64,000 nt of DNA, taken from the NCBI RefSeq assembly GCF_036365525.1, contig NC_090412.1, positions 25,376,459-25,440,458 on the forward strand. Direction: 5' to 3'. A program made the position numbers and the translations under genes. The notes beneath the pieces were generated by a model. That model saw only the letters and a list, made by a program, of their open reading frames with translations. It was not told the origin of the DNA and did no database searches. Shown here piece by piece: positions 1-64,000 of this stretch; positions within the stretch are counted from its first letter, which is position 1; each line of letters starts with the position of its first letter. Source of the stretch: Heterodontus francisci. Lineage: Eukaryota.

Positions 1-680
1 TGTGTATTATAATATAAAAAGGAGAGACAGTCAGTGAAACAGAAGGTATTATAACATATACAGGAGAGAGACTGACAGTGAAACACAGTGTATTATAATC
101 TATACAGGAGAGACACTGACAGTGAAACACAGTATGTTATAATTAATACAGGAGAGAGACTGTCTGTGAAACACAGTGTATTATAATATATACAGGAGAG
201 AGACTGTTAGTGAAACACAGTGTATTATAATATATACAGGAGAGACTGACAGTGAAACACAGTATATTATAATATATACAGGAGAGACAATCAGTGAAAC
301 ACAGTGTATTATAACATATACAGGAGAGAGACTGACAGTGAAACACAGTGTATTATAATCTATACAGGAGAGAGACTGACAGTGAAACACAATATGTTAT
401 AATTAATACAGGAGAGAGACTGTCAGTGAAACACAGTGTATTATAATATATACAGGAGAGAGACTGTCAGTGAAACACAGTGTATTATAATCTGTACAGG
501 AGAGAGACTGACAGTGAAACACAGTATGTTATAATTAATACAGGAGAGATGCTGTAAGGCAAAAATGTGTATTACAATATGTATAGAAAAGGAAATGTCA
601 ATTAAACACAATTCTAACATCTGCAGGACAGATTGCCAGTGAGAAAGTCCATGATAATATATACAGTGAGAGACTGTCAA
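1..680. repeat. 44-bp tandem satellite/minisatellite (ACAGTGAAACACAGTGTATTATAATATATACAGGAGAGAGACTG)
   Basis: About 12 direct tandem units, period 44 (e.g. unit starts at 75 and 119), degenerating after about 550. Confidence 0.95.
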
Positions 681-1329
681 TGAATTTAGAATCAAGCTAA
701 GGATGACCAAGAAACTGATAAAAAAGGGAAAAGAGAATATGAATGCCAGCTGGCAAGAAACATAAAGGCGGACTGTAAAAGCATCTTTAGTTATGTGAAA
801 GGGAAAAGATTAGCAAGGACAAATATGTGTCCATTACAGGCTGGGACAGGAGAATTGATAATGGGAAGGGAGAAATGGTGGAGAAACTAAACAATTACTT
901 TGTGTCTGTCTTCACAGAGGAAGATGCAGAAAATCTCCCAGAAATACTAGGGAATCAAGGGATTTGTGAAAATAAGGAACTGAAAGAAATTAGTATTAAT
1001 AAAGAGGTAGGACTCAAAATATTAACTGGATTGAAGATTGATAAATCCCCTGGACCAGATAGGTTACCTCCCAGAATATTGAAGGAGGTGGCTACAGAGA
1101 TAGTGGATGCATTGGTGGTTTTCTTTCAAAATTCTTTAGTTTCTGGAAAAGTTCCTGCAGACTGGAAATGTAAGCCTACTATTTAAGAAAGGAGGGAGAG
1201 AGAAAACAGGAAACAACAGAGCTATTAGTTTGACATCGGTAGTAGGGAAAATGTTAGAATCTACTATAAAGGATGTGATAACGAAACACTTAGAAAATAA
1301 TGATATGATTGGACAGAGTCAGCATGGAT

Positions 1330-1650
1330 TTATTTATTTAGAGATACAGCACTGAAACAGGCCCTTTGGACCACCGAGTCTGTGCCGACCATCAACCACC
1401 CATTTATACTAATCCTACATTAACCCCATATTCCTACCACATCCCCTCAATTTCCCCTACATACACTAGGGGCAATTTACAATGGCCAATTTACCTATCA
1501 ACCTGCAAGTCTTTGGCTGTGGGAGGAAACCAGAGCACCCGGCGGAAACCCACGCAGTCACAGGGAGAACTTGCAAACCCTACACAGGCAGTACCCAGAA
1601 TTGACCCTGGGTCACTGGAGCTGTGAGGCTGCAGTGCTAACCACTGCGCC
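1330..1650 (-). mobile_element. HE1/V-SINE (tRNA-derived)
   Basis: Reverse strand shows a tRNA-like head (GGCGCAGTGGTTAGC...GGGTCAATTC), the V-domain GGGTTTCCGCCGGGTGCTCTGGTTTCCTCCCACA and a CR1-like tail. Confidence 0.85.
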
Positions 1651-2780
1651 ATTCTAACAAAGGGAAATTATGTTTGACAAACCTGTGGAGTTTTTGAGGA
1701 TATGACTTGCAGCATAGATAAAGGAGAACCAGTAGATGTGGTGTATTTGGATTTTCAGAAGGCTTTTGATAAGGTCCCACACAGGAGGTTAGTAAACAAG
1801 ATTAGAGCACGTGGGATTGGGGATAATATACTGGTATGGATTGAGAATAGGGTAACCGACAGAAAACAGAGACAAGGAATAAATGGCTCATTCTCAGGAT
1901 GGCAGGTTGTTTCTAGTGAGCTAGTGCAAGGATCAGTGCTTGGGTCACAGCTTTTTCACAATCTAAATAAATGTGGGGACCGAATGTAATATTTCCAAAT
2001 TTGCAGATGACACAAAACTAAGTGGGAATGTAAGTTGTGAGGAGGATGCAAGGGGGCTTCAAGGTGACCTGGGCAGACTAAGTGAATGGGCAAGAATGTG
2101 GCAGATGGAATATAATGTGAATAAATGTGAAGTTATTCACTTACGTAGAAAAAACAGAAAGACAGAGTATTTCTTAAATGGTGAGAGGTTGGGAAGTGTT
2201 GATGTCCAAAGGGACCTGGGTGTCCTTGTTCATGAGTCACTAAAAGTTAGCATGCAGGTGCAGCAAGCAATTAGGAAAGCAAATGGTATGTTAGCCTTCA
2301 TCGCAAGAGATTTTGAGTAAAGAAGTCTTGCTACAATTGTACAGAGCCTTGCTGAGACAGCACCTGGAGTATTGTGTACAATTTTGGTCTCCTCATCTAA
2401 GGAAGGATATACTTGCCATCGAGGGAGTGTAAAGGAGGTTTACCAGACTAATCTCTGGGATGGCGGGATTGTCTTATGAGGAGCGATTGAGGAAACTGGG
2501 TCAGTATTCTCTAGAGTTTCGAAAAATGAGAGCTGATCTCATTGAAACTTAAATTTTTGCAGTGCGTGAGAGGGTGGATGTAGATAAGATGTTTCCCCAG
2601 GCTGGTGAGTCTAGAACCAGGGCACACATTCTCAGAATAAGGGGTAGGCCTTTTAAGACTGAGATGAGGAGGAATTTCTTTACTCAGAGGGCGGTGAATC
2701 TTTGGAATTCTCTGCGCCAGAGGGCTGTGGAAGCTCAATCATTGAGCATGTTGAAGACAGAAATTGATAGATATCTGGAT

Positions 2781-3161
2781 TAGAGGCCTGCTACCCAACC
2801 CGAACCCGACGGGACCCGACGACATGTGTCGGATTCGGGTCGGGTCGGGCCCATCTTCCGGGGCCTGCTTCCGGGCTCGGGTAAGGTCGGGCCGAGTCCA
2901 GATCGAGTCAGGTCGTGTCGGGCCAGACACACACGGTTAAGTGCTCTGCTGGTAAGTATTAAAAATAAAAAAACTTACCTGAGCTGGGAATCCGGGATGA
3001 AACTGAGCCTGTGCAGTGAGCGGATGGTCGGGTCAGGCCGACTAGTGACGGGTTCGGGTCGGGTCGGGCTTGGGGCAAAATCGGAGGGACTCTGGCCACG
3101 TTGGGCTCGGGCCCACTGTGGTTTGGTCGGGTTCATTTTCCCGACCTATAGCAAGCCTCTA
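2781..3161. mobile_element. Non-autonomous hAT DNA transposon (MITE)
   Basis: TIRs TAGAGGCCTGCT / AGCAAGCCTCTA; perfect 8-bp TSD ATCTGGAT (2773-2780, 3162-3169); subterminal ACCCGA/TCGGGT repeats. Confidence 0.9.
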
Positions 3162-3458
3162 ATCTGGATACTAATGACATCAAGGGATATGGGGATAGCA
3201 CGGAAAAATTGCGTTGTGGTTGATGATCAGCCATGAGCTAATTGAATGGTGGAGCAGGCTCGATGGGGTGAATGGCCTACTTCTGCTCCTATGTTCCTAT
3301 AAGACCATAAAAAATAGGAGCAGGAGTAGATCATATGGCTGTCAAGCCTGCACCGCCACTCAATACAATCATGGCTGATCTTTCACTTCAACTCCACTTT
3401 CTCACCCACTCCCCATATCCTTTGATTCCCTGAGAGACCAAAAATCTATCTATCTCAG

Positions 3459-4349
3459 TGTTAGGACCAGGTGAGAAGGAGGTCTAAGGGTTCCCTTTCA
3501 GCCTTCACCTGGACTTACTGCAACAGGGTTTAATTTTAAACACACTGTTTTTTAGCTCCCCCTTGGTGAATCCTTGTTCACTGCTTTCCAATTATAAGAA
3601 ACCAGCACAAAACAGACTTTCTCAGGTTTAAGGAAGAAAAATTGAAATTTATTAAACTTAAACTCTAATTTGGTTAACGCTTACGGATACACGCTGCGCC
3701 CCATGCTAGCATGCATAAGCGATATACACATGCAGATAGAAACAGAAAGGGAGAGGAAAAATAAAATGGAAAGGTTTGAAGCAATATCAGAAGAGTTGTT
3801 GTTACAGTTATTCGAGCTCACTGTAGATTCCTTGATTGTAGGTGGATCTTGCTTTTCGTTGGGGCCCAGTATTCTTCTTAAACCTTGTTCGCTGTAGGAG
3901 ACTTTTCTCTCTTGGGGTTCATGTGTTTTCAGTGGATTCAGAGGTTTGTGAGAAAGAGGTGGGAGCCGACAGGAAAGGGATCTTCTCAGTCCAGGAGCAA
4001 ACAGCTTTTTGCCCAAACTGTTTGAACAAATTTTAAAAACTCAGATTGCCCAGCAATGTGACTAGCTGGTTTGACTATGTTCATTTGTGTGTTCGGCCAT
4101 CTTAGCAGTCAACCTGGAATGCGAGCTCCCCCACCTTCAACATCTGGTGATCAAAAGTCCATTGTGGGTTGAATGTCAGGGAATGGCTACTTCGTCCTTC
4201 CAATGACTGTCTGTTAATAAGAAAATGTATTTTCCAGCCACAGCTAATCTGTTCAAAAAGTCCTCCCCTCACTCCAGTAACAATTTAAAATCAATGTTTA
4301 TGACAAAATTAATGTGCCTCATTCTTGGCAGGTGGGGCCAAGCAGGACA
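3459..4349 (-). repeat. 3' LTR of the Gmr1-like element
   Basis: Direct repeat of 7851-8738; preceded by the PPT on the minus strand. Confidence 0.88.
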
Positions 4350-4544
4350 CCTCCACACCCAGCGGAATGAAATGCGATTTGAGAAAAGGCACATTTCATT
4401 AAAAGGGTTGAGAAAAATGTAAGGTACAGAAAAAAACATGCATTTCTCTCATTCATTCCCATATCCTAAAACATATTACAGCTTACCTTTTCTTGGTGCC
4501 AGTGCTGCTTTAATTGCCCCCTTTTTGGCATCCTGATAAACATA

Positions 4545-4830
4545 GAGTCATACAGCACTGAAACAGGCCCTTCGGCCTACACTAATCCCATATTCCTACC
4601 AAACATCCCTGCCTGTCCCTCTATTTCCCTACCACCTACCTACACTAGGAGCAATTTACAATGGTCAATTTACCTATCAACCTGCAAGTCTTTGGCTATG
4701 AGAGGAAACTAGAGCACCCAGCAGAAACCCACACAGTCACAGGGAGAACTTGCAAACTCCACACGAGCAGTACCCAGAACTGAACTTGGTTGCTGGAGCT
4801 GTGAGGTTGTGGTGCTAACCATTGCACTAC
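4545..4830 (-). mobile_element. HE1/V-SINE inserted in the LTR element interior
   Basis: Same consensus as the other V-SINE copies, more diverged. Confidence 0.8.
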
Positions 4831-5047
4831 CCGAGAGCATGTGGTTCTTTTTTTTGGAAGTTTCTCTTCCATTTGCCCATTTCCATGGCTGAGTAGGATC
4901 TTTGTTCCTGCTGAGGTAATTTTTTTTAAAAAGAGATAGTAGTGGGCATATCTATCCTGAACTCTCTTACAGTGCTTTGCTGACTCATGCAAAGGCTTTT
5001 GACTTCAGAGGATGGGTGGTTCCCTTTTTTCTGACTGTGGGGGAGGA

Positions 5048-7722
5048 TTATTTGCTAATCACCCCTTTGTCCCAGAGGACACACCTGCCTGCACGTATTT
5101 GTGCAAATTCTACTGCACTCCCCTGTGGCACTTTAACTATGTGAGGCATCACCCTCATGGTTTCTGTGCTCCCTAGAGGTCTCTCTTTGTCTCTGTAGGT
5201 TCCTGTAAATGCTGTTAGCAACTCTGGTGGGGTGCTTCTAGTGTCTGCATTTACACAGGAAGATGTGTGGTCTAACTTTGCACATTTTTTAGGGTTGGCT
5301 GACCGAACTGTAGGGGTTTTCATCCGGGATTCCTCCTGGACTTCCTTTAACCTGCCCCCTTGGTCATTTTTTCTCCTTCTCTGTCTAACCTTTTGCCAGC
5401 CTTGTGCCTGCCTGTCCCTTTTTGTTCTCGGTGGGTGTCCCTTACAGTTCACCAGCCCTCTGCTGGAGGGTCCTCTTAACACCGGTACAGGACTTAGGGG
5501 TGCAAGTTTCACTGTAGGCTGGGTTTTCCCCTCAACCTGGCACATGTGGCAACTCCTGCAATACTCCACCACATCTTTTTGGAGTTTTGGCCAGTCAAAC
5601 TGCTGTCTTATGCGGGCTTTGATCTTTTGTATACCGGCATGTACAGCTGCTGTAGTCTCGTGGGCCCTTCTTAATATTTTCTCTGCGGCACCTCTGCTGC
5701 ACCACTAACTGGTGAACTACTGTCCACTCCTTGCTCTCGGGTCTGTGAGGAGAACTCCATTTCCTCATCAGTACCTCATTCTTTAAATAATAGCAATCAG
5801 GGACTCCCTCTGCCTCAATTTCAGACTGGGCAGCCTGTGCTAACTCTCACAATACTGGGTCAGCTCGCTGAGCCTCAGCTAGGGAAAATCCATTTAATTC
5901 ATTCCCTGCGTCTCCTAACTTTCCAAAGAAAGTCTCAGACAGACAGACCTCATGGTCATCTGCCTGAAGTGCTAATTCAGTCTCCTATGGGGGAGCTGGT
6001 TTGATCATGGCCTGATCCACTACACATTCAGGGAAACTGCAGGGGTCTGTCTCCCATCACTGCCCTGTCTCTCTGACCTCCTGCGGTCTTTCTTTCACTA
6101 ATGAGGGGCTACGACCTCACCCCCGCCAGATCATTACCTAGGAGCTGGTCAACCCTGTCCACAGGCAAACTAGGGCCAATTCCTACGGTCACCGGTCCCG
6201 AAACTAGATCGCACTCCAGGTGCACAGGGACAGGCATACACTGCCCTCCTATACCATTCACCATCATTTTGGTGTTCACTGCACTCTTTGGGGGAAAGGC
6301 CAAGCCTTTTCCCAGTAAAAGGGATCCAGTGGCCCCTGTGTCCCTGACAATTACAATGGGCTTGCTTGCTCGACTCGAGGGGTATGGGGTTACTTTCCCT
6401 TCAGACAAAAAACCCTGATAACCCTCAGGAACCCTATTAAATTTTCCTGCACCTGCAGCGGTAGACTTCCTGGGTCTCATTCTTACTGCAGTTAAAGCCA
6501 CAGCTTGCTCTGCTGTGCTTTCCATCAGGGTCCCTCTTCACTGAGCGGGTGTGCCCTGATTAACCCTACAGGTTTTCGCTTTAGTTTCCAAAAGTCAGCT
6601 CTTAAATGCCCTGCTTTATTACAATGGAAACACACAGGTCTCCTGGTCTCACTCTTGCTCTCAGCACCTTCCTTTTTGGCTAGAGGAGGGCCCCCTATGT
6701 CTCTTGCTTTCCTTTCTCTCCCAGGACTGCTTCGGCTCTTATCACCTTCCCACCCTTTGTCCTTTTCGGACATGTGGGGGTGACTAGGAAAGATTTTCCC
6801 CTGGGAAACTGACTTATAAATTAAAGCAAACTCATCGAGCAGAACGGCCACTTCCCGGGCTCTCTGGACCCGCTGCTCCTCTACATGTGTCTTTATGGAG
6901 AGTGGGAGTGAGTTTTTAAATTCCTCTAACAGAATTACTTCTCTGAGATTCTCATCGCTGAGCTGTACTTTAAGAGCCCTCAGCCACTGGTCAAAAGCCC
7001 ATTGCTTACTTCTTTCAAACTCCAGGTAAGTTTGATTAGCTTGCTTCTTGAGGGTTCTAAACTCTTGGCGCTGGGCTTCGGGTACAAATTCATATGCCCC
7101 GAAGATAGCACTTTTGGTCAGTTCATAATTTGATGAACTCTCATATGACAGCAGGGAATAAACCTCACGGGCTTTTCCAGTTAGCTTGCTTTGTAGTAAA
7201 AGAAGGCTGGCCATTTTAGCTGCCTTGCCAGTTTCTGAAAGGACACAAAAAATGCTTCTACATCCTCCTCATTGAATTTTGGCATTAATTGCGCTATTTT
7301 AACAATTCTCTACCCAGCCCTGAATAATGCTGCTCCGTATTGGCCATGCATTCACTGGGGCTACTCTGTCACCCCCTAGTTAACTCAAGCCACTTCAACT
7401 CGCTCTTTGCATTCCTTCTGTAATATTCTTTCTCTCTCTCTCCCCTCAAATTCAAGTTTGCTCTGTTCCAATTGTATCTTTGTGAACAATGCCCTGTCAG
7501 AGTTGCTTCTAACCCTGTTTCTGCTTCTTCAGGTTCAAGGCAAAAATGGTTGGCCACTAGTCTTAGGAGTTCAGACTTCCTAGCCTTGTCACATACAGTG
7601 ATCCCACACTGCTCAGCTATTTTTCTGAGCTCCTCCATTGACAGTGCTTTTAACTTATCCCAAGTTACTTCACCCTGGCTCGGGGAGCCACTAGCTTCAG
7701 TTGCAGACATGTTAATATTCAA
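5048..7722 (-). pseudogene. Degenerate gag-protease-integrase(N-term) polyprotein of the LTR element
   Basis: SCAN/CA-CTD-like LREVILLEEFKNSLP...VLLDEF; decayed zinc knuckle CFHCNKAGHLRADF; aspartic protease VRDTGATGSL; integrase Zn motif YCRSCHMCQ; frameshifts and stops between pieces. Confidence 0.85.
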
Positions 7723-7850
7723 TCACACACAACCAGAAGGAACCCTGTATTGAAATTTTGCTCTTTTTGATTGGGAACAATGTGGCTTCCCACTTCCAAT
7801 TTCTCTTGTTTGTCTGTGGGTAAAATTCCAGATGCTAGCACCCAAATTTC

Positions 7851-8738
7851 TGTTAAGACCAGGTGAGAAAGAGGTCTAGGGTTCCCTTTCACCCTTCACC
7901 TTGTCTTACTGTAACAAGGTTTAAGTTTAAACACACCGTGTTTTTAGCGCCCCCTTGGTGAATCCTTGTTCACTGCTTTCCAATTATAAGGCAAAGAAAC
8001 CAGCACAAACAGGCTTTCTCAGGTTTAAAGAGAAAAGTTGAAATTTATTCAATTTAAACTCTAATTTGGTTAACACCTATGGATACATGCCACGCCCCAC
8101 GTTAGCATGCATACACGATACCCATATGCAAATAGAGACAGAAAAGAGCAGAAGAAAAATAAAGTGGAAAAGTTTGAGGCAATATCAGAAGAGTTGTTGT
8201 TACAGTTATTCGAGCTCACTGTAGATTCCTTGATTGTCGGTAGATCTTGCTTTTCGTTGGGGCCCAGTATTCTTCTTAACCCTTGTTCGCTATCGGAGAC
8301 TTTTCTCTCTTGGGGTTCATGTGTCTTCAGTGGATTCAAAGGCTTGTGAGAAAGAGATGGGAGCAGACGGGAGAGAGATCTTCTCAGTCCAGGAGCAAAC
8401 AGCTTTCTGCCCAAACTGTTTGTACAAATTCAAAAAACTCAGGTTGCCCAGTAGATTAGTCATGTGACTAGCTGGTTCGACCATGTCCGTATTTGTATTC
8501 GGTCATCTTAGCAGTCAACCTGGAATGCGAGCTCCCCCACCTTCAATGTCTGGTGATCAAAAGTCCATTGTGGGTTGAATGTGTCAGGGAATGGCTGCTT
8601 TGTCCTTACAAACTCTGTCTGTTAATATGCAAATGTCTTTTCCAGCCACGGCTGATCTGTTCAAAAAGTCCTCCCCTCACTCCAGTAACAGTTTAATATC
8701 GATGTTCATGACAAAATTAATGTGCCTCATTCTTGGCA
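7851..8738 (-). repeat. 5' LTR of the Gmr1-like element
   Basis: Direct repeat of 3459-4330; followed by a PBS-like tgggtgctagcatctggaat on the minus strand. Confidence 0.88.
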
Positions 8739-10484
8739 CTCAGCCTTAAATATATTCAATGATGGTGCATCCACAACCTTCTGTGGTGGAGAATTCCAAA
8801 GATTCACAGTGCTTTGAGGAAAGAAATTTCTCCTCATCGCAGTCCTAAATGATCATCCCTTATCATGAGTCTGTGCTCCTGTGTTCTAGATTCCCCAGCC
8901 AAGGGAAACAACCTCTCAGTATCTACCCTGTCAAACCCTTTCAGGATCTTTCAGTTCTCTCAGGTCTAACCCCAACATTGTGATCAAACCTGTTGACAAG
9001 AACAGTGCTGTTGTTGTCTGGCGTACTGACATCTACCTTGCAGAGGCTGAGCGCCAACTCTCAGACACTGCTTCCTACCTCCCCCTGGATCATGACCCCA
9101 CCACCGCACATCAAGCCACTGTCTCCAGGACTGTCACGTTCCTCATCTCCTCTGGAGATCTTCCCTCTACAGCTTCCCACCTCATAGTCCTGCAAATCCG
9201 ACAGCCCGCTTCTATTTCCTTCCCAAAATCCACAAACTGGACTGTCCTGGTAGACCCATCATTTCAGTGTGCTCCTGTGTCACTGAACCTATTTCCTCCT
9301 ATCTTGGTTCTACTTTTTCTCCCCTTGACACCCTACGTCATTTCGACAGTTTCCAGTTTCCTGGCCCTAAGCATCTCATCTTCACTATGAACGTTGAATC
9401 TCTCTACACCTCCATCCCCCAGGACAGTCTGAGGGCTCTCCGCTTCTTTCTTGAACAGAGGCCCAACCAGTCCCCATCCACCATCACCCTCCTCCACCTG
9501 GCTGAACTTGTTCTCACATTGAACAACTTCTCCTTCAACTCTACTCACTTCCTCCAAATAAAATATGTTGCTATGGGTACCTGCATAGGTCCTAGTAATG
9601 CTTCCCATTTTGTGGGATATGTCGTACATTCCTTGTTCCGGTCCTACTCAGGCCCCCTCCCCCAACTCTTTTTCTGGTACATTGATAACTGTATCAATGC
9701 CATTTCCTGCTCTCATCCTGAACTGGAAAACCTCATCAACTTTGCTTCCAATTTCCACCCTTCTCTCACCTTCACATGGTCCATCTCTGACACTTCCCTT
9801 CCTTGATTTCTCTGTCTCCATCTTTGTGGCTAGGCTGTCCACCAATACTTAGTATAAGCCCAAAGACTCCACAGCTACCATGACTACATTTCCTCACACC
9901 CTGCCTCTTGCAAGGACTCCATTCCATACTCCCGGTTTCTCCATCTCCAACGTATCTGTTCTGATGATGCAACCTTCCACAACAGCGCATCTGATATATC
10001 TTCCTGTTCCCTCAATTGAGGATCCCCCCGCCCCCCCGCACTGTGGTTGACAGGGCCCTCAACCGTGTCCGACCCATTTCCCACACTTTTGCTCTCACCT
10101 CTTCCCCTCCCTCCCAGAACCATGACAGGGTTCCCCTTGTCCTCACTTTCTACCCCACCAGCCTCCACAGCCAAAGGTTCATCCTCCGCCATTTCTGCCA
10201 TCTCCAGCGTGGTGCCACCACCAATCACATCTTCCCCTCCTCTCCCCTATCAGCATTCTGAAGGGATTGTTCCCTCCGCGACACCCTGGTCCACTCCTCC
10301 ATCATCTCCAAACGCCTTGTCGCTCTCCCATGGCACCTTCCCATACAATCGCAGGAGGTGTAACACTTGCCCTTTTACCTCCTCTTTCTTCATCATCCAA
10401 GGCTTTGAACATTACTTCCAGGTGAAGCAGCGATTTACTTGTACTTCTTTCAATTTAGTGTACTGTATTTGCTGCTCATAGCGC

Positions 10485-10842
10485 ATTAGATTAGATTAGA
10501 TTAGAGATACAGCACTGAAACAGGCCCTTCGGCCCACCGAGTCTGTGCCGAACATCAACCACCCATTTATACTAATCCTACACTAATCCCATATTCCTAC
10601 CAAACATCCCTGCCTGTCCCTCTATTTCCCTACCACCTACCTATACTAGTGACAATTTATAATGGCCAATTTACCTATCAACCTGCAAGTCTTTTGGCTT
10701 GTGGGAGGAAACCGGAGCACCCGGAGAAAACCCACGCAGACACAGGGAGAACTTGCAAACTCCACACAGGCAGTACCCGGAATCGAACCCGGGTCCCTGG
10801 AGCTGTGAGGCTGCGGTGCTAACCACTGCGCCACTGTGCCGC
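10485..10842 (-). mobile_element. HE1/V-SINE, young, (TCTAA)n tail
   Basis: Intact A and B boxes on the minus strand (TGGCGCAGTGG, GGTTCGATTCC), V-domain and (ATTAG)n end; near-identical to 34290-34641. Confidence 0.9.
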
Positions 10843-11415
10843 ATTGGGGGGATCAAACGCAGATTGGGTGATCGCTTTACAGAACGCCTCCACTCAGCCC
10901 ACAGGCATGATCCCGAGCTTCCAGTTGCTTGCCATTTTAATTCACCACCCTGCTCGCATGCCCACATTACTGTCCTTGGCCCACTGCAGTGTTCCAGTGA
11001 AGCTCAATGCAAGCTCGAGGAACAGCATCTCATCTTCCGATTAGGCACTTTACAGCCTTCGGGACTCAGTATTGAATTCAGTAGATTATGAGCCTCATTA
11101 TTACTTATTTATTATTTTTTTTATATCTTTTTTTTTAACCATGTGCCTGTCTTAAACTTGTTTTTCCCATTTTTGCTTTTGGACAGATCTGTTCATTATT
11201 CTGCCATTAGCACTCTCTCTGAACAAATGCTTTGTCTTTTACTACAACTATTTAACCCTCCATTTGCTTTGTGTTCTGTGACATCTCTGTCATTTGACAT
11301 CTCTGTCATTTAACCTCTCCTGTCCTCAGCCCTATCACAGATCTTCCCTTTTGTTCTTCTTTCCCCTCTTGCCCCTTTCACTTGCTCAAAGACTGTTACA
11401 TTTCTAACTTTTGCC

Positions 11416-11452
11416 AGTTCTGATGAAGGGTCACAGACCTGAAACGTTAACT
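11416..11452 (+). ncRNA. Minimal type I hammerhead ribozyme motif (Penelope-associated)
   Basis: AGTT-CTGATGA-AGGGTCACAGACCT-GAAA-C-GTT-AACT: stem I AGTT/AACT, conserved core, stem II, palindromic stem III (AACGTT), GUU cleavage triplet. Confidence 0.75.
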
Positions 11453-11519
11453 CTGTTCCTCTCTACACAGATGCTGCCAGACCTGCTGAGTATTTCCGGC
11501 ACTTTCTGTTTTTTATTTT

Positions 11520-11830
11520 TTATTTAGAGATACAGCACTGAAACAGGCCCTTCGGCCCACCGAGTCTGTGCCAACCAGCAACCACCCATTTATACTAACC
11601 GTACAGTAATCCCATATTCCCTATCGCCTCCCTACACTAGGGGCAATTTACAACGGCCAATTTACCTATCACCTGCAAGTCTTTTGGAGGTGGGAGGAAA
11701 CCGGAGCAACCGGCGAAAACCCACGCAGACACAGGGAGAACTTGCAAACTCCGCACAGGCAGTACCCAGAATCGAACCCAGGTCCCTGGAGCTGTGAGGC
11801 TGCGGTGCTAACCAATGCGCCACTGTGCCA
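11520..11830 (-). mobile_element. HE1/V-SINE inserted in the Penelope 3' region
   Basis: V-SINE consensus; Penelope tail resumes at tttcaaagttccagcatccacagtatttt. Confidence 0.85.
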
Positions 11831-12309
11831 TTTCAAAGTTCCAGCATCCACAGTATTTTGCTCTTATTCCTTCAGAATCTTGTATGTTTCAATGAGATCA
11901 CCTCTCCTTCTTCTAAACTGCAGAGAGTATAGACCCAATGTACTCAGCCTCTCCTCAAGACAACCCTCTCATCCCAGGAACTAATCGAGTGAACCTTTGA
12001 TGTACTGCCTCCACGGCAAGTATATCCTTCCTTACATATGGAGTATTCCAGGTGTGGTTTCACCAAAACCCTATACAATTGTGGCAAGACTTCTTTATTC
12101 TTGCACTCCAATCCCCTTGCAATAAAGGCCAACATGCCATTTGCGTTCCTAATTCCTTGCTGTACTTGCATGCTAACTTTCTGTGTTCCTTGTAGGAGTA
12201 CACCCAAGTCCCTCCAAAGATCAACATTTACAATTTTCATGCCTTTAAAAAAACAGTGTATTACAATATAAGAGGAGAGAGACAGTCATTGAAAATAGAG
12301 TATTATAAG

Positions 12310-14845
12310 AAAGATCGAGATGTAAAATTAGTTTGGGTGAAGATAAGAAATAGCAAAGGAAAGAAGTCACAGGTGGGAGTAGTTGAAAGGCCCCATAACA
12401 GTAGCTACACTGTAGGACAGAGTATAAATCAAGAATTAATGGGGGCCTGTAAGAAAGGTACTGCAATAATCATGGGTGATTTTAATCTTCATATAGATTG
12501 GAGTTATTGAATTGGCAAAGGTAGCCTGGAGGATGAGTTCATAGAGTGTACTAGGGATAGTTTCTTAGAACATTATGTTCTGGAACCAACCTGGGAGCAG
12601 ACTATTTTAGACCTAGTAATGTGTAATGCATTTGTGATCTTGTCCTGTCAGGATATATCAATAATGTGCTGCAGACAGTGAAAATGGAAATTATTGAGCT
12701 TCTTTTCCCAGTAGCTGTAAGTTGCCCATATTTCACAGCCATACAGCAAGGTGCTGAGAACATAGGCCTTATAAACCATCAGCTTGGCCTCAAGGGTCAG
12801 CTTGGTGTTATCCCATGCACGTTTCGCGAGTCAGCCAAAGGTGGTAGCTGCTTTCCCTATGCGTGTATTGAGCTCTGCATCAAAGGACAGATTGGCTGTC
12901 ACCGTGGACAGAGGAATTTGCTAGCCACTTCCAGTGGGGTGTTATTTAGTGTGTTCACGGGTGGAGATGCAACACCTTGTCCTGTGACCGCGGTATTCTT
13001 GGCGCTTATAGTTAAGGAGAACATGTTACAGGCACGGGAGAGACAGTCTATGAGACTTTGTGAGCTGCCAGCCAATAGCAGGGCAGCACAGCAGTATCGG
13101 CAGTGCCACCTGCAGTGGTAGCCACTGCTGGTACTGCGGAGGACTTGGACACAGGCCCAGTGCTAGAGAGCCAGACCTCAGGTAAGTGAGGCGGGGTCGC
13201 CGGGGCAGTCTGGAAGGCCCTGGCAGGGTGGGGGTGGTCTGGGGACTTGGAGTTTTTCTCAGTGGAGGTCCTCAGTGGGCCACAGATTGCCGCCCCCTCC
13301 ACCTCCTGTCGCAATTCTGTGGGGCCTCCTGCCTCTGACCCCACCTCAGGGGAGCCCATGAAATCCAGCCCAGTGGATGTATTGGTTGAAATCTTCTAAA
13401 ATCCCTAGATTTTGGAAAGGTCCCAGCAGATTGGAAAACCACAAATGTAACACCTCTATTCAAGAAAGGAGGGAGACAGAAAGCAGGAAACTATAGGTCA
13501 TTTTGCCTAACATCTGTCTTGGGGAAATGCTAGAATCCATTATTAAGGAAGTAGTAGTAGGACAATTAGAAAATCAGAATACAATCAAGCAGAGTTAATA
13601 TGGTTTTATGAAAAGGAAATCGTGTTTGATGAATTTATTAGAGTTCTTTGAGGATGTAACAATCAGGGTGGATAAAGGGGAACCAGTAGATGTAGTGTAT
13701 TTGCATTTCCATAAGGCATTCGATGAGATGCCACATAATAGATTACTGCACAAGGTAAGAGCTCATGGTTTTGGGGGTGATATATCAGCATGGATAGAGG
13801 ATTGGCTAACAAACAGGAAACAAAGAGTCGGGATAAATGGGACATTTTTAGGTTGGCAAACTGTAACTAGCAGGGTGCCACAGGGATCAGTGCTGGGCCC
13901 TCAACTATTTATGATCTATATTAATGACTTGGATGAAAGGACTGAGCATATTGTAGCCAAATTTGCAGATGTAACCAAGATAGATAGGAAAGCAAGTTGT
14001 GAGGACACAAAGTGCCTGCAATGAGATATAGATAGGTTAGGTGAATGGCAAAAATTTGGCAGATGGAGTAATAAGTGGGAAAATGTGAGGTTGCCCACTA
14101 TAATGGGAAGACAAACAGAATATTATTTACATGGAGAGAGACTGTAGAATGCTGCGGTACAGAGGGATCTGGATGTCCTTGTACATGAATCACAAAAGGT
14201 TGGCAGGCAGGTACAGCAAGTAATTAGGAAGGCAAAAGGAATGTTGGCATTTATTGCAAGGGGGATAGAGTATAAAAGTAGGGATGTCTTGCTATAACAG
14301 GGCGTTGATGAGACCACCCCTAGAGTACTGCGTACAGATTTGGTCTCCTTACTTAACGAGGGATTTACTTGCATTGGAAGCAGTTCAGGGAAGGTTCATT
14401 CAACTGATTCCTCGGATGAAGGGATTGTCTTACGAGGAAAGGTTGAGCAGGTTGGGCCTACACTCATTGGAGTTTAGAAGAATAAGGTGAGGGGGCTTGA
14501 CAGGGTTGATGCTGAGAGGATGTTTCTCCTCATGGGGGAATCTAGAAGTAGGGGACAGTTTCAAAATAAGGGGTTGCCCATTTAAGACAGAGATGAAGAG
14601 GAATTTCTTCTCTCAGAGGCTCATTAATCTTTGGAATTCTCTTCCCCAGAGAGCAGTGGAGGCTGGGTCATTGAATATATTCAAGGCTGAATTTTACAGA
14701 TGTTTGATTTCCAAGGGTGTCAAGGGTTATGCAGGAAAGTGGAGTGAAGGGCACAATCAGATCAGCCCCAAACTTATTAAATGGCGGAGCAGGCTCGAGG
14801 GGCCGAATGGCCTATTCCTGTTCCTATTTCTTATGAACTTATGAG
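12310..14845 (+). mobile_element. CR1 LINE relic (EN fragment + RT) with an internal insertion at about 12630-13385
   Basis: IIMGDFN (endonuclease), SCLMNLLEFFEDV, VPQGSVLGP, KFAD, LEYCVQ, CR1 3' tail. Confidence 0.85.
12630..12900 (-). mobile_element. RTE-clade LINE fragment
   Basis: Minus strand reads KAATTFG*LAKRAW...KLMVYKAYVLSTLLYGCEIW...KLNNFH, typical of the RTE post-RT region. Confidence 0.65.
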
Positions 14846-15276
14846 TCTGTCAGTGAAACAGTGTATTATAATATCTACAGGAGAGATACTGTCAGTGAAA
14901 CACAGTGTATTATAACATATACAGGCAAGATACTGACACTGAAAGACGGTGTTGTATAATACAAACAGGAGACAGACTGTCAGTGAAACACAGTTTCATC
15001 CAGTATAAACAGGAAAGAGTGTCAGTGAAAGAGTGTATTATAAAATATACAGCAGAGGTACTGTCAGTAAAAGACAGTGTTTTATAATGAAAACAGGAAA
15101 GAAACTGTCAGTGAAACACGGTTTCATATAATATATACGGGAGGGACACTGTCGGTGAAATGGTGTGTATTATATACGGGAGAGACTGTCAGTGAAACAT
15201 GGTGTAATATAATATATGCACTCAGTGAAACACAGTGAATTACAATATTTAGAGGAGAGAGACAGTCATTGAAAAT
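14845..15276. repeat. Degenerate 44-bp satellite units
   Basis: Repeats of gtcagtgaaacacagtgtattataat...caggagag. Confidence 0.85.
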
Positions 15277-16730
15277 GCCAGAGGACTGGACGACAGTGAA
15301 TGTGGTATCACTATTCAAGAAGGGTAGCAGGGATAAACCAGGTAATTAGAGGCCGGTGAGTCCAACATCAGCGGTAGGGAAACTAATGGAAAAAATTCTG
15401 AGGGACAGGATTAATCTCCACTTGGAGAGGCAGGGATTAATCAAGGATAGTCAGCGTGGCTTTGTCAGGGGGAGATCATGTCTAACATACTTGATTGAAT
15501 TTTTCGAGGAGGTGACTAGCTGTGTAGATGAGCATAAAGTAGTTAATGTAGTCTACATGGACTTCAGTAAGGCTTTTGATAAGGTCCCGCATAGGAGATT
15601 AATTAAGAAGGTAAGAGCCCATGGGATCCAGGGCATTTTTGGCAAATTGGATCCAAAATTGGCTTAGTGGCAGGAGGCAGAGGGTGATGGCCGAGGGTTG
15701 TTTTTGCAATTGGAAACCTGTGACAGTGGTGTACCACAGGGATCGGTGCTGGGACCCTTGCTGTTTGTAGTGTACATTAATGAGGTATGATCAGTAAGTT
15801 CACAGATGACATGAAAGTTGGTGGTGTTGTAAATAGTGAGGAGGAAAGCCGTAGATTACAGGACGATATAAATGGGCTGGTAAGATGGGCAGAACAGTGA
15901 CAAGTGGAATTTAATCCTGAGAAGTGTGAGGTGATGCATTTTGGGAGGACTAACAAGGCAAGGGAATATAGAATGGATGGTAGGACCCTAGGAAGTACAG
16001 AGGGTCAGAGGGACCTTGGTGTACTTGTCCATAGATCACTGAAGGCAGCAGCACAGGTAGATAAGGTGGTTAGGAAAGCATAAGGGATACTTGCCTTTAT
16101 TAGGCGAGGCATAGAATATAAGAGCAGGGAGGTTATGATGGAGCTGTATAAAACGTTAGTTATGCCACAGCTGGAGTACTGTGTACAGTTCTGGTCACCA
16201 CACTATAGGAAGGATGTGATTGCACTGGAGAGGGTACAGAGGAGATTCACCAGAATGTTGCCTGAGCTGGAGCATTTCAGCTATGAAGAGAGACTGGATA
16301 GGCTAGGGTTGTTTTCCTTAGAGCAGAGAAAGCTGAGGGGGAACCTGATTGAGGTATAAAAAATTATGAGGGGCATAGATAGGGTAGATAGGAAGAAACC
16401 TTTTCCCTTAGCGGAGATGTCAATAACCAGGGGGCATAGATTTAAGGGAAGGGGCAGAAGGTTTAGAGGGGATTTGAGGAAAAAAAATTTCACCCAGAGG
16501 GTGGTTGGAATCTGGAACACACTGCCTGAAGGGGTGGTAGAGGCAGGAACCCTCACCACACTTAAGAAGTATCTAGCTGAGCACTTGAAATGCCGTAGCA
16601 TACAAGGCTACGGGCCAAGTGCTGGAAAATGGGATTAGAATAGATAGGTGCTTGATGGCTAGTGTGGACACAATGGGCCGAGGGGCCTGTTTCTGAGCTG
16701 TATAACTCTATGATTCTATGACTATGACTC
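15277..16730 (+). mobile_element. CR1 LINE, 5'-truncated, inserted in the satellite
   Basis: RSCLTYLIEFFEEV, VYMDFSKAFDKVPH, LEYCVQFWSP, (ATGACT)n tail; short AAAAT duplication at the flanks. Confidence 0.9.
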
Positions 16731-16975
16731 TAAAATAGTGTATTATACTATATACAGTGAAAGGCTGTAAATGAAACAGATTGTATTATAATACATACAG
16801 AAAAGATACAGTTCGTATAACACTATTATAATAAATACAGTAAAGACTGTCTGTGAAACACAGTATTATAATATATGGAGAGAGTCATTGAAAATAGTGT
16901 ATTATGTACAGGAGAGAAACTCTCAGTGAAACAATGTATTATAGTATATACAGGAGGGACTATAGTGTATATACA
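16731..16975. repeat. Degenerate 44-bp satellite units
   Basis: Same unit motifs (gtgtattata...caggagag...gtgaaaca). Confidence 0.75.
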
Positions 16976-17147
16976 ATGGGAGTAATTTAACTTTGGCTGA
17001 TAGTGTAGCAGAGGCAATATTAATCTAGCCACCTGTTTTGCCTCTGTTTGCATTTTCATTTCCATTTAAGGTAATTGCAGCTGCACAGACTGATTCAGTG
17101 TATGTGAGGGACATGCATCATGGAATATATAATGCCCAATGTGAAAA

Positions 17148-17545
17148 GACAGGCTTATATTTATCTAGAGCCTTTCATGACCTCAGGATGTCTCAAATGT
17201 CAATGACGTATTTTCTGAAGTGTAGTCACTGTTGTAGTGTAGGGAATGTAGCAGCCAATATGCGCACAGCAAGCTCCCACAAACAATAACACAATAGTGA
17301 CTAGATAAGCTGTTTGATTGAGGGATAAATATTAAGAACTCCCCAGCCCTTGTTTGAAATCGGGCCGTGGGATCTTTTATGTTCAGTTTAGAAAGCAGGC
17401 ACGGCCTCTGTTTATTGTCTCATCCAAAAAGGTTGTACCTGTGATAGTGCTGCACTGCCTCGGCACTGCACTGAAGTGTCAACCTAGATTTATTTGGTCT
17501 CCAGTCTCTGGAGTGTGACTTGAATCCTGAACCTTGTGACTCAGT
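17148..17545 (-). mobile_element. Deu-domain tRNA-SINE (SacSINE1-like) with L2-type tail
   Basis: Reverse complement of the shared consensus (…aggctgacact…cagtgcagt…gagttct…tttatccctcaa…ttgctgtgcgca…gaaaggc…). Confidence 0.7.
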
Positions 17546-18584
17546 GGTGAGATTATTGCCTCTGAGTATTATACAACACCGTCTTTCACTGTCAGTATCG
17601 TTCCTGTATATATCACATTCCGAACAGGTTGGAAAGCATTGTAGAGTAATAGCACCTCTTGACAAATTGTGTAAGGAAATGCATCATGGAAGTTTTGGTT
17701 GTTACCCTGTGTATATAATTAAAAAGTACTGTGCCAACCAGGGAAACATTTGCAAATAGCAACTGTGAGGTGTGGTTGATGGAAAAAAAATCTAAAATAA
17801 AACCTCGTCTGAAACAGGTTAAGCATTAACTAATTCAGAACGCACAGCATTGTGTAAGAATTTATTTGTACTGCTGAGGGTGAGAAGAGGTTGTTTGTTG
17901 CAAATCTTTGAAGGTCATTCAGGCTGGGAGCAGACCGAGTGACTTGTTCAGGAACTAATCACTGCAGGCCTGGGACATTTTTTGGGCGGTCGTAGTCCAA
18001 AGAGAGCAAGTTGCATAAAACCACTGATGTAAGGAGAAAATAAGAATATATTTGTTATAAGGACTGAGATAGAGAATGAAAACGTACAGGAGAGCAGAGA
18101 GACAAATAAGTAACATAATTACACTGTGAGCAAATGCTGCATATCTGACAATAGACATAAAACAAGAAATTATCGTGTAAGTAAATAAAATGACGAGATT
18201 TTTGCGATGTAACAGCAAAGGAGATTACTTGCATACTAGGTTTTCTACTGTGGTAGCTATCCAGCATTACAAATTTTGGATGTCGCTGCTTAAAGCACAT
18301 CTTTTTGAACAAGCTTTTGGTCACCTGTATCTCCCTATGTGGCTTGGTTTCAAATTATGTCCACGCAGCTGTGAAGTGTCTTGTGATGTTTCACTAGGTT
18401 AAAGGTGCTTTATAAATGCAACTTGTTGTTGCAGTGTCAGAAATCAGGCCCTGGGCCTCAACTGCACCAAACAGGTGAGCTGTGGACACCAAACATCCAC
18501 CCCATACAGCTGGTCATCTACCCGATGCTCATTTCTCACCCGATAAATGGATATGACATGGTCAGATTCTTTACCTGTTATTGC

Positions 18585-18910
18585 AGTGTTGACTCAGTGA
18601 ATGGCTCTTGCCTTTGAGTCAGGAGGTCGTAGGTTCAAGTCCCACTTGGGAAACTTGCACACATCATCCAAGCTGTCATTGCAGTGCAGTAATATGAGAG
18701 TGCTGTTCTCCTGATATATTTTTCAATATTTGTTTCTCAATCAATGTCACTAAAACAGATTATCTGGTCAGTATCTAATCGTCGTTTGTGGGACCTTGCG
18801 GTGCACAAATTAGCTGCTGTGTTTGCCTATATTTGAAAACTAATTGGCTGTGAAGTGTGTTGGGAGGTCCTGAGGATGTGAAAGATGCTGCATAAATGCA
18901 GGCTCTTTCT
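18585..18910 (+). mobile_element. Deu-domain SINE, internally deleted
   Basis: Head gactcagtg...gagtcagga...ggttcaagtcccact; core aaaacagattatctggtc; tail ataaatgcaggctctttctt. Confidence 0.7.
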
Positions 18911-21044
18911 TACTTTAATTGGGTAGGGTTTTCAACTGTTGCACTCATCGGTCCCTGTGTTTGTACCCTTTAAAGTGAATGGTTGAAGAATTGGGAGCTG
19001 ACAAGCACAGAATTGTAAAACCTTGGCCAATATCTCAGTGATTCCAATATTTTCAGTAGGGGGTGTAATATTTGTACCTTGTGTCAGTCCTATAATACAC
19101 TGCGTGAGTAATGTTGCTGTATCATGATGAGCAAACTCGGATTGCAGTGGGAATGTAGTAAACATCAGAAACCTTTGGATGATTTTGGACTTTGGAGTGT
19201 ATAAACTGAAAGTGAATCAACAGATGTTTTACACTAAGGCGATTGTCTGTTCCATTTAACTAAATGGAAAAGAAAATGCAACAGAGTCTAAAGTGGGAAT
19301 GATGTGGTCCGGTTTCTCCCTCTTTGTGTCAGGGTTGGCTCTGTGGTAGCACTCTTACCACTGATAATGTGAGTTCTAGACCCACCGCAGGACTTCAACT
19401 TTAATCCAGGCTGACACTTCCAGTGCAGTATTGAGGGAGTGCTACACTGATGGAGGTGCTGACATTCAGATGAGACCAGAAAAACCAAGGCCCCGATTGC
19501 CCTCTCAGGTAGATAAACGATTTCTTGGTACTATCTGCTGATTCGCTCCTGTTTTGTGCTATCACTAAAGACTAATTTCATCCATATGCATAAGAAAAGT
19601 GAATGGAAAAGATACAAGGATTATAAAAGGCTCCTTCCTCAATCACAGCTGATATTTTATTAATAACCTTTCTGGAAGTCATCTGAAAATTTCACCACGA
19701 ACACAAGATCAACTGTGAAAGAAGAAACAGTTCTAGGAACCAATGCAGAAGACAAAAAAAGCAATTTTGATAAACTAGATTTACCATTACAATAATATCT
19801 AAAAGTTTCAGGAACTAATAGCTACCCTTACATACACTTTAGCAATCGAAACTTTACCCTTGAGCAAGTTCTGGAACCATACCAAACTAAAAAGCACCTA
19901 AATGAATAAGAGAGATGTTGAAAAGCTCGCTATGTAATACTGCTGGACCTTCCACTATATTGTTCACTGTGAGTTGGATGATAAGCTATTTTGTAATTTA
20001 TTTACAGCTCAGTATATTAATCTGTTGCTAAAGTCGGGCTGTGGTTAAATGGCCCACATTTCTAAGGCCAGAAACTCTTAGTTATGGACATAAAAACATG
20101 AGGTCATTCAGAGTCGAATTGCTGTTTGACCAGGGAATATTTCAGACTGGGACATACTTGTCAGTTTCAGGCTGTGACTCAGATGCAGGATGCATTTCCC
20201 AATGTTTTGCATTTGTAAGCAAGTGGGAATGCATGGAGTATGGTGCCTTCAAGTGCTTACTATCATTTTTATTACATTATGAGAAAAGTTGCTTTCCTTA
20301 CAGCAGGACTGTTTCCCCAGGATGGAAGTGTTAAAACAAGTAACACAGAGTACATAATTCTGCTGATAAGGTGGAGTATGTCACTTTAAGGCTAGAAAGT
20401 CTTATCTGTTGAATAAGCAGAGCCTCAAGCCAAAGTTTTATTTTGTTTGATTAGGGAACTTTGCAAATTGGAATGTGCTTGTCAATTTTAGGCTGCAGCA
20501 GAAAGTTTTTGCTTAGCATGGTATCTTTAATGTGACATTGTAGTGAGACACAGGCACGGACTTACGCAGGCACAGATAGAAATATCCAATCTCAGTACAC
20601 TAATAGTTAAACCTAACTGTACATAAAAGCTAAACTTGCAATACCATATAATAACTAAAGCACTTACCAAAAATATATAGAAAGAGTATTTTCTGGGAAA
20701 AAAAAACTCCTCCAGATTGCACAGGAATAAATCAGAAACACAAAAAGGGCTGAGGGATCAATTGTAACTGACAAATAATTAAAAGCAGGCACAAAATATA
20801 TTCAAATAAAAATTGGAGGAAAATAGCAGCAATTGTTTTGTGTTTTTATTATTTTTAAACTGTCAGAGAAATTTGCATTAAACAATGTGTGACACTGAAG
20901 TGTGACAGAGAGCTGCAGTTTGATGGACAGCAAATGCACCTATTTGTAGAGTTTTTATCATATTATGACAATTCTCCTTTGACACTGTTTGCAATAAGTT
21001 GGACAATGTGCTGTTTTATAAGGACAGGAAGGTTATAGGAAGTC

Positions 21045-21375
21045 TTTCACAATCTCAGGATTTTGCAAAGTGCTTTGCAGTCAATGAAGTACTTTTGATG
21101 TTGTAATGTAGGAAACACAGCAGCCAATTTGTGCACAGAGAGATCCCACAAACGGCAATGAGATCAATATCCACATAATCTGCTTTAGGCATTGGTTGTG
21201 AGATAAGTGTGGACCAATACACTGGAAGAACTCCCCTGTTCTTCTTTGAATAGTGCCACGGGATCTTTTACGCGCACCTGACAGAGCAGGTGGGCTGTCA
21301 GTTTAATATCTCTGCTGAAAGATGGTACCGCTGACAGTGCAGCACTCCTTCAGTACTGCTCTGCAGTGTCAACCT
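21045..21375 (-). mobile_element. Deu-domain SINE
   Basis: Reverse complement of the same SINE consensus. Confidence 0.65.
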
Positions 21376-22709
21376 ATAGCATAGGAAACACAATGGTTTT
21401 GGTTTCTTTGTCCTTTGAGCTCAGAAAACACAAGGGTAGAAATCAATCTTGGACGGTAGTGCAAAAGGCCCATTATATGGCGTGTAGACAATGGAACTGA
21501 ATATCAGGTGGGCGTATGATGGGTGGTTGGTGCAGTACCACACAAGATGAATTTCCCTATACGTCCCAGGTGCAAAGCATGAGAAAAAAAGAAGTGGAGT
21601 TGATGCGGGTTTAAGGTCCCCTTATTTTGCTCCAGCATTCCTGGTCCTTCCCCCAAAGAAGCACAGTATCTGCACCCAAACAAGATGCAAGCTGTGCCTG
21701 TCATGGAGAGAGGTGGGAGGGGGAGGGGTGGTTGAGGAAGATTTCTGATCTCCTGCCTCATTTTTCTCCTACAACACAGGCATTTGGAGGGGGAGGGCAG
21801 CAGCACAGACCTGAGGACCGACGGTCGCACTTGTTTTTCTTCCAGGGACAGCTGTCGTTTCTCATGGCAATCGGAAGACTCTGAGCCAATGGCTGATCAT
21901 GCTGCTGCACACATTTCAGTCTTGTAGCAGCAACTGATTTTCCTCCTTTTGCTTCCAGGCGCTAGGCCCCAGGAGGGGTCTAGGCCTGCAGAGGCACATC
22001 AGGCTTGCACACATCACCTGAACCAGATATACAGGCAGGTTCAGGTCATTGCAAGCAGAGTATACTTCATATGCACAGGTAGGTGGGCACAGGAAAAGGA
22101 TGGCCCCTTGTTTTTGGTCAATATTTGGCAACCAGAGGACAAAAAAAAATGATGATGGACCAAAACAGTTTTAAAAGGTGTTTTGAACGACTTGATTGGT
22201 TGATGGATTTGCTTTCTCCTTGCTAACACATTTGCATTTGACCGAATTGCAATTAAGAAATTAGAATGAAAATTAACAAATTTGCACAGCAGACAATGAG
22301 CTGGAGATAATTTGCATTGAACTTGAATAAATTACCTGGATGTATTTGAATATCAGCCAATTTGCAATGCAAGAATTTAAATCATTTGAAAAAGATACAT
22401 TGCTATATGTGATATTTTACAAGGAAATGGGACAGAAGAATGATAATGAAATTGCATCTGATTCATAGTGATATTTCATTATAATTAAAAAATTGCTAGA
22501 GATGGTACCAGTCCTGTAGTTTTGCTGTTGCTGATCAGTTATATGCTGCTATGGAATGTGTTGGTTTGTGGTTCTGGATAATGAGGGCACTGCCAGGGGT
22601 ACTTGTGATTAGGTGGTAGTAAAGAGTGTGGAATGCAGAAATTTGGTTTACTAGGTTCTGACAATAGTGGCACAGGCTCAAAAGACTGGCAGCAGTGAAA
22701 AGAGTCTAG

Positions 22710-23507
22710 GGGTTGGCTTTTTAAGAGCCCGCCACCGATCTCGGCGGTGAGCTCAAAAAAATCGCCAAACAGCTGCCGCAATCTCAAGCGCGACGGCTCA
22801 TTTAAATAGCCGGGGCGGCCCATCCCCCCCCCCCCCCATCAATCTTGTGGATGGGGTGGGCTGTCTATTCTGGAAATGGGGTCAGCTGCCTGTGTGCAGG
22901 CGCTGGCGACATTTTGAAAGGGCAGTCAGCCCTGCCGCCCAATTAAAATTTTTTAAGTCCTACCCCCAAAATTAAATAAATAAATTTCGAACGCCACTTT
23001 CCTACCCCCTCAATAACAATTACAGTAACTATTTGCCCTTCCCCCCCCTCAAAACACATACCTTTTAAATCTGACCTTTACCCCCACAAACTGCACAAAG
23101 TTTAAGGTTCAACCCCACCATCCCCTAAACCCATTACGTATATTTGACCCCGTTCTCCACCACCCCCCTCCCCCCCAGACTGACAAACCTACCTCTTCCC
23201 CCCCCACCCACCAGTGTGGTGCCGTGTTTCCCCAGACGGGGATCTGAAGGCGCAGGAGTGCGGGCTGCTGCGCCAAAAATCACGGCGGGCCCTCAAGATT
23301 GCAGATAAGTATGTAAAGTTATTAAATTTATTCATTTGAATATTTAAATAGTGGTCCCGTCGCCCAGTGGTAGAGCTTCACCACCGCCAGGAGGATTGGG
23401 CCGGGCCCTTATAGCATCGAGGTCCGTGGCAGGGTGGGGGCCTGAAGATGACTCCAGATGAGGCCCTCCACGGAACCTGATGCCTTGGGGAGAATAAAAT
23501 CCAGCCC
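22710..23507. mobile_element. PIF/Harbinger-like MITE
   Basis: TIRs GGGTTGGCTTTT / AAAATCCAGCCC with 3-bp TSD TAG; GC-rich subterminal regions. Confidence 0.65.
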
Positions 23508-24025
23508 TAGGATTTTGTTGGGACTTGGAGGAGGTAGACTCCCAGGGGTTGAGCTTCACACCCTTTACATGGCCATGAATTTTTTTTGGGGCCTTGGTGA
23601 CGCTGGAGTGCGCTTCCAGGTCTCACATAAGTAATCTAGGCCATTGTCACTGTGGGGCCCCCACCCTCCACGATTGAATGACCCCCTCTCCCCCCTTCCT
23701 GGCGGTAGCTCTGGCCTGTTTTCTTCAATCTGACGAGCTCTACCAGGATGCCTTTTTGAGGCCTGTCTGTAAGAGAGGCCAGGGTCTCAAAATCATGGGG
23801 TGGGGTGGGGGGCTACTTCACCACCTTAATGGGTGACCGCCAGCACAAACCACTAGCTGATCCTACCAAAGTCAAAATATCTGAAGGCATTGAGGGGGAG
23901 ATACCACAGAATTAATCTGCACTGGTAGCAGAGGGTCCCAGGAAATGGCAGCACTGGGGAGGTTGCCAAGATTTGGAGCAGGGTCTTGGTGTAAGTTAGA
24001 ATTAAGAGATCCCTAGGGTATAAAA

Positions 24026-26015
24026 GAAAGACTTGCATTTACCTAGCACCTTTCATGACCTCAGGATATCCCAAAGTGCTACACAGACAAGTAAGTACTC
24101 TCTGAAGTGTAGTCACTGTTATAATGAAGGAAATACAACAGCCAGTTTGTGCCCATCAAGCCCCCACAAACAGCAATGAGATAAATGACCAGTTAATCTG
24201 TTTTAGATTAATGGATATGTATTGGCTAGGACACCAGGGAGAACACCCCTACTCTTCTTCGAAATAGTCTTCTTCTTAGGCAGTCCCTCAGGGTCGAGGA
24301 GGACTTGCTTCCACCCTGGCTTGATGGTTTCTGAGATGGCTGATGAGTCCAATGCATGATCTGCAGACTTTGCCGCATGAAGGATAGATGGTGCTTGAAG
24401 GGTCAGGTAAATGAGTAGTTTGGAGGTTTGTGCGCTCCCTCCCATGCCTCGACTTCGCCTCCGCATGTTCCCGATGAAGGTTGTTGAGGTGTACAATGCC
24501 TTCCCAAGTGAACTTTCTCCATCTAGGACAGTCACGAGCCAGGGACTCCTATGGAGATGTCTGATCTGTTCAGAAATGCTTTGAGGACATCTCTAATGTG
24601 TTTCCTCTGTCCTCCTGGGAGTCTCCTGCCATGGCCAAGTTCTGAGGAGAACAGCTGCTTCAGGAGTCTGGTGTCAGGCATGCAAATGACATGTCCTGCC
24701 CAGTGGAGCTGGTTTTGGGTGATTAGCACCCTGATACTGGGCAAGTTGGCTTGGGAGAGGATGCTGCTGGTGGACCGCCTTCCTTGCTGTCTTCCATGAT
24801 CTTAGTCTTGGGTTTGAGATCCTGATTCTTAAATACTTTCTTCCTTTGTTGGCCGAAGGATGAGCTGGCACATTGGAGGTGATGATGAGCTTCATCATTT
24901 ATGCCTGCCTTTGCTGAGAGAAGGCTCCCAAGATATGGAAAATGGTCCACATTTTCCAGGATTTCACCAGTGATCTTGATTGATGGGGGGAGATGCTGTG
25001 CTGTGGGAGCTGGTTGGAGGAGGACCTTCATTTTCCGTGTGTTTAGTGAAAGACCCATTTTCACATATGCTTCGGAGAAGGAGTCAACACTGATCTGGAG
25101 TTCAGTTTCAGAGTGAGCGCATACGCAGGTGTCATCTGCATGCCGATATCCTCACATCCCTCATCTGGGATGAGGAGTGCTTGCTGGGGCACTTCAGGGA
25201 CACTGTGATCATGACTGTATTCAAGAAGGGGGATAAGGCCAATTGCAGCAACGACAAAGGAATCTCCCTACTGTCTGCCACAGAGAAGATCATTACAAGG
25301 ATCCTCCTCAATCACCTTCTCCCAGTGACTGAAGAGCTCCTTCCGGAGTCACAGGGCAGCTTTCACCTATCGAGAGGCACCACATACATCATCTTCACTG
25401 CATGGCCAATCCAAGAAACATGCAGGGGACAACGTCAACTGCTGTACGTGGCCTTTCTCGATCTCACTAACGCCTTTGATTCTGTCAACTACAAACGATT
25501 ATGGAGCATTCTGCTCAAATTTGGCTGCCCTCAGAAGTTTGTCACCATCCTCCGTCTACTCCACAATGACATGCAAGCCGAGATCCTCACCAACGGAACC
25601 ACCACAGACCCTCTCTCAGTCAAGACCAGGGACAGGCAAGGCTGTGTCATCACACCAACCCTCTGCTCCATTTTCTTCACTGCAGTGCTGCACCTCACCT
25701 CCAGCAAACTACCTGCAGGCATGGAGATAATCTACAGAACAGATGGGAAACTGTTCAACCTGCGCCATCTTCAATCCAAAACAAAAATTACTCCAATTTC
25801 AGTCGTCAAGCTTCAAAATAGTGCCCTGGGATCTTTTACATCTATATGAGTGGATGTACGGGCCTTGGTTTACTGTTGCATGCAAAAGATAACACTTCCA
25901 ACACTCCCTCGGTACTGTACAGGAGTGTCAGCCTAGATTTTGTGCTCAATCTATAGTGTGTGTCCTGAACAACTTTCTGACTCAGAGGTGTGAATGCTAT
26001 CACTTAGTCAGTGCT
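24026..26015 (-). mobile_element. Deu-domain SINE split by the RTE insertion (24026-24268, 25811-26015)
   Basis: Consensus ctcttcttcgaaatagt|gccctgggatctttta is continuous across the insertion. Confidence 0.75.
24269..25810. mobile_element. RTE LINE with inverted 5' segment (3' part on minus strand 24269-25140; 5' RT part on plus strand 25141-25810)
   Basis: Plus strand: FKKGDK..GISLLS..ESQ..AFLDLTNAFDSV..QGCVI..VVKLQ. Minus strand: ADD..MGLSLNTRK..FPYLGS..; (AAG)n tail; TSD CTTC(G/A)AAATAGT. Confidence 0.88.
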
Positions 26016-26149
26016 AAAACATCTAATTGCAAGGAGATTAAGTCCTGAGGTCTGACAAGAGGAGAGAGGGATGTCTGTGCGTCTGGGAGCACTAGAGAAG
26101 GTTAGGGGATCTAGTCACAGTAAACAGAAGTGGTGTACTGTTGTCTAGG

Positions 26150-26369
26150 TGTTAATTGTATATTAAATGTGTTTATTTGTAAGCAGGTGGTGGGCATTAA
26201 CTGGAAGTTCACTTGTGCTCCTATAAATAGGAACAGGTTGAAACTGTGGGGGCTAGGTTAGGAGGTGCATGTTTATAGTGTGTATCTCTGTAAATAAACA
26301 CTTGAAAGATTGTGTGTAAAGATAGGCTCCAGTTCTGTCCTTCACCACCTGGCTTTCTGGAATAGAACA
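26150..26369 (+). mobile_element. Putative solo LTR
   Basis: TGTT...AACA ends, TATA-like CTATAAATAG, AATAAA; imperfect 5-bp flanks CTAGG/CGAGG. Confidence 0.5.
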
Positions 26370-26554
26370 CGAGGAATACCAATGAAGGGTTCTTGGGGTT
26401 CAATAGCATGTTGTGGGGTGGTGGCCAAGCTCTGCTAGCATTGAGGAGAAGGCAGGTGAAGGATAATCTGGACCAACATATCCAAGTCCATTCCCAGCCA
26501 TTGGATGCTCCTATCCCTTTGTGCTCCATTTCATCTTCTACCTTTTGTAAATTC

Positions 26555-28430
26555 CGGGATAGGCTGAAACATGGTAAGCGACATGCATCAGATTGGACAT
26601 GGGTACCTAATATTCAGCAGCACTGGGGTGGGACAACCTTGACATTTAACAGCACTATGTATGGGGTGGGAAGCATGGGTTTTAGTAGCAATGAATGGTA
26701 CTGGCTTTAACTCTAATTCTACCTCATCAGGAAGAGGGAAATCCAACTCCTGCTCTCTGTTTGTGTGTCTCTATGATTCTGTTTCCTTCACATCTCTCAC
26801 ATTGTTTCCACAGTTATATTTCCCTTTGTAAAGAGATTGTTTCTTTGAGTGTAAGTTGTGACTCAGTGGTTGCACTCTCACCGCTAAATCAGAAGATGAT
26901 GGGTTCAAGTCTCACTCCAGAAAAATGACTATATAATACAGGCTGACACTTCAGTGCAGCACTGAGTGAGTGCTGTACTGTTGGATTTGCCATCTTTCAG
27001 AGGAGATGTTAAACTAGGGCCCTGATAGGTCGATGTAAAATAACCCATGACACTATTTGACAAAAAGCAGCAGAGTTCTCCCTGGTGGCCAGGCCAATAT
27101 TTATACCACAGCTAACATCATTAAAACAGAGCATTTGCTTATTATTTCATTGTTGTTTGCGAGTGCTTGTTGTGTGAAAGCTGGCTGCTGTGTTTCTGCA
27201 TTACAACAGTGTCTACATTTCAATGTACTTCACTGGCTGTAAAGCACTTCGGGACAAGGACATGAAGGTACAATATAGAAGCAAGTCTTTCTGGCCCTCT
27301 GTTAGTCTTTTTCTCACTCTTGCTCCTTCTCTCAGCCAACCATTGAAACATAGTTTCCCTATCATCAACCTTTTGAAGTTTATGTCCCAGTTTGTTCATA
27401 AGTCGTTAGGAAAAACAATCTCACAATTATTGTTGTGTATGTTTTTGACTTTGTAGATTATATTCAAGAACCATTCTAATGCATGCTGAGTGTTTTATCC
27501 AGAACGTATACGCTCACTGTGGGGAGCTGGAAATTACAGGCACAGAGGCTAACTGGAAATTGCAGTTACTAAGACTCTTGAGCTGACAGGTTGATATGTG
27601 TGGGATGACGGTTCAGTCAAATCAGTTTCTGGCAGGCTGAAACAAAACAGTTATAAAGTATCAAAGGTGTAAAAGAAATGTGATTGTGAAAAACATGATC
27701 TTTTATGGCTTGGTTAAGTCACGAACCTCACAATCAACATTGGACAGTTCAGAAACTGAGCTAAAAAATATACCATTCCCAGTGAGATACAGTTCTTATT
27801 TATTTTGTTGGTTCCTCTTGCATATTTGATACAGTGACAATATATGCAGGAGAGAGACTGTCGGTGAAACATTGTGTACTGGTATAAGTATTGGCCAGAA
27901 GACCAGGGTGAATTCTGTTGCTCTTTGTAAAATAGTGTCATGGGTTATTTTAATATCCATCTGATAGGGCCTCAGTTTAACATCTCCTCTGAATCATGGC
28001 AACTCCAACAGTCCAACACTCACTCAGTACTGCACTCAAATGTCAGCCTGTTTTACATACTCATTTTTCTGGAGTAAGACTTGACCCCACCATCTTCTGA
28101 CTTAGAAGTGAGAGTACGACCACTGAGTCACAACTTACACTGAAAGAAGACTTGTTTACAAAGGGAAAGATAAGGGAAACAGTGTGAGAAATGTGAAGGA
28201 AACAGAATCAAAGAAACACACAGAGAGTGGGAATTGGAATTCCCTCTTCTCGATGAGGTAGCATTGGAGGAAACCCAGGACTACCCATTGCTACTAAAGC
28301 CCGTGATTCCCACCCCATACACAGTGCTGTTAAATATCAGGGTTGTCCCACCCCAGTCTTGCTGAATATTAGGTACTCATGTCTAATCTGATGCATGTTG
28401 CTTACCATGCTTCAGCCTGTTTCCTATCCT
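26555..28430. repeat. ~550-bp diverged inverted duplication (26555-27108 vs 27880-28430) including a Deu-SINE 5' half
   Basis: aggctgaaacatggtaagc...tccctttgtaaa is the reverse complement of tttacaaaggga...gcttaccatgcttcagcct; the match continues through the adjacent SINE. Confidence 0.85.
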
Positions 28431-28877
28431 GTTCACACATCACTCTTAGTTGCTGAGATATAACGTCCCCCTTCACTTTCAATTAAAGTTCTCATCCTTC
28501 TGTTTAAATACCTTCAAGGCTCCTCCCTGCCTCTTTAACTTATTCCAGCCCTAACCACCCCCACCCCCCCCCCCCCCCCCCCCACCTCGCCTCCTACTCT
28601 CGCCATTCTACTGATTTTGGCCTTTTGCATTTTACAACCCCCACCCACTGCACTCCCCTGAATTCCATCCTCGGTCACTGTGCATTCAGTTGCCTGAACC
28701 CCTCAAATACACTGTCTCCCCATCTGCTTCTCCTCTTTTAAGACCCTTCTTAAAACCCACAACTTTGGCCCAGCTTCTAGTCAGCCTGTCGCCTTCTTTG
28801 GTTCAGTGTCCATTAAAGGTGCTATAGTAATGCAAGTTGTTGCTCTTGTTGTATTATATCCAGAAGAGTGTTATACA

Positions 28878-31800
28878 ATCATAGAATCATAGAAAGTTGA
28901 AGACACAGAAAGAGGCCACTTGGCCCAGCGTGTCTGTGCCGTCTGAAAAATGATCCACCTATTCTAATCCCACCTTCCAGCATTTGGTCCGTAGCCCTGC
29001 AGATTACCGCACTTGAGGTGCATATCCAGACTCCTTTTGAATGAGTTGAGGGTTTCTGCCTCAACTATTTGTTCAGGCAGTGAGTTCCAGACCCCCACCA
29101 CCCTCTGAGTGAAAAAGATTTCCTCATCTCCCTTCTAATTTTTCTACCAATCACTTTAAGTCTATGCCCCCTCATCACTGACCTCTGTGCTAAGGTAAAT
29201 AGACCCTTCACCTCCACTCTATCCAAGCCCCTTAAAATTTTGTACATTTCAATCAGATCTCCCCTCAGCCTTCTCTGTTCCATGGAGAACAAGCCCAGCC
29301 TATCCAATCTTTCCTCATAGCTGCATTTTTCCAGTCCTGGCAACGTCTTTGTAAATCTCATCTGTACCCTCTCTCATGCAGTTACATTCTTTCTGTAATG
29401 AGGTGATCAGAACTGCACACAATACTCAAGTTGTGGCTTAACCAATTAGTTATACAATTCCAGCATAACCTCCCTGCTCTTATATTCTATATCTTGGCTC
29501 ATAAAAGAAAGGATTCCATATGCCTTCTTAACCAACTTATCAACCTGTCCTCCTATTTTCAGGGATCTGTGGACATTTACTCCAAGGTCCCTCACTTCCT
29601 CTACACTTCTCATTATTTTCCCATTAGTCGTCTATTCCTTTGCCTTGTTTGACCTCCCTAAATGCATCACCTCACACTTCTCCAGGTGGAATTCCATTTG
29701 CCACTTTTCTGCCCATCTAACCAGACTATCAATATTTTCCTGCAGCCTACAGCTATCCTCCTCACTATCTACCACACGGCCAATCTTTGTGTCGTCTGCA
29801 AACTTCTTGATCATGCCCCTACATTTATGTCCAAATCGTTAATATACACCACAAAAAGCAGGGGACCCAGTACTGAGCCCTGCAGGAAGCCACTGAAAAC
29901 AGCCCTCCAGTCGCTAAAACACCTGTCAACCCTTTGTTTCCTGCCACTGAGCCAATTTTGTATCCACCTTGCTGCATTTCCCAGTATTTTTGTAACCAGT
30001 CTGCCATGTGCGATCTTATCAAAAGCCTTGCTAAAATCCATGTTGACCACATCAACTGCACTACCCTCATCTATCTTCCTTGTTACTTCTTCAAAAGATT
30101 TAATCAAGTTGGTCAAACAAGATCTTCCCTTAACAAATCCATGCTGACTATCCTTGATTAACCTGTGCCTTTCTAAGTGACAGTTTATTCTGTCTCTCAG
30201 AATAGATTCCAATAATTTCCCCACTACTGAGGTTAGACTGACTGTACTGTAATTATTTGGTCTATCCCTTGCTCCTTTTTAACAGAGGTACAATGTTAGC
30301 AGTTCTCCAATCCTCCAGCGCAACACCTGTGAGGACTGGAAAATGATGGTCAGACACTCTGTTATTTCCTCTCTTGCTTCTTTTAACAGCCTAGGATACA
30401 TTTCATCTGGCCCTGGTGATTTATTAACTTTCAAGGATGCTAATCCCATTAATACTTCCTCTCTCCCTATGTTTATCACATCCAATACTTCACACTCATC
30501 CTCGTTTACTACAATATCTGCATCGTCCCCCTCTTTTGTGAAGACAGACACAAAGTATTCATTAAGAACCATACCAACATCTTCCGCCCCTACACATAGG
30601 TTACCTTTATGGTCTTTTATGTGCCCTACTCTCTCCTTAGTTATCCTCTTACTCTTATTGTATTGATAAAACATCTTTGGGTTCACCTTGATTTTGCTGG
30701 CCAATATTCTTTCATGCCCTCTCTTTCCTTTCCTAATTTCCTTTTTGATTTTACTCCTCCACTTTCTATAATCCTCTTGGTTTTCTGTAGTATTGAGTTC
30801 ACAGTGTTGGACATAAGCTTTACTTTTCTGCCTCATCTTACCCTGTAAGCTCCTTGACATCCATGGGGCTTAGGATTGGCCGTCGCACCCTTTTTCTTTG
30901 TGGGAACATATTTACTCTGAACTTCTTGAATCTCCCCTTTGAATGCCTCCCACTGCTCTGACACTGATTTACCTTCAAGTAGCTGTTTCCAGTCCACTTT
31001 CGCTAAATCGCTCCTTAGTTTAGTAAAATTGGCCTTGCCCCAATTGAGAACTCTAACTCCTGTTCTGTCTCTGTCCTTTTCCATAATTATGTTAAAACTG
31101 ACTGAATTATAATCACTGCCACCAAAATGCTGTCCCACTGCCACTCCTTTCACCTGCCCATCTTCTTGCACTTGTCAGAGATTTGCCCACATATCTGCTT
31201 TTCTATCTCCCTCTGACTCTTTGGGGGTCTATAGTACACTCCCAGAGGTGTGATTACCCCTTTTCTGGTCCTTAGCTCAATCCATATGGCCTCATTTGAT
31301 GAACCTTCCAACATATCATCCCTCCTCACAGCTGTAATAATTTCCTTGACCAAAATTGCAGCTCTCCCTCCTTTCTTATCCCCCTCCCTATCGCATCTGA
31401 AAACCCTGTAACCAGGAACGTTGAGCTGCCATTCCTGTCCCTCCTTAAGCCATGTTTCTGTAATAACTATGATATCATACTGCCACGTGTCTATCTGTGC
31501 CCTCAGCTCATCTGCTTTATTTACTGTACTCCTTGCATTGAAATAGATACCCTTGAGCACTGCCAAACTCTTTTTTATTTTCTAACCCTCGTTTTCTCTG
31601 TCTTCCAGACTCACCCATTAATTTTCTGCCTTCCATTTTCATTTCTGATTTTGTCCCAGCTGAGTCTACCCTCAGGTCCCCATCCCCCTGCCAAACTAAT
31701 TTAAACCCTCTCCAACAGCACCAGCAAAACATCCCACAAGGAACTCAGTCCCGGTTCTGTTCAGGTGCAACCTGTCCGGCCTGTACCAGTCCCATCTCCC

Positions 31801-32095
31801 TCAGAGCCGGCCCCAATGTCCCAGGAATCTCCTGAACCATCTTTCCAGCCACGCATTCATCTGTCTTATCCTTCTATTTCTATACTCACTTGCGCATGGC
31901 ACTGGCAGTAATCCAGAGACTACTACTTTTGAGGTCCTGCTTGCTAATTTCTTACCTAGCACCCTAAATTATGACTGCAGGACCACATCCCTCTTTCTAC
32001 CAACGTCGTTGATTCCAATGTGGACCACGACTGCTGGTTATTCACCCTCCCCCTTCAGGATGCTCTGCAGCCGCTCAGTGACATCCTTGACCCTG
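28878..32095 (-). mobile_element. Long CR1 LINE: ORF1 SGNH-esterase 3' part, ORF2 APE endonuclease and RT, degenerate
   Basis: VVVHIGINDVG...LHLNRTG (esterase); YFNARS...IIVITETWL...GVYYRPP (EN); KSPGPD, DFSKAFDK, QGSVLGP, KFADDTK; (ATTCTATG)n tail. Confidence 0.92.
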
Positions 32096-33184
32096 TATTA
32101 AAATATTGAAAGGAGAATCCTGTGTGGTCTGACAACTATTGCTCACCACATAACTGATTTATCCTCCCCATAGAGGGGAGTTTGCTTTGGGAATTTATAT
32201 AATGTGCCCTGTAGTGTAAAGACACCCTCAGGATAAGGCACAGGAAGTGCTTTGTGTGTACTATCGAAGCATATTGCTTTCAGGGTGATTTTCTCTGTCA
32301 TGTATGGGCACCAGTGGATATATAGGTCTGACGGCTACACTGCACAAGCTGTTCGGGACCTAGTTTACAAGGGTAGGAATTATCTTCAGTCAGATAACTG
32401 GCGATTTATTGCCTGAAACAAATGCCTGCTTATGGTGATGGCTGTAAATGGACCCTGGGCAGTCACACACACTCACCAGTGAAGAGTCTCTTTAATATTT
32501 GAAAGCTATTTCCCTCCACTTGGCCAGTCAATGAGTAGGTAAACACTCAAAGCCTTCAAGCAATAGAATGGCACTGTCTCCTATGGGAGGTCAAGACCTC
32601 TCGGGTGTCAAACCTGTAGCGATGTGACTTGCCTCATAAGTCGATTGTTTGATCTAATATAGACCCTGGCGCTGCTTATCGGAATGTTAATACTGACTGA
32701 TGTCAAACAGTACAGATTCAAGTGTGGCAGCAATCAATAAAACACTGCCTGAGATCATTCAGTACAGTTCATTCACATCATCATCATCTCACCGCAGTTA
32801 GACCTAGTATAGGATCAACGACCCTGACCACTTAGCACACCGCTGTGTTCAGTCTGGCTCCACTGTGAGACACTTATCTGGAGTGGGCACTCAGTGGAAA
32901 GCAAATACAAAGGGATCTATTTGGGCAAATGCCTTGCTACTCAGTCAGGACATATTATAGAACATTTAGAGAGGCGAGACTTGGAATTAGTGTTTGTCGT
33001 ACTTGCAAACAGATACTAATGCACTTGTATTAGATTCCTTCACATCACAGGCTAATAAAGGAATGTTGCCCAAACACAATAAACCAATATTGCAAACAAG
33101 TAATTCAAGACTTTGGGATATATTTTTCAGTGATTGAAATTTTTTTGTCGCATTTTCACACTCTCCTGTCGTGATGTTAGTCGT

Positions 33185-33610
33185 AACACTCTTGTCTCGG
33201 AGGCAGACGATTGTGGGATGAAGTCGCATTTGAGAGACTTAAGAACAAAATCCAGGTTGAGACTCCAGTGCATTACGGAAGAGATGCTGAACGGTCAGGC
33301 ATACAGTCTTTCGGATGAGATATTAAACCAAGGCCTCATCTGCCCTCTCAGGTGAACTTAAAAGATCCCATGGCACTATTCTGAGGAAGAGCAGGGGAGT
33401 TATTCCCAGTGTCCTCGTCAATATTTATCCCTCAATCTACATCTCTAAAACAGATTATCTGGTCATTATCACATTGCTGTTTGTGGGACCTTGCTGTGCA
33501 CAAATTGGTTGCTGCATTTCCTATACTAAAAAGAGTGGCTACACTTCAGAAGTAAATCATTGGCCGTAAAGAACTTTGCGGTCATGAAATGCGCAATATA
33601 AATGCACATT
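33185..33610 (+). mobile_element. Deu-domain SINE, near full length
   Basis: Matches the shared consensus, including gaagagcaggggagtt...tttatccctcaa...cagattatctggtcattatcacattgctgtttgtgggacc. Confidence 0.8.
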
Positions 33611-34289
33611 TTTCTTTATAGCACCTTTTAACGTAGTAAAACATCCCAAGGCGCTTCACAGGAGCGTTATCAAAAATTGATACTGAGCCAAAGGAGACAT
33701 TCAGACAGGTGATCACACATGGCTGTGATGCCCCCAATGGCCAAATGGCCACTTGCTCAAAGTACTGGAGAGCTGCCGGCAACCGGTGAGCTGTTTCCTT
33801 GGAAGCGTCAGAGAGGTGAGGATATTGCACGAAGATAAAGAATTAGGAAAATAAAGTGAGTCATGAGCTGCACACCGGAAGGTTTGACAGAAATCTTATT
33901 TCATTGCTGAGGCAGAGCTGAATTACCTGTGAGTGGACACCTGGGAGCTGTGTGGTCACCTGGATGTGTCAGATAATAGTGCAGCTTTCTTTGTTTACTC
34001 TTAGCGCCTCCTGTGAATCAGCTTGGGTTGTGTCTCTCAGGTTACCGATTAAGTCATCTTTGAATACATTTGTGCAACAAATTCTCTGCAGATCGATTCT
34101 TGTTTAGTTCAGTATTCTCACAAAGATTTCTTACTTACATGGTGCAAACATGGGAGAGATCAAGCTCTGCTGCTGCAGGCACAACTCCCCTTCTGCTCAA
34201 CAGTCTTGACATCGCCAAGTGTGGGAGCAATCGGAAAATAAAGCTGAACCCTGTCAACACCAGGTATAAATAGATATTGCAGGAGGAAG

Positions 34290-34641
34290 ATTAGATTAGA
34301 TTAGATTAGATTAGAGATACAGCACTGAAACAGGCCCTTCGGCCCACCGAGTCTGTGCCGAACATCAACCACCCATTTATACTAATCCTACACTAATCCC
34401 ATATTCCTACCAAACATCCCCACCTGTCCCTATATTTCCCTACCACCTACCCATACTAGTGACAATTTATAATGGCCAATTTACCTATCAACCTGCAAGT
34501 CTTTTGGCTTGTGGGAGGAAACCGGAGCACCCGGAGAAAACCCACGCAGACACAGGGAGAACTTGCAAACTCCACACAGGCAGTACCCGGAATCGAACCC
34601 GGGTCCCTGGAGCTGTGAGGCTGCGGTGCTAACCACTGCGC
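34290..34641 (-). mobile_element. HE1/V-SINE, young
   Basis: (ATTAG)5 tail, V-domain, B-box; near-identical to 10485-10842. Confidence 0.9.
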
Positions 34642-34928
34642 CTGTGATAAACAGCCAGCCCCAAAAGCTGCCAGTTTCAGTCGTCACCTGCTTTCAACTG
34701 ACGGGCAGAGAGCTGTATGAACAGGAATCGTTGTAACTTATTTCTCCTAACACAATAAGTATAATCACTGAGCACAGATCTGCTGTGCTCTCAGTGTCTC
34801 GGGTAACATCGAGTTCAATTGTAATTAGAGTCTTGCTCATTTAGAATATAAGGACTTCCCTTTATATAGCACCTTTCATGTCCTGAGGACACCCCAGAAC
34901 ACTTTAAATCCAATGAAGTATTTTTGTA

Positions 34929-35039
34929 ATAAAAACAGACATTTCTGGAAATACTCTGCAGGTCTGGCAGCATCGGTGGAGAGAGAAACAGTGATGAAAG
35001 GCGATTGATCTGAAATGTTAGCTCTATTTCTCTGTCCTC
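34929..35039. mobile_element. Short Penelope-derived fragment with inverted piece and decayed hammerhead core
   Basis: Antisense PLE tail followed by TGATGA...GAAATGTTAGCT; TSD AAGTAT(T/C)TTTGTA (34916-34928, 35040-35052). Confidence 0.65.
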
Positions 35040-36209
35040 AAGTATCTTTGTAGTTCCTGTTGTAATGTGGGGAACACAACAGCCGATTTGCACGCAGAGT
35101 GACCACCAGCCATTATGAATGGTGGCTCAGTGAGGAGCACTCTTGTTCCTGGGTCAGGAGATTCTAAGTTTAAATCCTGCTCCAGAGACTGTAATCTAGG
35201 CTGATACTTCAATGGAGTACTGAAGGACTGCTGCACAGCAAGGTCCCACAAACACCAGTGAGATAATTGCTTTTAGCTATAAATATTAGGCAGAACACCG
35301 GGGCAAACTCCTCTCTACTTCTTCGCATAGTACCATGGAATCTTTTATATCCACCTGGGCAGGCAGACAGGGTTAACTTGGCCTGCAAAGGGCAGCACCT
35401 CCACCAGTGCAGCACTCCCTCAATTGCTATGCTGGAGTGTCAGCCTAGATTACATCTCAAGTCTCTGCAGTGAGTCTTGGACACACACACCCCACTGAGT
35501 CACAACTGACACTGGCACCAATCGTCCTCATCCTTGTCTGTGAAGGAATCAGTGAGATTTTGTGTGGCTGTGGAGGGAGAGGGTAAGCAGATGGGAGATT
35601 TATTGGAATGAAATGGAGATTCTAGTATTCCACCCTTCTTAACCTCAGCAGGATTCTGATACAAACTGACAAGTGAAAATAGCTGTGCTGGAAAGGAGTA
35701 GCACAGCCTGTTTTCTGAAGGAATCAGCAACCGAGAGCTGGGAAAGCCCCAGCTGAAGGGCTTGCAGTCCTTGTAGGCCTGTACAAACTGCACTGCGACA
35801 CTCAGTAATCCCTTGACCCTGTGGCTTAATTCAAATATCTTTTTCAGCGCTGTGACATACACGGCAGGAAGGCTGCACATTCACGAGCTGGTCAGTGCAA
35901 ACCTGATCTCAGGGGCTAGGGTTGGAATAATAAATTGACCTTCTCCCACCCTCCCCAAGGAAGGGCTCCAGCTTTTGATTGGTATCTACTGACCCCTGCT
36001 GGATGCTGCCTGTGTGTGGGATGGTAGATGGGAACAGAATGGGGTACGGATGCCAAGAGCGATGCGACCTATGCTGCAAGGCACTGGACGGAAGATGCTA
36101 ACAAATGAAAATGTTGTCAAGCCCTTTCTTATAAGATGGAACCCTTTATAACTTTGTTTCAGTTGAAAAGGCCCCGAAGAGAGATATATAGTCAGTAATA
36201 GTAAACGAC

Positions 36210-36825
36210 ATAGGAGCAGGAGTAGGCCATTCAGCCCTTCGAGCCTGCTCTGTCATTCTAGGCCATGGCTGATCGTCTCAATGCCATCTTCCCGCGCTAT
36301 CCCCATATCCCTTGATGCCATTTTACAACTAGAAATATATCAATCGCTGTCTTGAATTTACAGTGACTGAGCTTCCACCACCCTCGGGGCAGAGAATTCC
36401 AAAGATTCACCACCTTCTGAGTGAAGAAGTTCCTCCTCATCTCAGTCCTAAATGGCTTGCCCTTTATTCTGAGATTGTGTCCCCTAGTTCTAGACCCCAC
36501 AGCCAGGGGAAACATCCTTTCTGCATCTACCTTGTCTATCCCTTTAAGAATTTTGTAAGTTTTCATGAGACCGCCTCTCATTCTTCTGAACTCCAAATCT
36601 CTCCTCATAGGATAATCCCTCCATCCCAGGAATCAGTCTGGTGAACCTCCGCTACACTCCCTCTATGGCAAGTATATCCTTCCTCAGGCAAGGGGATCTG
36701 AACTGCATACAATATTCCAGGTGCAGCCTCACCAATGCAGTATACAATTGCAGCAAGGCTTCTTTGCTCCTGTACTCAAATCCTCATGCAATAAAGGCTA
36801 ACATAGTTTGCCTTCCTATTTGCTT
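36210..36825 (-). mobile_element. CR1 3' fragment
   Basis: Minus-strand KTYKILKG...RTRGHNL...RRNFFTQ; CR1 tail. Confidence 0.85.
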
Positions 36826-37094
36826 GCTTTCAAGAAAGAATGACTTGCATTTATATAGCGTCGTTCATGACCTCAGGACATTCCGAAACACTTTACAGCC
36901 AATTCAGTAATTTTGAAGTGTAGTCACTGTTGTAAAGTAGGAAACACAGCAAGGTCCCACAAACAGCAATGTGATAAATGGTCAGGTAATCTGTTTTAGG
37001 GATGAATATTGAGAAGGATACCAAGGAGAATCGCCTGCTCTTCTTCAAATATTGCCATGGTATCTTTTACATCCACCTGAGAGGGCAGACAAAT

Positions 37095-37800
37095 AGAACC
37101 ATAGAACCACAGAAAAATTACGGCACAGAAGGAGGACATTCAGCCCGTCGTGTCCGTGCTGGCCGATTAAAAAAAAACTAGCCGCCCAATCTAATGCCAC
37201 CTTCCAGCACCTGGTTCATAGCCTTGCCGGCACTTCAGGTGCAGGTCCAGGTACCTTTTAAAAGAATTGAGGGTTTCTGCCTCTACCACCATTCCTGGCA
37301 GTGAATTCCAGACACCTACCACCCTCTGGGTGAGAAAGATTTACTCATGTCTCCTCTAATCCTTCTACCAATCACTTTAAATCTGTGCCCCCGGTAATTG
37401 ACCTCTCTGCTAGGGGAAACAGGTCCTTCCTGTCTATCTCGGCCCCTCATAATTTTGTACACCTCAATTAAGTCACCCCTCAGCCTCCTCCGTTCTAAGG
37501 AAAACAACCCTAGCCGATCCAATCTTTCTTCATGGCTGCAATTTTCAAGCCCTGGCAACATTCTTGTAAATCTCCTCTGTACTCTCTCCAGAGCAATTAT
37601 GTCCTTTCTGTAATGTGGTGACCAGAACTGCACGCAATACTCCAGCTGTGGCCTAACCAGCATTTTATACATTTCCAGCATTTATACATTTCCTGCTTTT
37701 GTTTTCTATACCTCGGCCAATAAAGGAAAGCATTCCATATGCCTTCTTTACCACTCTATCTACCTGTCCTGCCACCTTCAGGGACCTGTGGACATGCACT
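37095..37800 (-). mobile_element. CR1 3' fragment
   Basis: LEYCVQFWSPHYRKDI...RRLRGDLIEVYKIM. Confidence 0.88.
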
Positions 37801-38464
37801 CAGTTTAACATCTTGTCTGAGACATATTAAGACAAAGATTTACACTTGGAAGGCTGAGAGTGACCTGATCCCTGACCCTCATTGGTCCCACTGCTGTACA
37901 TGACCCGACCAATTTGGGAAGCGCTGAATCATTAGTTACAGACATTTGTGGCATTTTAGCCAAAGTTCTAGAGGTGTGACAAGGTCAGCGTGAGGACCAT
38001 TGAGTGCAATTGAATGGGGTCTCAGGACAGTCAGGGGTCATGGTCAGTTGGGGGTCATGGGTCAGTCAAGGGTCTTGGGCCAGTTGGGGATCTAGGGTCA
38101 TTTGGAAATCTTGGGACACCTAGGGATCTCTGGTCAGTTGGGGATCTTGGGTCATTCAGGAGTTCAAGCTGGTCAGGGGTCTTGAGCAGATCCAGTGAAA
38201 GGACAGCCACACACTGGTAACAACTGATAACAGTAACACAAGTATTTTTATATTGCCGATTACAAACAAGCCTTCTCATGATCATACCTGGGCAGATTTG
38301 ATAGCAGATTGAGTTAGTAGTGTTCAGCATCATCATAAAATGTTTGGGCTCCAAACTCAACGATTGCAGGAAGATCCCACAGGACAAAGGCCGCTTCTGG
38401 GTGTGGGGACGTATAGTAAGGTCTAGTCAGACTACGGTTACAACCGACTGGTTTCAGTGAGGAG

Positions 38465-38845
38465 TAGAGTCACCAACTCTGGATGGACACATTCCTGGAG
38501 GTCTCATCGCATGTCCTGCCCTCCTTCAACCACCCCACCCCCACGATCCTGCCATTGGTCCCCCAACATGTCCATCCTCATGAAGCCCTGCCTTCTCTCA
38601 GCCAATTGGAAAGCATCCTTACCTGATTGGATGACTGTTGACGGTCAGTCAAACAGCCTTTGTTTCCAATCTCCAATATTTGTTACAATTAGTAAATGAT
38701 AGTCTTCAAAGAAAAGGGAGAATAATGCTCAATTATCATGAATGCATCTATGGTTTTTGTCCCGGGTTTGCTTGTAGCAGTATCCTGGAGATCAATCATG
38801 AATTCCTGGATCCTCCAGCACAATCCTGGAGAGTTGGCAACTTTG
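38465..38845. mobile_element. Old hAT-like MITE
   Basis: Imperfect TIRs TAGAGTCACCAACTCT / AGAGTTGGCAACTTTG; no clear TSD. Confidence 0.4.
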
Positions 38846-41319
38846 CAGGGCAGGAGTGGGTGCTCAGTGATAATTTTGATATTGAAGAAAACCACAAAGA
38901 GAATATCTGAGGCTCGATTTAAAAAAAACAGTATTAAAAAAAACTGTACAGTTGGAACAATTAGTTCATTTTTCCACGTGGGTGTAGGATTTAAAATAAA
39001 ATACCACCCCGCCCCCATCTGGTTTTACACTGGGCAAAAAAATGGTGTCAGCCATGCGCAACACCAGTGTCAAAAAGTAACTCTAACTACTGGCTGAGAA
39101 GGTTCATGGGTTTATTATTTTTTTTTTGCACAGAGAGCCTGTGGAGCTGGAGTGAATGATAAATGCCTTGTATCGATTGTCCTGTGTAGTAGACTCGGGC
39201 TGATAGAGAGTAATTAATGACTCTATTTGTTTCTGTACCGAGGAGAACAATTGAGTTTGATACAGCAACAACTGGTGCCAGTGTGAAAGGCCCCTAGGGA
39301 GCCGTCCAGGAAAAGCCTGTACTGAGACGGCAACACAGATCCATGGCCATATCCCTGAGATGCTATCTATATTGTAACAGATACAATTTGACATGGAAAA
39401 GAAAGTACAAACGTGATGGTTGAGGCGAACAAAGATTTGTTTAATAGATAGGGGAAGAGCAATGACATAACCAAGAAGGACAATATGGAGGATATTCCTC
39501 GGTAACTGGTACACACCTCCAGTTTTCTCCTCTGTTGATAGATCAGAGATGACTTAAGGAGCATCTTTTAAAAAGGTTGCTGTAAACAATGTAAATAATT
39601 TATTTCCCCATTAACTCTTTGACAGCTTACACTTAACAATTATACTTCCACTGCATACAAATGTAGAATGGGCCATGGAAAAGGAATATCCCACCGGTGC
39701 TCAGACTGCGACTGATCAGAGTTCACAGTTTTACTGCTAATACTGTTGCTTCTACAACAACCAGCTGCATTTATATAGCACCTTTAATGAAGAAAAATGT
39801 CCTGAGGCATCTAAGGTAAAAGCTAGGTTTGGGGTCTTTCAGCAGGTCTCAAAGGGTCTCAGACTGGTTCTCAGCTTTCAGCTGATGTGATAACAAGTAT
39901 CTGCTTCTGCAATGTGCGTTATTAATTATAAGCTGAACCCCTTTATTAGATTGCAGCAATGGATTGCAGAAATCCATTATTCTATATCACAAACCACTCA
40001 AACCCCTTGATTAGATCTCAGTCTATAACTCACTCCAGGGGATCCATTATTCTATATATCAACAATCCAAACCCCACGATGAGATCTCAGCCTTTAACTC
40101 ACTCTCTGCTGTTTGCTGTTCTAAACATAAGCCACCTAAACCTCCCGATGAGATGCCAGCTTGTAACTTGCCCTACCTCATAGGAACCCCTTGATTTGAT
40201 TAAAATGTGCAAAACCATCATCACCTCGCAGCCAACAGTCTCGATGAGACTTCTCTTTATAATCCCAGCCATATAGGAGTGTTTGTGTGGGACACGCATT
40301 GTGTGGGTTTCTGTTATTTACCCCACACAGGCAAAAAAAGCCAGAGATAGGTTCAATACAAATGTAGTGGCTTGCTATAAGGTGATGGTATTTTCTTTCC
40401 CCGAGTTGGTTTAAGCTCATCTCCTGGCCTAGCCAAGGAAAGGTCAAGCCTTGAAATGGAACAGCAATAACACCCTGAAATAGTACTATCAGTGAAACAT
40501 GATTGATCAATTGAATTCCATAGCTGTGAAAAATGCGGGATTAAGTAGAGTATTATACGCACAATGAGTTGAAGCATGATGTTCATTTCAAGTTCATTTC
40601 TGGAGCCTTTGCCACGAGATCAGGCAATCAATAGGGCCTTGCATATCATATATCACCCAGCATTGGAAAGAGAACATAATCTGCAGCAAATTTAGAATGA
40701 CAGATTTGTTGGTATCAAAAGCCCCAGACTAAACTGCGAGTGCCACAGCCAGCACTGAGAGAGATGGCTGACAGTTGGAAAAGATTTAAGAGGCTGCTTG
40801 TGATAGAGGGAAGGAAAGACATCATGCATTAGAATCAGGTGCAATGAGGAGGGGGGATTCAGATGAACAGAGCAAAATTAAATGCAGCCCCGCATCTGTG
40901 TCTCAGGCATAGGACTCGATCTTGGAAAATAACAATTCTGAATTGAGAATTCAAATATAAAGTGTTTTGACGATACAATATACCTTCCCAATTCATATAA
41001 TAGCAATGTTACATTAGGCTCTTGTGCAGTATGATTTACTCAGTGCTTTACACTTTGATCAAGCGTTTAGGGCCAATTCAACAAGGATTGTTAGTAGGGA
41101 GGATTGCTCGCAAAGTTGGGACTTCATGTTGTAACCATATTCCCAACTTGTGGTTCCATCCAGCGAGACTTCAGTGCTGGAGCGTAGCCATGCTGCCCGT
41201 GCCCCTCCATGCTCTGTGGAGTAGGGGGGGAAATTACTCATGGTGTTAGCCATATCCTTTGGTATTTGGAGCTTTAATCTGAGCTTGGATCACCATTTGC
41301 ACTTTCAGCTCTGTATCCG

Positions 41320-41745
41320 TTCTGTTTTCCACATTATGAAAAGGATATAGAGGCATTGGTGAAGGTGCAAAATAGATTTACAAGAATGCTACCAGAACTG
41401 TGAGGTTATAAGAATCAGGAAAGGCTGAACAGACTGAGGCTATTAGGTTATGAAAGGGTTCCGTTGGTTAGATGTAGAGAAAATGAGGGAACCCAAAACT
41501 AGGCATTATAAGTATGATAGGGATAATAAATCCAATTGGAAATTGTTCAGGATATGAAATCCCCTACCACAGGGAGTAGTTGAGATAAATAGCATAGATT
41601 CCTTTGAGGGGAAGCTAGATAAACACATGATGGAGAAAGTAATAGAGGGTTATACTAATAAGGTTAGATGAAGAAGGAGAGGAATGAATTAACACTAGTA
41701 TAAGCCAGTTGGGCCAAATGGCCTGTTCCTGCGCTGTACATACTA
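41320..41745 (+). mobile_element. Old CR1 3' fragment
   Basis: aaggatatagaggcattgg...agatttacaagaatg...gggccaaatggcctgttcct tail. Confidence 0.7.
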
Positions 41746-43032
41746 TGTCATTCCACATAGTAGACGGGTTCACTTGCAATCCCATACTTGTAACTATTGG
41801 AATAAGTTTTATAAAAGCAGGCACCCAGGGCAAAAAAACATGAAGCAGCACATCTGTCTTCACTGAATTGACAAGTGGACTCACCTTTTACCCACCTCTG
41901 GGACTTTCCAAATGCCTATTTTGGGATATAGTGAGAGTGAGTCAGATACTCTTTATCGCAGTATTGGTGAGGGGTGGGGGGTAGGGTGCGATGGTGTTTG
42001 TGTGGAGAGTCACTAAAATCCTCATTTGTGATCAAAAACACTTTGATCCAATTCAGCGACGATCAGTAGCAGTAACAGAGACTGCCTCAATTTTCTCACT
42101 TCCCCAGAAAGCACAGTGCAAAACATAGATGACCCAAATACTGATACTCCAGGCAGTGCTGCCCCTCAGGAGAACAGGGGGTAGAAATTCCTGCCCTGTG
42201 ACAGAGATGAAAGTCAGGCACAGGCTTGGCAAAGGACCTAGAGATTGCTAGAGATTGGGTCAGAAACAGGATTGATTGGGTTCCTGCCCCACTCTGAGCT
42301 GAAGTGAACAGGCGTGAAGAAGTCTGGTACTTCTGCTCATCCCATTTGGAGGAGTTTGCAGGAGGAACTGGGGGCATTCCTAGACTATTCCAGGGACAAG
42401 CCTCTGATAGGCCCAGCATTGTCGCCATCCAGGTGCTGAGAGCAGGCATTAAATACCAACCTGGGCCACATGTGCTTTTGGATCCGCAATGGAACTGGAT
42501 ATTGGGCCGGGCGTATAAGAGGCAGCCGATAGGATACTGCCCATTTTCGGCTGCCGCCAAGACAGATTCCTACTCCATTATGGCTTCTCACACCGACAGT
42601 GGAGTCAAAATGGTGGCCATGTCTCAGTGATGTCATTAGCACCTGACGTGCCGACGTAAGAAGGGACCCCACAGATTTCAGTTGGGTGTCCTTGCTGCCT
42701 GCTCAGGTGAGCAAGTTAGAACAGGAAACTGTCAGCTCCCCAGGGCAAATAAGCAACCTGGGAGAATTTAAGTGCCCACCTGCCACTGAGTGGGTAAGAC
42801 TAAAATCACATCCCCTTCTAATCTCTAATATTGGTCAAGTCTTGTGAAACTTTGTGAATCGAGCACATTTCTCAATTGACCAAATGTCTTTCGAGAGCGG
42901 TATTAATTTTCACTTTACTGAGCTCTTCAGCCTATGTGGATCAGCAGACACTATTTAAAATGTGAAGAAAATACTCCTTATAATTTAGACAAAAAAAAAC
43001 ATAAAATGCAGTTTGTGTCCTCTTCCTCTTAG

Positions 43033-43208
43033 ACACCCAAGATAATTCCGGGCCAAACGGTGATTCTCAGGGAACTGCGGAGAGCGTACGGAAGCAGCTG
43101 CGAAGTGAAGCCTTTGCCCAGCAGCAGTTGGAGGCCCTGGAACGTGTGTTTGAGCGCCAGCACTATTCAGACGTCTTCAACGCTGGAGAACACATCAAAT
43201 CAGAACAG
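43033..43208 (+). CDS. pax2: Pax2/5/8-family internal coding exon (partial homeodomain), Pax2-like; Pax8 orthology not excluded
   Basis: Pyrimidine tract + AG acceptor (tcctcttcctcttag) and GTGAGT donor; 176 bp, phase 1 to phase 0. Encodes (D)[58 protein letters not shown], matching the recalled PAX2 segment PNGDSQ...RKHLR...QQQLEALDRVFER...EHIKSEQ. Confidence 0.9.
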
Positions 43209-43289
43209 GTGAGTCTGCTTTCCATCCTGAAGGTATTTGGTGGGAGGGCGAGTTTACCCTACACGCACAAGAGAACGTTTGAACTTTTT

Positions 43290-43745
43290 AGGTGGTTCAG
43301 TCGGTGGCACTTTCACCTCTGAGTCAGAGGTGGGTTCAAGACCCAATCCTGAGACTTGAGCACAAATATCTGTGCCGATACTCCCAGTGCTGTTCTGGAG
43401 GAGGACTGCACTGTTGGAGGTGCCATCCTGCGGATGAGACGTTAGACTGAGGCCCCGTCTGCCCTCTCAGGTGGACATAAAAGAACCCATAGTGAAAAAG
43501 AGAAGGGGGGTTCTCCCCAGTGTTCTGGCCAATATTTATCCCACAACCTACGTCGATGCAAAAAAAGGCAGATTATCTGGTTATTATCACATTGTTGTTT
43601 TTGGGGTCTTTCTGTACATAAATTGGCTGTCGCATTTCTTGCATCACAGCAGGGACGATGCTTCAAAAATATGTCAATGGCTGCAAAGTACCTTGGCATT
43701 TCCTGAGGTTGTTAAAGGCACTAGATAAATGCAAATATTCTTTTC
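43290..43745 (+). mobile_element. Deu-domain SINE, full length
   Basis: tRNA head (ggttcagtcggtggcac...gggttcaagaccc), Deu core, tail gttaaaggcactagataaatgcaa. Confidence 0.8.
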
Positions 43746-43914
43746 TTAATTGATAAGTTACAGCTTGCACTTATATATAAAATCTATGCACCTTAATGGT
43801 TGCTGTGTTGTACACAGTCCTTTGTGTCCTTTGTTTAAATTGTCTGAATTCCTCAATGTGCTACTGTTGTGTACACACTCCCAGGAGTGTGATATCTTGT
43901 ACGTTAACCATCTG

Positions 43915-44640
43915 AACCAGATTGTTTGCAACCTTGGTGTCACATTTGACCCCGAGATGAGCTAACGACCCAAATCCGCGCCATCACTAAGATCGCCTGT
44001 TTCCAGCTCCATAACATCACCCGACTCCACCCTTGCCTTGGCTTATCTGCTGTGGAAACCCTCATCCATGTCTTTTTTACCTCTAGACGTGACTATGCTA
44101 ATGCACACCTGCCTGGCCTCGCACATTCTACCCTTTGTAAATTTGAGGTCATCCAAAACTCTGCTGCCCATACCCTTACTTGCACCAAGTCCCGTTAATC
44201 TCTCACTCCTGACCTACATTGGCTCCTGGTGAAGCAATGTCTTGATTTTAAAATTCTCATCCTTGTTTTCAAATCCCGCCATGGCCTCGCCCCTCCCTAT
44301 CTCTGTAATCTTCTCTCACCCCTCAACCTTCCGAGATATCTGCATTCATCTAATTCTGGCATCTTGAGCACCCCGATTTTAATTGCCCCACCATTGGCGG
44401 CCGTGCCTTCAGCTGCCTAAACCCTAAGCTGTGGAATTCCCTCCCTAACCCTCTCCGCCTCTCTACCTCTCTTTCTTCCTTTAAGATGCTTCTTAAAACC
44501 TACCTCTTTGACCGAGCTTTTGGTCATCTGCACTAATGTAGTCTTATGTGACTCGCAGTCTAATTTTGTTTTGTAATGCTCCTGTGAAACACCTTTGGAC
44601 ATTTAATTGTGTTAAAGGTGCTATATAAACACTAGGTGTT
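43915..44640 (+). mobile_element. L2 LINE 3' fragment
   Basis: NLGVTFDPEMS, LIHVF.TSR.DYAN, LHWL.V...FKILILVFK motifs; L2 3' tail aaaggtgctatataaa. Confidence 0.8.
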
Positions 44641-45873
44641 GTTGGTGTTGAACCCTTTGGTGTTTATGCATTTCCATCATCTGTTGGTCTAAGTGAAGGT
44701 TATTGTAGCCTAGTGGCTGTGGCATTGGATTAGCAACCCAGTGATTGTAAGATCATAATCCACCCGTGGTAAATGATATAATTGAATTCAGTGCACCTGA
44801 CTGGCACCACAAAATGACCACGAAAGCTATGGGATTTTTGTTGTAACAATCCAATTGGGTCACTAATGTCCTTAAGGGCATTATACCCAGTCTGGCCTGT
44901 ACATGACTTGAATCCCCCACTGCATGGTTGACTCTTAATGGCCCCAGGGCAACTAGGAACGGACAGTAAATACCACCTTGCGCGTGTTGCCACATCCCAA
45001 GAACAAATATAACAACATGAATCAGAAACTGCCAGCTATCTGTTATCCTGTACGTCAACCATCTGACTTCCTCGATGTATCACAGCTATCTACACGCTCC
45101 TAGCTATCTGTTATCCTGTATATTTGTTATCCTGTAAACCATATAAGCCAGTTGATGTGTCACAGCTGTGTACATGCTACTGACTGGCAACCTTTGTACA
45201 TCCCACCTGAACCCCTTGATGCAGTCGTGCTGTGTACACACATTTTGCTATCTACTATTACACATCCAGCTCATACTTCGCTAAAGCGAACAGGTAAAAC
45301 AGGAATCCACCCAATGTTTAACCTCCTCTGGTGGCACACTGATTAACATGTTGATGTAAACTTCCTTCGTGGTCTGTTTCAACACAGTTGCTAAACTGCT
45401 TAGATAAACATTTTAGCAATTGATTTAAATAGCATGCCATGGAGGGTTTAACCAGTTAATGCAACCTGTCCACACAATGTAACCCTTTAAACCCTGGTAT
45501 CATTCTGGTGAATCTGTGCAGTACCCCCAGTAAGAAACTGGAATTAATGAATACTAGCATTTCTGCTATAAGACCTTGAATACAAATAATTGCATTAAAA
45601 ATTTGCAGTTAAAGGTTTGAAACAGAAAGTGTTTCTAGTAAAAGTGTTTTTAGTGAGTTTACAGTGAGACACTTATAGTTGGATAGTTTGCAGTGATAGA
45701 TTTTATCGGGAGAGAATTTATATTCAGTTTGGAGCTTGTTCTCAGAGTTTACACTGAGTGTTTACAAGGATGAAGTTTGTAGTGAGAGTTTATAATGAGA
45801 TTATTTATACTGATACACTTTATATTAGGAGAGATTACAGTAAGAAATTTTACAGTGAGAGTTCGAAGTGAGT

Positions 45874-46553
45874 GGCCGGAATTTTACCGCCCGCCCCCCC
45901 AACAAGTGGGCTGGAGCCGGGGGCCATAACATTTAGTGGAAGGTGGGGGGCTGTTCCTGATGCTTTCCCACTGCAATTTTACGCGGGGTGGCAATGGCAA
46001 GAAACAGACGACCCCCCCAGACCAATCAAAGCCCTTAAGTGGCCAATTAACAGCCACTTAAGGGCCTCCACCTGCTGCTGTTGTTAGTTTACCCATGGTT
46101 GGGGGAGGGGGGGGGGGGTGGGGGAGGGATGGTAGCAAAGCCCCAAGAAGTCTGCCAGATAAAACCTGGTGGCCTTCTTGCGGGCTGTGGGGTAGGCCCT
46201 GCTGATCGGGCACCCTGTGCCCCACGGATGTCCGCTTCCAAAGCCCCAACTGCCCCCACCGCACAACACTCCAGCCCCACCTCCAACTGACCCCCCCCCC
46301 CCCCACCCTTGCCTCACCGGAGACCGGCCAATTGTCCCTGGTGAGGCCCCAAAAACTTATCCGTCTTCTGCGGCCATCCTTCATCTGGCTTGTGCTGATT
46401 GGCTGGCACTCCATCAGGCGGGACTTCCTGCCTCAGTTAAGGGCTTAGGGCATGCAAAATCCCAGCATGGCTCCCCAGGTCCAGCGGAGGCGGGCTCACC
46501 ACCGACTTTCTAGCTGGTGAGCGGGCCCTCCCACCCAACGTAAAATTCCAGTC
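45874..46553. mobile_element. PIF/Harbinger-like MITE
   Basis: TIRs GGCCGGAATTTTAC / GTAAAATTCCAGTC; 3-bp TSD AGT. Confidence 0.65.
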
Positions 46554-46784
46554 AGTGTGTATACTGAAAGAGATATCAGTGAGCAAATATATGGTGATAC
46601 ATCCTGCAGTCAGAGTTTTTAGCAAACAATTTTCATGAGAAAGTTTATGTTGAAAGTTTGTATTGCAGAAGTTCAGAATGTGAGACATTGTAGTAAGAGA
46701 GTTATGAAGAGTGAAGTTACAGTCAGAGAGATTCTACAGTGACGACACTTCACAAGTACTTAATTGGCTGTAAGCACTTACAGC

Positions 46785-48360
46785 CATGTGGTGCCATTAT
46801 TCAAGAAGGGTAGCAGGGATAAACCAGGCTGGTGAGTCTAACATAAGTGGTTGGGAAAATATTGAAAAAAATTCAGAGGGACAGGATTAATCTCCACTTG
46901 GAGAGGCAGGGATTAATCAGGGATAGTCAGCATGGCTTTGTCAGGGGGAGATCGTGTCTAACTAACTTGATTGAATTTTTCGAAAAGGTGATTAGATGTG
47001 TAAATGAGGGTAAAGCAGTTGATGTAGTCTACATGGACTTCAGTAAGGCTTTTGATAAAGTCCTGCATGGGAGATTGGTTAAGAAGGTAAGAGCCCATGG
47101 GATCCAGGGCAATTTGGCAAATTGGATCCAAAATTGGCTTAGTGGCAGGAGGCAGAGGGTGATGGTCAAGGGTTGTTTTTGCGAGTGGAATCCTGTGATC
47201 AGTGGTGTACCGCAGGGATCGGTGCTGGGACCCTTGCTGTTTGTAGTGTACATTAATGATTTAGATGTGAATATGTGAGGCATGATAAGTAAGTTCGCAG
47301 ATGACACGAAAATTGTTGGTGTCGTAAATAGTGAGGAGGAAAGCCTTAGATTATTGGGCGATATAGATGGGCTGGTAAAATGGGCGGAGCAGTGGCAAAT
47401 GGAATTTAATCCTGAGAAGTGTGAGGTGATGCATTTTGGGAGGACTAACAAGACAAGGGAATATACAATGGATGGTAGGATCCTAGGAAGTACAGAAGGT
47501 CAGAGGGACCTTGGTATACTTGTTCATAGATTACCGAAGGCAGCAGCACAGGTAGAAAAGGTGGTTCGGAAAGCATATGGGATACTTGCATTTATCAGCT
47601 GAGGCATAGAATATAAGAGCAGGGAAGTTATGATGGAGCTTTATTAACTGCTATAATAAAAGCAAAATACTGCGGATGCTGGAAATCTGAAACAAAAACA
47701 AGAAATGCTGGAATCACTCAGCAGGTCTGGCAGCATCTGTGGAAAGAGAAGCAGAGTTAATGTTTCGGGTCAGTGACCCTTCTTTATTAACTGCTAGTTA
47801 GGCCACAGCTGGAGTACTGTGTACAGTTCTGGGCACCACACTATAGGAAGGATGTGATTGCACTGGAGAGGGTATAGAGGAGATTCACCAGGATGTTGCC
47901 TGGGCTGGAGCATTTTAGCTATGAAGAGAGACTGGGTAGGCTAGGGTTGTTTTCCTTGGAGCAGAGAAGGCTGAGGGGGGACATGATTGAGGTATACAAA
48001 ATTATGAGGGGCATTGATAGGTTAGATAGGAAGAAACTTTTTCCCTTAATGGAGGGATCAATAATCAGGGGGCATAGATTTAAGGTAAGGGGCAGGAGGT
48101 TTAGAGAGGATTTGAGGAAAAAGTTTTTTACCCAGAGAGTGTTTGGAATCTGGAACACACTGTCTGAAGAGGTGGTAGAGGCAGGAACCCTCACAACATT
48201 TAAGAAGTATCTAGATGAGCACTTGAAATGCCATAGCATACAAGGCTATGGGCCAAGTGCTGGAAAATGGGATTAGAATAGATAGGTGCTTGATGGCCGG
48301 CACGGACACGTTGGGCTGAGTGGCCTGTTTTTGTGCTGTATGACGCTATGACTCTATGAC
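46785..48360 (+). mobile_element. CR1 LINE, 5'-truncated (same subfamily as 15277-16730)
   Basis: SQHGFVRGRSCLTNL, DFSKAFDKV, GVPQGSVLGP, KFADDTK; (ATGACT)n tail. Confidence 0.92.
47654..47781 (-). mobile_element. 128-bp Penelope 3'-end insertion inside CR1
   Basis: Perfect 15-bp TSD CTTTATTAACTGCTA (47639-47653, 47782-47796); minus strand starts (G)AAGGGTCACTGACCCGAAAC and ends gtattttgcttttatta. Confidence 0.85.
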
Positions 48361-48599
48361 TTCGGGAAGTCTTAAGGTTGTGAAAGGCACTATCTACATT
48401 CTTTCTGTCTTTCTTTCTTTCCAGAAAGTTTACAATGGGAGAGTTTATACTAGTTACAGTCCCAGCCAGTGAGGACACCTGGGCCAGAAATCTGGCTTGG
48501 GTGTTGGTGCAAAACAGGCGGAATCGGATTGGCCGCCCGTTATACCCAGCGTCTGATAGGCAATTGTACTGCAGTCAACAAAATTAAATATCAGACGCT

Positions 48600-49265
48600 G
48601 GGTAGAAACAGAAACTGAACTGGACCAGCCCTATAAATACTGTGGCTACAAGATCAGGTCAGGGGATGGGAATTCTGTGGTGAGTAACTCACCTCCTGAC
48701 TCCCCAACGCCTGTCATCCATCTACAAAGCACAAGTCAGGAGTGTGATAAAATACTCTCCATTTGCCTGGAAGAGTGCAGCTCCAACAACACTCAAGAAG
48801 CTCGACACTTCAGGACAAGTGTCCAGAACACTTCTCTAGGACAAAGCAGCCAGTTTGATTGGCACCCCATGAACCACCTTAAACATTCACTCCGTCACCA
48901 CCAACGCACAGTGACAGCAGTGTGTACCATTTACAAGATGCACTGCAGCAATGCACCACGCCTCCTTTGGCAGCACCTTCCAAATCTGTGACCTCTTCCA
49001 CCTAGAAGGACAAGGGAAGCAGATGCATGGGAACACCACCACCTGCAAGTTCCCCTCCAAGAAATATATCACCGTTCTTTCACTGTCACTGGATCAAAAT
49101 TCTGGAACTACCTCTCTAACAGCACTGTGGATGTACCCACATCACATGGACTGCAATGGTTCAAGAAGGAAGCTCACCACCACCTTCTCAAGGGCAATTA
49201 GGGATGGGCAACAAATGCTGGCCTTACCAGCGATGCCCACATCCCATGAAACAAATAAAAAAAAT
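48600..49265 (+). mobile_element. Non-LTR retrotransposon 3' fragment (CR1/L2-related clade uncertain)
   Basis: Degenerate IYKAQVRS..EYS..W and SL.H.RTVAA motifs; tail gggcaattagggatgggcaacaaatgctggcc...atcccatgaa. Confidence 0.7.
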
Positions 49266-50149
49266 ACCCAAGACAGATTTCTTGCCCCAGGTGTGTAGAC
49301 TGAAAGGGTTCACAGTGAGGAAGTTGATAGTGAGTTTAAACAGTGAGACAGTTTACTGTGAAAGGGTTAATAGTGCGAGAGCTTACAGTGAGAAAGTTGA
49401 TAATGAGTGAGTTTACTGCAAGAAAATTCAGTTTGAAAATTTACAGTGCAAAAACCTTTCACGAATGGCTTTACAATATGAGGCTTTATACTGACAGAGT
49501 TTGCAGTGAGATAATTTGTAATGAGAGATTTTATAAACCTTATCAGTTCATGTAAACTCTCCTAACTATTTTCATCACCATCGCTTTGCCCTTACCATCT
49601 CCTGTGTTCTCTCTACTCCTATGAACTCGATCACTGACCAGGTCATCTCCAAACCCTTCCTTGTATGCCCCATCACCCGCATGCCTCCAATTCTATCTCA
49701 TTCTGTATTTGTCCCTGGGGGAAAAAAAACTTCCTTCAAGTGACTTTCCAACTGGCCAACTTTCAACTCTCCATTAGCTTCAATGCCTCTGCAGCTGTCT
49801 ACTTGCTGAACCACATTCCCACATGTACCGTTGATACCCTTGACCCCATAAAACCATGATTGTCTCTTACCCTGGTTGTCCCCCAGTACAGCCTCCATCC
49901 TCACTCATTTGAGTCAAAGGGGTGCAGATTTAAACCTCTCTGATGCACCATCCATTTCCAGATCTTGTTGGCCCACACCAAGATCTAACAGGCTTCACTT
50001 TTCTCTTGCAAAAGCCACCACTAGTCTAGGATCATTCTGGAGCAAACAGACAAAGCCAGCTTCTTTACTGCGCTACCATTCATCTTCTGAAACCCCTCTA
50101 CCCTACCCCTTCCACCCTCACATCTAACAACAGGTGTGAGTATTTGTAG

Positions 50150-51000
50150 TGAGAACATTTATTTTGAAAGAGCTTCTGGTGAGTTTTAGTTAGATTTATA
50201 GTGAGAGAGTTTTAGTGATTGAGTTTATTTTGATTGAGTTTATAGTGAGGGTTTATAGGGAATTTATAGGGTGATTGTTTATAATGATTGAGGTTTTAAT
50301 TAGTTTATGTTAATTGTTTTTGTCATGAGAGTTTATAGTTATGGAGTTTATATTGAGAGAGATAAAAGTGAGAAAGCTTTTTTGAATGAATTTACACTGA
50401 GAGAGGCCTTAGTGAAAGGGTTTATAATGCGTTTATAGTGAAAGGGGTTATAGGGAGAGAGTTTGTAGTGAGAGAGACTTTAGTGCCTGTAGTTTCGGTG
50501 CTACTGGTGATGTTTTAGTACCAAAATGGCATCTGTGCCACTCGCAATTACTTCTCACATAGCCTGTGCCAAAAGCCATCTTGGTGAGGATATTCGGAGT
50601 GTGTTGGAATTATGCAGAGTAGGCATTACCACCAGAGCTTCACTGATAACCTCAGGAGAAGGATGTGGAGGAAGCCCTGTAAGTGCTAGCCTCACACGAA
50701 CTTGGGTCACCTACTGAGGTGTGCAGCCATTCAACAGGGTGTTCAGTGCTGAGCTGCACATCACAAACGTTATAATTAGCAGGCAGCACTAAGTTTGCAT
50801 GCTGCCTGCATTAGCTTGAATGGGCGTGGGTTAATTGCACATCGCAATCCCCCACCCGTTTGGGGGGGGATTTTGCACCCAGAGAATTTATGAGAGAGTT
50901 TATGTTGAGAAAGTTTATAATAGTTTAATTTAAGAGTTTATTGTGAGAGTTTATGGTGAGAATTTTTTTGTGTGATTACAGAGACAGTGTGAGTTTGTTG
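50150..51000. repeat. Degenerate ~15-bp tandem repeat (GAGTTTATAGTGAGA-like); related tracts at 45640-45870, 46560-46740 and 49290-49540
   Basis: Recurrent tttatagtgag/tttacagtgag motifs; interrupted at about 50480-50880. Confidence 0.65.
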
Positions 51001-52699
51001 AAAGGTAGTAGGTATAATAGAATCTGTACACATATTGTCTCTCCACCTACACTTTGCTAAAATCATTGACTTCTTGCTAGTGTAGAGTTTCTTTTATGCC
51101 TCGAAGCCTCAGGTACTTGACCCCACAGCCAGGTTTCATGTCCAGACCGAGACTGTGAACGTTAGCTGGGTATTCTTGTATGGGAGGCTGATCCGGCCGT
51201 TTTCCAATGTGCAATCCCTGGGATAAGAATCAAGAACAGGGACCCTGATTAAATTCCTCCTCCTTACCCCAGCGGCAAAGTTCTGATCCTACCTAAGATC
51301 AGCACATACCAGCAATGGGCACTAAGACCTGGCCAATAAGGCTATGACCAGTGGGCGGTGTCTTTACTCCTGGATTATGTGGGAGGAGTTGTATAATAAA
51401 ATTAGAAAGTTTATGAAAATAGGTTGGCGGTGAAAGCTTGTAATGATGGATTGAAATGTTGACCTTTGACCTTACAAAGTAATGGCCAGTGCCGTACAAA
51501 TACATATGGATCAGATATTGGCCTGGGGTGAATTAGCTCTATTCAAAAGAGGGAATTGTAACCACAGCGCACCAGAGAATCTGTCAGGCCTGTAACTTGC
51601 CAAGCAGGTTTTGAAGCAGGCTTCTTGACAATGTACTGCCCCTTTGAAGTGAAGCCCCATGCAGAGACTGTTTATCTTAATGGAAAAGAAATTACAGTTG
51701 AATGTCACTATGAATCTCCAGCATCATAAATGAGGGCTGTGGCCGTATACAACTTTTTATAGCTGCTGCCTTATTACAATGGATAACCTTTATTTACTTT
51801 CATTAGACTATTAAACAACAAGAGACTATTAATTTTTCGTCTGAAACTCCATCCGAGCCCATAAAGCAAACCAGTTGCTTAATTGAGTTCATTTTAATTT
51901 CCCTCCAATCGCACTGAATTACTCCAGTGATAAATCAGGGGGACAGGCCTCACCCCCAGTAGAAAGCCTAATTTGCAGCTAATTAGAAAACTGATTCCCA
52001 GTGAAAGATCAATACCACAACGAATTGGAAATGACTTGCAATCTCCACGTCGGAGACGGAAAGAGCGAGTGAGAGAGAAAGAAAGCATGTGGAGAAAAAG
52101 AAAGGCAATACAGCCATGTGTCTGGAGTGCAGGGAAAAAAAATCAGTTTTAATCTAATGTAATATTAATCAGGACACTTGGCTTGCTGGTCCTTTTGTTG
52201 TTTTTTCATCTTTGTAAAGGTAGCTTTGAGATGTAGCTGTCGGTTTGGAAAGCCGCTTGATATAATCGGACGTGTTTTTAAATTCAATGAGTCGCCACCC
52301 CACACTCCTGTACTCTGTGGCTTCTCTTTTCAAAACCATCTCTGCGTTGGGGAATTGCTATTATGCATTTGAATGCTATTAAAAAAGGGAACATCCCCTG
52401 CAGCTGGGCGACAGTTGTAGGAGACAATCAGGGGTTAGCTGTTGTTGAATGAAACAAAGCAAGGTCAGTGAGTGGCCTACCAAGACATGACCACTTGGGG
52501 TATCACTCCATTCGTAGGTCATTCCAAAAAGTGCCACAAAACTGCAGACATTTTTATCTATCCTCCCTCCATCTCTTCCTTACTTCCGCTCTTCCGTCTC
52601 CTTTTGTTCGCCCACCTCTTTTGTTGTTCTTCCTTTATTCTTTCTGTTTTTCACCCTCTTCCTTTCTTTCCTGCTTCCTTCCTCATTCTTTGTTCCATC

Positions 52700-53660
52700 T
52701 ATCGCTGGCAGTCAAGTGTTATTCATTGCCGCTTGAGTTATTCTTTTGATTCATTTTGTCCTTATTAACAAGGTCATTGTGACAGATTTGTGCTGCAATA
52801 TTCCTAGAGGATTGCTTTACCGTCAGTCTAATGGGAATCACTTTAGCCCTGAAATTCAGAGAAGGTGGGAGAGAAAATGGGACAGATCCTGGCTCTATAT
52901 TTCGACCGGACCTTGGAATTCCAGTCAGCAGAACCATGATTGGATATTCTCCGCTCCCCACCTCCACACCCCATGTCAAGGGGTTGTGTTGGCCTGAATT
53001 CCTTAGCTTCTATGAGGCCTCAGCAGAAGTCCTGCCATTGGAGACCTAGCCATTTGAGACCTTGTAAAATTGTTACTGGAGTAAGGTCATCACTATAGGA
53101 GGGGACAGATTAACTTTTCATGCTGGAGTGGTCCTAGTGGGAGGTGAAGAACCAAAAAATAAATTTCTGTTGTCCATTTGGGTCTTTGGAGGACTCCAAT
53201 ACTCCTCAGAGTGATGAATTGGCTCAGCTCGTGGTGGCCACCATTGAGGACTCTTTGCTGGATTGAGGCTCCGCAATTAGAACCCTTACAGACAGAGGAG
53301 ATTTTTATCCCATTAGTCTGCCCTGTATTTGACCCCAGGTTCCAGAGGTGAAGGTCTAACCCACTGCTGCACCTCATTTTGTACTAGATTCATGTGTGCT
53401 ATTCATGTGAGCCTTCCTGCTGTGATGTACAGCAATGCACTTGAGTTGAACACTTTTCACCTGTCATAGTGACATGTGAAGAAAATTCTGCACAGACTTC
53501 ACATCAGAGATCGGAACTTGCTCTCTTTTTCAGATCCCATTGTAACATTACCATAAGCATCACTCTTGCTAGCCTGCATCACTGTTAATTGTTAATAAGG
53601 ACAAAATGAATCAAAAGAATAACTCAAGCGGCAATGAATAACACTTGACTGCCAGTGATA
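52700..53660. repeat. 72-bp inverted repeat pair (52700-52771 / 53589-53660)
   Basis: 71 of 72 positions are complementary by direct reading. Confidence 0.9.
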
Positions 53661-54310
53661 AAGGCTGCCTCTGTGATATGTTTATGATACTCACCCCTCA
53701 GTCTCTTACTTATCACAGTTCAAGTCACACTCCAGAAAGTTGAACCCAAAATCCAGACTGACACTGCAGTTCAGTACTGAGGGAGTGCTGTACTGTTGGA
53801 GGAGTTGTCTTCTGGATGAGGCGCTAAACTAGGGCCTACTTCTGCACCTAATTTGTATGTTTGTATGTATCTGCCTTTTCAGGTTGGTCTAAACATCCCA
53901 TGGCACTATTTTGAAGAAGAGCAAGGGAGGATCTGAATCCCAGTATCCGTTATATGCAGTATCTTACTCCCAGTGTCTGTTATTTCTTGGAGTTCACTAC
54001 TGCCAGTGTCTGTCATTTTCTGTATCTCACTCCCAGGTCTCTGTGCTCCCTGTATCTCCTTTCCAGGGCCAGTTCCTCTCTGTATCTCACTCCCAGATCT
54101 CTGTTGTTTGTGTCTCACTTCCAGATTCTCCATTATGCCACACTTTTGGAATGTAAGGTAATATTCATTCTCCATCAGTCTTCTTTGAGAAAACTAAAAT
54201 GAAATTTCTATTTTTTGAGTGGAGGGTTGTAAAGTCACTTGCAAGGAATCCAAAGCAAACTCCAGTCAATTTCCCCTTCATTACACCTTCATTTTTTGTG
54301 TTTCTCTCAG

Positions 54311-54437
54311 GCTAATGAATATTCCCTCTCTGCCTTGGCCTCTGGATTGGACGATGTCAAAAGCAGCCTCTCCGCCGCTGCTACTCCCGACCTTGGCACC
54401 AATGTTACAGGGCCCCAGAGCTACCCTGTTGTGACAG
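54311..54437 (+). CDS. pax2: Pax2/5/8-family coding exon following the partial homeodomain
   Basis: tttctctcag acceptor and GTAAG donor; 127 bp, phase 0 to phase 1, in frame with the previous exon. Encodes [42 protein letters not shown](G), matching recalled PAX2 GNEYSL...GLDEVKSSLS...YPVVTG. Confidence 0.9.
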
Positions 54438-54960
54438 GTAAGGTGTCGACCTCATCCCCCACCTTAGTAATACAAATGGCAGCAAGTCTTGAGTAAAAAT
54501 ATTTCCGTCAGATAACGTGCGTTGTCATTTTGATTGCAAATATTTTTGTTGTATCAGATGGATGGTTTTTCTCATGGTCACACAATTAGTGGTGCATTGC
54601 AACATGATCTGTGTTCACAAAGTTAAAGTATAAATTATTTGCCTCCCCCAAATCTTTCAATACTTTAGGTTGCAGAACACCTCGGCTGGCAACACACAGC
54701 TGGTAACAGGGTAAAGAGACGAGTGCAGGTGCACTCTAAGAACAGCCAGTATGTTGAATGGGAATTTACTGTCATCCTCGTGGGATGGCCAACTGTCTGC
54801 TTTTGAGCTGGGCTCTAGTTTCTGCTGCTTTAAAGCAATAAAAAGCAGATGTTAAAAGAGCATTTCTCAATTTGTGAAGAAATGCCTGGCCAGTTGTATC
54901 AGAGGACACCAAGTTAATTTATTTAAAAATCAGATGCTAATTAACATGTAATAGATAGTA

Positions 54961-55192
54961 CACAAACAAGAAATGCTGGAAATACTCAGCAGGTCTGGCA
55001 GCATCTGTGGAAAGAGAAACCGAGTTAAAATTTTTAGTCAGTGACCCTTCCTTAGAACTGATGAAGGGTCACTGACCTGAAACATTAACTCTGCTTCTCT
55101 CTCCACAGATGCTGCCAGACTTGCTGAGTATTTCCAGCATTTCGTTTTTGTGTTTCAGATTTCCAGCATCCGCAGTATTTTGCTTTGATTTT
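54961..55192 (+). mobile_element. Palindromic Penelope-derived mini-element with hammerhead core
   Basis: Inverted arms around CTGATGA (55058); TSD TGTAATA(G/T)ATAGTA (54947-54960, 55193-55206). Confidence 0.85.
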
Positions 55193-55204
55193 TGTAATAT
55201 ATAG

Positions 55205-56145
55205 TAGATGGGTGAATTGATGATCAATAGATGGTGGGGTAGATGAATGGATAGGTGGATAGATGGAGGTTGGTTGGGGAGATGGATGGAGGGATGGATA
55301 TGTGGATGGATGGGTGGGTGGACTGGTGGCTGGACTTGAAATAGATGGATAAATAGATGGCTAGGTAGATTAATGCATAGGTGAGGTTGATGAATGGGTG
55401 GGCGGAAGCTGAATGGAGGGAAGGATGAATGGATAGATGGATGATTAGATGGTGAATGAATGAGCAGTTAGGTGAGTAGCCACTGCGTGGCATAGTGGTC
55501 ACGTCACTGAACTAGTAATCCAGAGGCCCATGCTAATGCCCTGGGGACATGGGTTCAAATCCCACCACAGCAGCTGGTGGAATTTAAATTCAATCAACTA
55601 ATTTTAAAAAAAATCTGCGATTGAAAACTAGTCTCAGTAATGGTGCCATGAAACTATCATCAATTGCCGAAAAAACCCATCTGGCTCACTGATGTCCTTT
55701 TGGGAAGAAGGTTGTCTGGCCTACATGTGACTGCAGACCCACAGCAATGTGGTTCACTCTTAACTGCCCTCTGAAATGGTCTAGCAAACCAGTCAGTTGT
55801 CAAGAGCAATTAGGGATGGGCAACAACTGCTGGCCTGGCTAGTGACGCAATATCCCATGAAAGAATTTTTAAAAAAGATGAATGTGAGGATGGATGAGTG
55901 AATGAATGAATTGTGGGATGATGTTAGGGTGGAGAATGGATATACAGGTGGGAGGTGTTTGGGTGAGTGAATGGATAGATGGTTGATTGATAAGTGAAAG
56001 GATGGATGGAGAGCTGGAAAGGTTCATGGATGGTGGCAAGGTTTTAGGTTAGGCTGGTGAGTGAATGGGTAGATGGGTGGGTGCATCACTGGCTGGATGG
56101 AAATGGGTGCCTGAATGGACAGGTCAATGAGAGGTGGGTGGGTGC
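55205..56145. repeat. (TGGA)n/(TGAA)n low-complexity tract interrupted by a SINE
   Basis: Repeated gatggatggg/tgaatgaatg. Confidence 0.75.
55484..55875 (+). mobile_element. tRNA-derived SINE sharing its 3' tail with the LINE at 48600-49265
   Basis: Head gtggcatagtgg...gggttcaaatcccacc; tail gcaattagggatgggcaacaactgctggcc...atcccatgaaagaa. Confidence 0.75.
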
Positions 56146-56224
56146 ATTTTTGTTTGTAAGATGATTCTTATCTTTCAAGTGAAGGGTATTTGACAAGAGC
56201 CGAGGCAATTTTAAGAATCTGCGA

Positions 56225-57050
56225 GAGGACCTGTCAAATGGAGTATAATGTGGGAAAGTGTGAAATTGTCCACTTTGGCAGGAAGAATAAAAAAGAAGCA
56301 TATTATCTAAATGGTGAGAGATTGCAGAGCTCTGAGATGCAGAGCGATTTGGGTGTCCTAGTGCATGAATCACAAAAGGTTAGTATGCAGGTACAGCACA
56401 TAATTAGGAAAGCTAATAGAATGTTATCATTTATCGTGAGGGGAATTGAATACAAAAGTAAGGAGTTTATGCTTCAGCTATACAGGGCATTGGTGAGACC
56501 ACATCTGGAGTACTGTGTACAGTACTGGTCTCCTTATTTAAGGAAGGATGTAAATGCGTTGGAGGCAGTACAGCGAAGGTTCACTAGACTAATACCTGGA
56601 ATGGGCAGGCTGTCTTACGAGAAAAGATTGGACAGGCTAGGCTTGTATCCGCTGGAATTTAGAAGAGTAAGAGGCGACCTGATTGAAACATATAAGATCC
56701 TGAGGGGTCTTGACAGGGTGGATGTGGAAAGGATGTTTTCTTTTGTGGGGGAATCTAGAACTAGAGGTCACTGTTTAAAAATAAGGGATCGCCCATTTAA
56801 GACAGAGATGAGGAGAAATTTTTTCTCTCAGAGGGTGGTGAGTCTTTAGAATTCTGTTCCTCAAAAGGCGGTGGAAGCAGAGTCTTTGAATATTTTTAAG
56901 GCAGAGGTAGATAGATTCTTGATAAGCAAAGGGGAGTGGAAAGTTATCGGCGGTAGGTGGAAGTGTGGAGTAATCAGTTCAGCCATGAACTTATTGAATG
57001 GAGGAGCAGGCTCAAAGGGCCGAGTGGCCTACTCCTGCTCCTAATTTGTA
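56225..57050 (+). mobile_element. CR1 3' fragment
   Basis: QMEYNVGKCEIVHFG...PHLEYCVQYWSP...RRNFFSQRVV; tail gcctactcctgctcct. Confidence 0.9.
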
Positions 57051-58124
57051 TGTTTAGTTATTGATTAACAATGGAATAGCTGTCTCAGAGGTAGACCAGA
57101 CTGCCCTTTCAGGGGCAACAAGCAGTGTCTTTAGTAAGGAATCCTGCAAAGAGCTACCTTGTAATTCACATTGGAAATTATTTTGAATATTACAGCGGCA
57201 AACTGCCCACCTTGACACAAATGATGGAGATGTCATGTGCTCACACTGTTGCCTATTGTTGTATTCACTACCAAACAGTGTAATCTACACTTGTAATTAT
57301 TGCCCGAACCACATTATGTACAATAGAGGGTAAACCTGTTGGCAGAGACATAGAAACAAGGAACATCCTAGTTTTACAATGACTTAGGTGATTTCAGCCA
57401 GGGTAGCGGTAGGAGTGTTATAAATAGCCTCGGTATCCCATGGGAGAGTCAAATCGGCCGGAGTGCCTGCTCTTGATCAGTAGCCAAGTTGGCTGGAAAG
57501 TGCACATATTGCATGAAGACAGAATTGGGCTTAGCTACAGCGTACGCCCTGGTGGAATAGCTAGCAGGCACACTGTATGTAGGCTTCTACATGGTGGATG
57601 GCTACTGAGGAAAGGAGAGGTGGCACTTGTGCATAAAACTCAGCGGGTGTAAACTTTGCACGGATGCTCTGGAATTTAGAGAGATCAGAGTTCAGTTTGT
57701 TGTTGTGAGATGTTATTGATCCCAGTTCGCAACTGCGCTCCTGTGAAAGAGATAACTCGTTATTGTTTTTTTTAAATTCTTTTGTCGGCGTACATTTTCT
57801 GCAACCCATTTGGTATTGAACTGGGATGGCAGTTTCAGGAGCCTCAAGTTAAACTTGCATGTGAATCTCATCTCACAGTTGCGAGCATTCTCGCCTCTGA
57901 GGCAGAAAGTTAAGGGGTCAAGCTCCACATCCGAGACTTGAGCACAGAATCTCGGCTGAGTCTCCTGGACATTACCGAGGGAGTGCTGCATTGCCGAAGG
58001 TGCTGTTTAGCAAATGAGTCGAGGCCCTGTCTTCCCACTCAGGTGGACTTAAAAGGTCCCACAGCACTATTTTGACAAAGAGCATGGGAGTTTTTCTCCA
58101 TGTCCTGGCTGCCAACAATTACAA

Positions 58125-58770
58125 TTTGCATTTATATAGCACCTTTAATGCAGTAAGAAGTCCCAGGGGTTCATATGGGAATTATCAAACCAATTTTGAC
58201 ACTTAGCCACAAAGAGGATATTAGGACAGATGATAAAATGCTTGGTCAAAGAGGTAGATTTGAAAGAAATTCTTAAAGGAGGAGAGAGGTGGAGAGATTT
58301 AGGGAAGGAATTCCAGAGCTTAGGGCCTTGGCAACTGAAAGCCCAGCCACCAATGGTGGAGCGATTAAAATTGGGGATGCTCAAGAGGCCAGAATTGGAG
58401 GAGCGGAGAGCTCACAGGGGGTTGTAGGGCTGGAGGAGGCTACAGAGGTAGGGGTGGATGAGGTTGTAGAAGGATTTGAAATCAAAGATGAGAATGTTAA
58501 AATACTTGCTGGACCAGGAGCCATTGTTGGTCTGTGAGCAACAGGGGATGATGGATGCATGGGACTCAGTGAGTTAGGATACAGGCGGCAGAGTATTGAT
58601 GAGCTCAAGCTTATGGAGGGTGGAAATTGGGAGGCCGGTTAAATGACTGTTATAGTCAATAGACCGGAATAGTTAAGCCTCGAGGTAACAAAAGCATGGA
58701 TGAATGTTTCAGCAGCAGATGAGCTGAGAGAGGATCAGACTCATGCGATGTTATGGAGGAGCGGTGTAGG
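58125..58770 (-). mobile_element. L2 LINE 3' fragment
   Basis: Minus-strand RSTIGGWAFSCQGPKLWNSFP; homologous to 43915-44640. Confidence 0.75.
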
Positions 58771-61269
58771 TGGTCTAGGGGTGATGGCATGGATATATAT
58801 TTATCCTATAACCAACACTACTAAAAATCATTTTTTGGAATCATTGTGGAAGCTTGCTGTGCATACATTGGTTGCCACTTTTCCTAAATTGCAATGGCGA
58901 TTACACTTCGAGTGTTTCATTGGTTGTGAAGCACGTTTTTACACTTACCAATGTAAATCTTACTTTCTTAATAACAGGGAACTCCCCCCACATTCATTTT
59001 CGAAGCCAGTTCTCTTCCTATCGCTCTCAATAGTGCAGGCTTATGTTCCATGCATCCACATCACAACCAAGCCAGCTCCTGTATTTGCCCACCACCTACA
59101 TACATATTTAATCAAAAAGCACTGGATAGTGGTCAAGAAAGGAGAGCCCTCTTGGATTTTTTCCTCCTTTAGCCCAGGGATACTGAGGTTAAGTTGTTGT
59201 GTCTCAACACTGTCCTGGCTAATACCAGCTAACTCAGCGCAAACAGAGAATCAAATGTGGAATAACCTATTCTGTATGGGTTTGTTCTGCAGCCTGCAGT
59301 GACTTCCCTACTGTGTTATGTGGTGACTTTAATGACTTTGGGGCTGACAGCGATCTAACCTCCCTCACTGTGCAAATAGTTAGAAAATTAACTGGGCCCT
59401 ACATTATCACAAAGGTACAAGGGCAACAGGTGAACTGGTTAAATACAGTAATGCCCAGCTATTAGTGTCAGGTTAATATGAGAGAGCTTTATTAAAATTC
59501 ACATAATTATACATGAACCATCAAAAACAGTGACAATAACTGCAGTCTATGTAGCAAAGGGACTGATTGAATTCTGAAATGATATGGTGCAGTTATGTGA
59601 CAAAGGGATTATTTATCTTATAAATATGTGGATTGATGGTTTGACAAACTGGTTAGGCTGGAACAGAAAAGAAAGGGCCATTTCTTCCTTTGTTGTTGAG
59701 GTTCTTCTCATCTGATGCCTGGGGTTCACTTCTACATTTGTTTTCACTCGACTCTCACATGAAACACTCACTGACGAAACAGCAAAGAAATCTTCCTTTA
59801 GTTTTATCTTCCTGTTCCTTTTATTTTTTTTGCATTTGAATTGTTTACCCATCCTTCCTTTCTCCCATCATTAGTTCTTGCAAACAGCAATTTCAAATCA
59901 GTTCAAAATTGAGGTTTTCAATTCATAGCCGTTCCAAAAACAAATCACTAAAAGTACCTATGGAACCTAGCTCTGATTCGCACAGCCCATTCAGACAGTA
60001 CTGATTGGACAATTAAGCTATCAGTAGTATAAATTGTATGGATGTCTGCTTTTCACAGATTGCACTGGTTACACAAAATCCATGCAAAGTCAAGGAACTC
60101 CAAAACAATTATCGATGTACCAACGGATCAATCATTAGAAACATCAAAACAGGAGATTGCCATTCAGCCCCTTGTGTTTATCAGGAAAAAACATAGAAAC
60201 ATGGGAACAAATGTAGGCTATTCAGCCCCTCGAGCTTATTCCTCCATTCAGTTATAGCATGGCTGATTTATACCTCAACTCCATTTACTCACCTTTGCTC
60301 CATATCCTTAACAAAAATTTTATAGAGCACAGTTTTGAAAATGTCAATTGACCCAACATCCGCTACCTTTTGAGGGAGAGAGGTTGAGATTTCCACTACC
60401 CTTAGTATGAAAGTGCCCTGGAGTTCTGCAAACCAGATTGACCTGTTTCCGAACTTTCATCTCATCTTAGAGCCACCTCAATTCCAAAGATATCCTGCCT
60501 AACTGCCCCCAAGGAAATGAGTCACCAGTTGGTCATTGGCAATGGGCCAACACAACTCACTATAAAACTTGTGAGTGCATTACCTCCAACCTCCTGGCAA
60601 CAGGATGGACATGCTCCACCATGGAGCAGATGTTCCATTGGTTGCAGCTTGTGTTGTGCCAGCTACCCAGATGTTGTAGTTATTGAAGTCCGTTGCCTTG
60701 TACCAGGCTTACTGTTCACCAACAGCACCTCACGTGAGGGGATTTGGTCAAGATGTATGACCGCCGTGACACTGACTCCTTGTCCAGGGTTCTCAGTGAA
60801 AGGTTGCTGTGAGCCAGAGCCATCCCTTCTTGCAGTCACTTCTCTTTCATGCTGCACATCCACCCCACAGATCATGCACATGGAACAGATGTGTCTTAAG
60901 CCTTGGAGTTCAGAACTATGAACTCATGGCACAGAATAAACCTGCACCTTGCTTTCATTGAAAAATGACAAGATTAAAGCACTTTTCACTCCTCAGTCCA
61001 GAATTGTATCCAGGCTGAAATTAGCATCCACCAGGAAACCCATGGTTATAAGTCAACAATGGGAATTGATGATTCAGGAGCTTCAAGAACCCCTCTTCCA
61101 TCTGAGGGCATCCACCGCCAGTTAGCCCATTGCTGCAGGCAGTGAGTAAAGTGCACTAGCTCCTCAGGTGAGTCTGCCAACAACACAATATCATCTGTGA
61201 GAAGAGGCATTGCAATACGATCAGAAATGCCTGGAAAATAATACTCCTAATCTGCCACTCTTGATGCAT

Positions 61270-61850
61270 CTGCCACCTGATTGCCCATTGTGCAAGTTTA
61301 TGAAGATCTTCTTGTAAGTTATTACTGTCCTCCCCGTTATTGAGCCCCACCCCTCCCCCCCCCCCTCCACCCTGCCACCACCCCCCCCCACACAATTGGT
61401 GTCATCTGCAAATTTAGAAATCGTGTTTGTGATTTCAAAGTCAAAATCATTAATATAAATAGTGAACGACAGTGGTCCCAAGCACTGATCCTTCTTGTAG
61501 GACCACACTTTCCAACTTCTGCCACTCTGAATAATTACCCTTTACCCCTACACTCTGCTTTCTGTCTTGCAGCCAGCAAACTGTCTATTCTGCTGTTTGT
61601 CCCCGGCTCGGCATTCTCTGATCTTATTCATTAGTCTATTATGTGGTACCTTATCGAAGACCTTCTGAAAATCAAGATAAATTACAACTACCATATCACC
61701 CTTGTCTACTCTGGCTGTTACCTGTTCAAAAAGTTCAATGAGGTTTGCCAAGCAAGACTTTCCCTTTTGAAGTCCATGCTTACTATTCATAAATATATTT
61801 TTAGTTGCTAGATGTTCTGCTATTCTCTCCTTTAGTAGGGATTCCATTAG
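61270..61850 (-). mobile_element. CR1 RT fragment
   Basis: KSCLANLIELFE, IYLDFQKVFDKVPH, ISKFADDT. Confidence 0.8.
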
Positions 61851-63309
61851 TCAGTCTCTCGTCTATCCTTACAGTTAGAATGCACAGCCCAGATTCGCCC
61901 ATCTACACTCCCAGCTTCCAACATTTTTCTACAGGCTGCATAAGGTGCCAGATGAAATGCCTAACAAAATCAATGAAAATATTGTAAGTGGTTTTTCCCT
62001 GAGCTTTCCAATATTCTGAAATCTTATATAAGGCCAAAACCTTCCTAGACATTGATCAAGAGAATAGCCTCCAGCCTGTTCTTTTCTGGCTGCTCCACAG
62101 GTTTCCAAAGCATGCGATACACATTTGTCATTCACTGACATTGGCTCAGAGGAGCCCTTATGATCACAACTGACAATGAAAAATCAATTAGGGATCATTT
62201 CTTTGTATTTTCAGGTGCATGAAACCCACTGAGCCTTTTCATTTTCCCAACAGCGCTCCTGATTTCTCAATGTACAGCATCATAATCTGCCTTTACAGCA
62301 TCTCATCATTGCTCTGTATGTAACAATAAGGGCCTCCTGTTTGTAGCCCATGACTCTCCTTCCCCATCCTTTGATAGGAACCCGACTAGCTTCAGCTTGC
62401 TGATGACTTCAGCTGCAGAGGCAAGGAAATCATTGGGCACCTCATTCGCTCTCAGTTCTGCCCCATCAGTAGTCACACAAACCCCCCAGTCCCAAACTTC
62501 ATGGTCGGCAATATCTTTCTTGTGGGCTGAGCGCCTTGGCTTGATTACTTGCTGTGCAGATAGCATCACCCATTCTAACTTGGCAGTCACCCTTTGTATT
62601 TATGAATGAACATGCAGACACGACTTAGACAGCATTATTTATGTCAGAACTGGTAATTCTGTACTGCACACAGTGCCAACCTATGCTGTCCCATCCTTTC
62701 TCTGTGTCCCAGGACCTGATGCATTCTGAGGCTCAGTTCACTAAGTCCCTTTCCCCAGAGGCTCTGTTAATTCATCCCCAGCCAGCGTTTGCCCCTCTAA
62801 ACTGCCTCACTCTCCATTGATTGGTGGTATTCATCCATGCCCCACCTCACGGGCTTGGAGGAGCTGCCAGCCAATGTTTGTCAATATAGAATGGGGAACA
62901 AATGGCGACTCAGAAACCACTTTATCCTGTGTGAGTCAGCCAGAGACCAAAAAGCTATTTTGGTAGATGGTATACAAGCAGCATGGTGTGGAGAAGGTGA
63001 TACAGCTGAACATCTGCTCAGATCATTTGAGTCTTTAATTTGGATCTTATCTCTTGCCTCAGGCAGTGTTGTGTTAGGCCTGAGTTGTCACAGGACTATA
63101 AACTCAAGCCCAAGAGGAGATAATTCTGGAAACTGGAGGAAAGGAAGAATAAATTACTTTGGATGGGAAGGATTATATGCATAACGGCACCAGTAGAACT
63201 GCTGGACAATAGACAAGAAAAATGCTGCATCCACCAGGCAATCCTCCAAACTCCAGCTCCAACCTATTTCCATCACAATTGCTTTCTCTATTTTATCAAT
63301 ATACTTTGT

Positions 63310-64000
63310 ATTTGTCCTTGGGATGTGGGCATCGCTGGCAAGTTCAGCATTTAATGCCCATTCCTAGCTGCCCTTGAGAAGGTGGTTGTGGGCCTTCTTC
63401 TTGAACCTCTGCAGTCTGTGTGCTGAAGATGTTCCCACAGTGCTGTTACATATGGAGTTCCAAGTAAAGGCCTGCTCAGGTCAGGAAAAGAAAACCCGAC
63501 CCGAACCCGACAGAACCACATCGGACCCAAGCCCGACCCCGACCCAACCCCGACCCAACCCGAGCCCAACCCAACCAACAGAATGTTCACTTTCCCTACC
63601 TTCCGATTCCGAATCTGCAGGAAGCTGCAGCATGAGTGTGATGACGTCATCGAGACGCTCACTGCGCAGACTCAGAGTTTCCCTCCTTGACGTCCTGGAC
63701 TCCCAGCTCAGGCAGGCTTTTCAACCTTTGACACTTACCAGCAGAGCAAAATGCAATACTTGCTGTGTGTGTCCGACTTGGACCCGGACCCGGCCCGACC
63801 AGACCTGAGCCTGAAAGCCGGACCCGGAAGAGCGACCCGACCTGACCCGAACCTGACACATGTCGTCGGTTTCGGGTCAGGTAGCAGGCCTTTAGTTCCA
63901 AGATTTTGATGCAGCAATGATGAAAGAATGGCAATATATGTCCAAGTCAGGATGGTGTCTGACTTGGAGGGATATTTGGAGGCGATGGTGTTCCCATACA
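63310..64000 (-). mobile_element. LINE 3' end (same family as 48600-49265) carrying a hAT MITE
   Basis: Reverse complement of the ...ttctcaagggca...gcccacatccca tail. Confidence 0.7.
63465..63894. mobile_element. Non-autonomous hAT MITE, same family as 2781-3161, opposite orientation
   Basis: TIRs TAAAGGCCTGCT / AGCAGGCCTTTA; perfect 8-bp TSD GTTCCAAG (63457-63464, 63895-63902); ACCCGA repeats. Confidence 0.9.

Follow-up and report, generated by a model that had tools for sequence, protein, structure and literature searches.

The 64,000-nt stretch of Heterodontus francisci DNA analyzed here (contig NC_090412.1, hereafter the window) contains, at 11416–11452 on the + strand, a real minimal type I hammerhead motif of a Penelope-like element, slightly decayed and recognized by its letters and by descriptor. 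We consider this motif very probably a passive relic, residing in the 3' repeat of a broken element copy that lies sense to Pax2, likely within an intron, and performing no meaningful cutting of Pax2 RNA. Under this reading, the element would have inserted 5'-truncated, without its upstream repeat, and neutral decay would have followed through frameshifts, stops, two SINE insertions, and loss of C11.1 at a CpG, with the core boxes of this copy kept by chance.

Anatomy of the motif

The earlier note on this DNA had read stem I, a CUGAUGA box, stem II, and GAAA at 11416–11452, and the letters agree. By complementarity, stem I comprises 4 bp (11416–11419 with 11449–11452), with U2.1 at 11419 and the CUGAUGA box at 11420–11426 (C3 to A9). 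A11427 is left unpaired between A9 and position 10.1, and the 5-bp stem II (11428–11432 with 11436–11440), which is closed by a G.U pair and has a loop of 3 nt, takes this register with a probability of 0.95–0.97 when the 37-mer is folded. GAAA (11441–11444, G12 to A15.1) is followed by C15.2 (11445) and G16.2 (11446) with no loop between them, and then by U16.1 (11447), U17 (11448), and A1.1 (11449). Hammerhead numbering predicts a cut between 11448 and 11449, exactly where the note had put it.

All core boxes (CUGANGA, GAAA, U16.1, and H17, the last being U in this copy) are present, and the palindromic 15.2/16.2 (C11445/G11446) without loop III is a trait of minimal Penelope hammerheads. 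The short stem I and stem II, also traits of this class, are present by complementarity, though they are not the predicted fold in native flanks. The description of the motif as intact was therefore right about the boxes but overstated: the 10.1–11.1 pair is G11428.U11440 (alternatively A11427–U11440 with a bulge) and not the G-C pair that is highly conserved and typical of the class, though outside its search descriptor (PMC4209133, in part). The note had also taken AACGUU as stem III, which was mistaken, since stem III proper is ACGU (11444–11447); the outer A and U are A14 and U17, and the longer pairing would tie up A14 and the cut-site U. We read the G.U as decay of this copy, which lowers its claim to be intact and leaves its family descent standing. 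Both a G.U at 10.1–11.1 and U17 would be expected to weaken cleavage. U17 is permitted by the NUH rule (PMC3884650, in part), and no rate data on G10.1.U11.1 or U17 were found in the accessible passages of the hammerhead literature, those of PMC544870 and PMC2837043 among them.

The hammerhead search that the note had proposed gave a divided answer. A type I descriptor run on both strands found one match in 64 kb, at the 11416 site, and none in any of 30 block-shuffled windows; Rfam, searched over 6000–18000, returned no hammerhead with E ≤ 5. Folded by itself, the 37-mer is no more stable than its own shuffles (z −0.52).

The Penelope-like copy and its relatives

The motif begins 329 nt behind the end of a 5'-truncated, broken Penelope-like ORF (8902–11091, + strand, by protein alignment) that encodes a reverse transcriptase (RT) and then a C-terminal GIY-YIG domain. 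Together with the descriptor match, this ORF bears out the earlier assignment to a minimal type I hammerhead of a Penelope-like element, located in its 3' repeat. The ORF lacks roughly the first 200–290 residues of related proteins, its frame shifts three times ahead of a SINE that splits the EN domain, and the aligned frames contain four stops. It is colinear with proteins P0116, P0138, and P0147, showing RT then GIY-YIG in one ORF. Pfam RVT_1 and GIY-YIG match P0116 and P0138, and among 17 window ORFs submitted to Pfam the element's own fragments gave no match. On protein similarity, the assignment to Penelope-like elements of the C-terminal endonuclease type holds. Two ray proteins annotated as DIPK1C and CHID1 isoforms (P0128 and P0135) are made up mostly of this Penelope ORF, a sign of either exonisation or mistaken annotation.

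Two copies of the same tRNA-derived SINE, both on the − strand, interrupt the element, one in the GIY-YIG region (10485–10840) and one splitting the tail (11516–11829). Upstream of the motif lies a pyrimidine-rich 3' region, or pseudo-LTR (11092–11415, + strand), with a copy depth far below that of motif and tail. Behind the motif is a high-copy tail (11453–11513, + strand), within which 11466–11476 is complementary to 11415–11425, and the remaining tail beyond the SINE (11831–11865, + strand) is similar to the sequence into which reads continue after 11513. No second motif was found in the window at the element's 5' end.

We compared this arrangement with 80 metagenome loci encoding relatives, 29 of which reach the end of the ORF with at least 300 nt of flank. 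A sense descriptor match was present 90–149 nt behind the ORF in 10 of these 29 loci, compared to 0/29 antisense and 0/580 shuffled flanks. When pairing was not required and up to two mismatches were allowed, boxes were detected in 21/29 loci (versus 2/29 on the reverse strand), with none in 8/29. The pair at 10.1–11.1 is G-C in 19/19 related descriptor matches, although any pair was allowed, and the extra base (19/19) and the missing loop III (19/19) are likewise features that the descriptor did not demand. Positions 15.2/16.2 are CG in 17 of the 19 and TG in two, while H17 is C in 15, A in two, and U in two. The motif is, to judge from these flanks, a fixed part of this kind of element, which single copies often lose. 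Exact tail patterns had 0 matches in viral and metagenome contigs, and no related proteins were found in viral contigs.

Abundance and read evidence

This shark likely carries the family in tens of thousands of copies. Of 11,989,820 reads in a raw DNA run with the same species label, 54,781 fall on 11050–11515 (≥80% identity); depth is ~39,000 in the tail and ~26,000 over the core, compared to <3,000 upstream of 11370. With the genome size assumed to be 3–5 Gb, the reads correspond to ~47,000–78,000 core-bearing copies, a rough figure because the library was made by capture.

The earlier note had looked to conservation of the core over its flanks, of which we find no significant sign: the 11416 copy differs from the read majority at 1/37 motif positions (in loop II) and at 6/61 tail positions (p = 0.25), a comparison that rests on 40 of 220 differences (the 20 of them that were recomputed each reach at least 55% in some run) and to which minority changes at the core, including 11440 and 11446, are invisible. 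Nor can the read data separate the 11416 copy from its paralogues. At 5–10% divergence, the 15 core letters survive by chance with a probability of 0.21–0.46, so a fifth to half of copies being core-intact needs no selection.

The reads also show recurrent joints and ends around the motif. Copies with unrelated AT-rich 5' flanks pile up at 11416–11418, the motif's 5' edge (1,322 and 1,566 reads, run X21). Copies beginning at the cut site were considered and rejected, as 11449 is absent among the nine 5' loose ends listed (24 of 24 + 1,463 entries being listed). Strand-switch joints connect 11416–11420 to 11462–11477, matching the complementarity between 11415–11425 and 11466–11476, and suggest cDNA snap-back at the motif's 5' edge as the source of inverted pairs. 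A further 863 reads (~227 starts, X21) join 11513 back to 11447 with one letter between; this is a tandem tail array whose unit starts at most 2 nt from the predicted cut site, seen in one run only and with microhomology blurring the exact join. Finally, 11447–11473 contains TTAAC, a pyrimidine tract, CAG, and ATG in series, resembling a branch point followed by a 3' splice site and a start codon, and this stretch overlaps the cut site; a second CTAAC...AG ends at 11417. Sense family copies could act as cryptic acceptors; a Penelope intron ending at AG 11416–11417 or CAG 11468–11470 is not supported, there being no GT-AG joint among the 13 joints listed of 206.

The Pax2 gene and other family fragments

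The motif had been placed sense to a Pax pre-mRNA, and this orientation stands: both Pax exons in the window lie on the + strand. The first (43033–43208), AG/GT bounded, encodes a partial homeodomain and is 100% identical to shark Pax2 proteins; the next (54311–54437) is also AG/GT bounded. Pax5, initially taken as the host gene, was replaced by Pax2 after this match. Since no earlier Pax2 exon was found in the window with five shark Pax2 isoforms, the preceding exon would lie before base 1, and the motif most likely sits inside a Pax2 intron over 43 kb long, a placement that presumes correct assembly. Isoform P0002 has an optional exon that lies between those for the octapeptide and the partial homeodomain; no match to it was found in 1–43032. 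The same region contains ORFs with SCAN and integrase zinc-binding domains (5048–7268, − strand), likely an LTR retrotransposon remnant, and a separate reverse transcriptase fragment (25094–25849, + strand, Pfam RVT_1) to which the Penelope proteins do not align.

Six family arms occur at four sites in the window, three sense and three antisense to Pax2. Five of the six overlap the core, and every core letter is kept only in the 11416 copy. An inverted pair at 34932–35040 has a − arm consisting of tail only and a + arm, at 34992, in which C3 is lost, 15.2 is U, and stem II is disrupted. A single fragment antisense to Pax2 (47695–47787, − strand) keeps G10.1–C11.1 and has lost the CUGA box and G16.2. 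The second inverted pair (54964–55144) combines a decayed − arm with a + arm, at 55058, that keeps both boxes but is missing the 5' half of stem I and carries A at 16.2. No competent dimer partner was found on the sense strand of the window; the nearest other family arm is 23.5 kb from the motif, and the tandem units, each with a motif, that mark non-LTR retrozymes are absent.

Decay at CpGs recurs among these arms. C11.1–G12 and C15.2–G16.2 are both CpGs, and the latter is altered in 4/4 other arms that cover it; in three of these, one CpG-type change accounts for the alteration. CpG decay is the likely cause of the C11.1 loss in the 11416 copy, given that the 47787 copy keeps the C, the related matches have G-C, and the other CpG is altered in other arms. 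T11440>C is absent among the 40 read differences listed (of 220); T may be common in the family.

Both inverted pairs are head-to-head. Their junctions coincide with, or lie close to, short CAG/CTG matches at the 5' edge of the motif, and each pair would form a long hairpin in Pax2 pre-mRNA. Inverted 5'-truncated arms and tails are standard for Penelope-like elements (PMC8557442, in part).

Folding and the prospects for cleavage

Because stem III has no loop, a single motif cannot close it and depends on a partner. In the mechanism proposed for this kind of motif, two copies would exchange strands so that the ACGU of one pairs with that of the other; tandem transcripts of the element offer such an arrangement, and its own protein probably assists. 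In Pax2 pre-mRNA, the core box is instead predicted to pair with the tail. The CUGAUGA box pairs with 11445–11449 in the best structure of the 37-mer and with 11466–11470 in native flanks, and with at least 26 nt of native flank the probabilities are ≤0.002 for stem I and ≤0.02 for stem II. Nearest-neighbor energies, which leave out non-canonical core pairs, lack a known active ribozyme as control, and are suggestive only, give −17.3 kcal/mol for the local best fold versus −6.5 for the hammerhead stems. On the same terms, an active-like dimer (−8.5 kcal/mol) lies 6 kcal/mol above two best-fold monomers (−14.6) and 11 above the best dimer (−19.3). If the outer A and U of AACGUU pair as well, the predicted stability exceeds that of the active-like form (−10.9 vs −8.5 kcal/mol), and bases of the core and cut site would be locked in an inactive helix.

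The suggestion in the earlier note that the motif, if able to dimerise, could cut the intron is thus unsupported: the window offers neither a competent sense partner nor an upstream repeat copy, and the energies place the active-like dimer above two misfolded monomers. Lunse et al., in RNA Biol 14:1499, reportedly announce dimer cleavage of such motifs in their title. A single minimal motif showed no detectable cleavage and dimers showed low cleavage (PMC4209133, in part), and a review holds that such motifs likely cut as dimers (PMC6765202, in part). The motif of an anole element cut only with the element's protein, no RNA-seq ends fell at its site, and cleavage was not needed for insertion (PMC11167929, in part). 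Within one set of engineered ribozymes, a member that cuts after GUU had the highest activity (PMC9217987, in part).

Several observations count against a relic. The core boxes are complete, 36/37 motif positions match the read majority (on 40 of 220 differences), the G.U is still a pair, U17 recurs in 2/19 related matches, and dimer partners may exist on other transcripts or in sequence preceding the window. It is conceivable, though unlikely, that the motif retains chemical competence and cleaves intronic Pax2 RNA, at low rates and in trans, with family transcripts or Penelope protein and without consequence for the host. The complete boxes would permit this, family sequence occurs in contigs of runs X7 and X5 (guessed to be RNA, though they may hold DNA), and protein-assisted cleavage is known for the anole element (PMC11167929, in part). 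However, a complex formed in trans would be held together by 4-bp stems I and by a stem III of two Watson-Crick pairs; it is predicted to be unstable and out-competed, and it would carry the G.U at 10.1–11.1, while the sense-strand neighbors in the window are defective. A broader version, in which core-intact sense copies cut in trans with family transcripts or Penelope protein, impose a genome-wide intronic cut load that includes Pax2, and survive where counter-selection allows, is more doubtful still.

Domestication, in which the motif would now regulate Pax2 splicing or the turnover of the intron in the manner of the amniote intronic hammerheads of RECK, CTCL, and DTNB, seems to us highly improbable. 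The motif's sense orientation in a developmental gene, the precedent of those domesticated motifs (PMC6155905), and its smaller divergence from the read majority compared to the tail are what such a history might leave, but the smaller divergence falls short of significance, the amniote motifs are canonical whereas this one has no loop III and a stem I of 4 bp, half of the window's family arms (3/6) are antisense, and the element around the motif is decayed and unremarkable. A coincidental match, compatible with the Rfam result and the unexceptional folding of the 37-mer, is already refuted by the 30 shuffled windows and by related elements, which carry the motif in the corresponding position together with traits that the descriptor left free.

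Significance and comparison with known systems

As a passive relic, the 11416 copy matters little by itself; it is one more copy, likely inert, of an RNA class described in 2014 by Cervera and De la Pena in fishes, coelacanth, frog, and reptiles (PMC4209133, in part). Its wider use is statistical: with a family of this size, one could ask genome-wide if core-intact motifs are depleted from intronic sense strands, a question relevant to whether minimal Penelope hammerheads ever cleave RNA inside cells. A 2026 preprint describes hammerhead-bearing derivatives of Penelope elements in one cartilaginous fish, along with a deficit in Xenopus introns (bioRxiv 10.64898/2026.07.22.740005, in part). No shark example of a minimal Penelope hammerhead was found in the accessible text of PMC4209133 or in two of its three supplement files, and a literature search combining hammerhead ribozyme, shark, and Penelope returned one review, in which "shark" denotes a shape.

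The closest match is the class of minimal Penelope hammerheads itself (PMC4209133, in part), which is likewise type I, with a 4-bp stem I, an unpaired base between A9 and 10.1, no loop III, a palindromic 15.2/16.2, and a flanking repeat. Those motifs are mostly single and derive from truncated copies, as does the 11416 copy, which differs in having G.U for the conserved G10.1–C11.1. Our estimated copy number exceeds the ~4,000 (coelacanth) and ~9,000 (Xenopus) motifs given there, though these were counted differently.

The anole Poseidon element PAc (Frangieh et al. 2024, PMC11167929, in part) shares with the shark family the RT and C-terminal GIY-YIG, a hammerhead in a repeat followed by a tail, and AT-rich insertion flanks. 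PAc is coding-competent and tandem, whereas the shark copy is truncated, broken, and single; the PAc ORF starts at stem II, whereas the shark copy's nearest ATG outside the core is at 11471. Non-LTR retrozymes (bioRxiv 10.64898/2026.07.22.740005, in part) are likewise non-coding derivatives of Penelope repeats that bear a type I hammerhead; they are reported from one cartilaginous fish genome, and their monomers are spread across chromosomes. They are defined by tandem units each with a motif, while the shark copy is single and attached to an ORF remnant. The amniote hammerheads in RECK, CTCL, and DTNB (PMC6155905) are also type I motifs in vertebrate introns, but are canonical and conserved across species; the shark motif is minimal, lies in a decayed element, and bears no sign of conservation.

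What the first reader, a model, noticed from the sequence alone, without database searches (positions are those of the whole stretch)
34929..55192. Family of tiny TSD-flanked Penelope derivatives whose breakpoints cluster at the hammerhead core
Three independent short insertions (34929-35039, 47654-47781, 54961-55192) consist only of the terminal ~110-230 nt of the PLE seen at 11416-11870. Each has a 13-15-bp TSD. In all three the hammerhead-sense segment starts within about 5 nt of the CTGATGA core (TGATGA at 34992, GA at 47782 on the minus strand, CTGATGA at 55058). Inference: either a non-autonomous ribozyme-bearing mini-retroelement (retrozyme-like) mobilised by the PLE, or a strong RT stop/template-switch site at the ribozyme fold. 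The starts lie upstream of the GUU cleavage site, so simple cleavage products do not explain them.
Basis: partly seen in the sequence, partly recalled or inferred. Interest (0 to 1): 0.75.

Follow-up and report, generated by a model that had tools for sequence, protein, structure and literature searches.

The report
Penelope retroelement run-off copies
These tiny insertions are short end-copies of an ordinary, very abundant Penelope-like jumping gene, and genome-wide about half of the copies that reach its hammerhead ribozyme motif stop within a few bases in front of it, likely because the copying enzyme runs off the start of the element's RNA there.

Summary
The three insertions and their 13-15-bp target duplications are real. 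They are 5'-truncated copies of a 3.3-kb Penelope-like element (PLE) found whole elsewhere in this genome. The window's 'parent' is itself a ~2.9-kb SINE-interrupted copy, not a 455-nt element. The breakpoint cluster holds genome-wide: about 49% of exact copies that reach CUGANGA end within 9 nt upstream, peaking at -3/-4, the first bases of helix I. There is no peak at the cleavage site or at the helix feet, and no excess loss further upstream. Short and long copies intermix on a tree, so this is not a separate retrozyme lineage. Inverted copies pair one short-tail with one long-tail arm (13 of 14). Best reading: dead-end run-off cDNAs, primed at the two known internal start sites and ending at a fixed RNA 5' end, probably a capped transcription start (Inr-like YCAGTT; G excess 43% vs 28%). 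No RNA 5' end was measured. Two earlier notes of this scan reported the same pattern in other genomes. The product class is known, but the sharp edge makes the open question of pseudo-LTR regeneration testable.

The parts
34929..35039 (.). Short inverted PLE insertion 1: minus arm 34929-34991 (+33..+97, short tail end), plus arm 34992-35039 (+1..+48, no tail end)
34916..34928 (+). Left TSD of insertion 1 (right copy 35040-35052), 13 bp, 1 mismatch
47654..47781 (-). Short single-arm PLE insertion 2, start +3..+6, long tail end; sits in a LINE-like repeat with an empty paralogue near 16144
47639..47653 (+). Left TSD of insertion 2 (right copy 47782-47796), 15 bp exact
54961..55060 (-). Insertion 3, inverted arm, -5 to about +95 (short tail end)
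55058..55192 (+). Insertion 3, forward arm, 0..+134 (long tail end); shares 3 nt with the inverted arm at the junction
54947..54960 (+). Left TSD of insertion 3 (right copy 55193-55206), 14 bp, 1 mismatch
8950..11870 (+). Long 5'-truncated older copy of the same PLE (starts ~2.2 kb upstream of the core; broken RT/GIY-YIG coding DNA), interrupted by two SINE copies; possible 11-bp TSD with 1 mismatch at 8940-8950 / 11871-11881
11416..11452 (+). Minimal type I hammerhead of the long copy: helix I 5' strand 11416-11419, core from 11420, predicted cut after 11448, helix I 3' strand 11449-11452
   Evidence: sequence; architecture as described in PMC4209133
11516..11829 (-). SINE inserted at the short-tail site of the long copy (a second copy at ~10485-10840 carries a tRNA-like head); not part of the PLE

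Best explanation
The short insertions are 5'-truncated copies of the genome's own autonomous Penelope-like element that end at one of two tail sites and pile up at the first bases of hammerhead helix I, likely because the reverse transcriptase starts internally near the front of the element's RNA and runs off its 5' end, which is probably a capped transcription start at about -4. SHOWN: a full-length parent (pLTR-ORF-pLTR) exists; 3' ends are bimodal (~+97, ~+132); 5' ends have a sharp edge at -3/-4 with no excess loss upstream and no peak at the cleavage site; short and long copies intermix; inverted copies pair a short-tail with a long-tail arm. FROM THE LITERATURE (lizard Poseidon element in vitro): two internal RT start sites define the tail, both target strands are cut and extended, RNA downstream of the start sites is required, and ribozyme cleavage is dispensable. 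INFERRED: both target strands prime on one RNA at the two sites; the cDNA end is joined to the target or to the other cDNA by microhomology or snap-back; the copies are dead ends because the downstream RT-binding RNA is not copied; the other half of cDNAs pass the edge by a template jump or come from RNAs that start further upstream.
For: Full-length copy L131: pLTRs of 524/522 nt, 97.7% identical, around an RT ORF; GIY-YIG domain in L133. 3' ends: 54 short, 69 long, 10 other of 133 arms. Genome-wide exact counts: 60,576 at 0; 50,142 at -3; 41,872 at -4; 32,626 at -5; 24,285 at -9. That is 16.5% and 22.1% loss at the single steps -3>-4 and -4>-5, against 2.5%/nt from mutation and 2.6%/nt over -9..-18. 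The edge also holds in non-inverted copies: 11 of 35 TSD-defined single insertions start in -7..-1. Of the 40 best-scoring copies joined to the ORF start, 5 stop inside the first 14 nt, 4 of them at -5/-4. Y-C-A-G-T-T is nearly invariant at -6..-1 in 30 long copies and fits the initiator consensus (recalled). G precedes AGTT in 3,965 of 9,246 non-C cases, 43% vs 28% expected; an untemplated 5' G is linked to cap copying in L1 (PMC9341517). Inverted pairs: 13 of 14 short+long (p 8e-4; 11 of 12 by strict end classes), and 6 of 6 fully seen pairs in 20 young loci. Tree.
Against: No RNA 5' end was observed: only assembled contigs were available and they cannot show starts. About half of the cDNAs pass the edge, and 35 of the 40 best ORF-joined copies extend past -14 (ranking favours longer matches), so a second process must be added. 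In D. virilis Penelope the mapped start lies about 120 nt upstream and an intron ends at helix I (PMC2377424, PMC4209133), and the sequence here also reads like a 3' splice site. Ends are spread over -1..-7, not one base. The G excess is partly a fold-back junction (615 copies); 40% remains after removing it, but other junction types are not excluded. Insertion 1's plus arm has no tail end and needs priming at a non-tail site.
Confidence: 0.62

Rival explanations
1. The template is continuous and the RT terminates or switches template at -4 because of local sequence or structure (helix I 5' strand, the TCAG-TT-CTGA near-palindrome, or bound protein).
For: Stereotyped fold-back junctions exist at the edge: 615 copies against ~120 by chance; TCAGAACTGA-type junctions recur. 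It needs only one RNA species and explains why half of the cDNAs read through.
Against: There is no peak at the 3' feet of helices II or I, where stalls are expected. Non-inverted copies joined straight to target DNA show the same edge (11 of 35). It does not predict the G excess at -5 or the complete lack of excess loss at -10..-18.
Confidence: 0.17
2. The RNA end at the edge is made by processing rather than initiation, for example at a 3' splice site (branch-like TTCTAA, pyrimidines, CAG|TT) as in D. virilis Penelope, or by a nuclease.
For: An acceptor-like motif is conserved across subfamilies at -19..-3. In D. virilis the intron ends at the 5' end of helix I (PMC4209133).
Against: Upstream flanks of 45 edge-class arms share nothing but inverted arms, so no common first exon is attached. 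The acceptor would give a start at -2, but 41,872 of 60,576 copies keep AG at -4/-3 and the largest step is -4>-5. The branch-like A is only 11 nt from the AG. No GT..AG joint ending there was among the joints shown (55 further joints were not shown).
Confidence: 0.1
3. The short copies are a separate non-autonomous, ribozyme-bearing SINE or retrozyme lineage that is transcribed and re-mobilised by the PLE in trans.
For: Very high copy number; uniform size; TSDs. Non-LTR retrozymes derive from PLE pLTRs (10.64898/2026.07.22.740005). One head-to-tail dimer was seen.
Against: Short (51) and long (35) arms intermix: 26 changes vs 27.3 shuffled, with an identical short/long pair (100 columns only, weak support). 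5' ends are ragged rather than inherited. Units are dispersed, not tandem. They lack the RNA downstream of the tail that a PLE RT needed in vitro (PMC11167929). There is no peak at the cleavage site.
Confidence: 0.07
4. Ordinary random 5' truncation or an alignment artefact of subfamily divergence.
For: Truncation does occur everywhere (about 0.01/nt downstream, 0.001/nt far upstream).
Against: There is an 8-fold local peak with p 5e-19; exact-word counts agree; the region upstream of the edge is conserved among long copies; TSDs abut the edge.
Confidence: 0.02

Closest known systems
5'-truncated and inverted insertions of EN+ Penelope-like elements (PMC8557442; passages seen)
   Same: High 5' truncation, partial tandems forming pLTRs, an adjacent inverted 5'-truncated copy, a 30-40-bp optional tail, and a hammerhead in the pLTR.
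   Different: The passages read describe no fixed 5' edge at helix I and no rule that inverted arms use different tail ends.
Poseidon PAc of Anolis carolinensis, in vitro mechanism (PMC11167929; parts 1-2 of 4 and passages read)
   Same: Two internal RT start sites flanking the tail, downstream of the hammerhead; both strands extended; ribozyme cleavage not needed.
   Different: Here the start sites are U-rich rather than an AC-rich loop, the ORF's first ATG lies ~170 nt downstream of the core rather than at it, and the protein has the CX4CxxC linker. That paper's main text does not map a transcription start or genomic 5' ends; its supplements were not read.
D. virilis Penelope internal promoter (PMC2377424; parts 1-3 of 4 read)
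   Same: Transcription starts inside the pLTR at an Inr-type site; solo TSD-flanked copies exist.
   Different: There the start is about 120 nt upstream of helix I with an intron between; here the inferred start is at helix I itself.
Non-LTR retrozymes (10.64898/2026.07.22.740005; parts 1-3 of 5 read)
   Same: pLTR-derived, type I hammerhead-related, non-coding, present in cartilaginous fish.
   Different: Retrozymes are defined as tandem arrays with at least two complete hammerheads. These copies are dispersed, TSD-flanked, usually lack a full ribozyme and form no clade.
Minus-strand strong-stop DNA of LTR retroelements (recalled, no call)
   Same: Works like it: a short cDNA from an internal priming site near the RNA 5' end that runs off the end.
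   Different: Target-primed, integrated directly, no tRNA primer or integrase; the strand transfer step is inferred only.

Membership tests
EN+ Penelope-like element (parent) | Single ORF with RT and C-terminal GIY-YIG endonuclease | tested here: met
   RVT_1 E 1e-4 in L131 and GIY-YIG E 7e-4 in L133, both below Pfam's curated cut-offs; GIY-YIG-type motif visible in the translation. L131 has a frameshift before the endonuclease.
EN+ Penelope-like element (parent) | Pseudo-LTRs from partial tandem, optional inverted copy | tested here: met
   L131 direct pLTRs 97.7% identical; L133 inverted pLTR
EN+ Penelope-like element (parent) | 30-40-bp tail, two 3' ends | tested here: met
   54 short, 69 long, 10 other of 133 arms; ends ~35 nt apart
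EN+ Penelope-like element (parent) | Minimal type I hammerhead in the pLTR | tested here: met
   Core, helix II, palindromic helix III and 4-bp helix I conserved in 30 long copies, by inspection. Rfam gave no hammerhead hit on 54900-55260.
Neptune clade | CX2-5CxxC linker between RT and EN | tested here: met
   CNRRRCNTC in L133; motif as given in PMC8557442, shared with Nematis
Neptune clade | RT phylogeny places it in Neptune | not tested
Non-LTR retrozyme | Tandem repeats with two or more complete hammerheads | tested here: not met
   The three window copies are solitary; 1 short-unit dimer among 133 arms
Non-LTR retrozyme | Own lineage distinct from autonomous copies | tested here: not met
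   26 changes vs 27.3 shuffled; low-resolution tree
Non-LTR retrozyme | Self-cleaved monomer or circular RNA as template | tested here: inconclusive
   No genomic 5'-end peak at +29; RNA data were contigs only
Capped-TSS run-off product | Mapped capped RNA 5' end at -4 | not testable with these tools
   No raw-read or CAGE run was offered
Capped-TSS run-off product | Untemplated G at the 5' junction | tested here: inconclusive
   43% G vs 28% expected, 40% after removing one fold-back class; junctions not inspected one by one

The most novel reading that the evidence does not exclude
The tiny copies are the aborted 'strong-stop' step of the Penelope cycle. The RNA begins at the first base of the hammerhead; a dimeric RT primes both target strands at the two tail sites ~100 and ~135 nt in, runs off the cap, and about half the time jumps to the RNA's 3' end through the repeated -4..tail region. 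That jump would regenerate pseudo-LTRs, making PLEs LTR-like in strand transfer but target-primed, with the ribozyme fold serving as a start or jump landmark rather than a cutter.
Probability: 0.25. Interest if true: 0.78.

Novelty: new variant of a known kind. Interest (0 to 1): 0.48.

Why it matters
How PLEs rebuild their pseudo-LTRs, and what their hammerheads do, are open questions (PMC2377424 says no obvious mechanism for pLTR regeneration; PMC8557442 says hammerhead function is unclear). Tens of thousands of near-identical copies give a base-resolution record of where cDNA synthesis starts and stops in vivo. The record argues against ribozyme-cleaved or circular templates, supports two-strand, two-site priming outside the one element tested in vitro, and names one nucleotide to test by 5'RACE. 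It also warns that many solitary hammerhead hits in vertebrate genomes are PLE debris, not retrozymes.

Tried and rejected
Rfam scan of 54900-55260: only chance hairpin hits far below gathering scores, no hammerhead model hit. RNA: 22 runs listed, all contigs, most only guessed to be RNA; four were laid on L131:3850-5400 and gave no starts, ends or strand. Their depth step at the edge and three back-joints landing at -5..+4 can be genomic copies, so they are not used as evidence. Cleavage-product model: 3 of 133 arms start in +27..+29, no peak. Common upstream exon: none. Helix-I junction as the source of the G excess: only 169 copies, near chance. Whole-region MFE folds did not recover the hammerhead and were uninformative. 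Literature: no paper held all terms for Penelope + Neptune + truncated + hairpin + target site duplication or Penelope + template switch + pseudo-LTR; Penelope + strong-stop gave one unrelated Copia paper (listing only). The Lunse et al. dimer paper was not held. These searches cover open-access text only, and supplements of the papers read were not seen. Dropped rows: 7 of 140 arms under 45 bits; 44 of the remaining 133 arms too short for the tree; 3 tree rows ungrouped.
Full report
Numbering. Position 0 is the C of CUGANGA. Helix I pairs -4..-1 (AGTT) with +29..+32 (AACT), and the predicted cut lies between +28 and +29 (read from the sequence, using the minimal hammerhead architecture of PMC4209133). 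The window is G000:C42:25376459-25440458 in a 6.0-Gb assembly. 'Shark-like' is my recollection from its repeats, not a call result.

1. Observation. All three insertions and their TSDs are as described: 13 bp with 1 mismatch, 15 bp exact, 14 bp with 1 mismatch. Insertion 2 interrupts a LINE-like repeat whose paralogue near 16144 is empty, so its TSD is genuine. Starts are +1, +3..+6 and 0, and the inverted arm of insertion 3 ends at -5. The supposed parent at 11416-11870 is the end of a ~2.9-kb copy (8950-11870) with two SINE insertions.

2. The parent. A DNA search with endonuclease-coding sequence and fetching of flanks gave L131: a 524-nt 5' pLTR, an RT ORF, and a 522-nt 3' pLTR, 97.7% identical. 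Pfam hits are RVT_1 and GIY-YIG, both below curated cut-offs. A CX4CxxC linker points to Neptune or Nematis (PMC8557442, passages); no RT tree was built.

3. End mapping in position-chosen DNA. I took 1.824 Mb in 34 blocks, one of them 264 kb around and including the window. It held 140 arms; 133 at 45 bits or more were kept, in 119 insertions (about 65 per Mb). 3' ends are bimodal: 54 at +89..+105, 69 at +125..+134, 10 other. This is the PLE tail. For 5' ends the stop rate is about 0.01/nt over +7..+34, 0.023 at 0..+6, 0.082 at -7..-1 (32 of 73), 0.006 at -20..-8 (3 of 41) and about 0.001 beyond -50. Expected stops in -7..-1 at the downstream rate: 4.8, p 5e-19. There is no peak at the cleavage site or at the 3' feet of the helices. 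TSDs of 10-17 bp were found in 44 of 119 insertions against 0-3 in five shuffles; 11 of 35 TSD-defined single insertions start in -7..-1.

4. Genome-wide exact counts, young subfamilies only. Copies matching 0..+25: 60,576. Extended to -3: 50,142; -4: 41,872; -5: 32,626; -9: 24,285. Controls: -9..+16, 30,602; -18..+16, 24,183. Mutation alone costs 2.5%/nt, and the step -9 to -18 costs 2.6%/nt, so there is no excess truncation upstream. The steps -3>-4 and -4>-5 cost 16.5% and 22.1%. About 49% of copies that reach 0 end within 9 nt.

5. Not a separate lineage. A tree of 89 arms (51 short, 35 long, 3 ungrouped; 100 columns, poorly resolved) needs 26 label changes against 27.3 shuffled, and one short and one long arm are identical. 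One head-to-tail dimer of short units was found among 133 arms, whereas non-LTR retrozymes are defined as tandem arrays with two or more complete ribozymes (10.64898/2026.07.22.740005, parts 1-3 of 5). Insertion 1 lacks the first core base, insertion 2 lacks the core, and the forward arm of insertion 3 lacks the helix I 5' strand.

6. Inverted copies. Of 14 head-to-head pairs, 13 join a short-tail and a long-tail arm, 1 is short+short and none is long+long (p 8e-4; 11 of 12 by strict classes). All 6 fully seen pairs in 20 young loci agree. Among the top hits, selected for a long arm, the inverted partner is short in 14 loci (two further identical loci counted once) and long in 1. It fits the lizard PAc data: two RT start sites, both strands cut and extended, a predicted dimer, RNA needed downstream of the start sites, and ribozyme mutants still inserting (PMC11167929, parts 1-2 and passages).

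7. What sets the edge. Best reading: an RNA 5' end. YCAGTT is nearly invariant at -6..-1 in 30 long copies and matches the initiator consensus (recalled). G precedes AGTT in 3,965 of 9,246 non-C cases, 43% against 28% from base composition. An untemplated G is associated with cap copying in L1 (PMC9341517, passages). A fold-back junction explains about 500 of these and a helix-I junction almost none; 40% remains. Of the 40 best ORF-joined copies, 4 start at -5/-4, 1 at -10 and 35 run past -14 (biased to long matches). Against it: no RNA end was measured; half of the cDNAs pass the edge; and in D. virilis the start is about 120 nt further up with an intron ending at helix I (PMC2377424, parts 1-3; PMC4209133). 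The motif here also resembles a splice acceptor, but no shared exon precedes 45 edge-class arms, and the peak is at -3/-4, not -2.

8. Mechanism. The PLE protein binds near the front of its RNA, nicks both target strands about 13-15 bp apart, and primes at one or both tail sites (literature, plus the tail, TSD and pairing data here). It copies 100-135 nt to the RNA's first base (inferred) and joins by microhomology or snap-back (junctions seen). The product lacks the downstream binding RNA and is likely a dead end. Longer copies need a template jump or upstream-initiated RNA (not distinguished). Confidence 0.62; rivals: pause or switch site 0.17, processing 0.10, separate family 0.07.

9. Novelty. 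Truncated and inverted PLE copies with tails are known. A fixed edge at helix I and the short+long pairing rule were not in the papers and passages I read (searches; open-access text only, supplements unseen). Two earlier notes of this scan report the same pattern in other genomes (e1-7858714, e1-9867701); they are unchecked AI notes, not independent support. Verdict: a real, non-random feature of a known element class, with a testable mechanistic lead. Interest 0.48.

Noticed in passing
L231-L250; G000-wide: A young, very abundant subfamily (33,787 exact copies of one 51-mer) has CCGA instead of CUGA in the catalytic core (20 of 21 arms covering it). A core change in a highly successful subfamily suggests cleavage is not needed; its catalytic effect was not tested.
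   Followed up: partly
L131:4445-4467: A pyrimidine tract and CAG directly precede the ORF's first ATG: a possible splice acceptor just downstream of the tail. No spliced joint was seen.
   Followed up: partly
L232, L241, L245, L247: Recurring multi-step fold-back junctions at the 5' edge, the same in independent loci; one class has 615 copies genome-wide.
   Followed up: partly
sample blocks on C18 (L145) and C15 (L129), and arms starting at +25 on C3 and C20: Another repeat has inserted inside the hammerhead region of several copies, making a small false pile of starts at +25.
   Followed up: no
window 10485-10840, 11516-11829, 34295-34642, 1330-1651, 4576-4825: tRNA-headed SINE family (HE1-like, name recalled). 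The copies at 10485 and 34295 are 98.9% identical over 348 bp, which suggests recent activity or conversion.
   Followed up: no
window 2-684 and 14843-15276: Degenerate ~43-bp tandem repeat arrays, with shorter matches at 16737-16961.
   Followed up: no
window 55481-55574 (+): ARAGORN calls a tRNA-Thr-like sequence; possibly SINE-derived.
   Followed up: no
L133:2878-3143 and 6436-6641: A near full-length PLE with an inverted pLTR is inserted in a ~70-bp minisatellite.
   Followed up: no
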